DNA of 64,000 nucleotides from an uncultured Bacteroidales bacterium (lineage in GTDB: Bacteria > Bacteroidota > Bacteroidia > Bacteroidales > UBA10428), in assembly GCA_963717995.1 (NCBI GenBank), contig CAVQXX010000015.1:1841857-1905856 (forward strand). The letters are read 5' to 3'. The position numbers and the translations under genes were made by a program. The notes beneath the pieces were generated by a model. That model saw only the letters and a list, made by a program, of their open reading frames with translations, was not told the origin of the DNA and searched no databases. Positions 1 through 64,000 of this stretch are shown here, piece after piece (position 1 is the first letter of the stretch; every line of letters begins with the position of its first letter).

Positions 1-578
1 TCGCCTGGAAAAGCATCAAAAATCATTTGCGGATGCAAAACGAAGCCATCCGGCTTGAACAGATCAAACTGCAACAGGAAAAGCTGGAGCGAAGAGAACA
101 GAAGATCACCGTGTTGAAAAATGAAAAACTTGAAGCTGAATTAGAACACAAAAGCAAGGAGCTGGCCAGTTCCACCATGGCGATTATCCGGAAAAATGAA
201 ATGTTACTGCAAATCAAGGCCGAAGTGGAAAATCAGAAAAAGAAACTGGGAAGTCAATATCCAAATAAATATGCTGAGCACCTCATCAGGATGATCAATG
301 AAAATATCAGCAGTGATGATGACTGGAAAATATTCCAGCAGAACTTTGATGTGATCCATGAAAATTTCTTCAGGCATATCAAAAGCAAATACCCCGAAAT
401 GACAACGCACGACCTGAAACTTTGCGCATTTATAAGGTTAAACCTGTCGACAAAAGAAATAGCGTCGCTCCTTAATATAACGGTGCGCGGGATCGAAGCC
501 GCCCGGTACCGTCTCAGAAAAAAATTCGGCATCACCGCCGAACAAAATTTAACGGAATTTCTGATTGGACTGAAATAG
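1..578 (+). CDS. C-terminal part of a LuxR/FixJ-type HTH regulator, 5'-truncated by the window edge. Probably the tail of a large Bacteroidota sensor-regulator.
   Basis: The frame is open back to position 3, so the start lies outside the window. A coiled-coil-like stretch (KLQQEKLERREQK...) is followed by the LuxR-type HTH 'LSTKEIASLLNITVRGIEAARYRLRKKFGI'. Stop TAG at 576-578. Confidence 0.7.
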   Translation, partial: AWKSIKNHLRMQNEAIRLEQIKLQQEKLERREQKITVLKNEKLEAELEHKSKELASSTMAIIRKNEMLLQIKAEVENQKKKLGSQYPNKYAEHLIRMINENISSDDDWKIFQQNFDVIHENFFRHIKSKYPEMTTHDLKLCAFIRLNLSTKEIASLLNITVRGIEAARYRLRKKFGITAEQNLTEFLIGLK

Positions 579-584
579 TGACAA

Positions 585-616
585 GCAACGAGTGACCGGC
601 AACGAGTGACCAGCAA
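585..616. repeat. 14-nt tandem repeat (GCAACGAGTGACC+N), about 2.3 copies, just after the stop codon
   Basis: gcaacgagtgacc occurs at 585-597 and 599-611, followed by gcaaaa. AGTGAC recurs three times, giving TGA in different frames. Confidence 0.8.
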
Positions 617-701
617 AAAATCCAGTTCCAATATTTCTTTTGACGTAAAACAACACCGAATATCCAAGTCAGAATATCGCTAACAGCCGGCAGAATAGAG
701 C

Positions 702-1412
702 CTAGAAAGATCCGTAAAGAGCATGCTCCTCCGAATTGCAATAGATGGAAGAGAAAAAATAAAATCCGTTGCGGTTGGTGATCAGCTTGCGCTGAAGATG
801 CAACACGGGATGTCCCGGTGGAACCTGGAGAAAATTGCAGATGCTTTCATCCGCTCTTATGGCACGGATGCGCTGCTCGCCACTTTTTACCTCAATCTGA
901 AATGATCGGCGAAGAATATCAAAAAGGGACTGGTCCTCAAACCTGCGGTTACAGAAGCGAGGAAGATTGATGTTGGGCAGGTAGTTCAAATCGTAAAAAA
1001 CAGGGATGTCATTCACCAGCCGGAGCCGTTCCAGATAAATGCAACCCGACTGGCGGAATTCGTCATTCAGCGGAAACATAAAATCTTCCGGCCATTGTAT
1101 AATAGCCGGTTTGGACAGAATTCTGGTCCTGAGATTGTGCTTGCCCAATGCTGAAGTGGTTCCGGATATCGATAATATCCCTATGCCAATGGGCGGACCA
1201 TTTACGATACTTCCCTTACCCTTGTGTTTTCGGATCATGCCCTCGTTCAGCATGGTATCCAGTGCATGCCGCACTGTTGGTCTGGTGATCCTGTACTGCT
1301 GGCAAAGGTCATTTTCGGAAGGAAGCAGATCACCAGGCCTGTAAACGCCATCCATGACCTGCTTTCTCAATACTTCATAAAGTTGCCGGTATTGTGGAAT
1401 TGAATTGCTCAT
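702..1412 (-). CDS. GntR/HutC-family transcriptional regulator (winged HTH plus UTRA-like effector domain)
   Basis: The ATG at 1410-1412 gives MSNSIPQYRQLYEVLRKQ... with the GntR wHTH 'LPSENDLCQQYRITRPTVRHALDTMLNEGMIRKHKGKGSIV'. The longer ORF-track start (1484) adds an implausible AT-rich leader. The gene is divergent from the E2/E1 genes. Confidence 0.85.
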   Translation of the reverse strand: MSNSIPQYRQLYEVLRKQVMDGVYRPGDLLPSENDLCQQYRITRPTVRHALDTMLNEGMIRKHKGKGSIVNGPPIGIGILSISGTTSALGKHNLRTRILSKPAIIQWPEDFMFPLNDEFRQSGCIYLERLRLVNDIPVFYDLNYLPNINLPRFCNRRFEDQSLFDILRRSFQIEVKSGEQRIRAIRADESICNFLQVPPGHPVLHLQRKLITNRNGFYFFSSIYCNSEEHALYGSF

Positions 1413-1432
1413 ATAAAAAAATAAGTAAAATA

Positions 1433-1448
1433 ACTTGTAATTACAAGT
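1433..1448. promoter_or_regulatory. Perfect 16-bp palindrome ACTTGTAATTACAAGT, a candidate GntR operator
   Basis: It lies 21 nt upstream of the GntR start, in the divergent promoter region. Half-sites recur as TTACAAGT (1527-1534) and ACTTGTAA (1584-1591). The GT...AC core is typical of GntR-family operators. Confidence 0.5.
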
Positions 1449-1510
1449 ATAATTAATATATTTGCGAAGACATAAACCGAACAATTATTTAGCGCTGTAA
1501 ATATAATAAT

Positions 1511-1518
1511 TAAATTTG
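1511..1518 (+). promoter_or_regulatory. Candidate Bacteroidota -7 promoter box (TAAATTTG = TAnnTTTG) for the E2/E1 genes
   Basis: Exact match to the TAnnTTTG consensus described for Bacteroides sigma-ABfr promoters. It sits about 100 nt upstream of ATG 1621, and the TTACAAGT half-site follows immediately downstream. Confidence 0.35.
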
Positions 1519-1620
1519 ACATATGTTTACAAGTTAACCATAAAATCTTAAGCAAGGAGTTTGATTATATATCCTTTATGGAAACTTGTAAAAGAATCGT
1601 TCATTTCAAAAAAAATAAAT

Positions 1621-2916
1621 ATGGCTGTTGCTGTTATTATGCCCCGACAGGGGCAATCTGTTGAAACCTGTATTATCACAGAATGGTTAAAGAAGAAAGA
1701 TGATCCTGTAAAAACAGGTGACATTCTTTTTTCTTATGAAACCGATAAGGCCTCATTTGATGGAGAAGCCATGGCAGACGGAGTGTTGCTGGAGATTTTT
1801 GCTGCGGCCGGAGATGAAGTTCCTGTTTTAACAAACATCGCTGTCATTGGCAACCCGGGAGAGGACGTTAATACTTTCAGACCAGGAGGATCAGCTAGTC
1901 CTGCAGCTGAAAGCTCCACGCCTGTGACCGAAACCGTAGCCACAGCCCCTACTGTTTTGGAAACACCGGTTACGGCTGCAAGTGATCAACGGATCAGAAT
2001 TTCCCCGCGGGCAAAAACCATGGCATTAAAAATGGGATTGAATCCTGCGCTGATAAAAGGTACCGGACCCAATGGCAGGATTATTGTCCGTGACCTGGAA
2101 AATCTACAGGGACAATCACAGGTGATTACGGCCACGGCTCAGGTTACTGCCTCTGCAAATGTTGCCTCAACTGCCACGGCTTCCGCTTTCAGTCAATTCC
2201 AGGGTGCAGCTCCAATCGGCGCATTTGAGGAGAAAAAATTATCGAACGTTCGTAAACTCATTGCCAGGGCAATGTATGAATCCATCAGCACTTCTGCCCA
2301 GCTCACCCATCATATGTCGGCTGATGTCCGGAAGCTTCTCGCCCTGCGCAGTCAGGTAAAGGCAGAACTCGATAAAGGAGGCAATGTGAATATCACACTG
2401 AATGACATGATCTGTTTTGCTGTGATCCGTGCACTTGAATTGTTTCCTGAAGTCAACACTCATTTTACAGGTACCAGCCTTCGTGAGTTTAAGAAGGTTC
2501 ACCTTGGACTGGCGGTTGACACACCTCGCGGACTCATGGTACCCGCAATTCAGAATGCAGATGATCTTTCGCTGAAGGGACTTTCAGCCCGCCTGCGTGA
2601 GGTGGCTGACCAGTGCCGTAAAGGAAATGTAAATCCCGAAATGCTGGCCAGCACCGCTGCCTCCTTTACAGTTTCCAACCTGGGAAATTATGGTGTGGAA
2701 ATGTTCACTCCCATTATTAATCTTCCACAGGTAGCCATTCTGGGAGTAAACACGATTATTTCCCGGCCGGCCGACCTGGGCAACGGGACATTTGGTTTCA
2801 TTCCGGTGATCGGTTTGTCGCTTACCTATGATCACAGGGCTGTTGACGGAGGACCCGCCACACTGTTCCTGAAGGAGATTAAAAATCAAATTGAAAATTT
2901 TAAAGAGAGTATTTAA
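1621..2916 (+). CDS. Dihydrolipoamide acyltransferase, the E2 component of a 2-oxoacid (pyruvate/acetoin/branched-chain type) dehydrogenase complex
   Basis: Start MAVAVIMPRQGQSVE at ATG 1621. Lipoyl-lysine motif 'ETDKAS', an Ala/Pro/Thr-rich linker, an E3-binding-like segment 'RISPRAKTMALKMGLNPALIKGTGPNGRI', and the catalytic 'DHRAVDG'. Confidence 0.92.
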   Translation: MAVAVIMPRQGQSVETCIITEWLKKKDDPVKTGDILFSYETDKASFDGEAMADGVLLEIFAAAGDEVPVLTNIAVIGNPGEDVNTFRPGGSASPAAESSTPVTETVATAPTVLETPVTAASDQRIRISPRAKTMALKMGLNPALIKGTGPNGRIIVRDLENLQGQSQVITATAQVTASANVASTATASAFSQFQGAAPIGAFEEKKLSNVRKLIARAMYESISTSAQLTHHMSADVRKLLALRSQVKAELDKGGNVNITLNDMICFAVIRALELFPEVNTHFTGTSLREFKKVHLGLAVDTPRGLMVPAIQNADDLSLKGLSARLREVADQCRKGNVNPEMLASTAASFTVSNLGNYGVEMFTPIINLPQVAILGVNTIISRPADLGNGTFGFIPVIGLSLTYDHRAVDGGPATLFLKEIKNQIENFKESI

Positions 2917-2924
2917 GAATGTAT

Positions 2925-2957
2925 AGTTTTTAACTTTTAGTTTTTAACTTTTAACTT
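2925..2957. repeat. AGTTTTTAACTTTT 14-nt tandem repeat (x2 plus a partial copy) in the E2-E1 spacer
   Basis: agtttttaactttt occurs at 2925-2938 and 2939-2952, followed by aactt. The repeat contains TAA and TAG. Confidence 0.8.
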
Positions 2958-2962
2958 ATATC

Positions 2963-5431
2963 ATGCCTAAGAGTCAATTCATCGATCCAAAAGATATCCG
3001 GAAAACAGGAAAAATTACATTTGGAACCATCCCGGTAAACCAATATAACAGGAATATTACCGATGAGAAAAAGAATTTTTCCAATGATGATTTTGTTCGT
3101 ATATATCGCGACATGGTCATTATCAGGGAATTCGAAAACATGATCAATGATATCAAAATTAAAAATGAGTACCGCGGTATTGCTTACAACCATCCGGGCC
3201 CTGCCCACCTGTCGATGGGACAGGAGGCTTCAGCAGTGGGGATGGCTTATGCTCTTACCGTAGATGACCTGATTTTTGGCTCACACCGTAGTCATGGTGA
3301 GATCCTTGCAAAAGGATTATCAGCAATCCACCAGCTTTCGGAAGATGCCCTCATGGAGGTTATGAAGAATTATTTTGGCGGCAAGGTTCTTGCCGTTGTG
3401 GAAAGAGATCATAAAGGAACTGTTCGAGAACTGGCGATCCGTTTCCTGCTTTATGGAACACTTGCTGAGATCTTTGCCCGTGAAAACGGATTTAATAAAG
3501 GCCTCGGCGGATCGATGCATGCCTTTTTCACTCCTTTCGGAGTATATCCCAATAATGCAATTGTGGGTGGATCAGGCGATATTTCAGTAGGTGCAGCGCT
3601 CTTTAAAAAAGTGAACGGCAAATCGGGAATTGTAGTCTGTAATATTGGTGATGCATCCATGGCATGCGGTCCGGTTTGGGAGGGAATTTCATTCGCCACC
3701 ATGGACCAGTATACCCAGCTTTGGGAAGATGCATACCGTGGCGGTCTGCCCATCATTTTCAACTGTATGAATAATCAGTACGGAATGGGAGGCCAGACCT
3801 GCGGCGAAACCATGGGATACGGCCTGGTAGCCCGGATTGGTGCAGGCGTAAATGCCGAAATGATGCATGCTGAAAGGGTGGATGGTTACAATCCGCTGGC
3901 TGTTATTGATGCCTTTAAACGCAAAAAGGCCATTTTGCTCTCTAAAAAAGGTCCGGTTTTACTTGATACCCTCACATACAGGTTCAGCGGTCACTCTCCT
4001 TCCGATGCCTCCTCTTACAGGAGCAAAGAAGAAGTAGAAGCATGGCAGAATGTGGACTCGATCATTACATACGCGCGAACTCTGAATGATGCCGGCATCA
4101 CTGCTTCGTCATCCCTGGATTCGATCAGGCAAAATATAATTGAGGAGATCACCGGCATTTTGAAACTGTCTATCGATGACAATCTCTCTCCGCGGTTAAA
4201 CCTTTCGATGAATCCGGATGCAATAGCGGAACTGATGTTTTCCAACGGATCAGTTGATTCACTGGATGATCGTAAGCCGGAATCCCTTATTCCCCTCGAA
4301 GAAAATCCAAGGGTAAAAAGTCTCAAAACCAAACAAAGGTTCTATCTCGACAAAGAAGGCAAACCCGTATCAAAAGCTAAATTATTCCAGCTCAGGGATG
4401 GCATATTCGAAGCCGTGATCGATCGCTTTTATAAGGATCCCACCCTGGTGGCCTATGGCGAGGAAAACCGTGACTGGGGCGGTGCTTTTGCCGTATATCG
4501 CGGACTTACTGAAGCTATGCCCTACCATCGCCTGTTCAATTCACCGATCGCCGAAGGTGCTATTGTGGGAACAGCAATTGGCTATGGCATGGCAGGAGGC
4601 CGGGTAATTGCTGAAATTATGTATTGCGATTTCATTGGACGCTGCGGGGATGAACTGTTCAACCAGTTGCCGAAATGGCAGGCCATGAGCGGAAACCTCA
4701 TCAAGATGCCGGTTGTTATCCGCGTCTCTGTAGGATCAAAATATGGTGCACAGCATTCACAGGATTGGTCATCACTTATTGCTCATGTTCCGGGAATTAA
4801 AGTGGTTTTCCCCACTACGCCATATGACGCCAAGGGATTAATGAACAGCGCGCTGCAAGGTACAGATCCTGTTGTGTACTTCGAAAGCCAGCGGATTTAT
4901 GATGTAGGCGAACAGTTCCATGAAGAAGGAGTTCCTGAAGGCTATTATGAAATTCCCATTGGGGATCCCGATATAAAACGCAAAGGATCAGATATCACCA
5001 TCCTTACAATTGGTTCAACGCTGTACATGGCTTTGAAGGCTGCCGACAAACTGCAGAATGAATACGGAATTTCAGCCGAGATTATTGATGCCCGTAGTCT
5101 GGTTCCGTTTAATTATGACCTGGTAATCGAATCTGTGAAAAAGACAGGCCGCATTGTGCTGGCCAGCGATGCCTGTGCACGTGGCTCGTATTTGCGCGAT
5201 GTTGCTTCCAACATAGCTGAAATGGGATTTGACTATCTCGATGCACCACCGGTGGTTGTTGGATCCCGCAATTGGATCACTCCTGCCTATGAAATGGAAG
5301 AATACTTCTTCCCCCAGGTGGAATGGATCCTGGATGCCATACATGAAAGAATTGTACCGTTGAAAAATCATAAGGTTACTTCTGATTGGTCGGTTGAAAC
5401 ACAAATGAAGAGGAGCCGGTTGGGGGTGTAA
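2963..5431 (+). CDS. Fused E1 alpha/beta subunit of a TPP-dependent 2-oxoacid dehydrogenase
   Basis: 822 aa. The N-terminal half resembles E1-alpha, with the TPP motif 'GDASMACGPVWE...FNCMNNQYGMGG' (GDG..NN type). The C-terminal half resembles E1-beta (transketolase-like Pyr and C-terminal domains: 'NSPIAEGAIVGTAIGYGMAGGR', 'IDARSLVPFNYD'). Confidence 0.9.
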   Translation: MPKSQFIDPKDIRKTGKITFGTIPVNQYNRNITDEKKNFSNDDFVRIYRDMVIIREFENMINDIKIKNEYRGIAYNHPGPAHLSMGQEASAVGMAYALTVDDLIFGSHRSHGEILAKGLSAIHQLSEDALMEVMKNYFGGKVLAVVERDHKGTVRELAIRFLLYGTLAEIFARENGFNKGLGGSMHAFFTPFGVYPNNAIVGGSGDISVGAALFKKVNGKSGIVVCNIGDASMACGPVWEGISFATMDQYTQLWEDAYRGGLPIIFNCMNNQYGMGGQTCGETMGYGLVARIGAGVNAEMMHAERVDGYNPLAVIDAFKRKKAILLSKKGPVLLDTLTYRFSGHSPSDASSYRSKEEVEAWQNVDSIITYARTLNDAGITASSSLDSIRQNIIEEITGILKLSIDDNLSPRLNLSMNPDAIAELMFSNGSVDSLDDRKPESLIPLEENPRVKSLKTKQRFYLDKEGKPVSKAKLFQLRDGIFEAVIDRFYKDPTLVAYGEENRDWGGAFAVYRGLTEAMPYHRLFNSPIAEGAIVGTAIGYGMAGGRVIAEIMYCDFIGRCGDELFNQLPKWQAMSGNLIKMPVVIRVSVGSKYGAQHSQDWSSLIAHVPGIKVVFPTTPYDAKGLMNSALQGTDPVVYFESQRIYDVGEQFHEEGVPEGYYEIPIGDPDIKRKGSDITILTIGSTLYMALKAADKLQNEYGISAEIIDARSLVPFNYDLVIESVKKTGRIVLASDACARGSYLRDVASNIAEMGFDYLDAPPVVVGSRNWITPAYEMEEYFFPQVEWILDAIHERIVPLKNHKVTSDWSVETQMKRSRLGV

Positions 5432-5435
5432 AGGC

Positions 5436-5463
5436 CGGTATTCGGTGATCGGTGATCGGTAAA
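5436..5463. repeat. CGGTRAT heptamer array (4 units) starting 5 nt after the E1 stop
   Basis: Units are cggtatt, cggtgat, cggtgat, cggtaaa. TGA/TAA recur with a 7-nt period. Confidence 0.8.
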
Positions 5464-5473
5464 TTAGAAATAA

Positions 5474-5558
5474 TTGTAGAGCCAGGGCAATGCCCTGGCT
5501 GTAAGGTCACCAGCACAGGAGAAAAATACTGTAGAGACAAGGCAATGCCTTGTCTGTA
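5474..5558. repeat. Two copies of a roughly 30-nt hairpin element (TGTAGAG-stem-AAT-stem-GTA). A third copy lies at 41819-41839.
   Basis: Copy 1 has stem AGCCAGGGC/GCCCTGGCT (5480-5500). Copy 2 has stem AGACAAGGC/GCCTTGTCT (5535-5555). Both have loop AAT, and the stem differences between copies are compensatory. Confidence 0.8.
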
Positions 5559-5587
5559 CGATTACCAACACGGATCAAAATATAGGG

Positions 5588-5657
5588 TAGAGTTAGTTTA
5601 AGTAGTAAGTTTAGTAGTTAGTAGTTAGTAGTTAGGAGTTAGGAGTTTGGAGTTGGG
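5588..5657. repeat. Degenerating AGTTAGT/AGTTAGG heptamer array (about 10 units)
   Basis: ...agtagttagtagttagtagttaggagttaggagtttggagttgggg. TAG recurs every 7 nt. Confidence 0.8.
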
Positions 5658-5679
5658 GCAGCCAGAGGGTGGCTGCCCC
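5655..5679 (+). terminator. GC-rich hairpin (9-bp stem GGGGCAGCC/GGCTGCCCC). Possible terminator or insulator between E1 and the PHP-like gene.
   Basis: The stem is perfect with a 7-nt loop and is followed by a weak T-rich tail (ttattaacaatt). It lies 29 nt before ATG 5708. Confidence 0.4.
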
Positions 5680-5707
5680 TTATTAACAATTAAAGGAAAA
5701 GCAAAAA

Positions 5708-6943
5708 ATGAAGTCGAATTTTCTTTCCACGTATCCCGATAGTCAGGCATTGCTAAAGATGACTCCTGCCAGTGAAATCCCACAGGTAAACGGTCATGTT
5801 CATACTCCTTATTCATTCAGCGCCTTTGAAAATATCGGACAGATATTTGAAATGGCACGCAAAGAAAAGATTGTGGCTGTGGGAATTAACGATTTTTTTG
5901 TATCCGACGGTTATGAACCCTTCTGCACAGAAGCTCTGAAAAACAATGTTTTTCCGCTGTTCAACATCGAGTTCATCAGTCTGCTAAAATCGGAACAACA
6001 GCAAGGGATCCGGATCAACGATCCAAATAATCCGGGTCGCTGTTATTTTAGCGGAAAGGGATTAAACTATCCTTTTTCGGTTGATAAATCCCTGGCTGAA
6101 AAACTCGGCCATATAGTGAGCCAGAGTCAGGAACAGGTAAAAGCCATGATCGAGAAATGCAATCAGTGGTTTACAGCAATAAAAGCAGACATACGGCTTA
6201 ATTACCCTGATATCCGCCTGAAATTTGCCAAGGAACTCGTCAGGGAACGTCATATTGCAAAGGCCATCCGTGTAGCGGTCTTCGAAACATTTTCAGGTGA
6301 GCATGAGCGTAAAACTTTGCTGACCCTGATATTTGATGGAAAAGAACCAAAATCAAACCTTACCGATATTCCTGCCCTTGACAATGAAATCAGGGGCAAT
6401 CTGCTGAAATCGGGGGGTAAGGCCTTTGTTGAAGAGGATGAAAATGCTTTCATGAGTTTAGATGAAGTAATAGAAATTATCCTGGCTGCCGGTGGAATTC
6501 CATGTTACCCGGTCTTACTTGATGATAAAAACGGCACCTATACCGAATATGAGCGCGATCCGGAAATTTTGTATAAAGAACTGGGCAAAAGGAATATAAA
6601 ATGCCTGGAACTTATTCCGGGAAGAAATGATGCCTCTCATCTTCAGCGTTTTGTGGAGTTTTTTCAGAAAAAGGATTTTGTTATACTCCTGGGAACTGAG
6701 CATAACGCTCCTGAAATGATTCCCCTAACCTGTGACACACGCGACAAAAAGCCTTTAAATAGCTATATCAGCCAAATTTCCTATGAAGGAGCCTGCGTGG
6801 TCGCCGCTCATCAATACCTGAAATCCAAAGGATTACACGGTTTTATCAATGAAAAGGGATTGCCTGATACTGCACGGAAATCTGAACTGGCTAAACTCGG
6901 CAGTGCTGTTATTCATTATACAAACGTAACCTATAAAGCATAA
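5708..6943 (+). CDS. PHP-domain-like metal-dependent phosphoesterase family protein
   Basis: N-terminal 'NGHVHTPYSFSAF' resembles PHP motif I (HxH..S) and a late 'GTEHN' resembles the C-terminal His motif. The stop is 2 nt before the next gene. Family assignment is by motif only. Confidence 0.5.
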   Translation: MKSNFLSTYPDSQALLKMTPASEIPQVNGHVHTPYSFSAFENIGQIFEMARKEKIVAVGINDFFVSDGYEPFCTEALKNNVFPLFNIEFISLLKSEQQQGIRINDPNNPGRCYFSGKGLNYPFSVDKSLAEKLGHIVSQSQEQVKAMIEKCNQWFTAIKADIRLNYPDIRLKFAKELVRERHIAKAIRVAVFETFSGEHERKTLLTLIFDGKEPKSNLTDIPALDNEIRGNLLKSGGKAFVEEDENAFMSLDEVIEIILAAGGIPCYPVLLDDKNGTYTEYERDPEILYKELGKRNIKCLELIPGRNDASHLQRFVEFFQKKDFVILLGTEHNAPEMIPLTCDTRDKKPLNSYISQISYEGACVVAAHQYLKSKGLHGFINEKGLPDTARKSELAKLGSAVIHYTNVTYKA

Positions 6944-6945
6944 AT

Positions 6946-8916
6946 ATGACTGACAAGTATCTTTCTGATCTCATCAGTATATCTCAGCATTTTGGTGCAG
7001 ATAAGGAATATGTCATTGCCGGAGGCGGTAATACCTCTTACAAAAATGACACCGACATCTGGGTAAAGGCAAGTGGTACATCCCTGCAGAATATCAGTAT
7101 AGCTGGTTTTGCCAAATTGCACCGGAGCCTTCTTCAGGAAATGTATACGAAGAAATACAGTCAGGAGGCCGATAAACGGGAGGCTGAGGTTAAGGCCGAC
7201 CTTTACAGGGCCTGCCATGAAGGAATTACCGTGCGGCCTTCGGTAGAAACCTCAATGCATGAGATCATCAATTATCCCTTTGTGGTTCATACCCACCCCA
7301 CCCTTGTGAATGCAATTACATGCTCAAACAAGGCGGAAGAAATAATCCTTTCGTTATTCGGCGATGAGGCCTTGTACATTCCCTGGGAAGATCCGGGTTA
7401 TATCCTGTTCGCCAAAATAAGGGATCTTCTGTGGGAATGGCGTAAAACACATTCGGCCGATCCGCAGATAATTTTCCTGCAAAATCATGGTGTTTTTGTG
7501 GCTTCCGGCACCACAGAGGATATTTTTGAAAAATACAGGAATATTGACTCAATCATACGCAAGCATCTTAAACAGATGCCTGATACAACCGCAATAGAAG
7601 TACCTGCGCAGATTGTGAGGATATTACCGGCCCTGCGAATGATCTTTTCCAGGGAAAACGCAAAAATAGCCGGCATCAGAAATAATCCGCTGGCACAGCT
7701 TTTCCTCAAAGACGCTGCCAGTTTTGCAAAGGTTGCCCTTCCGTTCATTCCCGACCAGATAGTGTATTGCAAGGCAAGAGCAATCTATCTTGAACAGGAT
7801 CAGCCCGAGGCAATCATTGCAGAATGCAACGCCAGGGTCACTGCATATGAAAAACAATACGGATATATGCCCAAAATGGTGGGCCTGAAGGGTTACGGAA
7901 TAATAGCCATTGAAGATACCTGGAAATCAGTGGATACAATGCAGGAGGTTTTTGAGGACTGGATGAAGATCAGCTTTCTGTCGGAAAATTTCGGCGGTCC
8001 TCATTTCATGAGTGAAAGGGATATCTCCTTTATCGATAACTGGGAGGTGGAAAACTACAGAAGACAGATCTCCAAATCAGCATCATCAAAAGGCAGGGCA
8101 GAAAATAAGATCGTTGTGGTAACCGGAGGTGCCCAGGGATTTGGTGCCGGAATCGCTGCACATATGATGAATGAAGGGGCCAACATGGTAATCGCCGATC
8201 TGAATGAGACTATGGGTAAAGAACTGGCTAATACCTTTAACCAGGGAAAAAACAAGGGGAAAGCAATCTTTGTAAAGACTGATGTATCCAGTGCCTCCTC
8301 CGTTGAAAACCTTATCACGGAAACAGTACGGAATTTTGGCGGACTGGATGTGTTCATCAGTAATGCGGGCATACTTCGTGCAGGCGGACTGGATGAAATG
8401 AGTCCTGAATCGTTTGAACTAATGACAAAGGTTAACTACAATGCCTATTTTCTATGTGCAAAATATGCTTCAGCCGTATTAAAACTGCAATCCACACAGA
8501 AGCCGGGATTTTTCACCGACATTATACAGATTAACTCAAAATCAGGATTAAAGGGCAGCAATAAAAACTTTGCCTATGCAGGAGGCAAATTCGGAGGAAT
8601 TGGCCTTACACAATCCTTTGCCCTTGAACTGATGCCTTTCGGTATTAAGGTGAATTCGATATGTCCGGGTAATTTCTTTGAAGGTCCATTGTGGAGTGAT
8701 CCGGAGACGGGATTGTTTGTCCAATATCTGAGAACAGGCAAGGTACCGGGAGCAAAAACGATCGAGGATGTAAAAGCCCGGTATGAAAAGCAGGTTCCGG
8801 CAGGCCGCGGCTGCAGGGTAGAGGATGTGATGAAAGCCATTTATTATGTCATTGAACAGGAATATGAAACAGGTCAGGCTGTTCCGGTAACAGGTGGACA
8901 GGAAATGCTTAGTTAG
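6946..8916 (+). CDS. Bifunctional class II aldolase/adducin-domain plus short-chain dehydrogenase fusion (rhamnulose-1-phosphate aldolase/lactaldehyde dehydrogenase RhaEW-like architecture)
   Basis: 656 aa. The N-terminal ~400 aa are class-II-aldolase-like ('FVVHTHP', 'QNHGVFV'). The C-terminal SDR has 'VVTGGAQGFGAGIA' (TGxxxGxG), 'NAG' and the catalytic 'YAGGK' (YxxxK). Confidence 0.8.
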   Translation: MTDKYLSDLISISQHFGADKEYVIAGGGNTSYKNDTDIWVKASGTSLQNISIAGFAKLHRSLLQEMYTKKYSQEADKREAEVKADLYRACHEGITVRPSVETSMHEIINYPFVVHTHPTLVNAITCSNKAEEIILSLFGDEALYIPWEDPGYILFAKIRDLLWEWRKTHSADPQIIFLQNHGVFVASGTTEDIFEKYRNIDSIIRKHLKQMPDTTAIEVPAQIVRILPALRMIFSRENAKIAGIRNNPLAQLFLKDAASFAKVALPFIPDQIVYCKARAIYLEQDQPEAIIAECNARVTAYEKQYGYMPKMVGLKGYGIIAIEDTWKSVDTMQEVFEDWMKISFLSENFGGPHFMSERDISFIDNWEVENYRRQISKSASSKGRAENKIVVVTGGAQGFGAGIAAHMMNEGANMVIADLNETMGKELANTFNQGKNKGKAIFVKTDVSSASSVENLITETVRNFGGLDVFISNAGILRAGGLDEMSPESFELMTKVNYNAYFLCAKYASAVLKLQSTQKPGFFTDIIQINSKSGLKGSNKNFAYAGGKFGGIGLTQSFALELMPFGIKVNSICPGNFFEGPLWSDPETGLFVQYLRTGKVPGAKTIEDVKARYEKQVPAGRGCRVEDVMKAIYYVIEQEYETGQAVPVTGGQEMLS

Positions 8917-8957
8917 TTGTGTTGTTAGTTGTTAGTTGTTAGTTGTTAGTTGTTAGT
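8917..8957. repeat. GTTGTTA heptamer array (about 5 units) starting at the stop codon
   Basis: ttgtgttgttagttgttagttgttagttgttagttgttagtg. TAG recurs every 7 nt, so it falls in all three frames. Confidence 0.85.
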
Positions 8958-8974
8958 GCAGATGCATTCATTTT

Positions 8975-8993
8975 CCGTGGATTTCATCCACGG
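8975..8993 (+). terminator. Hairpin CCGTGGAT-TTC-ATCCACGG, a possible intrinsic terminator of the aldolase/SDR gene
   Basis: Perfect 8-bp stem and 3-nt loop, followed by ttattgat. The T-tract is weak. Confidence 0.35.
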
Positions 8994-9026
8994 TTATTGA
9001 TATATGGCCTCTCCGGGGCCGTCACC

Positions 9027-9050
9027 ACTGCAAGACTGCAAGACTGCAAG
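9027..9050. repeat. ACTGCAAG octamer x3
   Basis: Three perfect copies. The same octamer family occurs at 28511, 36659 and 39286, and inverted at 43043. Confidence 0.85.
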
Positions 9051-9061
9051 ATCATAAAACA

Positions 9062-9165
9062 ATTAGCACATTAGCACATTGGCATATTAGCACATTAGCA
9101 TATTAGCATATTAGCATATTAGCACATTAGCACATTAGCACATTAGCACATTAGCACATTAGCAT
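9062..9165. repeat. ATTAGCAY octamer array, 13 contiguous units, ending 15 nt before ATG 9181
   Basis: 8x attagcac, 4x attagcat and 1x attggcat, counted unit by unit. An inverted copy of the family (gctaatgt) lies at 39239-39270. Confidence 0.9.
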
Positions 9166-9180
9166 ATTAATTTTTAAATT

Positions 9181-10455
9181 ATGAAAACCAAGGCAATACG
9201 AATATACGGCAAGGATGACCTGAGGCTCGATGAGTTTGAACTGCCGGAGCTCCGTGAAGATGAGATACTGGCTCATGTTATTTGCGACAGCATCTGCATG
9301 TCGTCGTATAAAGCTACAAAGCAGGGCACTGATCATAAAAGAATCCCTGATGATGTACATATCAATCCCACCATTATAGGCCATGAATTCAGCGGGGAGA
9401 TCGTAAAATCGGGAAACAAGTGGAAGGATCAGTTCAAACCCGGCATGAAATTCTCTATCCAGCCGGCCATTAATTATCCCGACGGACCCGTTGGAATATT
9501 GTCTGCACCCGGTTATTCATACCGTTATATTGGCGGGGACGCAACCTATATCATTATTCCGAACGAGGTAATGGAACTGAATTGCCTGCTGCCTTATACC
9601 GGTCCGGGATATTATCCCGGAGCACTTGCAGAGCCCCTGTCCTGTGTAATTGGCGCTATGCATGCCAATTACCATACGCGTCCCGGTTCTTATGTGCACC
9701 AGATGGAGATTGTGGACGGGGGAAACATGGCCCTGCTTGCCGGTGTCGGTCCCATGGGTCTTGCTGCCATCAATTATGTAATTAACCGGAAAGACCGTAA
9801 ACCATCACTCCTGGTGGTTACTGATATTGATCAGACCAGGCTTGACAGGGCAGCCAGTTTATTTACTCCTGAAAAGGCACTGCAAAATGGAATCAGGCTT
9901 CATTATTTGAATACAAAGAACCAGGCAGATCCGGTAAAAAGTCTGCTCCAGATCACAGATGACAAGGGATACAACGATGTATTCGTGTTTGCTCCGGTAC
10001 CTGGCGTAATTCAACAGGGAGATTCCATCCTGGCTTTTGACGGATGCCTGAACTTTTTTGCCGGCCCCTCAGATCCCCAATTTAGTTCAGCATTTAACTT
10101 TTATAATGTTCATTACAATTTCACCCACATTGTAGGCACCAGCGGGGGTAATAATGACGATATGGAAGAGGCGCTGATCCTCATGTCGGAAAACCTGGAT
10201 CCTGCCGGACTGGTAACGCACATTGGAGGGCTGGATGCAGTGATTGAAACCACCAGGCATCTTCCTGACATTCCGGGTGGAAAGAAACTGATTTATACAA
10301 ACATTTCCATGCCGCTTACGGCACTATCTGATTTTGAAGAAAAGGGGAAAATAGATCCCTTGTTCAGGGAACTGGCGGTTTTGATTGCAAAAACAAAAGG
10401 CCTCTGGAATACTGAGGCCGAGAAATATTTGATTAATAACGCCAAATCAATTTAA
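9181..10455 (+). CDS. Zinc-dependent medium-chain dehydrogenase/reductase, a long ~420-aa form (sorbose-1-phosphate-reductase-like size class)
   Basis: 'GHEFSGEIV' (the GHE Zn-ADH motif), an N-terminal Cys cluster 'HVICDSICMSS', and the Rossmann motif 'LAGVGPMGLAA'. Confidence 0.8.
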   Translation: MKTKAIRIYGKDDLRLDEFELPELREDEILAHVICDSICMSSYKATKQGTDHKRIPDDVHINPTIIGHEFSGEIVKSGNKWKDQFKPGMKFSIQPAINYPDGPVGILSAPGYSYRYIGGDATYIIIPNEVMELNCLLPYTGPGYYPGALAEPLSCVIGAMHANYHTRPGSYVHQMEIVDGGNMALLAGVGPMGLAAINYVINRKDRKPSLLVVTDIDQTRLDRAASLFTPEKALQNGIRLHYLNTKNQADPVKSLLQITDDKGYNDVFVFAPVPGVIQQGDSILAFDGCLNFFAGPSDPQFSSAFNFYNVHYNFTHIVGTSGGNNDDMEEALILMSENLDPAGLVTHIGGLDAVIETTRHLPDIPGGKKLIYTNISMPLTALSDFEEKGKIDPLFRELAVLIAKTKGLWNTEAEKYLINNAKSI

Positions 10456-10635
10456 CCATTCATCTGACGAAATACGCGAGAAAACAAAAAGGATTATCAT
10501 CAGATCCCCCAAAATTTAACGCAGAGAACGGTAAGTTTTTGTTTACCAGGCTTGAAGAGGTCGCAGAGAAATCTCATTGCATTCGATTTAACCGTTTTCA
10601 AGGTTAAAATCTGATCATCAGCGAAAATCTGCGAG

Positions 10636-10687
10636 AAAAAAAGCATTAAAAAAATGCAACTATCCCATTATTGTTAGATAGTTGCAT
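10636..10687 (-). terminator. Rho-independent terminator of the minus-strand gene 10710-11432
   Basis: 11-bp perfect stem ATGCAACTATC (10654-10664) / GATAGTTGCAT (10677-10687). On the minus strand it is followed by TTTTTTAATGCTTTTTTT. Confidence 0.75.
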
Positions 10688-10709
10688 CTAAAGTTAATTT
10701 CAGACAAGT

Positions 10710-11432
10710 TTACGGTTTTACGAAAACTGCAGGATCAACCGGCTGATTAATATCAACTTTGGTAACCGTTTCGGTAAGAAAGAACTGACCTCCGTAATTT
10801 GTTTCAACTTTGTAGGGAACAGCCAGGCCGGCATCGGTTTTCCTGTAATCAGAGAATCCGATTGTTATATCCATTGATTGTCCGCCCATGTTATTGGTTT
10901 GAACAATCTGAACGAGATAACCTGTCCCGGAATCAAAGAAATATTGAGTGTTAACACTATCCGGAGAAGTTACGATAACCTTATCAGTATTCAGATCACC
11001 AATAGCCTGTTGTCCTGCAAGCTCCAGTTTGTATCCCCTGGCGGCAAAATCAAAAAAAGGACCGCCAATATAGATCCCGTCCTTGCTTGCCTTATATTGT
11101 TCAGGAGGCATGTATTCTGCATTGTAATTGCCCGTCATGGGGTTGATTGACCATCCTGCGCTGTCGGTTACACACATGGTTACCGAGGTACCCTGTACAT
11201 CAATCTCATCCTTTGCACCTTTACCTACCAAAATGGTATGCTTAATAGTTCCTGTTCCCCCCATTACATCCAACGATCCCTCGGTATACATTGAACTGAT
11301 CTTGCTGATCTGGTCCTTGCCACCAATGGCATCAATATATTTTCCAACTATTTCATCTGCAGTTTGTGCAGGAACCATTTGCGAGGCAAACAGGGTTAAA
11401 ACTGAAAGTGTAATAAATTTTAAGGTTTTCAT
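10710..11432 (-). CDS. Secreted hypothetical protein (signal peptide; possibly a LolA-like / lipoprotein-sorting-like fold)
   Basis: The N-terminus MKTLKFITLSVLTLFASQMVPAQ is a typical Sec signal. 'TADEIVGKYIDAIGG' resembles the start of LolA-fold outer-membrane lipoprotein-sorting-like families. The functional call is weak. Confidence 0.45.
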   Translation of the reverse strand: MKTLKFITLSVLTLFASQMVPAQTADEIVGKYIDAIGGKDQISKISSMYTEGSLDVMGGTGTIKHTILVGKGAKDEIDVQGTSVTMCVTDSAGWSINPMTGNYNAEYMPPEQYKASKDGIYIGGPFFDFAARGYKLELAGQQAIGDLNTDKVIVTSPDSVNTQYFFDSGTGYLVQIVQTNNMGGQSMDITIGFSDYRKTDAGLAVPYKVETNYGGQFFLTETVTKVDINQPVDPAVFVKP

Positions 11433-11460
11433 TTGTTAGTTGTTAAGTTATTATTTAGTG
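11433..11460. repeat. TTGTTAG-type heptamer array (4 degenerate units)
   Basis: Units are ttgttag, ttgttaa, gttatta, tttagtg. It belongs to the same family as the arrays at 8917 and 5588. Confidence 0.7.
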
Positions 11461-11573
11461 TTCCGGGTTGCTTTTATTCCCTCTTGCTAAAGCGAATAAG
11501 CTATGAAATTATTAAAAAATATTTAATCCTGTCATATAAATTGCACTTTTTACCAAATGACGTTTTAAGGAAC

Positions 11574-14027
11574 TTATTCAACACCCACCTCAATGGATGC
11601 TTCTTTCAATCCTTCAGACGTTGCCACAATTATTGCCTTTCCACTGTTTGTTGTCGATTGCAGAATCATAAGGCACATGCCATTATAGGCTTTCCCCGAA
11701 TCGGCTTTGAAGGGTTCGATACTGGCCTGGAAGCCGTTGTCAACGCCTGCAATGGTAGCTTCCCCCTTACAACTGAACTTAATGAGGTTTGATGCATGGG
11801 GGACCAGATTACCCTCATCATCAAGAATCTTTACAGTGATGAATGCAAGATCCTTTCCATCCTTCATTATTGATTTTCGATCAGCTGCCATGGATATTTT
11901 AAATGGCTCTCCTGCTGTTTTGATTTCCCGTGTAAGCACTGTTTTTCCGTTTTTGCGCGAGACAGCCGTAATTTTCCCGGGTTCGAAAATTGTCCTCCAC
12001 ATTACATGCAGGTCTCCGTTCTCTTTTTTCCTTATTCCAATCGATCTGTCGTTCAGGAATAGCTCAACCTCATCCGCGTTGTTATAATAAGCCCAGATAT
12101 CAATTACCTGCCCGTTCTTCCAGTTCCAGTGCGGAAACACATGCAGAACCGGCTTGGTTGTCCACACGCTTTGATAAAGGTAATAGGCATCCTTTGGAAA
12201 TCCTGCCAGATCAATTATGCCGAAATAGGAGCTTCTGGCCGGCCACCAGTAAGGTGTTGGTTCCCCCAGGTAATCCCAGCCGGTCCATATGAATGTACCG
12301 GCCACAAAGGGAAGCCGGAAAAATTCCTTCAGTGATTCTTCATGAGTGGAAGCCCATACCGCTGAAAAATTATCATAGGATGAAGCAGTCAGATCATCCC
12401 TTAGATTCTGATTACCCCTTCCTGCACGCAGTATCTTATCCGATGGCATATGGTAATCTCCCCTTGATTCGAAGGCAGAAGCTGCTTCAGTAGCTATAAA
12501 AGGCTTCTTCGCCCATTTCTTCTGTACATCTTTCCATACAACGTGCCTGTAATTATAACCGATTATGTCAATCGCTTCTGACTGGATTACAGCATTTGTT
12601 TTGCCTTCAACCTGGTCGAGGGCAGCAATAACAGGCCGGGTAGGATCCAGTTTATGCACGATACCTGCCAGCTCCCTTGTTATGGCTTGTCCGGAACTGT
12701 CCGGGGGAAATCCGTCTCCATCCGGAAAATAGGATTGTTCGCGAATTTCATTTCCAATACTCCATATAAAAACGGAAGGATGGTTCCTGTCTCTTAACAG
12801 CTGGTCCTCAAGGTCCCTTACATGCCACTTATCCCAATCGAGATGGTAATCGAAAGAATTTTTAGGTTTCTTCCACATATCAAATGCCTCGTCAATAACA
12901 ATGAAGCCCATCCTGTCGCACAAATCAAGCAATTCAGGTGCGGGAGGATTATGGGAAGTGCGAATGCCGTTGCATCCCATCGTTTTCAGCATGTCAAGTT
13001 GTCTTTCAAGTGCCCGGACGTTCAAAGCAGAACCCAGGGCGCCAAGATCGTGATGATTACATACACCGTATATCTTCATGGATTTCCCGTTCAGGGAAAA
13101 ACCGGAATCGGCATCAAAGGAAAAATACCGCACACCGAAAGGAGTGATATACTCATCTACCAGCTTTTTCTTTTTATAAATCTGGGTGACGGCCCTGTAT
13201 AAAACCGGATGTTCAACGGACCAGAGGGTTGGGCGGGCAATGGTTATTTCCTGTGCTATCTCACCCCGGGAATTGGCTTCCAGCTTCATTGTCCGCGCAG
13301 CAAAGCCTGCCTTTGCAGAGTCACCTGCAAGCAGCGTGGTCCGGATCTCAAATTCTTCGCCTTCCGCACCCTCATTTCGAACAGCACTGGTGATACTTAC
13401 TGAGGCACTATCTTTATTCACCCGGGGAGTAGTAATAAAAGTACCCCAATGATCAACATGCAGATTGTTAGTGGTAACCATCCAAACATTCCTGTATATC
13501 CCGGAACCGGAATACCACCTTGAATTCGGCTGTTTTGAATTATCCACCCTTACAGCTATCACGTTATTTTTATGATCAAAGGCAAGATAGGGAGTAAGGT
13601 CATACCGGTAAGAAATATAACCATTGGGCCTCATTCCAAGGGAATGGCCGTTGATCCATACTTCTGCATTCCTGTATATACCATCAAAGTCAATAAATAC
13701 CTTTTTGCCCCTGGCAGCGGATGGCATATCAAATGTTTTCCTGTACCATGCAATGCCACCGGGTAATGCTCCACCGCCAGGTGTAGCAGGATTATTCACG
13801 TCAAATTTACCCTCAATGCTCCAGTCGTGCGGAAGATTCAGCTCTCTCCACCTTGTATCAATGAAATCAGACTTTTCCACGCCGGTGGTATCACCGGGAT
13901 GGAACTTCCAGTTTTCGTTAAAGCTTTCACGGCTTCGAACAGGTAATTTACCGCACGATCCCAGGAACATGGTTGCCGATAGCGCTCCAAGGAAGATCAG
14001 GTTTTTCATGGTAGTTGATTTGATCAT
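11574..14027 (-). CDS. Glycoside hydrolase family 2 (beta-galactosidase-like) lipoprotein
   Basis: 'NHPSVFIWSIGNE' (GH2 acid/base region), 'HDWSIEG', and the lipobox 'MKNLIFLGALSATMFLGSCGK'. The true start may be the ATG at 14009. Paralog of 49816-52272. Confidence 0.9.
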   Translation of the reverse strand: MIKSTTMKNLIFLGALSATMFLGSCGKLPVRSRESFNENWKFHPGDTTGVEKSDFIDTRWRELNLPHDWSIEGKFDVNNPATPGGGALPGGIAWYRKTFDMPSAARGKKVFIDFDGIYRNAEVWINGHSLGMRPNGYISYRYDLTPYLAFDHKNNVIAVRVDNSKQPNSRWYSGSGIYRNVWMVTTNNLHVDHWGTFITTPRVNKDSASVSITSAVRNEGAEGEEFEIRTTLLAGDSAKAGFAARTMKLEANSRGEIAQEITIARPTLWSVEHPVLYRAVTQIYKKKKLVDEYITPFGVRYFSFDADSGFSLNGKSMKIYGVCNHHDLGALGSALNVRALERQLDMLKTMGCNGIRTSHNPPAPELLDLCDRMGFIVIDEAFDMWKKPKNSFDYHLDWDKWHVRDLEDQLLRDRNHPSVFIWSIGNEIREQSYFPDGDGFPPDSSGQAITRELAGIVHKLDPTRPVIAALDQVEGKTNAVIQSEAIDIIGYNYRHVVWKDVQKKWAKKPFIATEAASAFESRGDYHMPSDKILRAGRGNQNLRDDLTASSYDNFSAVWASTHEESLKEFFRLPFVAGTFIWTGWDYLGEPTPYWWPARSSYFGIIDLAGFPKDAYYLYQSVWTTKPVLHVFPHWNWKNGQVIDIWAYYNNADEVELFLNDRSIGIRKKENGDLHVMWRTIFEPGKITAVSRKNGKTVLTREIKTAGEPFKISMAADRKSIMKDGKDLAFITVKILDDEGNLVPHASNLIKFSCKGEATIAGVDNGFQASIEPFKADSGKAYNGMCLMILQSTTNSGKAIIVATSEGLKEASIEVGVE

Positions 14028-14032
14028 ATTCT

Positions 14033-16669
14033 TCAGATACCCTTTGATACCAACTCCGAGGCCTTGTTCATAGCCAGCTCCAGCTTGTCCGCATCTTTGC
14101 CGCCAGCAGTAGCAAAGAAAGGTTGTCCTCCCCCGCCTCCATTGAATTCTCTGGCTGCGGCCTTTACAATCTCACCTGCATTGAGTTTTTTAGGTTGGAT
14201 CAGCTTGTCAGAAACCATAATCGCCAGATGCGGTTTACCACCAAATACTGCGCCCACGATCAGCACCAGATCATCCATCTCACCCCTGAGTTGGAAAGCA
14301 GCTTCACGGATAATTCCGGCATGGCCTATCCGGCTGTCTGCCTTGACAGATATGAGCCTGATGTCAGCGACCTGTTTTGCACTTTTCAGCAGTTCCGACT
14401 TAAACGATGCCACATGTTCCTTTTCATAAAGTTCAACCTGTTTGAGCAGGTTATTCTTTTCATCCAGGAGGGAAGCCACTGTTTTGACAATATCCTGGGG
14501 TTTAAAAAGCATATCCTCTATTTGCCTGAGCATTTTTTCCTTATCCTGGTACCATGCGATTGCCCTTTCTCCCGTAATAGCCTCAATACGTCGGATTCCT
14601 GATGCTATGGAACCTTCGGAAACAATCTTGAAAACACCAATCTGGCTTGTTACATCCACATGGGTTCCGCCGCACAACTCGATTGAATTGCCAAACTGGA
14701 TCACCCTCACCGAATCCCCATATTTTTCACCAAAAAGAGCCATGGCACCCAACTTTCTGGCTTCCTCCATGGGCAATCCCCTCTTTTCATTCTTCACAAT
14801 GCCCTCTGCTATTTTCCGGTTGACCCTTTTTTCAACTTCTGCAAGCTCTTCTTCTGTCATTTTTTGAAAATGGGAAAAATCGAACCGGAGATAATCCGGA
14901 TTCACCAGAGAACCTTTCTGCTCAACATGTTTGCCTAATACCTCACGTAAGGCATGATGCAGAAGATGGGTGGCAGTATGATTCTTTGCAGTTTCTGATC
15001 TCAGTTCTGAAGATACAATGGCTTTAAATTCAGCCGATGGGTCAGCAGGCAGGGTATCCGTAACATGAATGACAAGTCCGTGCTCTTTAAATGTATTCAG
15101 TATCTTTATTTTTTCTCCATCGCCCAGCATCAGTCCTACATCTCCAACCTGGCCACCGCTTTCAGCATAGAAAGGGGTATGATCGAAAACCATATGATAA
15201 ACCTTTTTATCACGGCTGGTTACCTTCCGATACCGGCATATGTTAACCGTTGCGCTGAGCTGGTCATAACCGGTAAATTCATTCTTTTCTGCATCCGGTT
15301 TCACTATGATCCAGTCATCGGATTCCACTACAGCAGCTGATTTCGACCTTTTTCTCTGAGCTGCCATTTCCTTGTCAAATTCCGGATTATTCACCGTAAA
15401 TCCGTTTTCTTTCAGAATAAGTTCAGTGAGGTCAAGCGGAAAGCCATAGGTATCGTAAAGTTCAAATGCTATCTTCCCGCTAAGCACTGTGTGTTTTTCT
15501 TTTTTCAAAAGGACAATGCTTTCTTTCAATCGCTTATCGCCACTTTCAAGAGTATGCAAAAAGGACTGCTCCTCTTCAAAAATAACACGCTCAATTAGAG
15601 ACTGCTGGGCGACGAGTTCGGGAAATGCCTTTCCCATGCTGGCGGTCAGAACAGGAACCAATTTAAATATCAGAGGTTTATTCTGCCCAAGGAAGGTGTA
15701 GTTATACCGTACAGCACGCCGCAGTATTCTGCGGATCACGTATCCTGCCTTGGCATTGGATGGCAACTGACCATCGGCTATCGCAAAGGCAATCGCACGA
15801 AGATGATCGGCAATGACACGCATGGCAATATCGGTTTTCTCCGAATAACCATATCGAATGGCTGCAAGAGAAGAAATTTCCTGGATAACAGGCTGGAATA
15901 TATCTGTATCGTAATTAGAGGTTTTGTGTTGAAGCACCATGCATAGCCGTTCAAATCCCATCCCGGTATCCACATGTTTTTTAGGCAGAAGAACCAGTTC
16001 TCCTGAATTTTTCCGGTTATACTGAATAAAAACAAGATTCCAGATTTCAATTACACGGGGGTCACCTTTATTGACCAGTTCGCGGCCATCCCTTATTTTC
16101 CGCTCTTCATCCGTACGCAGGTCCACATGTATCTCCGAGCAGGGTCCGCAGGGTCCTGAATCACCCATTTCCCAGAAGTTATCTTTTTTTGAACCCGTCA
16201 GTATATGTTTTTCGTCCAGAAAGGATTTCCATAGGTCAAATGCTTCCTGGTCCATTGTGATGAGATCTTCCGGACTGCCTTCAAAAACAGTCACATACAT
16301 CCGGTCAGCCGGTATTTTCATTTCCCCTGCCAGGAAATCCCATGCCCAGGTAATGGCTTCCTTTTTAAAATAGTCGCCGAAAGACCAGTTTCCCAACATT
16401 TCAAACATGGTGTGATGATAGCCGTCGTGACCCACCTCTTCAAGATCATTATGCTTGCCCGAAACACGTAAACACTTCTGTGAATTGGCAATGCGGGGGT
16501 ACTTAACAGGTGCATTATCAAGAAAAATATCCTTGAACTGGTTCATTCCCGCATTGGTAAACATCAGTGTGGGATCATCCTTTATTACCATGGGGGCGGA
16601 GGATACAATTTCATGACCCCGGGCACTGAAAAAATCGAGGAATTTTTGACGAATGGAAGCAGAATTCAT
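14033..16669 (-). CDS. alaS: Alanine--tRNA ligase
   Basis: 878 aa. 'FTNAGMNQFKDIF', the editing-domain 'HTATHLLHHAL', the 'CGGTH' Zn motif, and the C-terminal DHHA1 'GGGGGQP'. Confidence 0.97.
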   Translation of the reverse strand: MNSASIRQKFLDFFSARGHEIVSSAPMVIKDDPTLMFTNAGMNQFKDIFLDNAPVKYPRIANSQKCLRVSGKHNDLEEVGHDGYHHTMFEMLGNWSFGDYFKKEAITWAWDFLAGEMKIPADRMYVTVFEGSPEDLITMDQEAFDLWKSFLDEKHILTGSKKDNFWEMGDSGPCGPCSEIHVDLRTDEERKIRDGRELVNKGDPRVIEIWNLVFIQYNRKNSGELVLLPKKHVDTGMGFERLCMVLQHKTSNYDTDIFQPVIQEISSLAAIRYGYSEKTDIAMRVIADHLRAIAFAIADGQLPSNAKAGYVIRRILRRAVRYNYTFLGQNKPLIFKLVPVLTASMGKAFPELVAQQSLIERVIFEEEQSFLHTLESGDKRLKESIVLLKKEKHTVLSGKIAFELYDTYGFPLDLTELILKENGFTVNNPEFDKEMAAQRKRSKSAAVVESDDWIIVKPDAEKNEFTGYDQLSATVNICRYRKVTSRDKKVYHMVFDHTPFYAESGGQVGDVGLMLGDGEKIKILNTFKEHGLVIHVTDTLPADPSAEFKAIVSSELRSETAKNHTATHLLHHALREVLGKHVEQKGSLVNPDYLRFDFSHFQKMTEEELAEVEKRVNRKIAEGIVKNEKRGLPMEEARKLGAMALFGEKYGDSVRVIQFGNSIELCGGTHVDVTSQIGVFKIVSEGSIASGIRRIEAITGERAIAWYQDKEKMLRQIEDMLFKPQDIVKTVASLLDEKNNLLKQVELYEKEHVASFKSELLKSAKQVADIRLISVKADSRIGHAGIIREAAFQLRGEMDDLVLIVGAVFGGKPHLAIMVSDKLIQPKKLNAGEIVKAAAREFNGGGGGQPFFATAGGKDADKLELAMNKASELVSKGI

Positions 16670-16806
16670 GTGAAACCTTGTAAAAAATTGATTAATTTAC
16701 ATCTTGGGATTTAACAATTCTTATTTAAAATGATTTGTAAAATTAGTTTTTTTCCCATAGATTTGTTGTTTGCGTAGTTAATTAATAATTAAATAGTTGC
16801 ATTTGC

Positions 16807-17781
16807 TTGATTTTTAGAAAGAAAAAATATCATTTCAATCCGGTGACTTTAACGTTCGAGGAAATTAAAAATGACAGGAAGACCCGGGTCGTTGAATTAT
16901 TTATGTATGTCGTTGTATCTATGATGATTACAGTGCTGGTTGGCTTTCTGCTCAACCAGGTTTTCGGTTCAGCGGAATCAATATTACTGGAAAACAGGTT
17001 GTTTTCTCTCAATCAACAAATGCAGGGATTGCTCAATAAGGGACATCAATTCAGCTCTATCCTGCATAATGATCATTTTCCCAGGGATAACTCCTATAGG
17101 GCAATTCTTCAGATTGACACGTTATCAAAAAATGTAAGGGAAGCAGGAACAGGAGGATATGTTCCCCGTAACCAGTTTTCACTTAATAATGATATTAGTG
17201 ATACCGTGGAAAACCTGATTACAAAGCTCAATTTTCAACTGCAAATTCAGACGGGCTCATATGAAACCGTCTACAAAAGGGCGCTTGAACATCGAACATC
17301 CCTTTCACATATGCCAGCCATCCAGCCGATTTCCCAGAAAGACCTTATTATGATCAGCTCTAATTTCGGAATAAGGTCAGATCCGTTCCTTGAACAACCG
17401 GAAGTTCACTGCGGGCTTGATTTCGTGGCTGCAGAAGGCAAAGATGTGTATGTAACAGGCGATGGAAGTGTAACTCTGGTAAATGAATCTCGTATAGGAT
17501 ATGGTAACGAAGTTTTCATTGATCATGGATTCGGATTTGGATCGAGGTACGCGCATCTCAGCCAGATTCTGGTCAAAGAAGGACAGAAGGTCAAACGCGG
17601 ACAATTAATTGGAAAAGTGGGCGAATCCGGCAGAGCAACCGGTCCACACTTGCACTACGAAGTACTGTACGAGAATAAACCGGTCAATCCGTCGTTTTAT
17701 TTTGATAACAGTTTATCAGTAGAAGAGTACCAGGGGATTTTAAAACTGGCATCAAACAAAACACGAACTGACTTAAAATAA
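16807..17781 (+). CDS. M23 family (LytM-type) metallopeptidase with an N-terminal membrane anchor
   Basis: 'HCGLDF' (HxxxD) and 'GPHLHYEV'. A TTG start is supported because 'KKKYHFNPVTLTFEEI' aligns with 'KIKYKFNPESLKYYKV' at the N-terminus of the downstream paralog. Confidence 0.85.
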   Translation: MIFRKKKYHFNPVTLTFEEIKNDRKTRVVELFMYVVVSMMITVLVGFLLNQVFGSAESILLENRLFSLNQQMQGLLNKGHQFSSILHNDHFPRDNSYRAILQIDTLSKNVREAGTGGYVPRNQFSLNNDISDTVENLITKLNFQLQIQTGSYETVYKRALEHRTSLSHMPAIQPISQKDLIMISSNFGIRSDPFLEQPEVHCGLDFVAAEGKDVYVTGDGSVTLVNESRIGYGNEVFIDHGFGFGSRYAHLSQILVKEGQKVKRGQLIGKVGESGRATGPHLHYEVLYENKPVNPSFYFDNSLSVEEYQGILKLASNKTRTDLK

Positions 17782-17793
17782 AATATCACTCTC

Positions 17794-18765
17794 ATGGCCA
17801 AGATAAAATATAAGTTTAATCCGGAATCCCTTAAATACTATAAGGTGGAATCGACCGTGAAGCAAAATACGCTGAAGGGATTGGCTTATTTTTTCGTTTT
17901 CATGCTAAATGCATTGGTTGGTTATTTTCTGTATTCGTTTGCTTTTGATTCACCTGAAGAAAAAGGCCTCAAAAGGCAGATCAGTGAAAGGAACATCGTT
18001 ATTGAACAATTCAATAAGCAACTGGATAATATTGACAAGGTTCTGGCGGATATGCAAAACAGGGATGATAATATCTACCGGACCATCTTCGAAGCAGAAC
18101 CCCTGAATTACTCGGTAAGAAAAGCCGGCTTTGGCGGATCAAACCGGTATAAGGAACTTGAAAAGATGGAAAACTCAAAGATGGTTCTTGAAACAGCCAA
18201 ACGGCTCGATATTTTGAAAAGCAAGGTTGTAATCCAGTCGAAATCTTATGATGATCTTGTAAAGATGGCCGTCAGCAAGGAAAAAATGCTTGCCTCAATT
18301 CCAGCCATTCAGCCAATTGCCAATAAGGACCTGGAAAGAACTGCTTCAGGCTGGGGATATAGAATTCATCCAATTTACAAGATCAGGAAATTCCATTATG
18401 GCATCGACTTTACATCACCTACAGGAACTGAAATATATTCGACAGGTGACGGCATTGTGGAAAAAATAGATCGCAGCCTCAGGGGTTATGGTAATTCCAT
18501 CATCATTAATCACGGATTTGGAACAAAAACGATTTATGGCCACATGTCTGCTTTTAATATTAAACAGGGTCAGAAGGTGAAACGAGGAGACGTTATCGGT
18601 TATGTAGGCAACACCGGACTTTCCACAGCACCCCATCTACATTACGAAGTAGAACGGAACGGCGAAAAAGTCAATCCCATGAACTACTTCTTTAATGATC
18701 TAACTGCTGATGAGTATGACCGCATGATTGACCTCTCCATGCGTCCCGGACAATCCTTTGACTAG
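17794..18765 (+). CDS. M23 family metallopeptidase, tandem paralog
   Basis: 'HYGIDF' and 'APHLHYEV'. The architecture matches 16807-17781. Confidence 0.9.
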   Translation: MAKIKYKFNPESLKYYKVESTVKQNTLKGLAYFFVFMLNALVGYFLYSFAFDSPEEKGLKRQISERNIVIEQFNKQLDNIDKVLADMQNRDDNIYRTIFEAEPLNYSVRKAGFGGSNRYKELEKMENSKMVLETAKRLDILKSKVVIQSKSYDDLVKMAVSKEKMLASIPAIQPIANKDLERTASGWGYRIHPIYKIRKFHYGIDFTSPTGTEIYSTGDGIVEKIDRSLRGYGNSIIINHGFGTKTIYGHMSAFNIKQGQKVKRGDVIGYVGNTGLSTAPHLHYEVERNGEKVNPMNYFFNDLTADEYDRMIDLSMRPGQSFD

Positions 18766-18769
18766 GCTA

Positions 18770-18807
18770 TTAGGGGCTTAGGGGCTTAGGGGCTTATAGG
18801 TTGTTAG
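18770..18807. repeat. TTAGGGGC octamer array (3 units plus degenerate units) starting 5 nt after the stop
   Basis: Units are ttaggggc x3, then ttatagg and ttgttag. It is inverted relative to the array at 18917-18964. Confidence 0.85.
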
Positions 18808-18855
18808 AGACGTCGGTAAATTAAGATATTGTTACATTGGAAGAATAAATATAAT

Positions 18856-18896
18856 AAGACCTTCAGGGATTTAAAATACTGGAGGTCTTTTCTTTT
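18856..18896 (+). terminator. Rho-independent terminator after the M23 pair
   Basis: The stem AAGACCTTCAG / CTGGAGGTCTT has 11 bp with one G-U pair. It has a 12-nt loop and is followed by TTCTTTT. Confidence 0.75.
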
Positions 18897-18916
18897 GAAG
18901 CCCCTGGTTCCCCATG

Positions 18917-18964
18917 TCCCTAAACCCCAGGGCCCCTAAATCCCTAAACCCCTAAACCCCTAAT
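18917..18964. repeat. CCCCTAAA octamer array (6 units), the inverted partner of 18770-18807
   Basis: Units are tccctaaa, ccccaggg, cccctaaa, tccctaaa, cccctaaa, cccctaat. The reverse complement TTTAGGGG differs from the left unit CTTAGGGG at one position. Confidence 0.85.
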
Positions 18965-19017
18965 TTGCTATTTCAAAATTTATTTATACCTTAGAAAGTT
19001 CATTCTAACCACTTAAT

Positions 19018-19353
19018 ATGCCCTATAAAGAGAAAAAAGTTGAAAAACTCTATTATTCCATTGGCGAGGTGGCTGAGATGTTCCAGGTCAAACCTTCCCT
19101 TATCCGTTTCTGGGAAAAGGAGTTTGATATCATAAAACCAAAAAAAAACAAAAAAGGCAACCGCTTCTTCACCGTCCAGGATATTGACAATTTCCGGCTT
19201 ATTTTTCACCTTGTAAAGGAAAAGGGTCTAACCCTGCAAGGCGCCCGAAAAAAATTAAAGGAGAATAAGGAGGACACCACGAATAATTTTGAGGTGATCA
19301 AAACCCTTACTGAAATCAAATCACTTTTACTTGAAATCAAGGAATCTCTTTGA
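19018..19353 (+). CDS. MerR-family HTH transcriptional regulator (small)
   Basis: 'YYSIGEVAEMFQVKPSLIRFWEKEF' is a MerR-type HTH, and 'NRFFTVQDIDNFRLI' is the wing. Confidence 0.8.
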   Translation: MPYKEKKVEKLYYSIGEVAEMFQVKPSLIRFWEKEFDIIKPKKNKKGNRFFTVQDIDNFRLIFHLVKEKGLTLQGARKKLKENKEDTTNNFEVIKTLTEIKSLLLEIKESL

Positions 19354-19400
19354 TCCGACTTCACATAGTTGAATTCCATAGTTCTTTATCTAAATTGTAA

Positions 19401-20495
19401 ATGAATCTTGCTGAGATTATTTCGGTAATTGAATCCCATGCACCACTTGCACTGCAGGAAAGTTATGATAATACGGGACTGGCAACAGGTGATGCCGATA
19501 TGCAGGTGCGATCTGCCTTGTTATGCATTGATGTTACCGAGAGAATAATCGAAGAAGCGATTCAAATTGGAGCAAACCTGATCATATCCCATCATCCGGT
19601 ATTGTTCCATCCTCTTAAAAGACTAACCGGCTCGGCCGTGGATGAAAGAATAATCATTGCAGCCATCCGGAATAACATAGCGCTTTATAGTGCCCATACC
19701 AATCTCGATAGTATTCTTCCGGGTGTTAACCATAAGATTTGCGCCAAACTGAATATTCTTAACACGGAAATCCTTGTACCTAAAGAAGGAGTGCTTCGAA
19801 AACTGGTGACATTTGTTCCCACGGAACATGAGGAAACCGTCAGAAATGCCCTTTTCGACGCGGGTGCCGGCCATATCGGCCAATACGACCAGTGCAGTTT
19901 TAACGCAAGCGGCCAGGGTAGTTTCAGGGCATTGCGCGGAACACATCCCTATGCTGGAGAAATCGATAAATTCCACCTTGAAAAGGAAACAAGAATAGAA
20001 ACTGTATTCCCCGCTCATTTGCAAAAACAGATCATCCGGGCCCTGCTTTCTGCCCATCCCTATGAGGAAGCAGCATACGATATTTACAGGATTGAAAATG
20101 CATACGAGATGGCTGGCTCCGGGATGGTGGGTGAACTTGAACAACCCATGGCCGAAAATGATTTCTTTCAACATGTTAAAGAAGTTTTTCATTGTGGAAT
20201 TATCCGCTGCAGCCCGTTATTAAAGAAACCCGTTAAAAAGATAGCCCTGTGTGGGGGCAGCGGGGCTTTTCTGGCTGGCGCCGCAATAGCTTCCCATGCA
20301 GATGTATTCCTTACTGCTGATGTAAAATACCATCAGTTTTTTGAAGCTGATGGCAGGATCGTAATTGCCGATATCGGTCATTATGAAAGTGAGCAGTTCA
20401 CAATTGAGATTTTTTATGAGCTTCTTACGAAAAAAATTCCTAATTTTGCATTCCATTTTTCAAGAATCAATACCAATTGTATTACTTATCTTTAA
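19401..20495 (+). CDS. Nif3-like dinuclear metal centre protein (GTP cyclohydrolase 1 type 2 / NIF3 family)
   Basis: 'SYDNTGL', 'ISHHP', 'YSAHTNLD', a PII-like insert, and the C-terminal 'DIGHYESE'. Confidence 0.9.
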   Translation: MNLAEIISVIESHAPLALQESYDNTGLATGDADMQVRSALLCIDVTERIIEEAIQIGANLIISHHPVLFHPLKRLTGSAVDERIIIAAIRNNIALYSAHTNLDSILPGVNHKICAKLNILNTEILVPKEGVLRKLVTFVPTEHEETVRNALFDAGAGHIGQYDQCSFNASGQGSFRALRGTHPYAGEIDKFHLEKETRIETVFPAHLQKQIIRALLSAHPYEEAAYDIYRIENAYEMAGSGMVGELEQPMAENDFFQHVKEVFHCGIIRCSPLLKKPVKKIALCGGSGAFLAGAAIASHADVFLTADVKYHQFFEADGRIVIADIGHYESEQFTIEIFYELLTKKIPNFAFHFSRINTNCITYL

Positions 20496-20498
20496 GGT

Positions 20499-21269
20499 AT
20501 GGCAGAAGTTAAAAAACAATCAGCAGAAGTAGCAGAACTCACAGTAGAAGAAAAGCTCAGGGCCTTATACAAGCTTCAGAAAATCAATTCTGAAATTGAC
20601 AAGATCAGAACATTAAGGGGTGAATTGCCACTTGAGGTGCAGGATCTTGAAGATGAGATCGCCGGTCTGGAAACACGTATTGAAAAACTGCAGGAGGAAA
20701 TTAAGAGTTTTGATTCCGCCATGGCCAGTAAGAAAAATGATATGGTGAATTCCAAAGCCCTGATCAAGAAATATGAGGAACAGCAAAATAATGTCAGGAA
20801 TAACAGGGAATTTGATTCACTTTCAAAAGAAATTGAATATCAAACACTTGAAATCGAATTAAGCGAAAAAAGGATCAAGGAATTTTTAGGCCAGGCCAAG
20901 GAAAAGATCGAATATATTGAAGAATCAAAAAAGAACCTGGAAGAAAGAAAAAATGATCTTCAAATGAAGAAATCCGAACTGGAAGATATCACTTCGGACA
21001 CCCAGAAGGAAGAAGAAAACCTGTTGAAAAAAAGACAGGAATATGAACAGATCATTGAAGAACGGTTACTGACGGCTTACAAAAAAATCAGAAAGAACGC
21101 AAGGAACGGACTTGCCGTAGTTTCTGTAGAACGGGATGCCTGCGGTGGTTGCTTCAATCAGATACCGCCTCAGCGCCAGCTTGATATCCGGTCACGTAAA
21201 AAAATCATTGTTTGTGAATATTGCGGACGGATTCTCATCGATTTAGACCTTGTTGACGAAGAAAAATAA
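20499..21269 (+). CDS. Coiled-coil protein with a C4 zinc ribbon (COG1579-type), the usual NIF3 neighbour
   Basis: Long heptad-rich Glu/Lys sequence ending in 'CGGCFNQIPPQ...VCEYCGRIL' (CxxC...CxxC). Confidence 0.85.
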   Translation: MAEVKKQSAEVAELTVEEKLRALYKLQKINSEIDKIRTLRGELPLEVQDLEDEIAGLETRIEKLQEEIKSFDSAMASKKNDMVNSKALIKKYEEQQNNVRNNREFDSLSKEIEYQTLEIELSEKRIKEFLGQAKEKIEYIEESKKNLEERKNDLQMKKSELEDITSDTQKEEENLLKKRQEYEQIIEERLLTAYKKIRKNARNGLAVVSVERDACGGCFNQIPPQRQLDIRSRKKIIVCEYCGRILIDLDLVDEEK

Positions 21270-21386
21270 ACAGTAAAATCCTCTCTTTCAATATTCACGG
21301 GCCTTTCACTCATAATGGGAGATTTTTAACATTAAATCTTCCAAGTGAAACGTATTTTACTATCTTTGTTTAAACCCATTTGTAAG

Positions 21387-22169
21387 ATGGTAAGACGTTT
21401 CACGGCAGTGGTATTTATTCTTTGCATTGTTCTTACGGCAAATGCACAACAATGGAAATTAAAGCGGATTGAAGGCATTCTGGGCATTGGTACCACCAAT
21501 GTTTACAGTGATCTCGGCGGAAATCCCAATGCTTCAAGCATATTGTTTATTCAGGATATTACCTTTCAGAGCACCAGGCCGTCAATATATGGCGGACTTC
21601 GCTACCGTGTTGATCCCAGAAGTTCAGTAAAAGTCTCCTTCATCTACGGCTATAGCAAGACTGAAGATTTCGAGGGATCACGAAATGAGCTAAGAGGTTT
21701 CACTTCAATAACACAGCTTTTTGAATTCAGCGGTAATTATGAATTTTACTTTCTACCCGAACAGCGCCGCCTTCGTTCAGCCGCCATGTTCAACAGGAGA
21801 GGCATGATCAATGATTACTCGTCACTGGGTGCCTACGTATTTGTAGGTTTGGGAGCCACAATGTTTAAACCCCAACTTGAACTTGATGAAACCAGGCCCG
21901 GGGACGAATATAAAGATAACCTGGGCGTGACGATGGCCATCCCTGTCGGCATTGGATTAAAATATATTTTGAGCGATAAATGGATAATTGGTTATGAGAT
22001 AGGCTACCGCCAGACAATCTCCGATTTTCTGGATGGATTTAAATCGCCTTCTTCAAATCGCCCTGATGTATATTGGATATCTACGTTTAATCTTTCCTAC
22101 CGCATTGCCACCTCAAGGAGAGGATTACCCATTTTCATGGACAAGAATTGGAAACGCGCCAGATTCTGA
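21387..22169 (+). CDS. Outer-membrane beta-barrel protein (DUF6089-like)
   Basis: ATG 21387 gives MVRRFTAVVFILCIVLTANAQQ (signal peptide). The body shows alternating beta-strand patterns and 'PVGIGLKY'. It is a paralog of the disrupted gene downstream. The ORF-track GTG start at 21345 is less likely. Confidence 0.65.
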   Translation: MVRRFTAVVFILCIVLTANAQQWKLKRIEGILGIGTTNVYSDLGGNPNASSILFIQDITFQSTRPSIYGGLRYRVDPRSSVKVSFIYGYSKTEDFEGSRNELRGFTSITQLFEFSGNYEFYFLPEQRRLRSAAMFNRRGMINDYSSLGAYVFVGLGATMFKPQLELDETRPGDEYKDNLGVTMAIPVGIGLKYILSDKWIIGYEIGYRQTISDFLDGFKSPSSNRPDVYWISTFNLSYRIATSRRGLPIFMDKNWKRARF

Positions 22170-22282
22170 ACCCTTTCAAACTCCCGTATCTTTTGGATTT
22201 TTCTGTTTTTTTAATAATATTTATGATTATAAGCGCTAAAATTCTATTACTTTGCGTTTGTTTCCCATATACCATTTAATCA

Positions 22283-22955
22283 ATGTTTAAGTACCTGCTG
22301 GTTTCTTTTACAGGCGTCCTGCTGATCGGCTCTTTTTCCGTATTTTCACAACGGGCTGCCAATGTTGGTATCTTCGCAGGAACTGCTTACTATATGGGCG
22401 ACATCAATCCGAACCGCCATTTTTACAACCCATCCTTTTCGATGGGTGCCTTTTACCGTTACAATATCAATACGCGTGTTGCCGTTCGGGTGAATGGTTT
22501 TTATGCCAGTCTTTCAGGAAGTGATCTCGATTTCCCGGATCAGCTGCATCCCGACAGACCCATAAGTCCTGCCTTATTTAATACATCACTTCTGGATGTG
22601 GGTTTGCAGGTGGAATACAATTTCATGCCTTACACACCCAATGTGGCCGACCATGCCTATACACCGTATATTTCCACCGGAATTGCCAGGTGCCCTGATC
22701 CTGAGCACTGACGTTACTGCAACTAACCTGCTTAATTTTCCTTTTGGCATTGGGATTAAGATGAATGTTTCAAAAAAAATCACTGCAGGTGCTGAATGGT
22801 CATTCCGAAAATCCTTTAATGACCGGATCGATGGTCTCGAAAATCCTTCCGGAGTGCATTCGGTCATACACAATAATGACTGGTATTCCTTTATGGGTAT
22901 TTTTATTACCTATAAGTTTTTTAATTTTGCCGCTGAATGTCCGGCTTATAAATAA
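22283..22955 (+). pseudogene. DUF6089-like outer-membrane beta-barrel gene split by a +1 frameshift (ORFs 22283-22711 and 22596-22955)
   Basis: The frame-1 protein ends '...YISTGIA RCPDPEH*'. The next frame continues 'GALILSTDVTATNLLNFPFGIGIKMN...ITYKF'. Removing the A at about 22688 (gccAggt) restores 'TGIAGALIL'. Confidence 0.7.
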
Positions 22956-22960
22956 GAAAG

Positions 22961-23725
22961 ATGACCACAGTCCTAAAAGACAGGATAAATAAAGATAAAC
23001 TGCCCCGTCATATAGCCATCATTATGGATGGAAACGGGCGATGGGCACAAAAGCGGGGTAATCAGCGTATTTTCGGTCACAGGAATGCCATTGATGCGGT
23101 TAGGGATACTGTTGAAGCTGCTGCTGAATTGGGGGTTGAATACCTGACCATGTATGCTTTTTCAACAGAAAACTGGAAGAGGCCTAAAATGGAAATTGAT
23201 GCACTCATGTCCCTGCTCGTGTCTACAATCAATTCGGAAACAAAAACATTAACAACAAATAACGTTCGCCTGCTCACTATCGGAAATACAGCAAGTCTTC
23301 CCCAGGGTGTGCAGGAACAACTCCGGAATGCCCTGGAAACAACTGCAAACAATACGGGTTTGAAACTTGTCCTGGCATTAAGTTATGGAGCACGCTGGGA
23401 AATACTTCATGCTGTGAAAAAACTGGTATCTGACATTCAATCTGCCAGGCTCGAGCTAAAGGATATTGATCAGGCATTTGAAAAATATCTGGATACAGCC
23501 GGCATACCCGATCCTGAATTGTTGATAAGGACCAGCGGAGAATTCAGGATCAGTAACTTTCTGCTTTGGCAGATTGCCTACACCGAGCTCTATTTCACCG
23601 AAACTCTTTGGCCCGATTTCAGGAGAGAAAATCTCTACGAAGCCATTTTAAGTTTTCAATGCCGGGAAAGACGATTCGGTAAGACTGCCGACCAGATCAA
23701 CAATAATATCAATGTAAACAGATAA
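22961..23725 (+). CDS. uppS: Undecaprenyl-diphosphate synthase (isoprenyl transferase)
   Basis: 'HIAIIMDGNGRWA', 'GHRNA', 'LTMYAFSTENWKRP' and 'RTSGEFRISNFLLWQ'. Confidence 0.96.
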   Translation: MTTVLKDRINKDKLPRHIAIIMDGNGRWAQKRGNQRIFGHRNAIDAVRDTVEAAAELGVEYLTMYAFSTENWKRPKMEIDALMSLLVSTINSETKTLTTNNVRLLTIGNTASLPQGVQEQLRNALETTANNTGLKLVLALSYGARWEILHAVKKLVSDIQSARLELKDIDQAFEKYLDTAGIPDPELLIRTSGEFRISNFLLWQIAYTELYFTETLWPDFRRENLYEAILSFQCRERRFGKTADQINNNINVNR

Positions 23726-23731
23726 TCACGG

Positions 23732-26374
23732 ATGAAAAATACCCTTATAGCCTTTTTTCTCTTCTTTGTTACACTGCATCTTTCAGCACAATCTCCGGAT
23801 ACCCTTGTATCACGATACTTTGACTATGAAAAGCCCAGGGACTTTACTGTTGTGGATATCACCATTTCGGGTGTAAAATTTCTTCAGACCACTTATCTTG
23901 TCAATATTTCGGGAATTGCAATTGGTGATCAGATAACCATACCCGGGGAGAAAATTACTGCCGCCATTGACAAATTCTGGAGCCTGGGTTTGTTCTCCGA
24001 TGTAAAAATTTCAGCTACCAAAATTGAAGGAAGAGCTATATCACTCGACATTCATCTGACGGAGCGCCCAAGGTTATCGAGGGTTACGGTGCACGGACTC
24101 AATAAAAATGACACAAAAGATGTAACTGAAAAAATTAAACTTAAACCCGGAAATCAGATCACCGAAAATGTATTGAACAATACGGAAACAATCATAAAAA
24201 AGCACTTTCTGGATAAGGGATTTTTCAATTGCATGGTGGACATGGTTCAAAAGTCAGATACGACGCCAGGAAATAAAGTTTTTCTTGATATTACCGTTGA
24301 TAAAGGCAAAAAAGTCAAAATTCAGGATATTAATTTCATTGGAAACGATAATTTCAAGGATGCCCAGTTGCGGAAAACCCTTAAAAAGACCAAACAAAAG
24401 AGTCTGAATTTCTTTAAACCTTCCAAATATATTGATGCCCAATATAAAGAGGATAAAAAACACCTGATCGAGTTTTATAACAAGAACGGCTATCGTGATG
24501 CACGGATTGTAGCTGCAAAACTGGTACCCATCGATAAAAAAAGAATAGGTCTTGAGGTAACTGTTGAGGAAGGGATTAAATATTATGTCCGCAGTATTGT
24601 GTGGGTTGGAAATACCAAATACACCTCTGCTGCTCTTAACCGCGTTCTGAACATGAAGAAGGGTGATGTATATGACCAGTCACATATCGAAAAACGCCTT
24701 TCGACGGATGATGATGCAGTCACCTCACAGTATATGGATGAAGGATACCTGTTTTTTGGGGTAGATCCTGTTGAGGCTAATATAGAAGGAGATTCAATTG
24801 ACCTTGAAATGAGGATCTCTGAAGGAAGCCCGGCCACAATTAACCGCATTATTATCAAAGGTAATACAAAGACCAATGAGCATGTCATCCGGAGGGAAAT
24901 AAGGACGATACCCGGTGATCTCTTCAGTAAAACCAATATTGTACGTTCGGTGAGGGAACTCGCTGCCATGGGTCACTTTAATCCGGAAAACATCGCCCCG
25001 AATCCGATTCCAAATATGGCAGACGGAACGGTAGACATTGAATATTCACTGGAGGAAAGATCAAACGATCAGCTCGAAGTTTCCGGCGGATGGGGAGGAT
25101 ATGGATTTGTCGGGACCATTGGTCTGCGGTTTTCCAATTTTTCAGCCCGCAAGCTTCTTGATCTGAAAGCATGGAAGCCTGTACCAACAGGTGACGGACA
25201 AACTTTGTCAGTCCGTGCGCAGTCAAACGGCCGGTATTACCAGGCTTATAATCTCTCTTTTGTGGAACCCTGGTTTGGAGGCAAAAAACCCAATAGTTTT
25301 TCAACTTCATTCTATTATACCGTTACCAAGAGTTTTAGTAACAGGTCAATTTCCAGCGGACTTTCCCAGGATGCCTATTTCAAGGTTCTGGGTGCCTCAA
25401 TCGGCCTGGGTCGCCGTCTTAGCTGGCCCGATGACTACTTTGTACTGTATACGGCCGTGGGATTACAGAAATATTTTCTGAATCAATGGGGAAGTAATTT
25501 CATTATCAATGACGGGGTTTCCAACATCATTGACTTTAATATTTCCTTGTCAAGAAGTTCGCAGGATCAGATGATCTATCCGCGCAGGGGATCGGCATTC
25601 AGCCTGTCACTCAAAATCACCCCACCCTGGTCGCTGTTCAAGCCGGACAATTTCTGGAAATTATCCGATGCGGAAGAAATGGCCATCCGTGACGATATGG
25701 CAAATACATACCCCGGCCTCAGCGAAAATCAGTTGGACGCCTATACGGCAACAGAAATAGAAAACCAGGAAAACTCAAACAAATATAAATTTATTGAATA
25801 CCATAAATGGACTTTTAATTCTGCATGGTATACCAGTATCATAGGCAACCTGGTTCTTTCAGCCAGGTCAGAATTCGGTTATCTCGGATATTATAATGCA
25901 GATATCGGCACATCTCCGTTTGAAAAGTTCAACGTGGGTGGAAGCGGTATGATGGGATATAACTTATATGGTACAGATATCGTTGCACTCAGGGGTTATG
26001 CTGACGGTACACTGACTCCCCAGACCACAGTGAAAAGGAATGGAACAAATGTAAGGATCGATGATGGAAACGTGTATATTAAATATACCCTTGAAATGAG
26101 ATATCCCTTTTCGCTAAATCCATCTGCAACCATTTTTGGACTGGCATTCGTTGAAGGAGGTAACTGCTGGCAAAAGATCGATCAGTTTAATCCTTTTATG
26201 ATCAAACGATCAGCTGGTATCGGTTTAAGGGCATTCCTGCCGATGTTCGGAATGCTTGGAATTGACTGGGGATATGGCTTTGACCTGCCAAATGCAAGTG
26301 ATACACCACCTGATGAAATCAGGCGCGGACATCATGGAAGCGAGTTCCATTTTACCATGGGACAACAGTTTTAA
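23732..26374 (+). CDS. bamA: Outer membrane protein assembly factor BamA
   Basis: 880 aa with a signal peptide, repeated POTRA-like modules ('I..I.I.GN....'), and a C-terminal barrel ending in '...MGQQF' (terminal Phe). Conserved position after uppS. Confidence 0.93.
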   Translation: MKNTLIAFFLFFVTLHLSAQSPDTLVSRYFDYEKPRDFTVVDITISGVKFLQTTYLVNISGIAIGDQITIPGEKITAAIDKFWSLGLFSDVKISATKIEGRAISLDIHLTERPRLSRVTVHGLNKNDTKDVTEKIKLKPGNQITENVLNNTETIIKKHFLDKGFFNCMVDMVQKSDTTPGNKVFLDITVDKGKKVKIQDINFIGNDNFKDAQLRKTLKKTKQKSLNFFKPSKYIDAQYKEDKKHLIEFYNKNGYRDARIVAAKLVPIDKKRIGLEVTVEEGIKYYVRSIVWVGNTKYTSAALNRVLNMKKGDVYDQSHIEKRLSTDDDAVTSQYMDEGYLFFGVDPVEANIEGDSIDLEMRISEGSPATINRIIIKGNTKTNEHVIRREIRTIPGDLFSKTNIVRSVRELAAMGHFNPENIAPNPIPNMADGTVDIEYSLEERSNDQLEVSGGWGGYGFVGTIGLRFSNFSARKLLDLKAWKPVPTGDGQTLSVRAQSNGRYYQAYNLSFVEPWFGGKKPNSFSTSFYYTVTKSFSNRSISSGLSQDAYFKVLGASIGLGRRLSWPDDYFVLYTAVGLQKYFLNQWGSNFIINDGVSNIIDFNISLSRSSQDQMIYPRRGSAFSLSLKITPPWSLFKPDNFWKLSDAEEMAIRDDMANTYPGLSENQLDAYTATEIENQENSNKYKFIEYHKWTFNSAWYTSIIGNLVLSARSEFGYLGYYNADIGTSPFEKFNVGGSGMMGYNLYGTDIVALRGYADGTLTPQTTVKRNGTNVRIDDGNVYIKYTLEMRYPFSLNPSATIFGLAFVEGGNCWQKIDQFNPFMIKRSAGIGLRAFLPMFGMLGIDWGYGFDLPNASDTPPDEIRRGHHGSEFHFTMGQQF

Positions 26375-26441
26375 ATAATTTGGTACTGATTTTGATATAA
26401 GAACTATAAAAGACCTTTGTTTCAATTTAAAAATAATTCTT

Positions 26442-26957
26442 ATGAAAAGAATTTTTATCATGCTTACCGGATTGTTACTCCCCTTTGGACTTGCAATCGC
26501 TCAAAAATATGCCCTGGTTGATACAGAGTATATTTTAAATCACATTCCCAACTATAAATCGGCCCAGACACAACTCGATAAATTCTCGGAAGACTGGCAA
26601 AAGGAAATCGAGGGAAAATATTCCGAAATCGATAAAATGTATAAGGATTACCAGGCTGAAAGGGTGCTGCTTTCTGAAGATATGCGCAAACAACGCGAAG
26701 ATATGATCGTCAATAAGGAGAAGGAAGCCAAGGAACTTCAAAAAAGTTATTTCGGACAGGATGGAGCCTTGTTTAAAAAAAGACAGGAACTCATTCAACC
26801 CATCCAGGATGATATTTATAAGGCAATAAAGGACCTCGCAACCGAGAACGGATATGCCGTTATTTTCGACAGTTCCAGCGGGGCCACAATGGTCTATACC
26901 AACCCCAGGTACGACATCAGCGATGAAGTACTTCAAAAATTAGGATATAAAAATTAA
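26442..26957 (+). CDS. OmpH/Skp-family periplasmic chaperone
   Basis: Signal peptide plus a coiled charged core of about 170 aa, immediately after bamA. Confidence 0.88.
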   Translation: MKRIFIMLTGLLLPFGLAIAQKYALVDTEYILNHIPNYKSAQTQLDKFSEDWQKEIEGKYSEIDKMYKDYQAERVLLSEDMRKQREDMIVNKEKEAKELQKSYFGQDGALFKKRQELIQPIQDDIYKAIKDLATENGYAVIFDSSSGATMVYTNPRYDISDEVLQKLGYKN

Positions 26958-26992
26958 ATGTTTATTTTTGTGCTGCTTAAAAAACTATTCTC

Positions 26993-27517
26993 ATGAAAAA
27001 ACTATTTGTATTGCTGTCATTTGTAGGTATTACTCTGTATGGAGGAAATATATTCGGTCAAACAACGTTGAAACTTGGACATATCAACAGCCAGGAACTA
27101 TTTATTTCAATGCCTGAAAGTGACAGTGCCCAGAAAAAACTGGAAAAGGCAAAAACTGTGATGCAAACAACCCTTGAAGAGCTTCAGGTGGAGTTTAACA
27201 AGAAATATGAAGATTTTAACAAAATGGCCCAGGAACCTAACACCAGTGAATTGATCCTTAAAACCAAGGAAGATGAACTGCGGTCACTACAGGAAAGAAT
27301 ACAGGTATTTCAGCAACAGGCAGAACAGGATCTTGGAAATCAGCGTGTTGCACTGTTTAAACCCATACAGGATAAGGCCGTTAAGGCTGTTAATGATGTA
27401 GCTGCGGAGAACGGATTCACCTATATCTTCGACACTGCCGGTGGTGCCCTGGTATATACTTCTCCTGAATCGCAGGATATCCTTGCACTGGTTAAAGCCA
27501 AACTTGGTTTAAAGTAA
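26993..27517 (+). CDS. OmpH/Skp-family periplasmic chaperone, second copy
   Basis: The architecture matches 26442-26957. Confidence 0.88.
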   Translation: MKKLFVLLSFVGITLYGGNIFGQTTLKLGHINSQELFISMPESDSAQKKLEKAKTVMQTTLEELQVEFNKKYEDFNKMAQEPNTSELILKTKEDELRSLQERIQVFQQQAEQDLGNQRVALFKPIQDKAVKAVNDVAAENGFTYIFDTAGGALVYTSPESQDILALVKAKLGLK

Positions 27518-27540
27518 GATCCCGGTCAATAACGCAGTGA

Positions 27541-27580
27541 AAAGACCTGGCGGGGAAAATCCGGCAGGTCTTTTTATTTT
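27541..27580 (+). terminator. Rho-independent terminator after the uppS-bamA-skp-skp unit
   Basis: The stem AAAGACCTGGCGG / CCGGCAGGTCTTT pairs at 12 of 13 positions, with loop ggaaaat, and is followed by TTTTTATTTT. Confidence 0.8.
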
Positions 27581-27596
27581 ATGCCGATTTTCTGAT

Positions 27597-27604
27597 TATT
27601 TTTG
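27597..27604 (+). promoter_or_regulatory. Candidate -7 box TATTTTTG (TAnnTTTG) for murI
   Basis: Exact consensus match 24 nt upstream of ATG 27628, downstream of the preceding terminator. Confidence 0.35.
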
Positions 27605-27627
27605 AGCTGGCATATCCAAATAAAATC

Positions 27628-28440
27628 ATGCAAAATAATTCAGACAGGCCAGTTGGAGTTTTTGATTCCGGCGTAGGAGGATTAACCGTTGCCAACGCCA
27701 TCAGGCAGGTATTACCAGGCGAAAGGCTCATCTATTTTGGGGATACAGCCCATTTGCCCTACGGTGACAAATCAAGGGAAACCATTATTGACTACTCCAC
27801 CCGCATCACCCGGTTCCTCCTTGAACAGAACTGCAAGGTAATTGTAATAGCCTGTAATACGGCATCTGCCAATGCCTATGAGGCAATTGTGAAGGAAACC
27901 GGAAGCAGGGCGCTTGTGGTGGATGTGATCAATCCGGTAGTTGAACATGTGGCACTCCATTCGCCCTATAAGCATATAGGGGTTATTGGCACCAAGGGCA
28001 CCATCAACAGCGGTACCTACGTAAGTAAGATCATCGGAAAAAATCCCCATTTGTCTGTAGCTTCCCTGGCCACTCCCATGCTTGTACCAATGATCGAGGA
28101 AGGCTTTATTTTCGACGACATCAGTAATGCCATTATTCGCAGTTATCTGTCCAAACCTGAACTTGGGCATATAGATTCACTTATCCTGGGTTGTACCCAT
28201 TATCCCATCATAAAAAATCAAATCAGCAAGTACTATAATTTTGAAGTGGATGTAATCGATTCTTCACGGATCGTGGCAAATCACCTGAGAAACTTGCTGA
28301 TCGAAAATCAACAACTGAGTCAGCAGGCTAAACCTGAACACCGGTTCCTTGTTTCGGATTTCACCGATTATTTCCAGGTGATTTCTAAATTGTTCTTTGA
28401 GGAAAATATTAAACTGGAAAAGGTTAATCTCTGGAAATGA
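27628..28440 (+). CDS. murI: Glutamate racemase
   Basis: 'VGVFDSGVGGLTV', 'ACNTAS' and 'GCTHYP', which carry the two catalytic Cys motifs. Confidence 0.96.
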   Translation: MQNNSDRPVGVFDSGVGGLTVANAIRQVLPGERLIYFGDTAHLPYGDKSRETIIDYSTRITRFLLEQNCKVIVIACNTASANAYEAIVKETGSRALVVDVINPVVEHVALHSPYKHIGVIGTKGTINSGTYVSKIIGKNPHLSVASLATPMLVPMIEEGFIFDDISNAIIRSYLSKPELGHIDSLILGCTHYPIIKNQISKYYNFEVDVIDSSRIVANHLRNLLIENQQLSQQAKPEHRFLVSDFTDYFQVISKLFFEENIKLEKVNLWK

Positions 28441-28479
28441 TCCTGGATACTGAATGTTGGAAGAGAAATTATGAGATGA

Positions 28480-28529
28480 TGAATTATGAATTCTGAATGG
28501 GGGATCGCGAACTGCAAAACTGCAGAACT
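28480..28529. repeat. TGAATTN heptamers (x3) followed by ACTGCARA octamers (x2-3)
   Basis: Heptamers tgaatta, tgaattc, tgaatgg at 28480-28500. Octamers actgcaaa, actgcaga, act at 28511-28529. Confidence 0.7.
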
Positions 28530-28598
28530 TCTTTCATTGTTATTCCAGGCAACCAATAATTGCCGCCGCAAACCTTCCCCGGTGTTTACTGCTCGTCC

Positions 28599-29132
28599 CT
28601 AGTCCCCAGTCCCTGGTCTCTGCTTAAACCATCCCGCATACATAATATAATCATCCGCGATGCGGTTGATCATTTCAGCCGTCTGTTCCGGATCCACATC
28701 TTTCACCCGTTTCGCCGGAACCCCGGCATAAATACTGCCGGGTTCCACAAGGGTGCCGGTTAATACAACCGATCCTGCCGCTATTATTGAATTTTCTCCG
28801 ATTATGGCGTTGTCAAGTATCACTGAACCCATGCCAATGAGGACATTATTTCCAATTTTAGCGCCATGAATTACCACATTATGACCAATGGAAACATTAT
28901 CACCAATTTCTATTACTGAACGCTGGTAAAGACAATGCAATACAGTACCATCCTGTATGTTGACCTTATTACCTATGCGGATAGAATTCACATCACCCCT
29001 TACCACCACACCAAACCAGAAGCTGCATTGATCACCGGCTATTACATCACCGATGATTACAGCCGTTTCAGCCAGGTAACAATTTTCACCCAGTTGCGGT
29101 GTAAAGCCCCGTACAGATTTAATTAATGCCAT
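28599..29132 (-). CDS. Gamma-carbonic-anhydrase-like / hexapeptide-repeat (LbH) family protein
   Basis: Left-handed beta-helix hexapeptide repeats ('IGDNVSIGHNVVIHGAKIGNNVLIGMGSVILDNAIIGENSIIAAGSVV'), with His residues typical of gamma-CA/PaaY/CaiE-like proteins. Confidence 0.88.
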   Translation of the reverse strand: MALIKSVRGFTPQLGENCYLAETAVIIGDVIAGDQCSFWFGVVVRGDVNSIRIGNKVNIQDGTVLHCLYQRSVIEIGDNVSIGHNVVIHGAKIGNNVLIGMGSVILDNAIIGENSIIAAGSVVLTGTLVEPGSIYAGVPAKRVKDVDPEQTAEMINRIADDYIMYAGWFKQRPGTGD

Positions 29133-29362
29133 TTAATTAGATTTATCTTTAACCAAAATTAATATACTGGCAGCAACTATTTGCATTAACTTTAAATATT
29201 CACCTTTCTAAATACATTATAAATAAGAATGCACCTAAAAGGTTTACAGTGGTTATTAATCGACCTGATTTTTGTCATAAAACTTTTATTTACAGGTTTT
29301 AATCATGGAAAGATTATGACTATTTTGTTACTATTGCAAGTGTTTAAATCGGTACCACAAAT

Positions 29363-31216
29363 ATGAAGAAAAGAGTAAAAATTATTGAACGGGATGAAGT
29401 TGTGGTGAAATTTGCCGGTGATTCCGGTGATGGCATGCAACTAACAGGAACACAATTCTCCGATACTTCAGCATTTATTGGAAATGATCTTGCCACATTT
29501 CCGGATTACCCGGCAGAAATAAGGGCTCCCCAGGGAACTGTAGCAGGTGTTTCAGGTTTTCAGGTTCATATCGGTGCAAAGGAAGTTACAACCCCGGGTG
29601 ACCTGGCTGATGTGCTGGTTGCAATGAATCCGGCTGCTCTGAAAGCCAATATGAAATGGATAAAACCGGGTGCTACAATCATTGTTGATATTGACAATTT
29701 TGATTCAAGACATTATAAACTGGCAGATTATATCGAAGATCCGCTCGAAGATGGATCCCTCGAAGGTTTTAATGTGGTAAAAGCACCCATCACCGAAATG
29801 ACCCGTGATGTGGTTAAACAGTTTGGTCTCGATGCAAAGACTGCTGATAAGACTAAAAATCAGTTTGTTGCCGGACTATTATTCTGGCTTTTTAACCGTG
29901 ATGTCAAAATTGGAGAAGATTTTCTTCATGAACGGTTTAAAAATAAACCGGAACTGATCCAGCCCAATCTTGAGGTGTTGCGCGCCGGCTATAACTATGC
30001 CGAAACGGTTGAAGCCATTGAGTCAACATACCAGGTAAATCCGGCTGAAAAAGGTTCAGGCCTTTACAGGAATATCACCGGTAATGTCGCTGTAGCATGG
30101 GGACTTCTTGCTGCATCTGAAAAAGCCGGCAGGAAGCTCTTCCTGGGCTCCTACCCCATTACTCCTGCAACCGAAATTTTGCAGGAACTTACAAAGATGA
30201 AAAAACTGGGTGCAGTTGTCTTCCAGGCAGAAGATGAAATTGCCGGCGTGTGCTCGGCTATCGGCGCTTCGTTTGCCGGATGCCTTGGAGCAACTTCCAC
30301 CTCGGGTCCCGGACTTTCACTCAAAAGTGAAGGCATCGGGCTGGCTGTTATCACAGAATTACCGCTGGTAGTTGTGGATGTCCAGCGTGGCGGACCTTCA
30401 ACGGGATTACCGACAAAAACAGAACAATCCGACCTTTTTCAGGCCCTTTACGGACGCCATGGTGAAAGCCATGTGGTGGTGCTTGCCTCCTCAACCCCGG
30501 CAAATTGTTTTGACTATGCCTTTGAAGCATCCCGCATTGCCCTGGAACACATGACACCGGTGATCCTGCTGTCAGATGGTTACCTGGCAAACGGCTCTGA
30601 ATTGTGGAAAATACCTAAAATGGCGGATCTTCCTGAAATTCATGCTCCCCTTGTTGAAGATAATGACTGCGAATACAAGCCCTATAAACGCGATCCGGAA
30701 ACGCTGGTACGTTCATGGGCGATCCCGGGACAGGAAGGACTCAGACACCATATAGGCGGACTTGAGAAATCCGATATCACCGGGGAAATTTCTTATGATC
30801 CGATTAACCATGAGAAAATGACAATCTACCGAACGGAAAAGGTTGCCCGTGTGGCTAACGATATTCCCCGACAAGCAGTGTATGGCCCTGCAAAGGGTGA
30901 CCTGTTGATCGTAGGCTGGGGCGGAACCTATGGTGCCCTGTATACTGCCGTAACTGAAATGCAGGAAGAAGGAAAGAAAATAAGTCTGGCGCAGTTCAAT
31001 TACATCAACCCCCTGCCGGTGAATACAGAAGAAATTTTTTCACAATACAAAAAGATACTTGTCTGTGAACTAAACCTTGGACAATTTTCCGGGTACCTCC
31101 GAAGCAAGCTGCCCCAGTATAATTATCTTCAATTTAACAAATTACAGGGACTTCCCTTCATGATTTCAGAGTTGAAGCATAAGTTTAATGAGATTTTGAA
31201 CCAGATAGAAAACTAA
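29363..31216 (+). CDS. korA: 2-oxoglutarate/2-oxoacid:ferredoxin oxidoreductase, alpha subunit (fused gamma-alpha type)
   Basis: 617 aa. 'KFAGDSGDGMQLTG...FPDYPAEIRAP' and 'SYPITPATEIL'. It is followed after 5 nt by the TPP-binding beta subunit. Confidence 0.88.
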   Translation: MKKRVKIIERDEVVVKFAGDSGDGMQLTGTQFSDTSAFIGNDLATFPDYPAEIRAPQGTVAGVSGFQVHIGAKEVTTPGDLADVLVAMNPAALKANMKWIKPGATIIVDIDNFDSRHYKLADYIEDPLEDGSLEGFNVVKAPITEMTRDVVKQFGLDAKTADKTKNQFVAGLLFWLFNRDVKIGEDFLHERFKNKPELIQPNLEVLRAGYNYAETVEAIESTYQVNPAEKGSGLYRNITGNVAVAWGLLAASEKAGRKLFLGSYPITPATEILQELTKMKKLGAVVFQAEDEIAGVCSAIGASFAGCLGATSTSGPGLSLKSEGIGLAVITELPLVVVDVQRGGPSTGLPTKTEQSDLFQALYGRHGESHVVVLASSTPANCFDYAFEASRIALEHMTPVILLSDGYLANGSELWKIPKMADLPEIHAPLVEDNDCEYKPYKRDPETLVRSWAIPGQEGLRHHIGGLEKSDITGEISYDPINHEKMTIYRTEKVARVANDIPRQAVYGPAKGDLLIVGWGGTYGALYTAVTEMQEEGKKISLAQFNYINPLPVNTEEIFSQYKKILVCELNLGQFSGYLRSKLPQYNYLQFNKLQGLPFMISELKHKFNEILNQIEN

Positions 31217-31221
31217 GCATT

Positions 31222-32238
31222 ATGGAAAACACGTGCATCCCAACGATACAGGATTTTAAAATGAGCTCGGCAGCACGTTGGTGCCCGGGGTGTGGTGGAC
31301 ATGCCGTTCTTGCGGCTGTTCAGCGTGCTCTCCCTGAAACCGGCGTGACAAAGGAAAAAGTCGTTTTTGTTTCAGGAATTGGCTGCTCATCGCGGTTCCC
31401 TTATTATATTCATACCTATGGATTCCATGGCCTGCATGGTCGCGGTGCAGCCATTGCCTCGGGTATCAAACTTGCCAATCCCGGACTGAGCGTATGGCTC
31501 GTCACCGGTGACGGCGATTCGTTAGCCATAGGAGGAAATCACTTTATCCACCTGCTCAGAAGGAATTTAGATATTAACGTCCTTCTATTTAACAATAAGA
31601 TCTACGGGCTGACCAAAGGACAATACTCACCCACAACACCAAAAGGAAGCATTACAAAATCCTCACCCGATGGTACGATCGAAAATCCTTTTCTTCCCGG
31701 TGAACTGGCCATGGGTGCACAGGGCAACTTCTTTGCCAGGGTTGTGGACAATGATCTTGAACTGATGAAGGATGTATTTATTCAGGCTGCCAGGCATAAA
31801 GGCACATCCCTTGTTGAAGTACTGCAGAATTGCGTGATCTTCAATGATGACATCCATGCTGAAATTACAGGCAAGGAATTACGTGAAGAGCACCAGCTTC
31901 GCCTTGAGCATGGTAAACCCATGATCTTTGGAAAAAACAAGGATTTAGGACTTATCCAGGAAGGCGCCCGCTTTAAAGTTGTTAAAATCGGGGAAAACGG
32001 CATCCGCAAAGAAGATATTCTCATCCATGATGCTGTAAATCCCGACGACACAAGGCATTATATGCTCGCCCGTATGACGCTGCCCGAGTTTCCGATTGCT
32101 ACCGGTGTGATCAAGGCATGCAAAAGCACGGTTTACGAGGAAATGCTATATGACCAGATAAAGACCATACGGTCAAAATCAAAGATCCTCAATATGGACG
32201 ATCTGCTGGCAAGTGGCAATACATTTAAACTGGAATAA
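31222..32238 (+). CDS. korB: 2-oxoglutarate/2-oxoacid:ferredoxin oxidoreductase, beta subunit
   Basis: 'WCPGCGGHAVL', 'GIGCSSRFP', and 'GDGDSLAIGGNHFIH...NNKIYGLTKGQ' (the TPP motif). Confidence 0.9.
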   Translation: MENTCIPTIQDFKMSSAARWCPGCGGHAVLAAVQRALPETGVTKEKVVFVSGIGCSSRFPYYIHTYGFHGLHGRGAAIASGIKLANPGLSVWLVTGDGDSLAIGGNHFIHLLRRNLDINVLLFNNKIYGLTKGQYSPTTPKGSITKSSPDGTIENPFLPGELAMGAQGNFFARVVDNDLELMKDVFIQAARHKGTSLVEVLQNCVIFNDDIHAEITGKELREEHQLRLEHGKPMIFGKNKDLGLIQEGARFKVVKIGENGIRKEDILIHDAVNPDDTRHYMLARMTLPEFPIATGVIKACKSTVYEEMLYDQIKTIRSKSKILNMDDLLASGNTFKLE

Positions 32239-32297
32239 GCTGGTGCATAAGGAAAGGTTTTTTTGACTAAATTTCATCCACACAATTACCCTGAACC

Positions 32298-35297
32298 ATG
32301 TCAAAGCGAGTGGAAGAAAGTCATATCGAAACCTACTATTTTTCAGATACTTCCTTTAACCTCTTGATGCAGAATCGCATCAGGAAGGTTCTGGTGATTT
32401 GCAGCAGTTATGATTTCTACATGCTCGAAGAGGATGGTCGTATTGATGAGCAGATATTTAATGAATATGTATCCCTGAATCTGCGGTATCCCCCCGTCTT
32501 TATTCACGCTGACTCTGCCAAAAAAGCGCTGAAAATACTTGAAGAAGACAGGATAGACCTTGTCATTGAGATGTTAAGCATCGGGGATGTCGACACGTTT
32601 GAGCTTGCCAGGCACCTGAAGGAAAAACATCCCAGGATACCCATTGTTGTATTGACCCATTTTTCAAGAGAAGTGTCTCTGAAACTGGAAAATGAGGACC
32701 TCAGCGCCATCGATTATGTATTTTGCTGGCTTGGCAACAGTGACTTGTTGCTGGCCATCATTAAACTGATTGAAGATCGTATGAACGCGGAATTCGATAT
32801 TCAGGAAGTAGGCGTCCAATCGATATTGCTCATTGAGGATTCGGTGCGCTTTATATCTTCCTACCTTCCTGTTCTGTATAAGGTGGTACTTGAACAATCC
32901 ATGGAATTTATGAAGGAGGCATTGAATGAGCATCAGAAAATGCTTCGCCGCAGGGGAAGGCCTAAGATCCTGCTGGCCCAGAATTATGAGGATGCACTGA
33001 ACATCTACCGGAAATACAAGAGTAACATCATGGGGATCATTTCGGATGTGAGTTATAAAATGACATCCAACCGGAAAGATCCTAAATTCCGTGGCGGGAT
33101 TGATCTCTGCAGGCTTGTAAAATCAGAAGACAAGAATATTCCCTTTCTGCTGCAGTCATCTGACCTTTCCAATCAAACCTATGCAAATGAACTGAATGCA
33201 GGCTTTCTTCATAAACACTCAAAAAATCTTTCATATGATCTGAAAGATTATATCCTCAGGAATTTCGGATTTGGTGAATTCATATTCAGGGATCCGGAAA
33301 CCATGGTGGAATATTGTGTGGCAGCAAATCTCCGCGATCTGCAGCAGATGATCATGACAGTTCCTGATAATATCCTGATATATCACACCCAGCGCGACGA
33401 TATTTCCAAGTGGCTCAATGCCCGTGCTTTGTTTCCAATTGCCCAGATCTTTAAACCGGCTAAACTCGAGGACTTTAGAAGTCTGCTGGATGTTAGAAAA
33501 TACATTTATAAAGCCATTTCGAGTTTCCGTACAAGCAAGGCCAAGGGGGTAATTGCCGAATTCGACAGGCATCTGTATGACGAGTATGTCGGGTTTTCCC
33601 GTATCGGTGAAGGCTCTATTGGTGGAAAGGCCAGGGGCCTGGCTTTTTTCGACAGCTTTCTGAAAAAGGACCTGTTCTTTGGAAAATATCCGAATGTTTC
33701 GATTTCAATCCCCCATACTGTTGTTCTCAGTACAGAGGTATTTGATGAGTTTATGGATGAAAATGATCTGTACACACTGGCTGTTTCGGGTAGCACTGAT
33801 GAAGAGATATTGAACAGCTTTGTAAATGCAAGGCTGCCCGAACATATTTACCAGGACCTGGGCTCAATCATCCTACAGGCCAGGAACCCGATTGCCATCA
33901 GATCATCTAGCAAGCTTGAAGATTCTTATTATCAGCCATTTGCCGGGATCTATAATACTTACATGATCCCCATCGTTCCCGTGAAGGCCCTGGCAATCCG
34001 CATGCTTGAGAATGCTATAAAATGTGTCTATGCATCTGTTTTCTTCAAATCAAGCAAGGCATATGCAATGGCCACATCCAACCTGATCGATGAGGAAAAG
34101 ATGGGCATCATTATCCAGGAAGTCTGCGGCCGGCAGTATGGAGACCGCTTTTATCCGTCCATATCGGGAGTTGCCCGATCCATTAATTTTTACCCGATCA
34201 GTCCGGAAAAAACCAATGACGGAATTGCCACAATCGCTTTCGGACTGGGTAAACTGATCGCTGAAGGCGGTACCGGGCTTCGTTTTTCACCAAAATATCC
34301 ACGAAAGATAATTCAGTTGTCAAATCCCGATCTGGCCATCAAATCTACCCAGAAGTATTTTTATGCCCTTGACATGAATCCGGAAAGTTTTGTCCCGTCT
34401 CCTGATGATACAATTAATCTCAAGCGGCTTAACATACAGGATGCCGTTCAGGATGGTACATTAAAGATGGTGGCTTCCGTGTACGATCTCGAAAACCAGA
34501 CTATAATTGATGATTATGATACCCCTGGCAAAAAGATCGTCACATTCTCTCATATTCTGAACCATGACATCTTTCCCCTGGCAGAAATCCTGGATAATCT
34601 GCTCCAGTTAGGTCAAAAAGCCATGAATAACCCCGTAGAAATAGAATTTGCCGTTGACCTGGATATGACTTCCAAAAATCCTGTTTCATTTAATCTTCTC
34701 CAGATCAGGCCTATTGTTATCAATGAACAAAGCCTTAACTTCAGGATTGATAAGATTAATCAGGATGAAGTAATCATCTATTCTGAGAAGGCGCTTGGCA
34801 ATGGGGTTTATAACCAGATCGCCGATGTGGTATACGTGAAACCAGAGGCTTTCAGGCCGGCTGAAAGCGTGAAAATCGCCCGCGAACTGGAGAAGATAAA
34901 TGATCATTTTGTTCAGTCACAACATGCTTACATGCTTGTTGGACCTGGAAGATGGGGTTCAAGTGATCCATGGCTTGGAATCCCGATCAAATGGGCTCAT
35001 ATTTCGCAGGCAAGGATTATTGTTGAATCGGGACTGGAACATTTCCGCGTTGATCCAAGCCAGGGAACTCATTTCTTTCACAATCTTACAAGTTTTGGAG
35101 TAGGCTACCTAACCGTGAATCCGTTTTTGAATGATGGCATTTACTGCGTTGATTTTCTTAATGCACAGCCGGCTATAACAGAAACCGGATTTCTGAGGCA
35201 TGTAAAATTTTCAAAATCCCTCAAGATTGAAATTGACGGAAAAACAAACCGGGCCGTGGTGTACAAGCCTGTTAATTCATCGGTCACAGCGGTTTAG
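32298..35297 (+). CDS. Multidomain signalling protein with two N-terminal receiver-like domains and a PEP/pyruvate-binding (PPDK_N, ATP-grasp) domain, followed by a conserved C-terminal 'GPGRWGS' domain
   Basis: REC-like 1 is 'KVLVICSSYD...DLVIEMLS...IVVLT', with the acceptor position apparently Glu. REC-like 2 is 'ILLIEDS...GIISDVSY...FLLQSS...LHK'. The PPDK_N-type motif is 'GEGSIGGKARGLAF' with 'IRSSSKLEDS'. I saw no phospho-His swivel or PEP-utilizer TIM barrel. Confidence 0.65.
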   Translation: MSKRVEESHIETYYFSDTSFNLLMQNRIRKVLVICSSYDFYMLEEDGRIDEQIFNEYVSLNLRYPPVFIHADSAKKALKILEEDRIDLVIEMLSIGDVDTFELARHLKEKHPRIPIVVLTHFSREVSLKLENEDLSAIDYVFCWLGNSDLLLAIIKLIEDRMNAEFDIQEVGVQSILLIEDSVRFISSYLPVLYKVVLEQSMEFMKEALNEHQKMLRRRGRPKILLAQNYEDALNIYRKYKSNIMGIISDVSYKMTSNRKDPKFRGGIDLCRLVKSEDKNIPFLLQSSDLSNQTYANELNAGFLHKHSKNLSYDLKDYILRNFGFGEFIFRDPETMVEYCVAANLRDLQQMIMTVPDNILIYHTQRDDISKWLNARALFPIAQIFKPAKLEDFRSLLDVRKYIYKAISSFRTSKAKGVIAEFDRHLYDEYVGFSRIGEGSIGGKARGLAFFDSFLKKDLFFGKYPNVSISIPHTVVLSTEVFDEFMDENDLYTLAVSGSTDEEILNSFVNARLPEHIYQDLGSIILQARNPIAIRSSSKLEDSYYQPFAGIYNTYMIPIVPVKALAIRMLENAIKCVYASVFFKSSKAYAMATSNLIDEEKMGIIIQEVCGRQYGDRFYPSISGVARSINFYPISPEKTNDGIATIAFGLGKLIAEGGTGLRFSPKYPRKIIQLSNPDLAIKSTQKYFYALDMNPESFVPSPDDTINLKRLNIQDAVQDGTLKMVASVYDLENQTIIDDYDTPGKKIVTFSHILNHDIFPLAEILDNLLQLGQKAMNNPVEIEFAVDLDMTSKNPVSFNLLQIRPIVINEQSLNFRIDKINQDEVIIYSEKALGNGVYNQIADVVYVKPEAFRPAESVKIARELEKINDHFVQSQHAYMLVGPGRWGSSDPWLGIPIKWAHISQARIIVESGLEHFRVDPSQGTHFFHNLTSFGVGYLTVNPFLNDGIYCVDFLNAQPAITETGFLRHVKFSKSLKIEIDGKTNRAVVYKPVNSSVTAV

Positions 35298-35304
35298 TTA
35301 AACC

Positions 35305-36234
35305 CTAGGAATGGAAGACCAAAAGCGGAATACCACTGTGATAGAATAGCTTTTTGGGCAGATTCGGCTTAAACAGTTTCTCAATGATGCTCCGGCGATG
35401 AGAGGTAAGTGAAACAATGTTGATGTTTTTTTCTCGTACAAGGTTATCCAGGTTTTCCAGCAGGTTTTTCTGATTGATGAAGCTGTAGGTCACCTGTGTC
35501 TTTCCATATGCCTTACTGAAATAAGCCATTAGCCCGTCCATTTTTATCTGGTCCCATTCTTTCGGATCCTCCCCGATATGCACACAGTGTATGTCAAGAT
35601 CAAGCTGTTCGGTAATATTCATCAGTTTTTTGAGAGAGAGAAAATCAGATTCATCAAAATCAGTCACATACAATACATTCTTAACATTTTTCTCCCCTAT
35701 AAAGATGTATTTCTCAGGCACGGCTATGATTGGAAATGTTATCCGGTTGATGACAGCCGCAGTGACACTGCCAATAATGGAGCCGACACCGGTTCCTTTA
35801 CCATGGGTACCCATAACCACCAGGTCGGGTTCATATTCCTGGCTGAATTGAATGATCTCATCTTCAGGAACTCCGGGTGCAATGTCATAACTAAATAGGG
35901 TGGCCTTCATGCCGCATTCGGCAACATAATCCTTCATTTGCTGGATAAAGCTTTCGATAGTGGCCCTTTCACTTTCCTCAAGATTGGTAGTTACCTCTTC
36001 ACGCAGTTGTGTCTGGGTTTGAACCGCACCTGCCAGTTCAATCAGGTCAAAAGCCGGGGAATAATACGTGTGAAAAAATTTGATTTCGGCACCCACCTTG
36101 CAGGCTATTTTAATCGCATAGCGGCAGGCGAACTTTGAACATTCAGAATAATCCACAGGAACAAAGATCTTTCGAATAACACCCGAGAAGGCCGTCTTAT
36201 CTGAAATATGGCTGGCTGCTTTCATATCCCACAA
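35305..36234 (-). CDS. Tandem universal stress protein (2x UspA domain)
   Basis: 'DLVVMGTHGKGTGVGSIIGSVTAAVI' is the Usp ATP-binding G-2x-G-9x-G(S/T) region, and a second Usp-like half follows. Convergent with the preceding gene, with a 7-nt gap. Confidence 0.8.
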   Translation of the reverse strand: MWDMKAASHISDKTAFSGVIRKIFVPVDYSECSKFACRYAIKIACKVGAEIKFFHTYYSPAFDLIELAGAVQTQTQLREEVTTNLEESERATIESFIQQMKDYVAECGMKATLFSYDIAPGVPEDEIIQFSQEYEPDLVVMGTHGKGTGVGSIIGSVTAAVINRITFPIIAVPEKYIFIGEKNVKNVLYVTDFDESDFLSLKKLMNITEQLDLDIHCVHIGEDPKEWDQIKMDGLMAYFSKAYGKTQVTYSFINQKNLLENLDNLVREKNINIVSLTSHRRSIIEKLFKPNLPKKLFYHSGIPLLVFHS

Positions 36235-36390
36235 TATTTAAGGAATTAAAACCTTGTACAAGTTAGTTAAAAAATGGGTCGATTGCAATATCTGCTTGAG
36301 AAGATATGAGAGTTGAGTAGGGAGTCCCTCAGCATTTATCAATTTTGCCCCAAAATAATTAACTGAAATGGAAAATGCGAACAAAGTGAG

Positions 36391-36569
36391 CATTCATCTG
36401 CGTGCCGAAGGCATCCCTTCGGGAAAATCTGCGGAATCTGCGAGAGAAGTTTTTGGAATTTATGACTTTACAGGGAATATGTAAAAGTTTTACCGCCGAG
36501 GTCACGAAGGAATACGCAAAGTTCACAAAGTTTAATTTTGAGGCGCTTTGCTTTTTTGAGGTCGCAGAG
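36391..36569. repeat. Degenerate word-repeat region sharing 10-12-nt strings with 10457-10636
   Basis: cattcatctg occurs at 36391 and 10457. gaaaatctgcg / atctgcgaga occurs at 36423-36445 and 10623-10636. gaggtcgcagag occurs at 36558 and 10557. There is also a hairpin CCGAAGG-catc-CCTTCGG at about 36404-36421. Confidence 0.7.
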
Positions 36570-36658
36570 TTTAGCGACCCTGCCTTTGTGCCTTTGTTAC
36601 AGTCATTTAAAATCTAGTTATTTAAGAGTAAGGAGTAGGGAGATTCCACTCTGAAGAG

Positions 36659-36688
36659 ACTGCAAGACTGCAAGACCGCAAGACTGCC
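36659..36688. repeat. ACTGCAAG octamer array (about 3.7 units)
   Basis: Units are actgcaag, actgcaag, accgcaag, actgcc. The unit is identical to that at 9027-9050. Confidence 0.85.
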
Positions 36689-36817
36689 TTGAGATTTCAG
36701 TTGCAGACTTTTGACAGATCGTTATCAAGACACAATATAAATAAATGGAGGCAACACCCCCGAAATAATAAAATATATATTTTCGGGAATTAAATCAGGA
36801 TCACTCTTACAGGTTAC

Positions 36818-38308
36818 ATGAAAAAGGATAAAACTGCTGTCATAATTGGTGCAGGTATAGCCGGAATTACAACTGCCCTTTACCTGGCCCGGGAAGGTTT
36901 TAATGTAACTGTTTATGAAAAGAATTCCTTCCCCGGAGGCCGCTGTGGCCAGATTCTCCGTGATGGTCACAGGTTTGATCTTGGTGCCACTATTTTCCTG
37001 ATGCCCGGGATATACAGAAAGGTATTCAAATCACTTGGACTGACAATTGATGAATGTTTTGATTCGACCCCTTTATCTACATTATATACAATGCATTTTG
37101 GGGACGGCACAACTCTTTGCTTTTCAACTGATAAATCTGTATTGAAGGAAGAACTGGAGAAATTAGAAAAGGGGAGTTTTGAAAAATCCCAGCAGTTTAT
37201 CAAAACCGGATACCACCTTTTTCAATTGTCGATGGATCATCTTCTCAGCAGAAATTTTTACAGGATGAGGGATTTTATAACCCTTGACAATGCTTTGCTT
37301 TTACTGCGATTGAAAACGTACATGAAGCATATGACGTTTGTAAAGCGGTATTTTAAAAATAAAAACCTTCAGAAGGCTTTCTCGTTTCAGAATATTTATG
37401 TAGGACAGGACCCTTATAAGGCACCTGCCCTTTTCGCCATGCTGCCGGCCGCCGAGTTGACCGAAGGTTCCCTCTTTCCTGCCGGAGGTATGTTCAGTGT
37501 TACTGAAAAAATGATGTCACTGGCCACCGGGGCCGGAGCCCGTTTTGTATACAGCATGCCTGTTGCCAGAATTCAAACCGACGGGGATCATGTGAACGGT
37601 GTTGTCTTACAGAACGGTCAAACCATACTGGCTGATCTGGTCATTGCCAATGCTGATCTTCCTTACGTTTACCGGGAACTGCTCCCGGATAAAAGAAAAT
37701 CAAATCGCATCGGGAAACTGCGCTATTCCTGCTCGGCTATCGTAATTCACTGGGGACTGGATAAGGTTTATCCTCAGTTTAGTCATCATAATGTATTTTT
37801 ATCTGATGATTACGAGAATAACCTCCATAAAATTTTTCATGATCAATCGATTTCCGATCATCCCAGTTTTTATGTGCATGCACCGGTCAGATCCGATCCA
37901 GCAGCCGCACCTACAGGACACGATACAATATCAATCATTATTCCCTCGGGCCATTACAGTGAAACAGATGATCAAAACTGGAATGAGCTGAAAAACAAAG
38001 CCCGGGTATCCGTCATATCAAGGCTAAAAAAACTTGGCATGACTGATATTGAAGAACATATCAAATTTGAAATCTGTTATCTGCCCCAAACCTGGAAAAA
38101 TATGTTCAATCTCTCAAAGGGCGCTACATTTGGAAGTCTCGGTCACAATATATTTCAGATGGGATATTTCAGACCCCATAACCGGCATAACCGGTATAAA
38201 AACCTTTATTTCGCCGGTGGCAGTACACATCCGGGCAGCGGCATACCTCTCGTGTTACTTTCAGCACAGCTCACTTCTGAACGCATAATAAAAGAATATT
38301 CATCATGA
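36818..38308 (+). CDS. crtI: Phytoene-desaturase-family FAD oxidoreductase (CrtI/CrtN type)
   Basis: N-terminal dinucleotide fold 'AVIIGAGIAGITTALYLAREGFNVTVYEKNSFPGGRCG' and C-terminal 'LYFAGGSTHPGSGIPLV'. Whether the substrate is C40 or C30 cannot be decided from sequence alone. Confidence 0.8.
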   Translation: MKKDKTAVIIGAGIAGITTALYLAREGFNVTVYEKNSFPGGRCGQILRDGHRFDLGATIFLMPGIYRKVFKSLGLTIDECFDSTPLSTLYTMHFGDGTTLCFSTDKSVLKEELEKLEKGSFEKSQQFIKTGYHLFQLSMDHLLSRNFYRMRDFITLDNALLLLRLKTYMKHMTFVKRYFKNKNLQKAFSFQNIYVGQDPYKAPALFAMLPAAELTEGSLFPAGGMFSVTEKMMSLATGAGARFVYSMPVARIQTDGDHVNGVVLQNGQTILADLVIANADLPYVYRELLPDKRKSNRIGKLRYSCSAIVIHWGLDKVYPQFSHHNVFLSDDYENNLHKIFHDQSISDHPSFYVHAPVRSDPAAAPTGHDTISIIIPSGHYSETDDQNWNELKNKARVSVISRLKKLGMTDIEEHIKFEICYLPQTWKNMFNLSKGATFGSLGHNIFQMGYFRPHNRHNRYKNLYFAGGSTHPGSGIPLVLLSAQLTSERIIKEYSS

Positions 38309-39228
38309 ATGAGCAATACTCTTCCATTTTCAATACAATTGATTTCGAGAAAATAATCGATCATCCCAATATTCTGATTGCTGCTGCATTTTGGGATGAT
38401 AAGCGATATAAAGCTGCCCGTATATGCTACAAATATATGCGGGCCATTGATGACCTGATCGACTGCCACAAATCGGCCCATAAAACCATTGCGGAAAGTG
38501 AGAAGGAAAAATTCATGGATAATGTCAATGCCTGGATTGCCATGGCCCATGAATCAAAAAAACATGGAAAGGAAGGAGATGAGTTGCTGGATACGATCCG
38601 GACATTTCATATACCCGTATGGCCATTGGAAGCCTTTGCAAAATCAATGATATATGATATTGACCATGTTGGATTCCGAACGATAGAAGATTTTATTGAA
38701 TATTCCCAGGGCGCATCGGTTGCACCCGCGTCAATTTTTGTGCATTTGAGCGGATTGACCCAAAATGGCCAGGGATATAAGGAACCTCTGTTTGATGTAA
38801 GATCAGCAGCCACACCTTGTGCAATGTTCAGTTACCTGGTTCATATTATCCGTGATTTTCAAAAAGACCAGCTAAACAACCTGAACTATTTTTCAGATGA
38901 AAGTCTGAGCCGGAACGGCCTTACAACAGAAGACCTGTATGCCATGGCCCGGGGTGCGGAAATTAAGGATGGCTTCAGGAAAATGATAAAGGAATACTGC
39001 ATCCTGGCTGAAAAATACAGGCAGCAAACATACCAGGTGATCCAAAATATATGGCCCTTGCTGGAACCAAGGTATAGGCTCAGCCTGCTCATTATCTTCA
39101 ATCTGTACCTGATGGTATTTGAACGAATTGATGCGGATCATGGAAATTTCACCACAGCTGAACTAAATCCCACACCGGAAGAAATCCGAATCCGGGTTAA
39201 GGAAACAATCTATCATTTCAGGGAATAA
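38305..39228 (+). CDS. crtB: Phytoene/squalene synthase family protein (CrtB/CrtM type)
   Basis: Asp-rich motif 1 'YMRAIDDLID' and motif-2 region 'VHIIRDFQKD'. A 4-nt ATGA overlap with crtI indicates translational coupling. Confidence 0.75.
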   Translation: MNEQYSSIFNTIDFEKIIDHPNILIAAAFWDDKRYKAARICYKYMRAIDDLIDCHKSAHKTIAESEKEKFMDNVNAWIAMAHESKKHGKEGDELLDTIRTFHIPVWPLEAFAKSMIYDIDHVGFRTIEDFIEYSQGASVAPASIFVHLSGLTQNGQGYKEPLFDVRSAATPCAMFSYLVHIIRDFQKDQLNNLNYFSDESLSRNGLTTEDLYAMARGAEIKDGFRKMIKEYCILAEKYRQQTYQVIQNIWPLLEPRYRLSLLIIFNLYLMVFERIDADHGNFTTAELNPTPEEIRIRVKETIYHFRE

Positions 39229-39238
39229 TGAACAATCT

Positions 39239-39317
39239 GCTAATGTGCTAATGTGCTAATTTGCAAATGTGTTCCGGAGACTTTCGACTGCATGACTGCA
39301 TAACTGCATAACTGCAA
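39239..39317. repeat. GCTAATGT octamers (4 units, 39239-39270) and RACTGCAT octamers (4 units, 39286-39317) between convergent genes
   Basis: The first array is the reverse complement of the ATTAGCAC family at 9062. The second belongs to the ACTGCA family. A 12-bp palindrome AATTTGCAAATT lies within the first array. Confidence 0.85.
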
Positions 39318-39344
39318 AACTTCCTCTACCGGTCAGCTTATACG

Positions 39345-39788
39345 TCAATTTTTTGTATACACCGCGGTACAATGGTCCACAGTCCCACTGCCATCATCTA
39401 CAGTATATGAAAGGTTGATTTTTTCGAAATTGGATGATATAGTTCCGGAACCTGAAACTGAAAATCCTCCTTCTACATTCTGATTGGGTATGATAAGGCT
39501 CATGCCGGAAACATTTGCCTTCGCACTTGCATTAAGTCCGTAAAAATTATCAATGATCACCCCTGATGGATTGTCAGCATCGGCAGACAAGGTAACTGTA
39601 TATACCTCAGATGTGGCCTTAAATATCTCACTTTGCTCATCGCAGGTCCAATCTCCTTCAAGCTTGGCAACAGTGGCTGCCGAACCGGTCAATGAATCAA
39701 TGGTTTCGCATGAGTAGGTAAACAGAAAAGGAACTATGAATGCAAGTAAAAAAAGTTTGCGTCCTGTTGTGGGTAGATAACGTTTCAT
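39345..39788 (-). CDS. Small hypothetical lipoprotein
   Basis: Signal peptide and lipobox 'LLAFIVPFLFTYSC', followed by a beta-rich 120-aa body. No family recognised. Confidence 0.6.
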   Translation of the reverse strand: MKRYLPTTGRKLFLLAFIVPFLFTYSCETIDSLTGSAATVAKLEGDWTCDEQSEIFKATSEVYTVTLSADADNPSGVIIDNFYGLNASAKANVSGMSLIIPNQNVEGGFSVSGSGTISSNFEKINLSYTVDDGSGTVDHCTAVYTKN

Positions 39789-39932
39789 AATCCGGAAGTT
39801 TATGATTTAACTAATTTCATACCAAAATTATGCCAAATCCAATGGATTGTATTATTTTCGGCATGAAGATTGGTAAGCATGTGTACGTGATATCATCTGA
39901 CTAAGTTAGAAACAAACCTAAAAAAAAGCCTT

Positions 39933-40523
39933 ATGAAAACTGGCCGAATTGTACTGATCGTAGTAGCCTTCCTCCTTGTAATTTTCATTTTCAGGGGATG
40001 CGGTAAATATAACAGTCTGGTTACCATGCGCGAACAGGTAAACAGAGACTGGTCAAACGTTGAAAACGTTTATCAGCGCCGTGCTGACCTGATCCCAAAT
40101 CTGGTAAATACTGTAAAAGGTTATGCTAACCATGAACAGGAAACCTTTACAAAAGTGACCGAAGCAAGGTCAAAAGCCACTTCGGTTACCATTGATGCTG
40201 CCAATATGACAGACGAAGATATGAAACGTTTCCAGGCAGCCCAGGGTGAGGTAACATCTGCTCTCTCCAGATTGCTGGCCGTAGCTGAAGCTTATCCTGA
40301 TCTGAAAGCAAACCAGAATTTTCTGGAATTGCAGTCACAGCTTGAAGGTACGGAAAACAGGATTGCAGTGGAACGGCGAAAATTTAATGAAACTGCCACC
40401 ACCTATAATACAGAACTTAAAAGATTTCCGACAATATTATATGCCGGAATGTTAGGATTTAAAGACAGGCCCTATTTCCAGGCAGAAGAAGGATCACAGG
40501 TAGCTCCAAAAGTTCAATTTTAA
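39933..40523 (+). CDS. lemA: LemA family protein
   Basis: N-terminal TM helix followed by 'YNSLV..RE.V...WSNVENVYQRRADLIPNLV' and 'AYPDLKANQNF..LQ..LEGTENRIAVERRKFN'. Confidence 0.9.
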   Translation: MKTGRIVLIVVAFLLVIFIFRGCGKYNSLVTMREQVNRDWSNVENVYQRRADLIPNLVNTVKGYANHEQETFTKVTEARSKATSVTIDAANMTDEDMKRFQAAQGEVTSALSRLLAVAEAYPDLKANQNFLELQSQLEGTENRIAVERRKFNETATTYNTELKRFPTILYAGMLGFKDRPYFQAEEGSQVAPKVQF

Positions 40524-40527
40524 TACT

Positions 40528-40977
40528 ATGTCTATGCGTGCATCTGATTTATTTACTCCCGAAGAACGGAAGCGGATTATGCAGGCCATTGAAGCGGCTG
40601 AGATGAATACCTCGGGTGAAATCAGGGTACATGTCGAGGTTTCATATAACGGGGCTTTGCTTGACCGGGCAGCAACAGTTTTTGCCCGCTTGGGTATGCA
40701 CAAAACAGCCCTCCGGAATGGGGTTCTGTTTTACCTGGCAGTACAGAAACGACAGTTTGCTGTGATCGGAGATGCCGGCATCAACAAGGTTGTGCCTACT
40801 TCATTCTGGGATGAAACCCGGTCAGTGATGGAAGGATACTTTAAGAATTCTGAATTTGGTGAAGGTTTATCAAAAGGGATACTAATGACCGGCGAACAGC
40901 TGAAGAAGCACTTTCCCTATAAAACCGGTGACTTAAATGAACTTCCCAATGAAATTTCATTTGGCAAGGATGAATGA
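40528..40977 (+). CDS. TPM-domain protein (TLP18.3/Psb32/MOLO-1 phosphatase-like), soluble form
   Basis: 'I..AE..TSGEIRVHV' and 'NGVLFYLAVQKRQFAVIGDAGI'. Position after lemA is conserved. Confidence 0.8.
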   Translation: MSMRASDLFTPEERKRIMQAIEAAEMNTSGEIRVHVEVSYNGALLDRAATVFARLGMHKTALRNGVLFYLAVQKRQFAVIGDAGINKVVPTSFWDETRSVMEGYFKNSEFGEGLSKGILMTGEQLKKHFPYKTGDLNELPNEISFGKDE

Positions 40978-40978
40978 T

Positions 40979-41773
40979 ATGGTAAAGAACATTCGATATA
41001 TATCTGCTTTTCTGCTGATCCTTATTGTCACAGTTAAAGCAAGCGGTCAGCAACTTCCGGAGCCGATGGTTCCGCTGCGGCTCGTAAATGATTTCACCGG
41101 ATTTTTAAGTGAGGATCAGCAAATCGCTCTCAATAACAAGCTCCTGGATTTCAATAATCAAACTTCAACACAGATTTATGTGGTGACCTATGATGAGCTG
41201 CAGGATTACCCGATTGAAGAATTTGCCGACAAATTGGCGGAAAAATGGGGCATCGGTCAAAAGGGGAAGGATAATGGCATAATTATACTTATCAGTCCTC
41301 AAAACCGTCAGCGCGGAATTACTATCCAAACGGGTTATGGCCTTGAAGGAGCAGTCCCTGATGCCATTGCTAAAAGGATTATTGAGAAAGTAATCGTTCC
41401 GGATTTCAAGCAGGGTAATTATTATGCCGGGTTGGATTCAGCTACAAATGTACTCATGTCGCTTACCCGCGGAGAATTTACAGCGGATAACTACATGAAA
41501 AAAAGCGGCGGTGATGGTAAAATTCCGGGTGCGGCATTCTTTATTATTATTATAATATTCCTGCTGTTCTCCAAAATATTTGGAAATAGAAGACGCACCA
41601 TTGGAAGACGCGGATCCATACTTCCATGGCTGCTATTGGGAGCCGGAACTCATTCCGGAAGCGGTTGGGGAAACTTTTCTTCAGGCAGCGGCTCCTTTGG
41701 TGGCGGTGGAGGAGGCTTCGGTGGCGGTGGTGGCGGAAGTTTTGGTGGCGGCGGAGCTTCTGGAGGCTGGTAA
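40979..41773 (+). CDS. TPM-domain protein (YgcG-like) with a signal peptide, a C-terminal TM helix and a Gly-rich tail
   Basis: 'V.D....LS..Q...L...L..F...TS.QI.VVT', 'NGIIILISPQNR', a TM helix 'AAFFIIIIIFLLF', and the tail 'GGGGGFGGGGGGSFGGGGASGGW'. The start is ATG 40979 or 40970. Confidence 0.8.
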   Translation: MVKNIRYISAFLLILIVTVKASGQQLPEPMVPLRLVNDFTGFLSEDQQIALNNKLLDFNNQTSTQIYVVTYDELQDYPIEEFADKLAEKWGIGQKGKDNGIIILISPQNRQRGITIQTGYGLEGAVPDAIAKRIIEKVIVPDFKQGNYYAGLDSATNVLMSLTRGEFTADNYMKKSGGDGKIPGAAFFIIIIIFLLFSKIFGNRRRTIGRRGSILPWLLLGAGTHSGSGWGNFSSGSGSFGGGGGGFGGGGGGSFGGGGASGGW

Positions 41774-41805
41774 TCAGTATCCGGTAATCGGTATCCAGTA
41801 ATTGG
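41771..41805. repeat. 14-nt tandem repeat TAATCRGTATCCRG x2.5 that begins with the stop codon
   Basis: Units are taatcagtatccgg, taatcggtatccag, taattgg. Confidence 0.8.
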
Positions 41806-41818
41806 AAAAATATAGTAG

Positions 41819-41851
41819 GGACAAGGCAATGCCTTGTCCTGTCTTTTTATT
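41819..41851 (+). terminator. Rho-independent terminator, the third member of the GGCAATGCC hairpin family
   Basis: Stem GGACAAGGC / GCCTTGTCC with loop AAT, followed by tgtcTTTTTATT. Confidence 0.75.
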
Positions 41852-41923
41852 CGTGTTTATCCAATTTCAAACATAAATCGGAATCATTCGTTTAATGGTA
41901 TAACGTTTTAATTTGAAATTCAG

Positions 41924-43036
41924 TTGAAAAATACCCTCTCTTTCATAGTACTGTCAATCCTTTTTTCCTGGAATGCAGTTTCACAAACCGGTGACACTTC
42001 CCGCGTAAGTCTTCTTTTTGCCGGAGATATCATGGGCCATAATGAACAAATTACGGGTGCCCGTGACACAAGCAATGGCACATATAATTATGAACCTACT
42101 TTCCGCTTTGTAAAACCGGTGATCGAAAAGGCTGACATAGCCATTGCCAATCTTGAAGTTACCCTGGCCGGCCCACCTTTCAGCGGTTACCCCCAGTTTT
42201 CAAGTCCCGACGCACTTGCCTTTGCTGCCAAAGAGGCAGGATTTGATGTAATGATACAGGCTAACAATCATGCACTTGACAGGGGAGCGGCGGGATTTAA
42301 AAGAACACTCCATGTTCTTGATTCCCTGCAAATTATGCATACCGGTACCTTTATCGATTCAACCGACCGACGTTTACAGTACCCGCTTATGCTGGAAAAA
42401 AATAATATACGCATTGCATTGCTCAATTATTCCTATGGTACAAACGGACTTGAAATACCGCAGCCCTATATTATTAACCGGATTGATACTGATATAATTA
42501 ACAAAGATCTTATTAAGGCTAGGCAATCCTCTCCCGATTATGTGATTGTGACAATTCACTGGGGATTGGAATATGAAAGACTTGCCAACGCTCAACAGAA
42601 GAAACTCGCCTCTTTCTTACTCAGTCACGGTGCAGATGTGATCATTGGTTCACATCCGCATGTGGTTCAGCCGGTAGAATTGATATATAGTGCGGATTCT
42701 TCCGTTAACCAACTCGTAGTCTATTCCCTGGGCAATTACGTATCTAATCAGCGGGCCCAGTACAAAGACGGAGGGATCATGTTTAACCTCAACCTGTTTA
42801 AAACTGATTCAGGCACACGAATTGACAACTACAGCTATATCCCATCATGGGTCTATCGTAAAGATCTCGCCGGGAGATCGATATTCTATATTCTCCCTGT
42901 AAGTTTATATGAACAGGACAGCAATGTGATCGAATTAAAAGAATATGACCAGTACAAACTTTCCCGGTTTGCGAATGATACAAGGGAGCATTTGAAGAAT
43001 ATTCCGGAGGAGAAGGTTGAAGTCGGTAATCGGTGA
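41924..43036 (+). CDS. CapA/PGA_cap-family metallophosphatase-like protein
   Basis: TTG start, signal peptide, 'LLFAGDIMGH', 'ANLEVTL', 'QANNHALD', 'HWGLEY' and 'GSHPHVVQP'. Confidence 0.75.
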   Translation: MKNTLSFIVLSILFSWNAVSQTGDTSRVSLLFAGDIMGHNEQITGARDTSNGTYNYEPTFRFVKPVIEKADIAIANLEVTLAGPPFSGYPQFSSPDALAFAAKEAGFDVMIQANNHALDRGAAGFKRTLHVLDSLQIMHTGTFIDSTDRRLQYPLMLEKNNIRIALLNYSYGTNGLEIPQPYIINRIDTDIINKDLIKARQSSPDYVIVTIHWGLEYERLANAQQKKLASFLLSHGADVIIGSHPHVVQPVELIYSADSSVNQLVVYSLGNYVSNQRAQYKDGGIMFNLNLFKTDSGTRIDNYSYIPSWVYRKDLAGRSIFYILPVSLYEQDSNVIELKEYDQYKLSRFANDTREHLKNIPEEKVEVGNR

Positions 43037-43042
43037 GAAGAA

Positions 43043-43106
43043 GTTCTGCAGTTCTGCAGTTCTGCTTCATGGGCTTCGCCTCTCACCTCTCACCTCTCCC
43101 TACTCC
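43043..43106. repeat. GTTCTGCA octamers x3 (43043-43066) and CCTCTCA heptamers x4 (43079-43106) between convergent genes
   Basis: The octamer is the reverse complement of the ACTGCAGA family. On the minus strand (the nadK side) the heptamer reads TGAGAGG, giving TGA every 7 nt. Confidence 0.85.
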
Positions 43107-43110
43107 CTTT

Positions 43111-43986
43111 TTAGTTCCTCACATCCTCTCCCCACTTCAACTTATCCCTCAGGGTAGTGTAAAAACTGGTGTTGGGAAGTTTCAGGAGTTTCAGGGTGTA
43201 ATCCGATTTGGTAATTTCAAATTCCTCATTCGTGTCCATAATTACAGACCGGTTATCTGCAGTAAGGATGAATTTTCCGCTTCGGCTATGAACCTTAAGC
43301 CTGATCACACTCGAATCGGGAAGGACCAGAGGGCGGACTGTAAGATTATGGGGAGCAATTGGCGCAATAATAAGGCTTCCTGTTCCCGGCACCATAACTG
43401 GCCCTCCCACACTCAAAGAATAAGCCGTGGATCCGGTAGGTGTACTGATGATCAGCCCGTCAGTCCAGTAAGTATTTAAGAATTCCTGGTTAATGTACGC
43501 ATCAATATTGACCATGGTAGAATCGCCCTTGATCGTAATGTCATTCAGGGCAAAATTCATCCCGTCGAAAAGTGCGGGATGACTTGAGAATTCAATCAAC
43601 GGGCGGTACTCAAAACCATAATGCCGTTCCAGGATGTTTGCAAAAGCATCCCGTATATTTTCCTTTGATATATTCGATAAAAAACCCAGCCGGCCCGAAT
43701 TAATACCGATAATAGGTGTACTGTGGCGGATAATAAAAGGAATTGACTCCAGGAAGGTACCATCTCCGCCGATACTCACCATGATGTCACAAGATGTATC
43801 GTAATCGTCGGGGCCGGTAAAAATCCTGTCTACCTTATATTCCTTACAGGTTTCACAGCAAATAAAATCGAAAAAAGGCTTATAAACCACCAGTTCAGTA
43901 TTGTGTTCAGCAAGCACATCCAACATTTCGGTGATGTATGGCCTGAATCCCACGTTGAATGTTTTCCCGTAAACAGCAATCCTCAT
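43111..43986 (-). CDS. nadK: NAD+ kinase
   Basis: 'MVSIGGDGTFL', 'GINSGRLGFL' and 'TPTGSTAYSLSVGGP'. Confidence 0.94.
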   Translation of the reverse strand: MRIAVYGKTFNVGFRPYITEMLDVLAEHNTELVVYKPFFDFICCETCKEYKVDRIFTGPDDYDTSCDIMVSIGGDGTFLESIPFIIRHSTPIIGINSGRLGFLSNISKENIRDAFANILERHYGFEYRPLIEFSSHPALFDGMNFALNDITIKGDSTMVNIDAYINQEFLNTYWTDGLIISTPTGSTAYSLSVGGPVMVPGTGSLIIAPIAPHNLTVRPLVLPDSSVIRLKVHSRSGKFILTADNRSVIMDTNEEFEITKSDYTLKLLKLPNTSFYTTLRDKLKWGEDVRN

Positions 43987-44648
43987 ATACTCAAATACTT
44001 CATAAACATATCGTACCTGTTTTCATACAAACTATCCATATCATCATGATCCATAAAGGTACTTTGAATGGTGTAATTATAGCGGGTAAAGGTCTGTATA
44101 ATAGAGGTCAGATCACTTTTGTTGATCTTTAGTGTGAGTTCAAGCCGCGTGGATGAAGAATGGGAACTGATGTATAAACTCAGGATCTTTGCATCATTGC
44201 TTTCCACAATCTGGGATATCTGCGACAGGGAATAATCATGGATGCTCATTTCAAGAATTATTATGGCTCCTGGTTCCTTGAGTGCAGAAAAATCAGCGAA
44301 GTAATGAATAAGATCATTCTGCGTGATCACTCCCTTGTAATGGCTGTTGACTGAAAGAACCGGAACAATGGACAGGCTTAATCTCGATGCCAGTTCTATC
44401 ACTTCATATACATGCTGGTCCTCAGTCACATATGGACTGAATAAGGAGAGGTTATGATTCCCTATTGGCTCCTCTGCCATATTGTAATCGTAAATATCCT
44501 TGTCTGATATCAGGCCAAGAAAATCTTCATTGTTCACAATAGGCAATTGAGATATCCTGAAAATATCCATCCAGTACAGCGCCTTCTGACCGCTATCAGA
44601 AGTGCGAAGGGCCGGTATAACATCAGATATCAAATCTTTTGCCAGCAT
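43983..44648 (-). CDS. CBS-domain pair protein
   Basis: Two CBS-like modules ('LPIVNNEDFLGLISDKDI', 'VPVLSVNSHYKGVITQNDL'). A 4-nt overlap with nadK. Confidence 0.75.
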   Translation of the reverse strand: MLAKDLISDVIPALRTSDSGQKALYWMDIFRISQLPIVNNEDFLGLISDKDIYDYNMAEEPIGNHNLSLFSPYVTEDQHVYEVIELASRLSLSIVPVLSVNSHYKGVITQNDLIHYFADFSALKEPGAIIILEMSIHDYSLSQISQIVESNDAKILSLYISSHSSSTRLELTLKINKSDLTSIIQTFTRYNYTIQSTFMDHDDMDSLYENRYDMFMKYLSI

Positions 44649-44739
44649 AGCAAAGGTATTTATAAAACCTGCTAAATTTGTTCCGGAAAGCAGTGATTAA
44701 AATTAGCTGTTATTTACATAAAATGCAAACCAGGAAATC

Positions 44740-45453
44740 ATGACCAAACTGAGCGTCAATATCAACAAAATTGCGACGATCCGCAATGCGCGGGGGGGGA
44801 ACGTACCCAATGTTGCCGAAGCTGCCATATATTGTCAGAAATTTGGTGCCCAGGGAATTACAGTACATCCCCGCCCCGATGAAAGGCATATTCGATATCA
44901 GGATGTAAGGGAGATCAAACCCATTATTACAACGGAATTCAATATTGAGGGTTATCCGTCACAGCGCTTTATCGACCTGGTGCAGGAGGTAAAACCAAAC
45001 CAGGCGACCCTGGTTCCTGATTCCCATGAGGTGATCACATCAAACCAGGGATGGAACGTGATCAAGTATGAAAGATTTCTGCGCGATGTGGTTACTGAAT
45101 TGCAGCACAATGGAATCCGCACTTCCTTGTTCATCGACCCGGACCTCGAACAGATCGAATGCGCCGCAGCTACCGGAACTAACCGGATAGAATTATACAC
45201 CGAACCCTACGCGAGCAAATATCAATCCGACAGGGCGAAGGCTATTGCTCCCTATATCCGTGCCGCGCAAAAAGCAGGTGAACTCAAACTTGAACTAAAT
45301 GCAGGTCATGATCTGAGCCTGCAAAACCTCCGTTACTTTAAAGACAATATACCCGGATTACTCGAAGTGTCCATTGGACATGCCCTTATATCGGATGCCC
45401 TGTATTTCGGTTTGGAAAAGACCATTCGCCTTTATCTTGACCAGATCTCCTGA
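44740..45453 (+). CDS. pdxJ: Pyridoxine 5'-phosphate synthase
   Basis: '[17 protein letters not shown]', '[13 protein letters not shown]', 'ATLVPD' and 'NAGHDL'. Confidence 0.95.
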
Positions 45454-46256
45454 TGAAACTTTTTTTCAGAAGATTAGGTTTTGGTAAACCCATCGTTATT
45501 CTTCACGGATTGTACGGATCATCCGACAATTGGTACACCATAGGTAGGGCGTTGGCCGATCAATATGAAGTATTCATACCTGATCAGCGAAATCATGGTA
45601 ATTCACCTCATCATCAGCACCATGATTACAATGTATTGATGGATGATCTCAACGATTTCTTCATTCAGCATAATCTCACCCGCGCAGTGATCCTGGGACA
45701 TTCGATGGGCGGTAAAACGGCACTGGCATTTGGACTTAAGTATCCCGAAAAGGTTGAAAAAATGATCGTGGTGGATATTTCTCCATTTGGATACGATGAA
45801 ACATCGGCTCCTGAAGTTATTTCACATGAACATATCATGAGAAGCCTGATGACTCTTCAGCCCGAAACGCTAAAAGGCAGGCAGGATGCCGATAATAGTC
45901 TTCAGAAACAAATTCGGTCGGAATCGGTAAGGCAGTTTCTGCTTAAAAACCTGAAAAGGGACAGCAAGGGGGTTTTCTATTGGGCAATGAATTTGACAGT
46001 ATTGCTACAGCACCTGACCGACATATACGCCTCTATCATTCCCTCTGAACAAATCAGCACCGATGATATCCCGGTCTTTCCCCTGATGTTTATCAAGGGC
46101 AAAAATTCAGGATACCTGAGAAAAGAAGAGTTCGTCCACATCCGGCATTTTTTCCCCCATGCAGTGCTGGCTGAAATCGCAGGTGCCGGTCACTGGGTGC
46201 ATGCTGAACAACCTGACGAGTTCCTGAGAACTATCAGGGATTTCATTTCAAAATAA
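45453..46256 (+). CDS. Alpha/beta-fold hydrolase
   Basis: Nucleophile elbow 'GHSMGG' and a C-terminal 'GAGHWVHAE' His motif. The start overlaps the pdxJ stop (TGATG). Confidence 0.85.
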   Translation: MKLFFRRLGFGKPIVILHGLYGSSDNWYTIGRALADQYEVFIPDQRNHGNSPHHQHHDYNVLMDDLNDFFIQHNLTRAVILGHSMGGKTALAFGLKYPEKVEKMIVVDISPFGYDETSAPEVISHEHIMRSLMTLQPETLKGRQDADNSLQKQIRSESVRQFLLKNLKRDSKGVFYWAMNLTVLLQHLTDIYASIIPSEQISTDDIPVFPLMFIKGKNSGYLRKEEFVHIRHFFPHAVLAEIAGAGHWVHAEQPDEFLRTIRDFISK

Positions 46257-46357
46257 GCAGGAGAATTCTTCGTTTTATTACCACCGAATTCTCGTTTTTG
46301 GCAAACCCTAAAAGACGGTTTTACGTATATAATCCAACACTTTAAATCATAAGATAC

Positions 46358-47140
46358 ATGAATAGTAAAATGATCATTTATGTTACCGGAATTCTGGTGT
46401 TTTTCACCGTTATTATTATTGCTTGTGAAAAGGAAAAAAAATCTTCCGCACCTGAACTTCCGCCTCTTTCAACTTTTTCGATGCAGATAGATGACCTTTC
46501 TATGGCTGAAAAAGCTGCTGGTTCCTATAATAATATAATTACTGCCGCGTTGGCCACAGGCTACTGGAATACAGTATTGACGGCTTACCTGGCGGTTCCT
46601 GTAGCATCCTATGCTGAAGCCTTTAATCATCCTGCCCAGAGACTGGATAATAACACCTGGGAATGGACATACCAGGTAGTGGTTCAGGATACCACCTATA
46701 CCGCCAATTTATTTGCCTTTATTGAAAGCAATGGCATTAATATGGAAATGCATGTTTCCAAAGAGGGAGGATTTCAGGATTTTGTATGGTATACAGGGAC
46801 TTTCAATTTGGAGAGAACAGAGGGACAATGGACCATTCAGGATAATCCTGAAAACGATATGACCTGGCTGAACATCATCTGGCATCATGATTACGTGGCT
46901 AAAACCTTTGATATTCAATATACAAACGTATATCCAACAGGTGATTACAAAGACAGTTTTATTAAATATGGTATCCGGAAGGATAATGCCTATGACGCCT
47001 TTTATAACATTTACAGTTCACCGGATGACAAAACCTATGAAATAGATTTTAACACAACCACGCACGAGGGCAGAATATATTATGAATCATTATGGCATTG
47101 CTGGGATGCAAATTTACAGGATGTGATTTGCCCCAATTAA
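46358..47140 (+). CDS. Hypothetical lipoprotein
   Basis: Signal peptide and lipobox 'VFFTVIIIACEKE'. No recognisable family. Confidence 0.55.
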   Translation: MNSKMIIYVTGILVFFTVIIIACEKEKKSSAPELPPLSTFSMQIDDLSMAEKAAGSYNNIITAALATGYWNTVLTAYLAVPVASYAEAFNHPAQRLDNNTWEWTYQVVVQDTTYTANLFAFIESNGINMEMHVSKEGGFQDFVWYTGTFNLERTEGQWTIQDNPENDMTWLNIIWHHDYVAKTFDIQYTNVYPTGDYKDSFIKYGIRKDNAYDAFYNIYSSPDDKTYEIDFNTTTHEGRIYYESLWHCWDANLQDVICPN

Positions 47141-47210
47141 TTTACGATCTACGATTTACGATTTATGATGTAAGACACCAATCGTAAATCGTATATCGTA
47201 AATCGTAAAT
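47141..47210. terminator. Inverted heptamer arrays (TACGATT x4 / AATCGTA x4) forming a ~30-bp-arm hairpin, probably a bidirectional terminator
   Basis: Left arm 47141-47170 and right arm 47180-47210, with a 9-nt spacer (taagacacc). The arms are complementary except at 3-4 positions. The element fills the 75-nt gap between the convergent genes almost completely. Confidence 0.6.
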
Positions 47211-47215
47211 AATAT

Positions 47216-48253
47216 TTATTCCGCAATATATTTCTTCAATCCTTTGGTGTAATACACCTTAAAATTCCCATTTTCATCGGAGTAAATAAGGTAGGCATCC
47301 AGGAACCTGTTTTCATTTAGAAATTTTATCGACCGGTCGGTTCCCATGACCATGAATGCAGTTGCATAGGCATCAGCAGTCATACAATCACCTGCAACCA
47401 CGGTAGCGCTGAGAAGATTTGATATCACCGGGTAACCCGTCTTTGGATTAATCGTATGCACATATTTTATTCCGTTCTTCTCATAAAACTTCCTGTAATT
47501 ACCCGATGTTGCCAGGGAATGATCATTCAACTTCACAATGGACTGCAAGTCTGTACCAGGAATATTATTACCATCAACCGGCTTATCAATGCCGATGCGC
47601 CAGTAATCGCCCTGTTCATTTTTTCCCCGGGCACGTACCTCTCCGCCAATTTCAACCATGTAGTTTTTTATTTTCCGTTTATCCAGATAATCTGCAACAA
47701 CATCAACTGAATACCCCTGTGCCAGGGCATTCACATCCAGGGTAACATGGCTGTCGGTTTTCACCAGTGTATCCCCCTGAAGCTTCACCTTTTCCATTCC
47801 TATATATTGCAGCAGACTGTCAATCATAGTGCTGTCCACGTTCAGCGTGTCGGTGGTACCAAATCCAAGGGCATTTATCACAGGAGCTACAGTAATGTCA
47901 AAGGCACCATCTGTTTTTTTGAATACCTCATATGATTTAATGAATACATCAGTGAATTTCTTATCTGCATGTAAACCAGGCTCATTTTTGTTGAACCGTG
48001 TGATCAGTGAAGCAGGCAGGTATGTTGACAGTGATCTGTCAAAATCCGCCAGCATGGAATCCACCGATGTTTTAAGGTCTTCTCCGCTTCTGCTTTCATA
48101 GGTGATATGGTAGGTAGTGCCCTGGGTAAAACCTGCAATCCGCATATACTCCCCTTTTTTGTGTGAACGACTGATTAGGAAAACAACAAGGAGGATAGCA
48201 GCGATTATGATAAGCTGCAGATAAAGTTTTTTGAATTTACGCGGTGAAGCCAT
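47216..48253 (-). CDS. apbE: FAD:protein FMN transferase (ApbE family)
   Basis: 'AFDITV', 'ALAQGYSVD', 'MVEIGGEV', 'SLATSGNYRKF' and 'HTINPKTGYP'. Confidence 0.92.
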   Translation of the reverse strand: MASPRKFKKLYLQLIIIAAILLVVFLISRSHKKGEYMRIAGFTQGTTYHITYESRSGEDLKTSVDSMLADFDRSLSTYLPASLITRFNKNEPGLHADKKFTDVFIKSYEVFKKTDGAFDITVAPVINALGFGTTDTLNVDSTMIDSLLQYIGMEKVKLQGDTLVKTDSHVTLDVNALAQGYSVDVVADYLDKRKIKNYMVEIGGEVRARGKNEQGDYWRIGIDKPVDGNNIPGTDLQSIVKLNDHSLATSGNYRKFYEKNGIKYVHTINPKTGYPVISNLLSATVVAGDCMTADAYATAFMVMGTDRSIKFLNENRFLDAYLIYSDENGNFKVYYTKGLKKYIAE

Positions 48254-48285
48254 GAATTGAATGTTTTTTGAAAAACAAAAATAGG

Positions 48286-48293
48286 TAAATTTG
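48286..48293 (+). promoter_or_regulatory. Candidate -7 box TAAATTTG
   Basis: Exact TAnnTTTG match 20 nt upstream of ATG 48313. This favours ATG 48313 over the ORF-track TTG at 48301. Confidence 0.35.
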
Positions 48294-48312
48294 AATCCCC
48301 TTGAAATTCAAA

Positions 48313-49605
48313 ATGAAAATGTTCCTATCTGCGTTTATATCCATATTTTTTATCCTGTTCACAGCTCCCTTGCTGTCTGCTGAAAGCGGGCAATCTGAAA
48401 AAGAAACCGGTCAATTTAAAAATGAGGTTCTTTCGGACAAAATTCATACGGTTAAGGTGAGAAGTACAACCTGGGAGTTTTCCTTTCCTGTGATTGAACT
48501 TGGATCGGAACAACGTCTCGAGTTGATTTTTGATGAACTTTCGGCCAATCAGCATACATATGGTTACACAATGGTTCATTGCGATGCAAACTGGAATGAA
48601 TCTGATCTTCAGAAGCAGGAATACCTGTCGGGTTTGGGAGAAGGTACCATCCGGGAATCAGATCCTTCCTATAATACAACCTATGATTATACCCACTACA
48701 GGCTTGAATTTCCCGAAGAGGACTGCATACCTGTTCTCAGTGGAAATTATGCCCTCGTAGTCTATGAAGCCGATGTTCCCGATAAAGTAATCCTTACACA
48801 CCGTTTTTATGTGGTTGAAAAAGCTGTTCAGCTTACAGGTCACGTGCAGCAGGCACCCTCCGGTGAATTCCGCGAGACATCGCAACGGGTTGTATTTAGA
48901 ATGGATTATTCCGGATTACCGGTACAGGATCCGATGAGGGATTTTACAATCGTGATCCGCCAAAATGGTTGTGATAATAACAGCATCAGAAACATGAAAC
49001 CCTCTTCCATTACAAGTGGGAAAATTGAGTTTGACAGACTGGATGAGGGAATATTCAATGCCGGGAATGAATACAGAACCCTGGATCTGAAAAGCATGAA
49101 ATACCAGACCGAAAATATAGCCGCCATTGATTTTCAAAATCCTCACTTTCATGTTTACCTGAAGCCGGATAAAAGCAGGGATGGCAATCCATATTTCAGC
49201 AAGGCTGATCTGAACGGGCAGTATTTCATAAATCAGGAAAAGGCCCGGAATAAACATATTGAGGCAGATTACATATTTGTCCATTTTACACTGGCGGAAC
49301 CCTATCCCCTGCCTGAAGATGTATTTGTGACCGGGGAACTTACCGGCTGGGCTTCTTCAGCTTCCGGCAAAATGCAATATAATGCAGATAAGGGTTTCTA
49401 TGAGTGCACGCTGTTGCTGAAACAGGGCCTCTATGATTATGCTTATTGTACAACAGATAAAAAGACCGGCCGGACAAACGAGGAAGTATTCGAGGGAAGC
49501 TTTTACGAAACGGGTAATGACTATGAGATATATGTATATTTACACGACAGCCGAAGTCAGTTTGACCGGCTGATCGGATATCTTCCTTTAAAAACAGGGA
49601 AATAA
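48313..49605 (+). CDS. Secreted hypothetical protein with a C-terminal AMPK-beta/CBM48-like (E-set) module (possibly DUF5103-like)
   Basis: Signal peptide 'MKMFLSAFISIFFILFTAPLLSAE'. The C-terminal 'VFVTGELTGWASSASGKMQYNADKGFYECTLLLKQGLYDYAY' fits the G.F..W...M......F...L.L..G.Y.Y pattern of glycogen-binding-type modules. The family name is uncertain. Confidence 0.5.
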   Translation: MKMFLSAFISIFFILFTAPLLSAESGQSEKETGQFKNEVLSDKIHTVKVRSTTWEFSFPVIELGSEQRLELIFDELSANQHTYGYTMVHCDANWNESDLQKQEYLSGLGEGTIRESDPSYNTTYDYTHYRLEFPEEDCIPVLSGNYALVVYEADVPDKVILTHRFYVVEKAVQLTGHVQQAPSGEFRETSQRVVFRMDYSGLPVQDPMRDFTIVIRQNGCDNNSIRNMKPSSITSGKIEFDRLDEGIFNAGNEYRTLDLKSMKYQTENIAAIDFQNPHFHVYLKPDKSRDGNPYFSKADLNGQYFINQEKARNKHIEADYIFVHFTLAEPYPLPEDVFVTGELTGWASSASGKMQYNADKGFYECTLLLKQGLYDYAYCTTDKKTGRTNEEVFEGSFYETGNDYEIYVYLHDSRSQFDRLIGYLPLKTGK

Positions 49606-49815
49606 CCTTACACTTTATTTTTACTATGCCATGGTAAAAGACGAAAGTTTCGTAAAGCGTTTTTCCGAAAAGGCGTTGCTCAGTCTGAGTGTGGCTGCCC
49701 TTAGATTTGGCGTAGAATTTATCCTGCGCAGATTCATGGGAATTGAGGTATAATCCGGGTTCAACGTCCTTCTTTTTTTTGTATATTTCAGCTATGAATT
49801 ATAAATTCAATTCCC

Positions 49816-52272
49816 ATGAACAGCATTATCCTTCGTTCCTTGCGCCTGGTTTTCCCCCTGTCGTTTCTTATTTTGGCCGGATGTAATACGTCCAGCCGTT
49901 TTGATTCCGTCAAACGTGATCAGTCATTCAATGCAGAATGGATGTTTGTACTTGACAGTATGGCTTCAGGGCTGGAACAGCCTGCATTTGATGATTCACA
50001 ATGGCAGAAGGTAGACCTTCCCCATGACTGGAGCATCATGGGCATCAGGGATACCGGACACATAGGACCTTTTTCCAGAAGAAGTCCGGGTGCCACCGCC
50101 ACCGGTTATGTGCTGGGCGGAATCGGATGGTACAGGAAGCATTTTACCCTCGACAAAAAAGACCAGGGGAAAACGGCTATTCTCTGTTTTGATGGTGTTT
50201 ATATGGAATCCACTGTATGGGTCAATGGAAAAAAAGCCGGAAATCATACCTATGGATATACACCATTCTGGTTCGATATTACATCCCTTCTAAATCCGGC
50301 AGGAAAAGAAAACATCATTGCCGTGAAAGTAGAAAATACAGGACGTAACAGCAGGTGGTATTCCGGTTCCGGCATTTACAGGAACGTAAAGCTAACATTG
50401 GTAGAGCCAGTGCATGTGTCGGTATGGGGAGCGTTTGCATCGTCAAAAATTGTTGCCGATACCCTCGCCAGGATAACATTTGATGTATCTGTACAGAATG
50501 ATGCACAAAACGATGCCGGTATAAAAATAACTACAAGGGTCCTTGGACCGGATAAGAGGGATGCCGGGAAAATAATAAGTACTGGCAACGTTAAATCAAA
50601 AAACCAGGTGGAAATTACCCAGTCGGTTGATATTTTAAAACCCATTTTATGGTCGGTTGAATCCCCTGAATTGTATACTGCTGAAATTGAAATTGAAACC
50701 GGTGGCAAAGTAACTGACCGGTACAATATAGCCTTCGGCATACGCACCATTGAAGTCTCCGCAGAAAAAGGATTTTTGCTGAATGGCAAACCGCTGGAAC
50801 TTAAAGGCGGCTGCCTGCATCACGATAATGGTTTGCTGGGTTCCGCCGCCTTCGACCGGGCTGAGGAACGGCGGGTAGAGATCATGAAAGCCAACGGATT
50901 CAATGCCATTCGCACCAGTCATAACCCTCCCTCTGAAGCCTTTCTGGACGCCTGCGACCGGCTGGGAATGATCGTGATCGATGAAACTTATGACATGTGG
51001 GAAAAACCCAAAAATCCACAGGATTATCATCGTTTTTTCAAAGATTGGTGGCAAAAGGATGTAGAAGCTATGATCCTGCGTGACCGCAACCATCCTTCCG
51101 TTGTATTCTGGAGTATTGGAAATGAAATACCCGAACGTGCTGATACTAGCGGCATTCGTATTGCCAAATCCCTCATATCGTTCATCCGTACCCTTGACAC
51201 AACCCGCTTTATTACGAATGCCATCTGCGAATTCTGGGATCAGCCGGGCAGAAAATGGGAAACCACGGCACCGGCATTTGAACTTCTCAACGTGGGTGGC
51301 TATAATTACCAGTGGAAAAGATATGAAGATGATCACAAGGCTTTCCCCACGCGCATTATGATGGGAACTGAATCATTTCCTTTAGAAGCTTATGAGAACT
51401 GGCAGCAGGTAGTGAACAACCCATGGGTGATCGGCGACTTTGTATGGACGGGCATGGATTACCTGGGAGAAACCGGAATTGGACATACACAAAATCTTAC
51501 GCCAAAAGACAAGGATGTTTTTGCAATGACCTGGCCCTGGTTCAATGCGTGGTGCGGGGATATTGACATTACCGGCAATAAAAAGCCACAGATGCTCTAC
51601 AAGGATGTTATATGGGGAAACAGCCAGCTTGAAATGAATGTCCATGCGCCGGTTCCTGAAGGCAAGACCGAAAAAATCAGCTGGTGGGGATGGTATGATG
51701 AATACCCCAGCTGGAACTGGAATGGAAATGAAGATAAGCTTTTGCAGGTATCTGTATACTCTGCAGGGGACTCTGTCAGGCTTGAGCTGAATGGCCGCGT
51801 GATCGGCCAGAAGGAGGTCTCGGCTGCAACGAAACTGAAAGCTGTCTTTGATGTACCCTATGAACCCGGGGAAATAAAAGCAATTGCGCTTGCAAACGGG
51901 AAAGAGATCGCTGAAAAATTCTTGAAAACAACCGGCACACCTGCGGCCTTGAAACTCACTCCCGACCGCAATCCAATCCGGGCCGACCGCAATGATCTTT
52001 GTTTTGTAACGATTGAAGTGGTGGATGAATTCGGGCAGCTTGTTACAGATGCAGCCCTAACGGTTAATCTTTCATTTTCAGGAAGCGGTGAGCTTATCGG
52101 CAGCGGAAATGCCTGCCCCTTTGATATGGAAAGTGTAGGAAACCTGGCAGTAAAAACATACAGGGGAAGGGCACAAGCAATTCTTCGCCCATTTTCGAAA
52201 GCGGGGACAATTACTATGAATGTAACTTCCGGAAATCTGCAAAAAGGAGTAATGGAATTGAAAACGGAATAA
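49816..52272 (+). CDS. Glycoside hydrolase family 2 (beta-galactosidase-like) lipoprotein, paralog of 11574-14027
   Basis: Lipobox 'FLILAGCN', 'HDWSIMG', 'NHPSVVFWSIGNE', and a C-terminal Ig-like domain similar to that of the other copy. Confidence 0.9.
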   Translation: MNSIILRSLRLVFPLSFLILAGCNTSSRFDSVKRDQSFNAEWMFVLDSMASGLEQPAFDDSQWQKVDLPHDWSIMGIRDTGHIGPFSRRSPGATATGYVLGGIGWYRKHFTLDKKDQGKTAILCFDGVYMESTVWVNGKKAGNHTYGYTPFWFDITSLLNPAGKENIIAVKVENTGRNSRWYSGSGIYRNVKLTLVEPVHVSVWGAFASSKIVADTLARITFDVSVQNDAQNDAGIKITTRVLGPDKRDAGKIISTGNVKSKNQVEITQSVDILKPILWSVESPELYTAEIEIETGGKVTDRYNIAFGIRTIEVSAEKGFLLNGKPLELKGGCLHHDNGLLGSAAFDRAEERRVEIMKANGFNAIRTSHNPPSEAFLDACDRLGMIVIDETYDMWEKPKNPQDYHRFFKDWWQKDVEAMILRDRNHPSVVFWSIGNEIPERADTSGIRIAKSLISFIRTLDTTRFITNAICEFWDQPGRKWETTAPAFELLNVGGYNYQWKRYEDDHKAFPTRIMMGTESFPLEAYENWQQVVNNPWVIGDFVWTGMDYLGETGIGHTQNLTPKDKDVFAMTWPWFNAWCGDIDITGNKKPQMLYKDVIWGNSQLEMNVHAPVPEGKTEKISWWGWYDEYPSWNWNGNEDKLLQVSVYSAGDSVRLELNGRVIGQKEVSAATKLKAVFDVPYEPGEIKAIALANGKEIAEKFLKTTGTPAALKLTPDRNPIRADRNDLCFVTIEVVDEFGQLVTDAALTVNLSFSGSGELIGSGNACPFDMESVGNLAVKTYRGRAQAILRPFSKAGTITMNVTSGNLQKGVMELKTE

Positions 52273-52279
52273 AGACTCG

Positions 52280-52861
52280 TCACTTCTTCCCCCATCGCAT
52301 CGCCTTTATCCAGTCCCCGGCTTCGGAAGAGGATATCAGTTCGTCAAGCCTTTTCAGCTGAGTATCTTTGAGTTTGGCACTCAGCACCCACCGGATGGTT
52401 ATTTTGCGATAGGAAGGCGCCTGTGACTGGAAATACTGCCAGGCGGCAACATTTTTAATGAATTCATCGGCCATTTCTTTCGGCAAATGGAATTCATTAA
52501 CGTTCTCATAACTATATATACGTGATTTGCTGTCCTTTCTTTTTGAATAAGCTGCCAGTCCAGCTTCCGTCATTCTTCCGGACCGTATCAGGTTCTCCAT
52601 TTTTTCAATGTTCACAGCGCTCCAGTTGCTTCCTGGTTTTCGTGGCGTAAACCGGATACTGTAACCCTCTTCATCAATTGATCTCCTGATGCTGTCAATC
52701 CATCCAAAGCAAAGCGCCTCATCAACTGATTCACTCCAGGTTATAGTCGCCTTTTTTGTCGCGGTTTTATAAAAACCAACCAGCAACTCAGTGGCTTTTA
52801 GGTGGTTTTCTTCATACCACTTTCTCAGCGATTCCGTGTTTGGAAAAAAAATTGGCTCCAT
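52280..52861 (-). CDS. YdeI/OmpD-associated family protein
   Basis: 'LRKWYEENH', 'EALCFGWIDS.RRSIDEEGYSIRFTPRK..S.WS..N', and a C-terminal helical region. Convergent with GH2, with a 7-nt gap. Confidence 0.7.
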   Translation of the reverse strand: MEPIFFPNTESLRKWYEENHLKATELLVGFYKTATKKATITWSESVDEALCFGWIDSIRRSIDEEGYSIRFTPRKPGSNWSAVNIEKMENLIRSGRMTEAGLAAYSKRKDSKSRIYSYENVNEFHLPKEMADEFIKNVAAWQYFQSQAPSYRKITIRWVLSAKLKDTQLKRLDELISSSEAGDWIKAMRWGKK

Positions 52862-52890
52862 AATTCATACACCCCGACGGGGTGGCAGGT

Positions 52891-54849
52891 TTATCCCTTT
52901 GTGAGAATAATCGTTTTTTTATTGAAGTCGGCAGCAGCATTGATCACCTTTCTGAATGCCTCAAAACGGTCTGCCGGATAATCGTTTTCGGTATAGTATT
53001 CACGCGAATAGACAATAAGTTTATTTCCCGAAACCTCATACCATGATGTGAAACAACAACTTAATCTGCCATTGTTCTGCATTTCGACGTTCATATTAAG
53101 ATCAGACAGGTTAGATATTGTATATCCTTCAGGTATGTTAAAAATCAATTTACGGAAATAGTTGTGCACCGCATCCACTACAATCGGAAGTTTCCGCTTT
53201 GTTTCCTGGTACAACTCCGATTGTTCCCCGATGGTTTCCCCTATCTTAACGATCATTTCATTCCCGGCCTGTTCAACAAGCGAATTGGCTGTTAAATCCA
53301 CATTCAACTGCAGCGGATTGACTGCGATATCCGATTGACTTTCATGAGTGACTTTATATGAGTTAATCGTTGTATTCTGGTTTCCCATGTTAAAGATCTC
53401 GCTGATCATATTCTGATGTCTCTCTTCATTCATATAACCCCAGAATGATTGAATTGATGCAGCCCATTCCCCATAAAATACCCTGTAAATGCTAGCATCC
53501 AGATTCAATTTGGATAAATTCAGCGAAAGATCCACAACCATTGTATCTGCATTCATCTCGTATGAATCCACAGGTAATCGTTTTACCTCATAAGCCAGGG
53601 TTTTCAGTTTTTCCCCGTATGATATGGGATGAAGGAATAAACCATAGGATCCCTGGTAAGCTGAAGGATTGATTCCCAGTCGGTACACCGGGTTCTCAGG
53701 CAGAATGAACTGATTCAATTCAGGAAAATAGATCAGGTAATCTTCGAGATAATTAAAACCATTAAAATCAGGATCAAAGGTCCGCTCACTCTTATCACAG
53801 GTAGCAACAAGCTCAAAATTTAATCCCGCCTCATTTAAAAGGGCTACCATGATCCGGAGGGCCCCTGACTTGGTGGTTTGCTTTAATTTAATCATCTGAA
53901 CAATATCTGGTGCACTGGTCAACTCTTCAGAGACTGCGATCTCCGTTTTAACCCAATCTTCAATTTTCCGGGCTATCTGTCTGTTGTCAAGTCCCGTTAA
54001 TTTTAGTTTCTTAATGACCGATTTGGCGGCTGACTTTTCATTCTTGCCAAGCTCATATACATTTTCATACAGATTTGCCGATATCCTGGTAAATGAATAG
54101 GTTCTGAAAAGGGTGTTGTAATTATTATAGGCAAGGGTAAATTCATACCTCTGCAAGTTGGCTTTATATGCCGCATATTTTTCTGACAATAGTGAAGGAA
54201 TTACGGCTACATCTGCCTGCAGCCAGGTTTTTCCGGTAAGGGTATCTGTCTTGCTTGTAAATGCCGGAAAACCATTATAACTTTTTACAAAGTATTCTAA
54301 TTTAGACGGATAAACAAATATGACCTGCACATTCGTCCTGGGCTGTTCACCCTGAATAACCTGTGTGCCATACGGACTGTACTTTTTACGAAGTTTGTAA
54401 TAATATTCGATCTCTCCCCCGGTTTCAGCACCCTCAATGGCAAATGATTTATAGTCCCCTTTGTTTTCGAGGTTTTCAACCTGGTGAATACTTTCCTTAG
54501 GTAATTCGGTTATTTTTCCTTCGGGAGATATAAACCTTGCCCTTATATCAAGGATCTCAATGACATTACTAACCGGGACATATATTTTGTTGAAGTCATT
54601 GACTGCTTCATGCGTCATCACCCTGATCTTGCGGTGAAATATCCCGATCTCCTCAAATATGTTATCCTTGTTGGCATATACATCAGTTATGCGACGTTCT
54701 AATGTTATTACTGACCCGTTCACTGCCTTCACCGTATCGATCTCCTTTGCCGGCGGAAAAGTGGACCAGTTATATCCTGAATATTCAGGTACCTGCCCGG
54801 TAAGCCATGTACAAAAAATTATAAAAAGAGATATTAATATGTTTTTCAT
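52891..54849 (-). CDS. DUF3857-like plus degenerate transglutaminase-like domain protein (catalytic Cys, His and Asp not conserved)
   Basis: It has a signal peptide and is collinear with the 640-aa neighbour. The position of 'YGDCKD' is 'TKSGAL', and the 'DHMIAVW...ILDGT' region is 'EDYLIYF...FILPEN'. Confidence 0.6.
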   Translation of the reverse strand: MKNILISLFIIFCTWLTGQVPEYSGYNWSTFPPAKEIDTVKAVNGSVITLERRITDVYANKDNIFEEIGIFHRKIRVMTHEAVNDFNKIYVPVSNVIEILDIRARFISPEGKITELPKESIHQVENLENKGDYKSFAIEGAETGGEIEYYYKLRKKYSPYGTQVIQGEQPRTNVQVIFVYPSKLEYFVKSYNGFPAFTSKTDTLTGKTWLQADVAVIPSLLSEKYAAYKANLQRYEFTLAYNNYNTLFRTYSFTRISANLYENVYELGKNEKSAAKSVIKKLKLTGLDNRQIARKIEDWVKTEIAVSEELTSAPDIVQMIKLKQTTKSGALRIMVALLNEAGLNFELVATCDKSERTFDPDFNGFNYLEDYLIYFPELNQFILPENPVYRLGINPSAYQGSYGLFLHPISYGEKLKTLAYEVKRLPVDSYEMNADTMVVDLSLNLSKLNLDASIYRVFYGEWAASIQSFWGYMNEERHQNMISEIFNMGNQNTTINSYKVTHESQSDIAVNPLQLNVDLTANSLVEQAGNEMIVKIGETIGEQSELYQETKRKLPIVVDAVHNYFRKLIFNIPEGYTISNLSDLNMNVEMQNNGRLSCCFTSWYEVSGNKLIVYSREYYTENDYPADRFEAFRKVINAAADFNKKTIILTKG

Positions 54850-56768
54850 AGTGTTTCTGATTTTTCTAAAGGCAGGGTCCTGGAATAATTGTGGTTCAGT
54901 AGCGACAACATCTCCCGGAATGCATTCAGATCGGGTCCGTCAATAACCTGGAAGTTAATCGTGACCTTTGAACTTAGTACAATCCTCCCGGTATCCCCCG
55001 AATACTTTTCCTTAAAGCTAAAACCGGGATGATCATAAGCTGTACCTTCCGGCAGCTGATTGACCCTGAGTCCGCCGGGGACCTCCATGGAACATACAAA
55101 AGAATGGTCAAGTGTCATTTCTGATTCCAGCGGCATCCACCTGTCTTCACGAACGATAAGTTTTTGAAGGAACCTGTCGAGGTATAAATTAATGTAAGTA
55201 TTCTGTTTGGTTTTAACCAAATAATCAGGCAGGTTGAAGTCGTACTCAATTGAAAATGGAGCATCAATATCATAAATATTCGAAATTCTCACCGACCGGA
55301 TGCTCGTTTTATTGCTGGCCATCGGCAAATGCCTCATAACGATTTCCTTCCATGCAGAAGAATCTTTCCCTTCAAATTCATAAATAATATCTGCTTTTGA
55401 TTCTCCTTCAAAACGTGCATATCCCCTGCCCCGGACAGTGTCCCCCTGCAGTGAGATCGAAAGTGAATCGTATACCGCATTATGAACTGGCGCAGCAACA
55501 GGAATTGTGTACAGATAATATTCATCTTTCCCCTTTTCAATAAGGCATTCCTTACCCTGGATAAAGGCAGGCACGCTTTCCATACTATGACTGTAGGTTG
55601 TTCCGTCAAGTATTACGGGTGTATCATTATCATCCCACCACACCGCGATCATGTGATCATCATCAACAAGAGAAGCAAATTCTGAATATTTATAGGGCAG
55701 ATGCCTTGATCCGATCCATGCATAACTTGCTTTCAGGCCCTGCGACCTGATCATGGCAACTAATATGCTGGTCTTGTCCTTGCAATCACCATAACGGCGT
55801 TTAAGCACCAGTGAGGCCTCGCGAGGTACAAACCCGTTATCACCATCCTCAATGGCAATATACTTAATGTTTTTCTGCACCCATTTAAAAATGGACCTTA
55901 CTTTTTCCCGCCCGCTCATCGCCTGGTTTGTGATGGAGTCGGCCAGAGTCTTGATATCGGCTGAGGGATTGGTTTGCAGATTAGTTACATTGGAATAATT
56001 AAAGGCATATAAATCCTTTAGTGTACCGATTACAGGCGTATATGTGTTATTCACCGTATATCCGGCCAGCTGAATGATCAGGTGGGGAAGGAAATAGCGC
56101 AATCCCGGCGCCTCCGAATCCCTGTCATAGCATTTTGGATTTGAAGCCTGCCATTGGTAGATTACCTTATCTCCTTTTGACGTTTTTTTAAACTGCACTA
56201 TACTGGTGTCTTTTCCGAATAACTTGAAACTGATTTGAATTGTCTTCGGACACGTAAGCGTAATGATCATGTTTTCAGACGGAATTCTACCTCCAAAGTC
56301 GAACATGACCGGCATGTAGACCGAACTGTTAGTTGCTGTATATTTTGTGACCAGCCTGGCGCCTTTCACTACTGAAGGAAACGTAAATCCATAGGCGTAC
56401 TGATCATCATAAAATACACTGTTATCAATTTCCATTGATTTTTTAAAGGTCTCAACAGTCAGCTTTTTATATTGATTACGCTCCGGAACCAGACTATAAG
56501 CTTCCAGCTTTTTCATTTCAAGATGACTGCTGAAATATTCCTTTGAATCGGAAAGAAATGAAACATTCTCGCCCAGAACAGTCAATTCTTTATAACTATC
56601 CATGTTAATAACCGGAACATTGTTAACCAGGATGATACTAACGTCGAGTTTCTTTTGACTTACGATAACCGCCTGCTTTGGATATTTTTGCTGCAGATCG
56701 TTTATTTCTGACAGTGATCCTGCCTGTAATCTTCCCCCAGTGCAATGGATTGTGATTCCAATCCCCAA
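54846..56768 (-). CDS. DUF3857-like plus transglutaminase-like cysteine protease/cross-linking domain protein (intact Cys-His-Asp)
   Basis: 'RYGDCKDKTSILVAMIRSQGL' (Cys), 'DDDHMIAVWW' (His) and 'VILDGT' (Asp). The ORF-track start is TTG. A 4-nt ATGA-type overlap with the downstream paralog. Confidence 0.7.
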   Translation of the reverse strand: MGIGITIHCTGGRLQAGSLSEINDLQQKYPKQAVIVSQKKLDVSIILVNNVPVINMDSYKELTVLGENVSFLSDSKEYFSSHLEMKKLEAYSLVPERNQYKKLTVETFKKSMEIDNSVFYDDQYAYGFTFPSVVKGARLVTKYTATNSSVYMPVMFDFGGRIPSENMIITLTCPKTIQISFKLFGKDTSIVQFKKTSKGDKVIYQWQASNPKCYDRDSEAPGLRYFLPHLIIQLAGYTVNNTYTPVIGTLKDLYAFNYSNVTNLQTNPSADIKTLADSITNQAMSGREKVRSIFKWVQKNIKYIAIEDGDNGFVPREASLVLKRRYGDCKDKTSILVAMIRSQGLKASYAWIGSRHLPYKYSEFASLVDDDHMIAVWWDDNDTPVILDGTTYSHSMESVPAFIQGKECLIEKGKDEYYLYTIPVAAPVHNAVYDSLSISLQGDTVRGRGYARFEGESKADIIYEFEGKDSSAWKEIVMRHLPMASNKTSIRSVRISNIYDIDAPFSIEYDFNLPDYLVKTKQNTYINLYLDRFLQKLIVREDRWMPLESEMTLDHSFVCSMEVPGGLRVNQLPEGTAYDHPGFSFKEKYSGDTGRIVLSSKVTINFQVIDGPDLNAFREMLSLLNHNYSRTLPLEKSETL

Positions 56769-56782
56769 CAGGTATATACATT

Positions 56783-58093
56783 TTATTTACTGATAATTTC
56801 ATCGATATCTCCGTTATTGTAAAGTAAAACCTCTGTCTCCCTTCCTTCCTTATTATACACATGCCATTCACCGCAACGGGTGTTGGCAATGTAATTTCCT
56901 TCCAGCTTCTTCTTACCATTTTCGTAATAAAGGCAATAGGATCCCGAACGGTCGTCGTTAAAATAATTGATAGTCTCCTGCAGTTTCCCTGAAGGATAAA
57001 ATGATTTCTCCAATCCGGTCGCATCATCATTTTCATACAACGATTCCCGCAAAGGAACTCCCGTGATATAAAAGGAGCGGTACTCTCCCTGGTATAGCCC
57101 ATTCCTTAAGCCAAAACGTGCGGCAACCTTGCCATTGGGATAATACGCCACGATTTGCTTTGTGTTTTTGTCAATAGCAATATCAGGCAACAGTTTGCCT
57201 GTTTTATCTTTATAAGCATAGCTTACCAGTGAACCATCATTATACTTCAACCTGTACATGAGATTTCCATCGGGAGCATAATAATCTGCATAACCATTTC
57301 GCTCATCATTGCTGAAGCTGATTTCACGTGAGATTTTTCCATTGATATAATAACCTGTACATTTCCCCTGGTACTGTCCCTGTTCAAAATCAGCAGTATA
57401 AACCAGTTTTCCATCCTCATACCATTTCCCCTGTCCATTGAGCTCTCCAAAAAGATAAGGAAACTCCCGCATCGGATTTCCTTTGTAATCAAAGGTGCTA
57501 AAAATTCCTTCCGGTTTACCATACAGGTAATCGGATTTCGAGGCTAGATTTCCGTTCGGAAAATAAGATGTCTGAATGCCATGCAGAAGGTTATCGCAAT
57601 AACTGATTTTTGCCTTTGTCTGTCCGCCCGGATAATTTATATCCGAATTACAGGACCCCCACTCATAATCCACATCTGCGATGATATGGCCCGAATGATC
57701 ATACACGATGGATCTTATTGTTTCTCCATCATTATTGAAAAATTCTTCTGAAGTAATTTTACCATCCGTTCCATAGTTCAAAAGACGGCCTGCCTGAACT
57801 CCGTCAACATAAAATGACCGGCTTTCAAGCGTATCATTGGAATAATAGTACAACCATTCCCCGTTACGGCCTTCTTTGTTATACTGGCCAATCACTTCCG
57901 GATGTCCGTTGATCCTGTATTTTTTGTAGGTCCCGATTATATTGTTGCTGTCGCAGCTATATTCCTCCTTCAAAGTACCATTGGCATAATATGTTTTTTG
58001 AGGTCCCGAAAGAAGTTCATCATCATATAGATAATCCTCGATCAACAGTCCCAGGGGATTGTACTTTTTCCAAACTGCCCTGCCATACCCCAT
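56783..58093 (-). CDS. MORN-variant (YwqK-type) repeat protein. Probably the 3' portion of a gene interrupted by a frameshift.
   Basis: More than 12 repeats of the Y..NG.....Y..G...G.W..Y type. It has no signal peptide, and its start overlaps the upstream ORF by 71 nt. Confidence 0.6.
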   Translation of the reverse strand: MGYGRAVWKKYNPLGLLIEDYLYDDELLSGPQKTYYANGTLKEEYSCDSNNIIGTYKKYRINGHPEVIGQYNKEGRNGEWLYYYSNDTLESRSFYVDGVQAGRLLNYGTDGKITSEEFFNNDGETIRSIVYDHSGHIIADVDYEWGSCNSDINYPGGQTKAKISYCDNLLHGIQTSYFPNGNLASKSDYLYGKPEGIFSTFDYKGNPMREFPYLFGELNGQGKWYEDGKLVYTADFEQGQYQGKCTGYYINGKISREISFSNDERNGYADYYAPDGNLMYRLKYNDGSLVSYAYKDKTGKLLPDIAIDKNTKQIVAYYPNGKVAARFGLRNGLYQGEYRSFYITGVPLRESLYENDDATGLEKSFYPSGKLQETINYFNDDRSGSYCLYYENGKKKLEGNYIANTRCGEWHVYNKEGRETEVLLYNNGDIDEIISK

Positions 58094-60080
58094 TCACCAG
58101 TTTTCCTTCTTTCCTGAGCGTTCCGTCAGAATAGTAAATCTTTGAATATATTTCATTTCCCGATTCTTCAGCAACATACAGGGTATTTCCTTTCGAATCA
58201 AAAGATTCAATTCGTTTCAGGGTATCCTGCCTGTAAAATCGCTTCATTTGTTCCTTTCCATCCTGAAAATACTCTGTGCAGGTTCCATGGAGTAATCCTT
58301 TCCTGAATTCATTCTGAATATTGGTCACCTTCCCGAACATGTCAAAAGACTTGAATTCCCCTGTAAGATCTCCCTCGGAGTCGTATTCCCCGCTTTCCTC
58401 CAGCACCCCGTTAACATGATACTTTGAATATTTGCCGGTTTTTACACCCTTTACATAATTGTATTCAGATTCTGGCTTGCCATTAGCAAACCAGGTTGAA
58501 TACTTTCCGTCGTAATCGCCTTTCACAAAGTGGCATTCCTGTTTAGGCATCCCGTTCATCCATTTTTCAATCTGACGGCCTTCAACTGTATCGTTTACAT
58601 AACTGAACTCCCTTGAGAATCCGGCCTCATAATTATTGAAAACACCCGGGCCATTCAACACATTATCTGTATATACATTCTCAGAGACAAGGTTGCCGGA
58701 TGCAGTATATTCCTCTACTTTTCCGTTTTTGCGACCTGCTTTCATGGGATAAAAGCCTGATTTGGCCCCGTTGGGATAATAGGTAATGCATGGGCCGTCA
58801 AGCAATCCGTCATGAAAGGAAAGTCGTTGCTTTACTGCTCCATTTGGCCAAAAGATCAGCCACTCTCCTTCTATTTTGTCATTAATATATTTCCCCTTTT
58901 GACTGATGCCGCCATCTTTATTGAGTTCGATAAAGTCCCCGTTTTTGATATTCGCATCTCCTTCCATGTTTCCAATGGAAGACAAATTGCCATCATCATC
59001 GAAATGATAAAATGTGATATTCTTTTCTTTTCTTTCCATTGAAAAAGCACTCGCGCGACAGGAGTTTATCATATTCTGTGAATGGCTTATAAAGTCATTC
59101 ACCATTGCCGTGTTATTATTCATCCAGGCAGTTACTTCCTCACTGCCTGTATTTTTCAGTAAAAAATGCAGATATAATTCAAGGTAACCTGTCCTGATCA
59201 TATCAGTAAAGAACTGTGCATAACAGCTGCTATAAAATGATGTATCCGATTTGCTGAACTGAAGGCTGTTGAGCAGGATGTATGATTGCTTTGAAACCAT
59301 ATAATTCAGATCATACGGATATTCAAAATCATCTTTAAAGGCAAATTCGGCCTGAAGCAGGGCTGACGATCTGTCCCAATGACTGTGATCATATCCGGCC
59401 GGATAAGGATACAGATAAGAGCGTGGAATAACGTTCAACCGGCCTGTGATGGCATTATCGAATTCCTTGAGGTTTTTCAGACCCGGAGAAATTAAAATAG
59501 CCATATTGTAAGCCAGGTATGACTGTGCAATCCTTCCCATGGCAAAATTGGCCTTAGCTACCGCCATGTGGCTTTTTGCATGAAATGGATTAATTCGCAG
59601 ACTCTTCAGCAGTACCTCCTCTGCTTTCACCGGATCTCCTGCGTTCAGATAGCAGACACCCAGGTTATACAACAGGTTGGTATTATAAGGCCACTGTTGC
59701 AGGGCTTTTTTTAAAATTACTATGCCCTCTCCGGGTTTTCCATTGTCATCATAAATGCTTCCTGTTAAACTGTAAACGCCGGGTTCATCGTAATGCAGAA
59801 ATTCAGCCTCCCTGCATTTGGCAAGCGCCTTTTCCAAATCGCCGGAATAGTAATAACTGAGGCCCATCTCATAGCATACCCGTGCATATTCAGGATCACA
59901 GGGACTGACTTTCTGCAATATTTGAACCGCGGTTATATAATCACTTTTGTCATGATACTCAATCGCCTTTTTAATCAACTCATCTGATGTTCTGCCTGCC
60001 AGGGAGTCGGGTTGTGAAAAAAGGATTTGCGAAGTAAGAAGAAAGAAAAAGACAAGAAAAACCTGAAAAAATATCTTCAT
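58023..60080 (-). CDS. Secreted TPR-repeat plus MORN-variant (YwqK-type) repeat protein
   Basis: Signal peptide 'MKIFFQVFLVFFFLLTSQILFSQ' and about 5 TPR-like repeats (residues 30-200). The C-terminal half carries MORN-variant repeats that continue into ORF 56783-58093 in another frame. Confidence 0.7.
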   Translation of the reverse strand: MKIFFQVFLVFFFLLTSQILFSQPDSLAGRTSDELIKKAIEYHDKSDYITAVQILQKVSPCDPEYARVCYEMGLSYYYSGDLEKALAKCREAEFLHYDEPGVYSLTGSIYDDNGKPGEGIVILKKALQQWPYNTNLLYNLGVCYLNAGDPVKAEEVLLKSLRINPFHAKSHMAVAKANFAMGRIAQSYLAYNMAILISPGLKNLKEFDNAITGRLNVIPRSYLYPYPAGYDHSHWDRSSALLQAEFAFKDDFEYPYDLNYMVSKQSYILLNSLQFSKSDTSFYSSCYAQFFTDMIRTGYLELYLHFLLKNTGSEEVTAWMNNNTAMVNDFISHSQNMINSCRASAFSMERKEKNITFYHFDDDGNLSSIGNMEGDANIKNGDFIELNKDGGISQKGKYINDKIEGEWLIFWPNGAVKQRLSFHDGLLDGPCITYYPNGAKSGFYPMKAGRKNGKVEEYTASGNLVSENVYTDNVLNGPGVFNNYEAGFSREFSYVNDTVEGRQIEKWMNGMPKQECHFVKGDYDGKYSTWFANGKPESEYNYVKGVKTGKYSKYHVNGVLEESGEYDSEGDLTGEFKSFDMFGKVTNIQNEFRKGLLHGTCTEYFQDGKEQMKRFYRQDTLKRIESFDSKGNTLYVAEESGNEIYSKIYYSDGTLRKEGKLVNGVWQGSLEKVQSPGTVDRGLSI

Positions 60081-60243
60081 GGTAAACTAATCATGAATGA
60101 ATAAACCAATCGTTGAATCCATCGCCACTTTATGTTAGTATAGGTTACTGTTTCCTGAAAGAAAATGTTTCATTTTAACAGCTATTTAACGAATGGTATT
60201 CCCATAAAATTTTAACATTTTTTTTAATTTCCGCTATTGTATT

Positions 60244-60283
60244 TACGAAACTCTTCGTATATATTTGTACGAAGATTATCGTA
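60244..60283. promoter_or_regulatory. Two TACGAA/TTCGTA dyads, candidate BlaI-family operators
   Basis: TACGAA-actc-TTCGTA at 60244-60259 and TACGAA-gatta-TCGTA at 60268-60283. They flank a TAnnTTTG box about 100 nt upstream of the repressor gene. Confidence 0.5.
60258..60265 (+). promoter_or_regulatory. Candidate -7 box TATATTTG between the two dyads
   Basis: Exact TAnnTTTG match that overlaps the right arm of dyad 1. Confidence 0.4.
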
Positions 60284-60371
60284 GATGAAGAATATGTTAC
60301 CTGAGACCATAAATGTTGAGATGGATTTGAAACCCATCTCTACAAAATCTGACAATTAATAATTATCCAAA

Positions 60372-60776
60372 ATGTCAAAACTACGCACAACCGATTCCGA
60401 ACTCGAAATCCTCGAAATCCTCTGGGAAACAGGTACTGCCACAGTCCGCCAGGTGAATGAGGAACTGGAATACAAAGGAAAAAACGTGGGTTATACCACA
60501 ACGCTTAAAATGATGCAGATAATGACAGAAAAAGGATTACTGGATAGGGAAATGGACGGGCGCACGCATGTTTACCGGCCCCTGATCCAGGCCGGGGCGG
60601 CACGGAATGCGCTGATTGACCGGGTAGCAAATGCTGCATTTGGCGGATCTGCCATGAAACTGGTTTTGCAGGCGCTTGGCAATCATAAGGCCACCCCGGA
60701 TGAACTCAGGGAAATAAAAGCCCTTATTGACAAACTCGAAAAAGAACAAAAAACTGACCATCATGGAAATCAATAG
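60372..60776 (+). CDS. BlaI/MecI/CopY-family transcriptional repressor
   Basis: 'SELEILEILWETGTATVRQVNEEL......GYTTTLKMMQIMTEKGLL.RE.DGRTHVY.P' is the winged-helix penicillinase-repressor fold pattern. Confidence 0.9.
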   Translation: MSKLRTTDSELEILEILWETGTATVRQVNEELEYKGKNVGYTTTLKMMQIMTEKGLLDREMDGRTHVYRPLIQAGAARNALIDRVANAAFGGSAMKLVLQALGNHKATPDELREIKALIDKLEKEQKTDHHGNQ

Positions 60777-62538
60777 TGAATTGATTCGATCGCTGGGGAT
60801 GGCATTGGTTCATTCCCTCTGGGAGGGACTGGTCATCCTGGTCCTGGTATTATTCGCCCTCTCACTGACGCATAGGTCAAATGCCAGGCTTCGTTACGTA
60901 CTGCTTGTTTCAGGTCATTTCCTGCTGCTGGCTGCATTTATCGCCACCTGGTATAGTACCTATCACCATAATATGGCAACGGCTATAAAACCTTTGACCC
61001 TGGTTTATTCACAGGTGAATGGATTAGCCAGTACATCATCCATTGCATTGAAAACGGCTGATTATGCAACCACTCTCAGTCAATTTCTCGAACCTCTGTA
61101 CCCAGCTCTGGCTGTGGGATGGACACTGGGTTTCATCTTTATGCTGATAAGGATGACCGGTGGATTTTATTTTTCTTATACCATCATGAGGAAAGATATT
61201 TTTCTCCCCGATCCTTCCCTTCTGGACCTGTTTGAAAAGGCAAAAACCAGGTTGTTGATGCCCGTCGCTCTGAATTTACGGATGTCGGCCCGGCAAATCA
61301 GCCCCATGGTTTTGGGCATCTTTAAACCTTGTGTAATAGTACCTGCTGCCATCTTGTCCGGTTTAAACACCGAACAGGTGGAAGCCATACTGGTCCATGA
61401 ACTGGCACATATCCGCAGGCATGATCATATTCTGATGATCCTGCAGGCAATCATCACACAGATCCTGTTTTTTCACCCGGTGGCATGGTATTTCTCATCC
61501 GAAATCAACCGCGAACGTGAAAACTGTTGTGATGATCTTGTTATTAAATCGTTTCCGAATCCGATTAACTATATAAAAGCACTCACCATGATACAAGAAT
61601 TGAATGTTGACGGACAAGTTCCGGCAAACGCCCTCGTTGGGCGGTCAAAACGCCTGCTCGGCAGAGTAAAACGTTTGTTGAAAACTGAAAAAAGTCATGC
61701 ACCTGTATTTCGAATGGCCGTGATATTCCTTTTATTGGTTACCCTTGGCGTTGCCGCCGTTACAATTGCCTCGGCAGGTAATCAGGGAACCAAAAAAAGC
61801 ATTGGAAAGTTCTTTTCAGTTAAGCCAGAGAAGATGCAGGTTGTGGCTGATACAACCAAAACCAAAAAGCACGAAAAAACTACAGTAAAACCAGAATCAG
61901 GCAATGCTGAAGACAGTAAAAAGCAGAAAGAAATGGCAGAGGCCGGCCGTAAGCTTGAAAAAGCCCAGCTAGAAATGCAAAAGGCTCAGCTTGAACTGGA
62001 AAAGGCCAGGGAGGAGTTTATGCGTGCCGGCGGGCAGATGCGAAGCCATGATATGGCCGACCTGTCGGAAGAACGAGCGAAACATCTCATGATGGAAGAC
62101 CAGATGCGGGAATTTAAACTGCAACATGAAAAGGAATTTGATGAACAGCGAAGGGTTATGGAGTTACGTCGCCGTGACATGGAAGAACATATGCGCAGAT
62201 CACAGGAAGATATGCGCAGATCAGAGGAGGAAATGCAGGGCGAAATAATGCGTCGACAGGAGATGAAAAGGCAAATGGAGCATTTTTATCAAATGAAAAA
62301 GGACAGTAACTTTCTCATGAAACATCGAAATCCCTATATGCATGCATATCCTCATGCACCGGTACCTCCTCCTCTGCCCCCGGCTGATATCAGTGCTCCT
62401 GATCTTCCTGACCTTGAAAACCTGGTTCAACCAGAGCCTGTTGAACCCTTGCAGCTAATTAATGAAGATCGGGGTACTCAGGATAAGGAAAAAGCTGAAC
62501 AACTGGATTCAAAACTGAAGGAAGTAGAAACAGAATAA
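60763..62538 (+). CDS. BlaR1-like M56 family membrane metallopeptidase with an atypical coiled-coil/Met-Arg-Glu-rich and Pro-rich C-terminus
   Basis: Multiple TM helices and 'VHELAHIRRHDH' (HExxH). The start is probably ATG 60763, overlapping the repressor stop. The C-terminal ~220 aa are low-complexity charged coiled coil ('EEHMRRSQEDMRRSEEEMQGEIMRRQEMKRQMEHF') followed by 'PHAPVPPPLPPADISAPDLPDLE'. No penicillin-binding or TonB C-terminal domain is recognisable. Confidence 0.8.
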   Translation: MEINSELIRSLGMALVHSLWEGLVILVLVLFALSLTHRSNARLRYVLLVSGHFLLLAAFIATWYSTYHHNMATAIKPLTLVYSQVNGLASTSSIALKTADYATTLSQFLEPLYPALAVGWTLGFIFMLIRMTGGFYFSYTIMRKDIFLPDPSLLDLFEKAKTRLLMPVALNLRMSARQISPMVLGIFKPCVIVPAAILSGLNTEQVEAILVHELAHIRRHDHILMILQAIITQILFFHPVAWYFSSEINRERENCCDDLVIKSFPNPINYIKALTMIQELNVDGQVPANALVGRSKRLLGRVKRLLKTEKSHAPVFRMAVIFLLLVTLGVAAVTIASAGNQGTKKSIGKFFSVKPEKMQVVADTTKTKKHEKTTVKPESGNAEDSKKQKEMAEAGRKLEKAQLEMQKAQLELEKAREEFMRAGGQMRSHDMADLSEERAKHLMMEDQMREFKLQHEKEFDEQRRVMELRRRDMEEHMRRSQEDMRRSEEEMQGEIMRRQEMKRQMEHFYQMKKDSNFLMKHRNPYMHAYPHAPVPPPLPPADISAPDLPDLENLVQPEPVEPLQLINEDRGTQDKEKAEQLDSKLKEVETE

Positions 62539-62629
62539 TCAATTTTCGCCGAAATCCCGGGCCTGGCAGTGAGGGTAGTTTGGCAATCATGTTTACTTTG
62601 GCTATTTTTAGCCGCAAATTAAAGAAAAC

Positions 62630-64000
62630 ATGGCTCCCCGAACTACCCTTCTGCTTTCCGGATTATTGATCACATCAGCTATTTTCGGCCAGAATTCAAA
62701 TATCAAACAGATACAGCTAACTGACTTTGACCTTCAATCCGGCGCAATCATCAGTGCATCGGGTGAACAATTATCAATGCCAGCGTATCATTCCCCGGTT
62801 TACTGGTTTCCGGTAAAAGTTCCTTCCACAGTACTTACCGGACTAGTCGCCAACCGGGTTTATCCTGATCCCTATTCCGGCATGAACAACATGCTGATAC
62901 CGGATGCCTCTGACAGCTTCAATATACAATATGACCTCGGCAAATACAGCCATATTCCGAATGTTTCAAATCCCTGGAAAAATCCATACTGGTACCGGAC
63001 AACGTTTGCGGTACCTGCAGGGGATAAGGGACGAAGGTTCCAGCTGATTTTCAAAGGTATCAATTACAGGGCTGGTGTATGGGTAAACGGACACCAGGTT
63101 GCTGATTCCTCTAGGATGGCTGGTATGTTCGCTGAATATTTTCTCGATGTTACCGACTATGTGAAGGCTGGAGAACAAAATGCCCTTGCCGTGAAGATCT
63201 ATCCGCTCGATTACCCCGGATTACCTGCACGTGAGCAGCTTAAAGCGCTGGATGATTTTTATGAAAACGGCGGCCCAACAGGAGATATAGGAAAGAACGT
63301 AACCATGTTGTGTTCCGTAGGATGGGACTGGATACCGCCGGTAAGGGACCGGAATATGGGTATCTGGCAGCCGGTTTTCCTGAGAACCACAGGCGGCGTT
63401 ACAATCAGCCATCCCCATGTGATCACTGAATTGCCCGGCCTCCCGGATACAAGCACGGCCAGGCTTTCACTCAGCTTCGTGCTTCAGAATCTGACAGGTG
63501 CCAGGACAAAAGGAAAACTCGCCATTGTAATCAGACCCGAAAATTTCAAGGGTGAATCCATACAGTTTTCCAAAGAGATCACACTGAATGAAGGTTATAC
63601 CGGTAAAATAGAATTAAACAGCGCCACCTTCAGCCAATTGCTGATATCCCAACCCCACCTGTGGTGGCCGATTCATTATGGCCGGCCGGATCTTTACCGG
63701 CTGGAGGCGGAATTTGTCACCCCGTCAGGAGTAACCGACAAGTCAACCGTAGTATTTGGTATCCGTACAGTCAGTTCCAAAACAGTACAAACTCCACAGA
63801 GCTTCCACCGTGATTTTTATGTGAATGGACAGCGCGTTTACCTCCTGGGAGGTGCATGGGTGCCTGATATGATGCTGAATACCGATTCAACCCGCTACGA
63901 TGATGAATTAAGGCTTTGCAGGAATGCCAATGTCAATCTGCTTCGAATCTGGGGCGGTGGAATAACACCTCCGGATGTATTTTTTGACCTGGCTGACCGG
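62630..64000 (+). CDS. Glycoside hydrolase family 2, beta-mannosidase / exo-beta-glucosaminidase-like subgroup (3'-truncated by the window edge). Absent from the supplied ORF track.
   Basis: My own translation from ATG 62630 is open for 457 codons to the window end: 'MAPRTTLLLSGLLITSAIFGQ' (signal peptide), 'FQLIFKGINYRAGVWVNGHQV', 'VGWDWIPPVRDRNMGIW', 'LWWPIHYGRPDLYRLEAEF' and 'NVNLLRIWGGGITPPDVFF'. Confidence 0.85.
   Translation, partial: MAPRTTLLLSGLLITSAIFGQNSNIKQIQLTDFDLQSGAIISASGEQLSMPAYHSPVYWFPVKVPSTVLTGLVANRVYPDPYSGMNNMLIPDASDSFNIQYDLGKYSHIPNVSNPWKNPYWYRTTFAVPAGDKGRRFQLIFKGINYRAGVWVNGHQVADSSRMAGMFAEYFLDVTDYVKAGEQNALAVKIYPLDYPGLPAREQLKALDDFYENGGPTGDIGKNVTMLCSVGWDWIPPVRDRNMGIWQPVFLRTTGGVTISHPHVITELPGLPDTSTARLSLSFVLQNLTGARTKGKLAIVIRPENFKGESIQFSKEITLNEGYTGKIELNSATFSQLLISQPHLWWPIHYGRPDLYRLEAEFVTPSGVTDKSTVVFGIRTVSSKTVQTPQSFHRDFYVNGQRVYLLGGAWVPDMMLNTDSTRYDDELRLCRNANVNLLRIWGGGITPPDVFFDLADR

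Follow-up and report, generated by a model that had tools for sequence, protein, structure and literature searches.

A widespread family of tandem-receiver ATP-grasp proteins, often encoded beside glutamate dehydrogenase in Bacteroidota

We describe a family of proteins in which two response-regulator receiver domains (REC) precede an ATP-grasp domain of the PPDK_N type, and which, because it sits beside glutamate dehydrogenase (GDH) across many bacteria, probably controls ammonia assimilation in the bacteria that carry it. The member under study is encoded in a stretch of 64,000 nucleotides from an uncultured Bacteroidales bacterium (the window). We consider a functional link of the family to GDH and 2-oxoglutarate likely. 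In the fuller reading, the protein is an orphan response regulator, and its output, an ATP-dependent phosphotransfer, is directed at the 2-oxoglutarate/glutamate node and perhaps at GDH itself. We give this reading an even chance of being right, and think it rather unlikely that GDH is the direct substrate. Bacteroidota dominate the human and animal gut and assimilate ammonia mainly via GDH, the regulation of which is poorly understood. The family provides a concrete candidate regulator, being widespread, linked to gdh and, in the clade of the window, linked also to KorAB, which would form 2-oxoglutarate.

The family had no name, and we define it here as the GDH-associated REC-DUF5752-PPDK_N-C-terminal-domain proteins. 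Literature searches on PPDK_N response regulators, on DUF5752/OrfY and on gdhA together with a regulator returned nothing relevant and no characterised member. The initial annotation had presented the ATP-grasp output as unusual, but the protein belongs to a very large family: the output module forms at least 920 clusters at 50% identity (E<1e-30), with matches in at least 598 GTDB species. Members are found mostly in Bacteroidota, including gut Bacteroides, Prevotella and Alistipes, and homologues are collinear over the full length (32-95% identity, 97-100% length coverage), with the motifs GPGRWG and SxG[ST]HFF invariant. The family would add an output class to response regulators, one made of an ATP-grasp core and a new His-bearing domain.

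Domain architecture

The gene and the five domains of its product are as follows.

32298..35297, forward strand: family gene, an open reading frame of 999 aa with an ATG start, encoding the five-domain protein
32379..32792, forward strand: REC1 (aa ~28-165), a degenerate pseudo-receiver, by Response_reg match, alignment to NtrC1 and a (beta-alpha)5 model
32814..33263, forward strand: REC2 (aa ~173-322), a canonical receiver with a long insertion in helix 1, by conserved residues, fold and match to PleD
33264..33533, forward strand: DUF5752-like domain (aa ~323-412), PF19027 in homologues, followed by a low-confidence linker (aa 413-439)
33615..34739, forward strand: PPDK_N-type ATP-grasp nucleotide-binding domain (aa 440-814), by Pfam match (E 1.5e-33) and invariant motifs
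34740..35294, forward strand: family-specific C-terminal domain (aa 815-999), with the motifs GPGRWGSSD and SxG[ST]HFF

We are highly confident of this architecture, and equally that the protein is neither a PEP synthase nor a pyruvate phosphate dikinase (PPDK). The initial annotation had recognised two receivers in tandem joined to a PPDK_N ATP-grasp core, which is supported here, and had missed the domain of the DUF5752 type between REC2 and the ATP-grasp core. PF19027 (DUF5752) matches 44 of 56 homologous segments (best E 6.7e-7). The corresponding segment of the window protein has no PF19027 match at E<=1, and the domain is assigned to it by alignment to the matching homologues; a weak match to a solved structure was also found (PDB 4cso, E 0.029).

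The two receivers differ in their conservation. Pfam Response_reg matches REC1 at aa 70-146 with 39.2 bits (cut-off 30.2), and HMMER aligns its E91 (in 'DLVIEMLS', codon 32568-32570) with the acceptor Asp of the NtrC1 receiver, which bears out the earlier reading of a Glu at the acceptor position; S36/S37 replace the acidic pair and C143 the conserved Lys. The Glu is not a family trait, though, since it is confined to the clade of the window, and across 68 homologues the position holds Thr, Ala, Ser, Ile or Val. On this variation in the aligned column, REC1 is a pseudo-receiver and not a phosphomimic by design. REC2, which had been described as the more canonical of the two, has the phospho-acceptor set E180, D181, D250 (codon 33045-33047), S287 and K306; these are the residues of the motifs first quoted for it, each kept in 60-66 of the 68 diverse homologues and all invariant in one alignment (A5). 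As to whether the N-terminal domains score as receivers, REC1 does so directly, whereas REC2 of the window protein has no Response_reg match at E<=1 and is recognised through its homologues (28 of 56 match in this segment) and its fold. AlphaFold2 (AF2) predicts two (beta-alpha)5 units, REC1 and REC2, both of which Foldseek aligns to PleD; the model also matches CheB, LuxO and single receivers.

Of all structures, those of PleD match the full model best in Foldseek (E ~1e-7). In both proteins two consecutive (beta-alpha)5 receivers, one of them with the phospho-acceptor set, precede an enzymatic output, but here the pseudo-receiver comes first, the reverse of the PleD order, an ATP-grasp core takes the place of the GGDEF domain, and REC2 carries its long helix-1 insertion. 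PorX, matched structurally and by sequence through its receiver, is likewise an orphan response regulator of Bacteroidota, encoded apart from its kinase and with an enzyme instead of a DNA-binding domain as output; that output is a PglZ phosphodiesterase, unrelated in fold and chemistry.

The ATP-grasp core and the C-terminal domain

The match to PPDK_N (PF01326) covers profile positions 3-317 of 328. Its nucleotide- and Mg-binding motifs are intact. Across 68 sequences of 32-50% identity, K444, R535, E541/D542, E783 and Q802 never vary, and R804 is Arg in 66 and Lys in two; the motifs align with RSS..ED..FAG and DIE..Q.R of rifampin phosphotransferase and PEP synthase structures. Homologues are named 'phosphoenolpyruvate synthase' in NCBI records, and the core does have the conserved Lys, Arg, Glu, Gln and Arg motifs of PpsA and PPDK and a Foldseek match to PPDK (1kbl, E 1.7e-5). 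A genuine PEP synthase or PPDK, which these names and the presence of PPDK_N would favour, nevertheless has practically no chance of being the right description, and the domain tests already refute it. As first noted, neither a swivel phospho-His domain nor a PEP/pyruvate barrel can be detected: PEP-utilizers (PF00391) and PEP-utilizers_C (PF02896) have no Pfam match in the window protein even at E<=1, and in their place are the receivers, the DUF5752-like domain and a novel C-terminal domain. Scores against the NCBIfam PEP-synthase and PigC models lie at only 25-44 bits, where the cut-offs are 740-1300 (TIGR01418, 25 against 740; NF004881, 41 against 883; the remaining PEP-synthase equivalogs fall just as far short). 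Only 185 residues remain C-terminal to the ATP-grasp domain, and they are unrelated to a swivel domain or a TIM barrel. Judged by domain content, the 'PEP synthase' label on this family is wrong, and the correction is important wherever the metabolism of gut and environmental Bacteroidota is reconstructed.

Among solved structures the best sequence match is rifampin phosphotransferase (PDB 5fbs, 5hv1; E 1e-12), and among NCBIfam models it is PigC (5.9e-12). Rifampin phosphotransferase and PigC/RedH, which have no PEP barrel, are precedents for PPDK_N cores re-used on acceptors other than pyruvate. The likeness is confined to ~150 ATP-grasp residues (aa ~465-610), and these enzymes have no receivers and do have a canonical C-terminal swivel-His domain, which is undetectable in the window protein.

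The C-terminal module, already singled out as distinct and conserved, is an alpha/beta domain of ~185 aa with R885, E910, S921, G923, H925 and F926 invariant across the family. H925 (codon 35070-35072) is the family's sole invariant His and is kept in upstream paralogues and in relatives that have no REC domains. A structure prediction for this domain, one of the checks initially proposed, gave a confident AF2 model (pLDDT 85.8, pTM 0.86); in the full-length model confidence falls below 50 around H925. Among 57 family members the domain has no Pfam match at E<=10, and the PDB returned neither a sequence match (profile search) nor a fold match (Foldseek, best E 0.065).

We considered two known folds for this domain and rejected both. 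By eye, the succession beta-'LVG', loop, beta-'IIVE', loop-'GTH', helix and beta recalls the swivel signature 'ILV..TSP..GIVT..GGxTSH..', and a cryptic swivel phospho-His domain failed every test: hhalign gave a probability of at most 0.4% against E. coli PpsA and of 0.4% against an alignment of 10 swivel domains (from PpsA, PtsI, PtsP, PPDK and rifampin-phosphotransferase-like proteins), and PPDK, PpsA and EI were not among the Foldseek matches of the C-terminal model to the PDB. A nucleotidyltransferase fold of the Polbeta type, suggested by the NTP_transf_2 domain of one relative, found no nucleotidyltransferase match in Foldseek either, and in that relative the NTP_transf_2 domain is an additional one behind an intact C-terminal domain. 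Because no kinship to swivel phospho-His domains is detectable, a role of His925 as phospho-carrier is drawn from analogy, and we hold it only tentatively, as somewhat doubtful.

Gene neighbourhoods

Three genes flank the family gene in the window.

29363..31216, forward strand: KorA-type 2-oxoacid:acceptor oxidoreductase alpha subunit (Pfam POR, POR_N, PFOR_II)
31222..32238, forward strand: KorB-type beta subunit, on the same strand as the family gene and ahead of it
35305..36234, reverse strand: tandem Usp protein, convergent (Pfam Usp, E 2e-24, N-terminal half)

The coordinates agree with the placement first reported, the korB-type gene ending at 32238, 59 nt before the family gene, and the convergent reading frame lying 7 nt beyond its end. 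TIGR03710 scores 647 bits on the KorA-type protein (cut-off 483); the matching models do not establish 2-oxoglutarate as the substrate, and we infer this specificity for the enzyme. The description of the convergent neighbour as a tandem Usp stands for the first Usp domain, the C-terminal half being a weak match below the Pfam cut-off (E 0.0023). Other neighbours in the window are a CrtI-like oxidase and an SQS_PSY protein. A promoter and terminator scan of 29000-36800 found nothing bearing on operon structure above shuffled expectation, with a sigma-70 consensus that is unsuited to Bacteroidota.

Neighbourhoods were compared in two samples: 85 loci, of which 80 are from GTDB species representatives and the rest contigs of close homologues (two redundant), and 83 independent loci, most of them metagenomic, whose median identity to the window protein is 41%. 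In the first sample, 33/85 loci have GDH within 8 kb and 25/85 have it immediately adjacent, in three orientations; in Lutibacter and Polaribacter the family gene is flanked by a GDH gene on either side. In the second sample GDH is found within 600 nt in 43/83 loci, and in 23 of the 40 loci that have 2 kb or more of flanking sequence at both ends, which leaves about half of the well-flanked loci without adjacent GDH; the commonest layout, seen in 31 loci, has a same-strand gdh immediately upstream. Any other neighbour family occurs in at most 13/85 or 7/83 loci, and GDH is the only one to turn up in different classes and orientations and over 32-70% identity. Distant members (32-35% identity) show two layouts: GDH, family gene, then a fusion of PPDK_N, C-terminal domain and nucleotidyltransferase; or GDH, PPDK_N paralogue, GDH, family gene. 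No gdh gene was found in the 64-kb window, and for the window gene itself the suggested link to GDH comes from its homologues. Two of these (61-63% identity) have gdh immediately downstream of the family gene: L009 (61%) has korB, family gene and gdh contiguous in that order, and L004 has the same order with an inserted paralogue. Elsewhere, about 4 kb and an S9 peptidase separate the family gene from gdh in the B. ovatus group, and gut Bacteroides loci such as L039 and L048 have neighbours other than GDH. A connection to the B. thetaiotaomicron gdhA locus via BT_1971 was discarded, BT_1971 being a catalase.

The initial annotation had proposed a survey for conserved linkage to korAB or usp. 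For korAB the linkage holds among closer relatives: it lies upstream in the same orientation, no more than 8 kb away, in 13/85 loci, all in the clade of the window or its closer relatives, directly adjacent in about half of the 13 and separated by a paralogue in the rest. Usp is a neighbour in only 2/85 loci and was rejected as a conserved partner. The link to central carbon, redox or energy status that had been read into the placement is thereby narrowed: with GDH as the recurrent neighbour, central metabolism stands, specifically the 2-oxoglutarate/glutamate node, and general redox or energy status does not. The proposed search for a cognate histidine kinase found no kinase gene in the window and only 4/168 loci with HisKA-type kinases, which are not conserved. 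One distant subclade is the exception, with a soluble PAS-HisKA_3 kinase in seven loci and the order gdh, family gene, PAS-HisKA_3 kinase, NarL-type regulator, gdh, family gene.

Proposed function and competing explanations

In the mechanism that we favour, an unlinked histidine kinase would phosphorylate Asp250 of REC2, and this would switch on ATP-dependent phosphotransfer in the catalytic core, probably from ATP via phosphorylated His925 to the acceptor, by analogy with PPDK-type dikinases. Gene neighbourhoods suggest that the output would target the 2-oxoglutarate/glutamate node, with GDH as the family-wide partner and, in the clade of the window, the KorAB-type 2-oxoacid:ferredoxin oxidoreductase, a presumed source of 2-oxoglutarate. 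Most likely, the protein would regulate ammonia assimilation post-translationally, perhaps by modifying GDH covalently. A bolder version, which we regard as speculative and unlikely, makes the family the missing machinery for post-translational control of GDH in Bacteroidota, a response-regulator-gated protein dikinase or kinase with a novel phospho-His domain (His925) that toggles GDH. The B. fragilis GDH is reportedly inactivated reversibly in vivo, and a 1996 paper on B. thetaiotaomicron gdhA is said to have found that a ~3-kb downstream segment is required; we know of no protein-modifying PPDK_N enzyme.

The core could instead phosphorylate a metabolite, with or without His925 as carrier, the receivers merely gating a small-molecule dikinase or kinase; we judge this fairly unlikely. 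The metabolite could be a member of the glutamate/2-oxoglutarate pathway or an effector of GDH, comparable to the non-protein acceptors of rifampin phosphotransferase, PigC/RedH and glucan-water dikinase. To our knowledge, all characterised PPDK_N enzymes act on small molecules or glucans, the nearest solved ATP-grasp relatives are rifampin phosphotransferase and the PEP synthases, and the uncharacterised DUF5752-like and C-terminal domains could form a ligand pocket. The GDH/KorAB neighbourhood suits a metabolite of this node equally well, but we know of no plausible phosphorylated intermediate in GDH or KorAB chemistry, neither a swivel His nor a known substrate-binding domain is detectable, and the regulatory inputs, tandem paralogues and nucleotidyltransferase fusion are more suggestive of signalling or a modification cascade than of an enzyme in a pathway. 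In another, improbable reading the module is non-catalytic or purely sensory: its ATP-grasp domain would sense energy status through bound ATP/AMP, or PEP-like ligands, and the protein would regulate GDH or KorAB by direct binding, receiver phosphorylation altering the oligomeric state as in PleD. The arrangement of receiver and pseudo-receiver does resemble the PleD dimerisation switch, no phospho-acceptor domain is recognisable, and the close and often operonic arrangement with gdh is what binding partners typically show. Yet the ATP-grasp catalytic residues and the flexible RSSSxxEDS loop are conserved over 32-50% identity (all invariant but R804), which argues for turnover over mere binding, and the invariant C-terminal His/Arg/Glu/Ser set looks like an active site.

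It is quite improbable, too, that the neighbourhood is uninformative and that the regulator controls an unrelated stress response, or nearby envelope or carotenoid/squalene genes. The window neighbours beyond korAB and the many loci without GDH, gut Bacteroides among them, could be taken that way, but Usp, CrtI and SQS each recur in only 1-2/85 loci, and no neighbour other than GDH has a comparable spread.

Should modification of GDH prove right, the family would be the Bacteroidota counterpart of the GlnE/glutamine-synthetase system. The likeness to GlnE/GlnD of Proteobacteria is a functional analogy, that of signal-controlled, reversible modification of an ammonia-assimilation enzyme; unlike there, the target would be GDH instead of glutamine synthetase or PII, the proteins share no homology, and the window protein has no nucleotidyltransferase domain. 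One relative in the family does carry a fused nucleotidyltransferase domain (NTP_transf_2).

Domain architecture of the 999-aa protein

The gene is a single open reading frame:

32298..35297, + strand, 999-aa ORF with an ATG start

Its start lies 59 nt beyond the upstream gene, which ends at 32238, and 7 nt separate it from a convergent ORF (35305..36234); the 999-aa reading frame and both gaps are as the initial annotation gave them. The upstream pair encodes the two subunits of a KorAB-type 2-oxoacid:acceptor oxidoreductase, which probably acts on 2-oxoglutarate; TIGR03710 matches it at 647 bits (cut-off 483). The convergent gene encodes a Usp protein whose first Usp domain is strong and whose second is weak. 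The window, in which BamA, OmpH, MurI, and UppS are also encoded, resembles the genome of an uncultured member of the Bacteroidales. Its 64 kb contain neither a glutamate dehydrogenase gene (gdh) nor a kinase gene, and the family gene occurs only once. Two genes that form an isoprenoid module uncommon in Bacteroidales lie at 36818-39228: a CrtI-like FAD amine-oxidase/phytoene-desaturase gene and an SQS_PSY (squalene/phytoene synthase) gene, overlapping by 4 nt and kept in the closest relative (locus L003).

The architecture first proposed, i.e., receivers followed by PPDK_N and a distinct C-terminal module, is borne out by Pfam, fold, and alignment evidence. Response_reg matches aa 70-146 (39.2 bits, cut-off 30.2), and Pfam finds nothing in the protein beyond this family and PPDK_N. 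In the predicted model the first receiver-like domain, REC1 (aa ~28-165), adopts a (beta-alpha)5 fold, but its residues are degenerate: E91 pairs with the acceptor Asp of the NtrC1 receiver in the HMMER alignment, S36/S37 occupy the acidic-pair positions, and C143 that of the conserved Lys. Among 68 diverse family members, the acceptor column holds Thr (31) or else Ala, Ser, Ile, or Val; the Glu at E91 (codon 32568-32570) is a peculiarity of the window's clade (62-95% identity), where its conservation is at least 90%. These non-canonical acceptor, acidic-pair, and Lys positions mark REC1, by its sequence, as a pseudo-receiver. The second domain, REC2 (aa ~173-322), retains the whole receiver quintet, with E180 in 65, D181 in 60, D250 in 61, S287 in 65, and K306 in 66 of the 68 members; a second alignment, with the paralogues included, shows no variation in the quintet. 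REC2 of the window protein itself has no Pfam score, and the segment scores in 28 of 56 homologues. Its predicted fold is that of a receiver with a long insertion in helix 1, and the top Foldseek match of the full model is PleD (E ~1e-7), which has a tandem receiver plus adaptor receiver.

A middle domain between REC2 and the ATP-grasp domain (aa ~323-412), unnamed in the initial annotation, matches DUF5752 (PF19027) in 44 of 56 homologues (best E 6.7e-7). PPDK_N follows at aa 440-814, in a match that covers profile positions 3-317 of 328 (E 1.5e-33). Its ATP-grasp motifs are kept, namely K444 (GGKARG), R535 and E541/D542 (RSSSxLEDS..QPFAG), E781/E783 (VEIEFA), and Q802/R804 (LQIRP), and they line up with their counterparts in solved rifampin phosphotransferase and PEP synthases. 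K444, R535, E541, D542, E783, and Q802 are invariant across 32-50% identity, position 804 is Arg in 66/68 members, and at least 90% keep E781. We take these conserved residues to be ATP- and Mg-binding, as in PPDK.

The C-terminal 185 aa give a confident stand-alone AF2 model of alpha/beta type (pLDDT 85.8, pTM 0.86), with the conserved loops GPGRWGSSD and SxG[ST]HFF; H925 is the sole histidine invariant across the family. The domain has no Pfam match, no PDB sequence match, and no Foldseek match among PDB folds (best E 0.065, TM <0.35). Because the order of its elements resembles by eye that of a swivel domain, we compared it by hhalign with E. coli PpsA and a purpose-built alignment of ten swivel domains, and rejected a diverged swivel phospho-His domain (probability at most 0.4%). 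PEP-utilizers and PEP-utilizers_C are absent from the window protein in Pfam at E<=1. The Pfam, PDB, Foldseek, and hhalign negatives thus confirm by test that there is no recognisable phospho-His domain or PEP barrel. The NCBIfam equivalog models for PEP synthase, PPDK, and PigC reach 25-44 bits against cut-offs of 740-1300.

A large family and its variants

The protein is no singular fusion. When 1.84 billion cluster representatives were searched with aa 320-999, there were 3680 matches at E<=1e-3, and at least 920 at E<=1e-30 share the output module; most matches have ~1000 aa and carry the same ~320-aa N-terminal extension. At 90% identity, more than 8000 clusters were scored; among them are clusters of 2000-5000 sequences that belong to three human-gut groups, B. 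ovatus, B. finegoldii/salyersiae, and B. cellulosilyticus/intestinalis. GTDB species representatives contain at least 598 matches, in Bacteroidales, Flavobacteriia (Lutibacter, Gillisia, Polaribacter), and others, with distant members in Kiritimatiellia and Terriglobales MAGs. The best homologue of the window protein (95% identity) is from a metagenome, and its named relatives are Bacteroidales MAGs. Database names include 'phosphoenolpyruvate synthase', 'PEP/pyruvate-binding domain-containing protein', 'CheY-like', and 'response regulator', and our literature search found no paper describing the family, which is large, uncharacterised, and mis-annotated.

The variants, all of which keep the GPGRWG and THFF motifs, include 1) forms of ~600-780 aa lacking receivers; 2) tandem double modules of ~1600 aa, such as P0138, P0162, and P0214 (1523-1654 aa), with two complete PPDK_N/C-terminal modules and no receivers; 3) proteins with N-terminal repeats of a sensor-like domain; 4) one fusion in which an NTP_transf_2 nucleotidyltransferase is appended after the C-terminal domain; and 5) a paralogue of ~1150 aa, which in 13 loci directly precedes the family gene. 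The repeats, e.g., in P0194 (aa 1-570) and at L104:10094-10600, have a unit of ~125 aa without Pfam match and the motif W.YPE...ARI.YDG.EY...G.I.V.Y...PFL.EE..LL; they may be ligand-sensing modules that replace or precede the receivers. At L007, L008, L010, L011, L013, L014, L023, L024, L032, and L075 (about 4400-7960 in each) the paralogue immediately upstream is lengthened by additional N-terminal residues to ~1150-1270 aa; it often overlaps the family gene by a few bases, keeps D250, H925, and the ATP-grasp residues, and is absent from the window.

Association with glutamate dehydrogenase

We compared neighbourhoods in two samples. The first comprises 85 loci encoding proteins 46-79% identical to the window protein, of which 80 are from GTDB species representatives and five are contigs that carry close homologues (two of these five are redundant). 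The commonest neighbour is an ELFV-type glutamate dehydrogenase (GDH) of ~445 aa, found in 33 loci and immediately adjacent in 25. Its gene lies downstream on the same strand in 16 loci, upstream and divergent in nine, and upstream on the same strand in six; in Lutibacter and Polaribacter it flanks the family gene on both sides. In 13/85 loci, almost all at identities of at least 57%, a same-strand korB gene lies no more than 8 kb upstream; it adjoins the family gene in about half of them, and the upstream paralogue intervenes in the rest. Usp is a neighbour in two loci and CrtI or SQS in one. The metabolic link suggested earlier was right in spirit, but the conserved partner is GDH (33/85) and not Usp (2/85).

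The second sample (83 loci seeded from distant members, mostly metagenomic, median identity 41%) has gdh within 600 nt of the family gene in 43 loci. Both flanks reach 2 kb or more in 40 loci, and gdh is adjacent in 23 of these; every other neighbour family occurs in at most 7/83. Typically gdh comes first and the ~3-kb family gene follows it directly on that strand (31 loci); in nine loci gdh lies to either side. Two arrangements occur among members at 32-35% identity: GDH, the family gene, and a PPDK_N/C-terminal-domain/nucleotidyltransferase fusion; and GDH, a PPDK_N paralogue, GDH, and the family gene.

In the B. ovatus group, gdh and the family gene are ~4 kb apart. One locus of that group (L086:6114-7996) has an AAA_21/SMC_N ATPase and HNH/NinG nuclease pair between an S9 peptidase gene and the family gene, which looks like a mobile or defence insertion. 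At L009 (61% identity) korB, the family gene, and gdh are contiguous, and L004 departs from this order only by an inserted paralogue. The window's clade thus appears to derive from a korAB-regulator-gdh arrangement, from which gdh has since been lost.

A possible role in ammonia assimilation

GDH converts 2-oxoglutarate to glutamate, and in Bacteroides physiology KorAB-type enzymes form 2-oxoglutarate by reductive carboxylation of succinyl-CoA. Since both recurrent partners handle 2-oxoglutarate, the window protein may be an orphan response regulator. Its catalytic core, made up of DUF5752, the ATP-grasp domain, and the C-terminal domain with its invariant His, would act on the ammonia-assimilation node. 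Residue conservation suggests that the chemistry could be an ATP-dependent phosphotransfer, with His925 as putative carrier by analogy with PPDK-type enzymes; going by the neighbourhood, the target could be GDH itself, another protein, or a metabolite. The protein varies a known theme, that of response regulators whose output is an enzyme, by pairing a re-used PPDK_N core with a C-terminal domain that is new. For the control of GDH in Bacteroidota, the family supplies a concrete candidate.

One subclade (L109, L112, L114, and L117; e.g., L112:634-11120) has repeated islands with the order gdh, family gene, PAS-PAS-HisKA_3 kinase, NarL/LuxR-type regulator, gdh, family gene, and this kinase is the only candidate cognate kinase seen linked to the family. 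At L104:10094-13270, the gene that immediately follows GDH and a family member encodes a 1058-aa protein. An N-terminal region of no assigned family is followed in it by PPDK_N, by the family's C-terminal domain (GPGRWG, THFF), and by an additional NTP_transf_2/Polbeta nucleotidyltransferase domain with a canonical GS...DxD motif, a hint that the system may include a nucleotidylylation step. Genes for NfnAB-like or GltD-like iron-sulfur flavoproteins, which could supply NADPH to GDH, recur in 3-4 loci with gdh and the family gene, with the domains DHODB_Fe-S_bind and NAD_binding_1 or Fer4_20 and Pyr_redox_2 (e.g., at L105:2020-2799 and L138:13306-14754).
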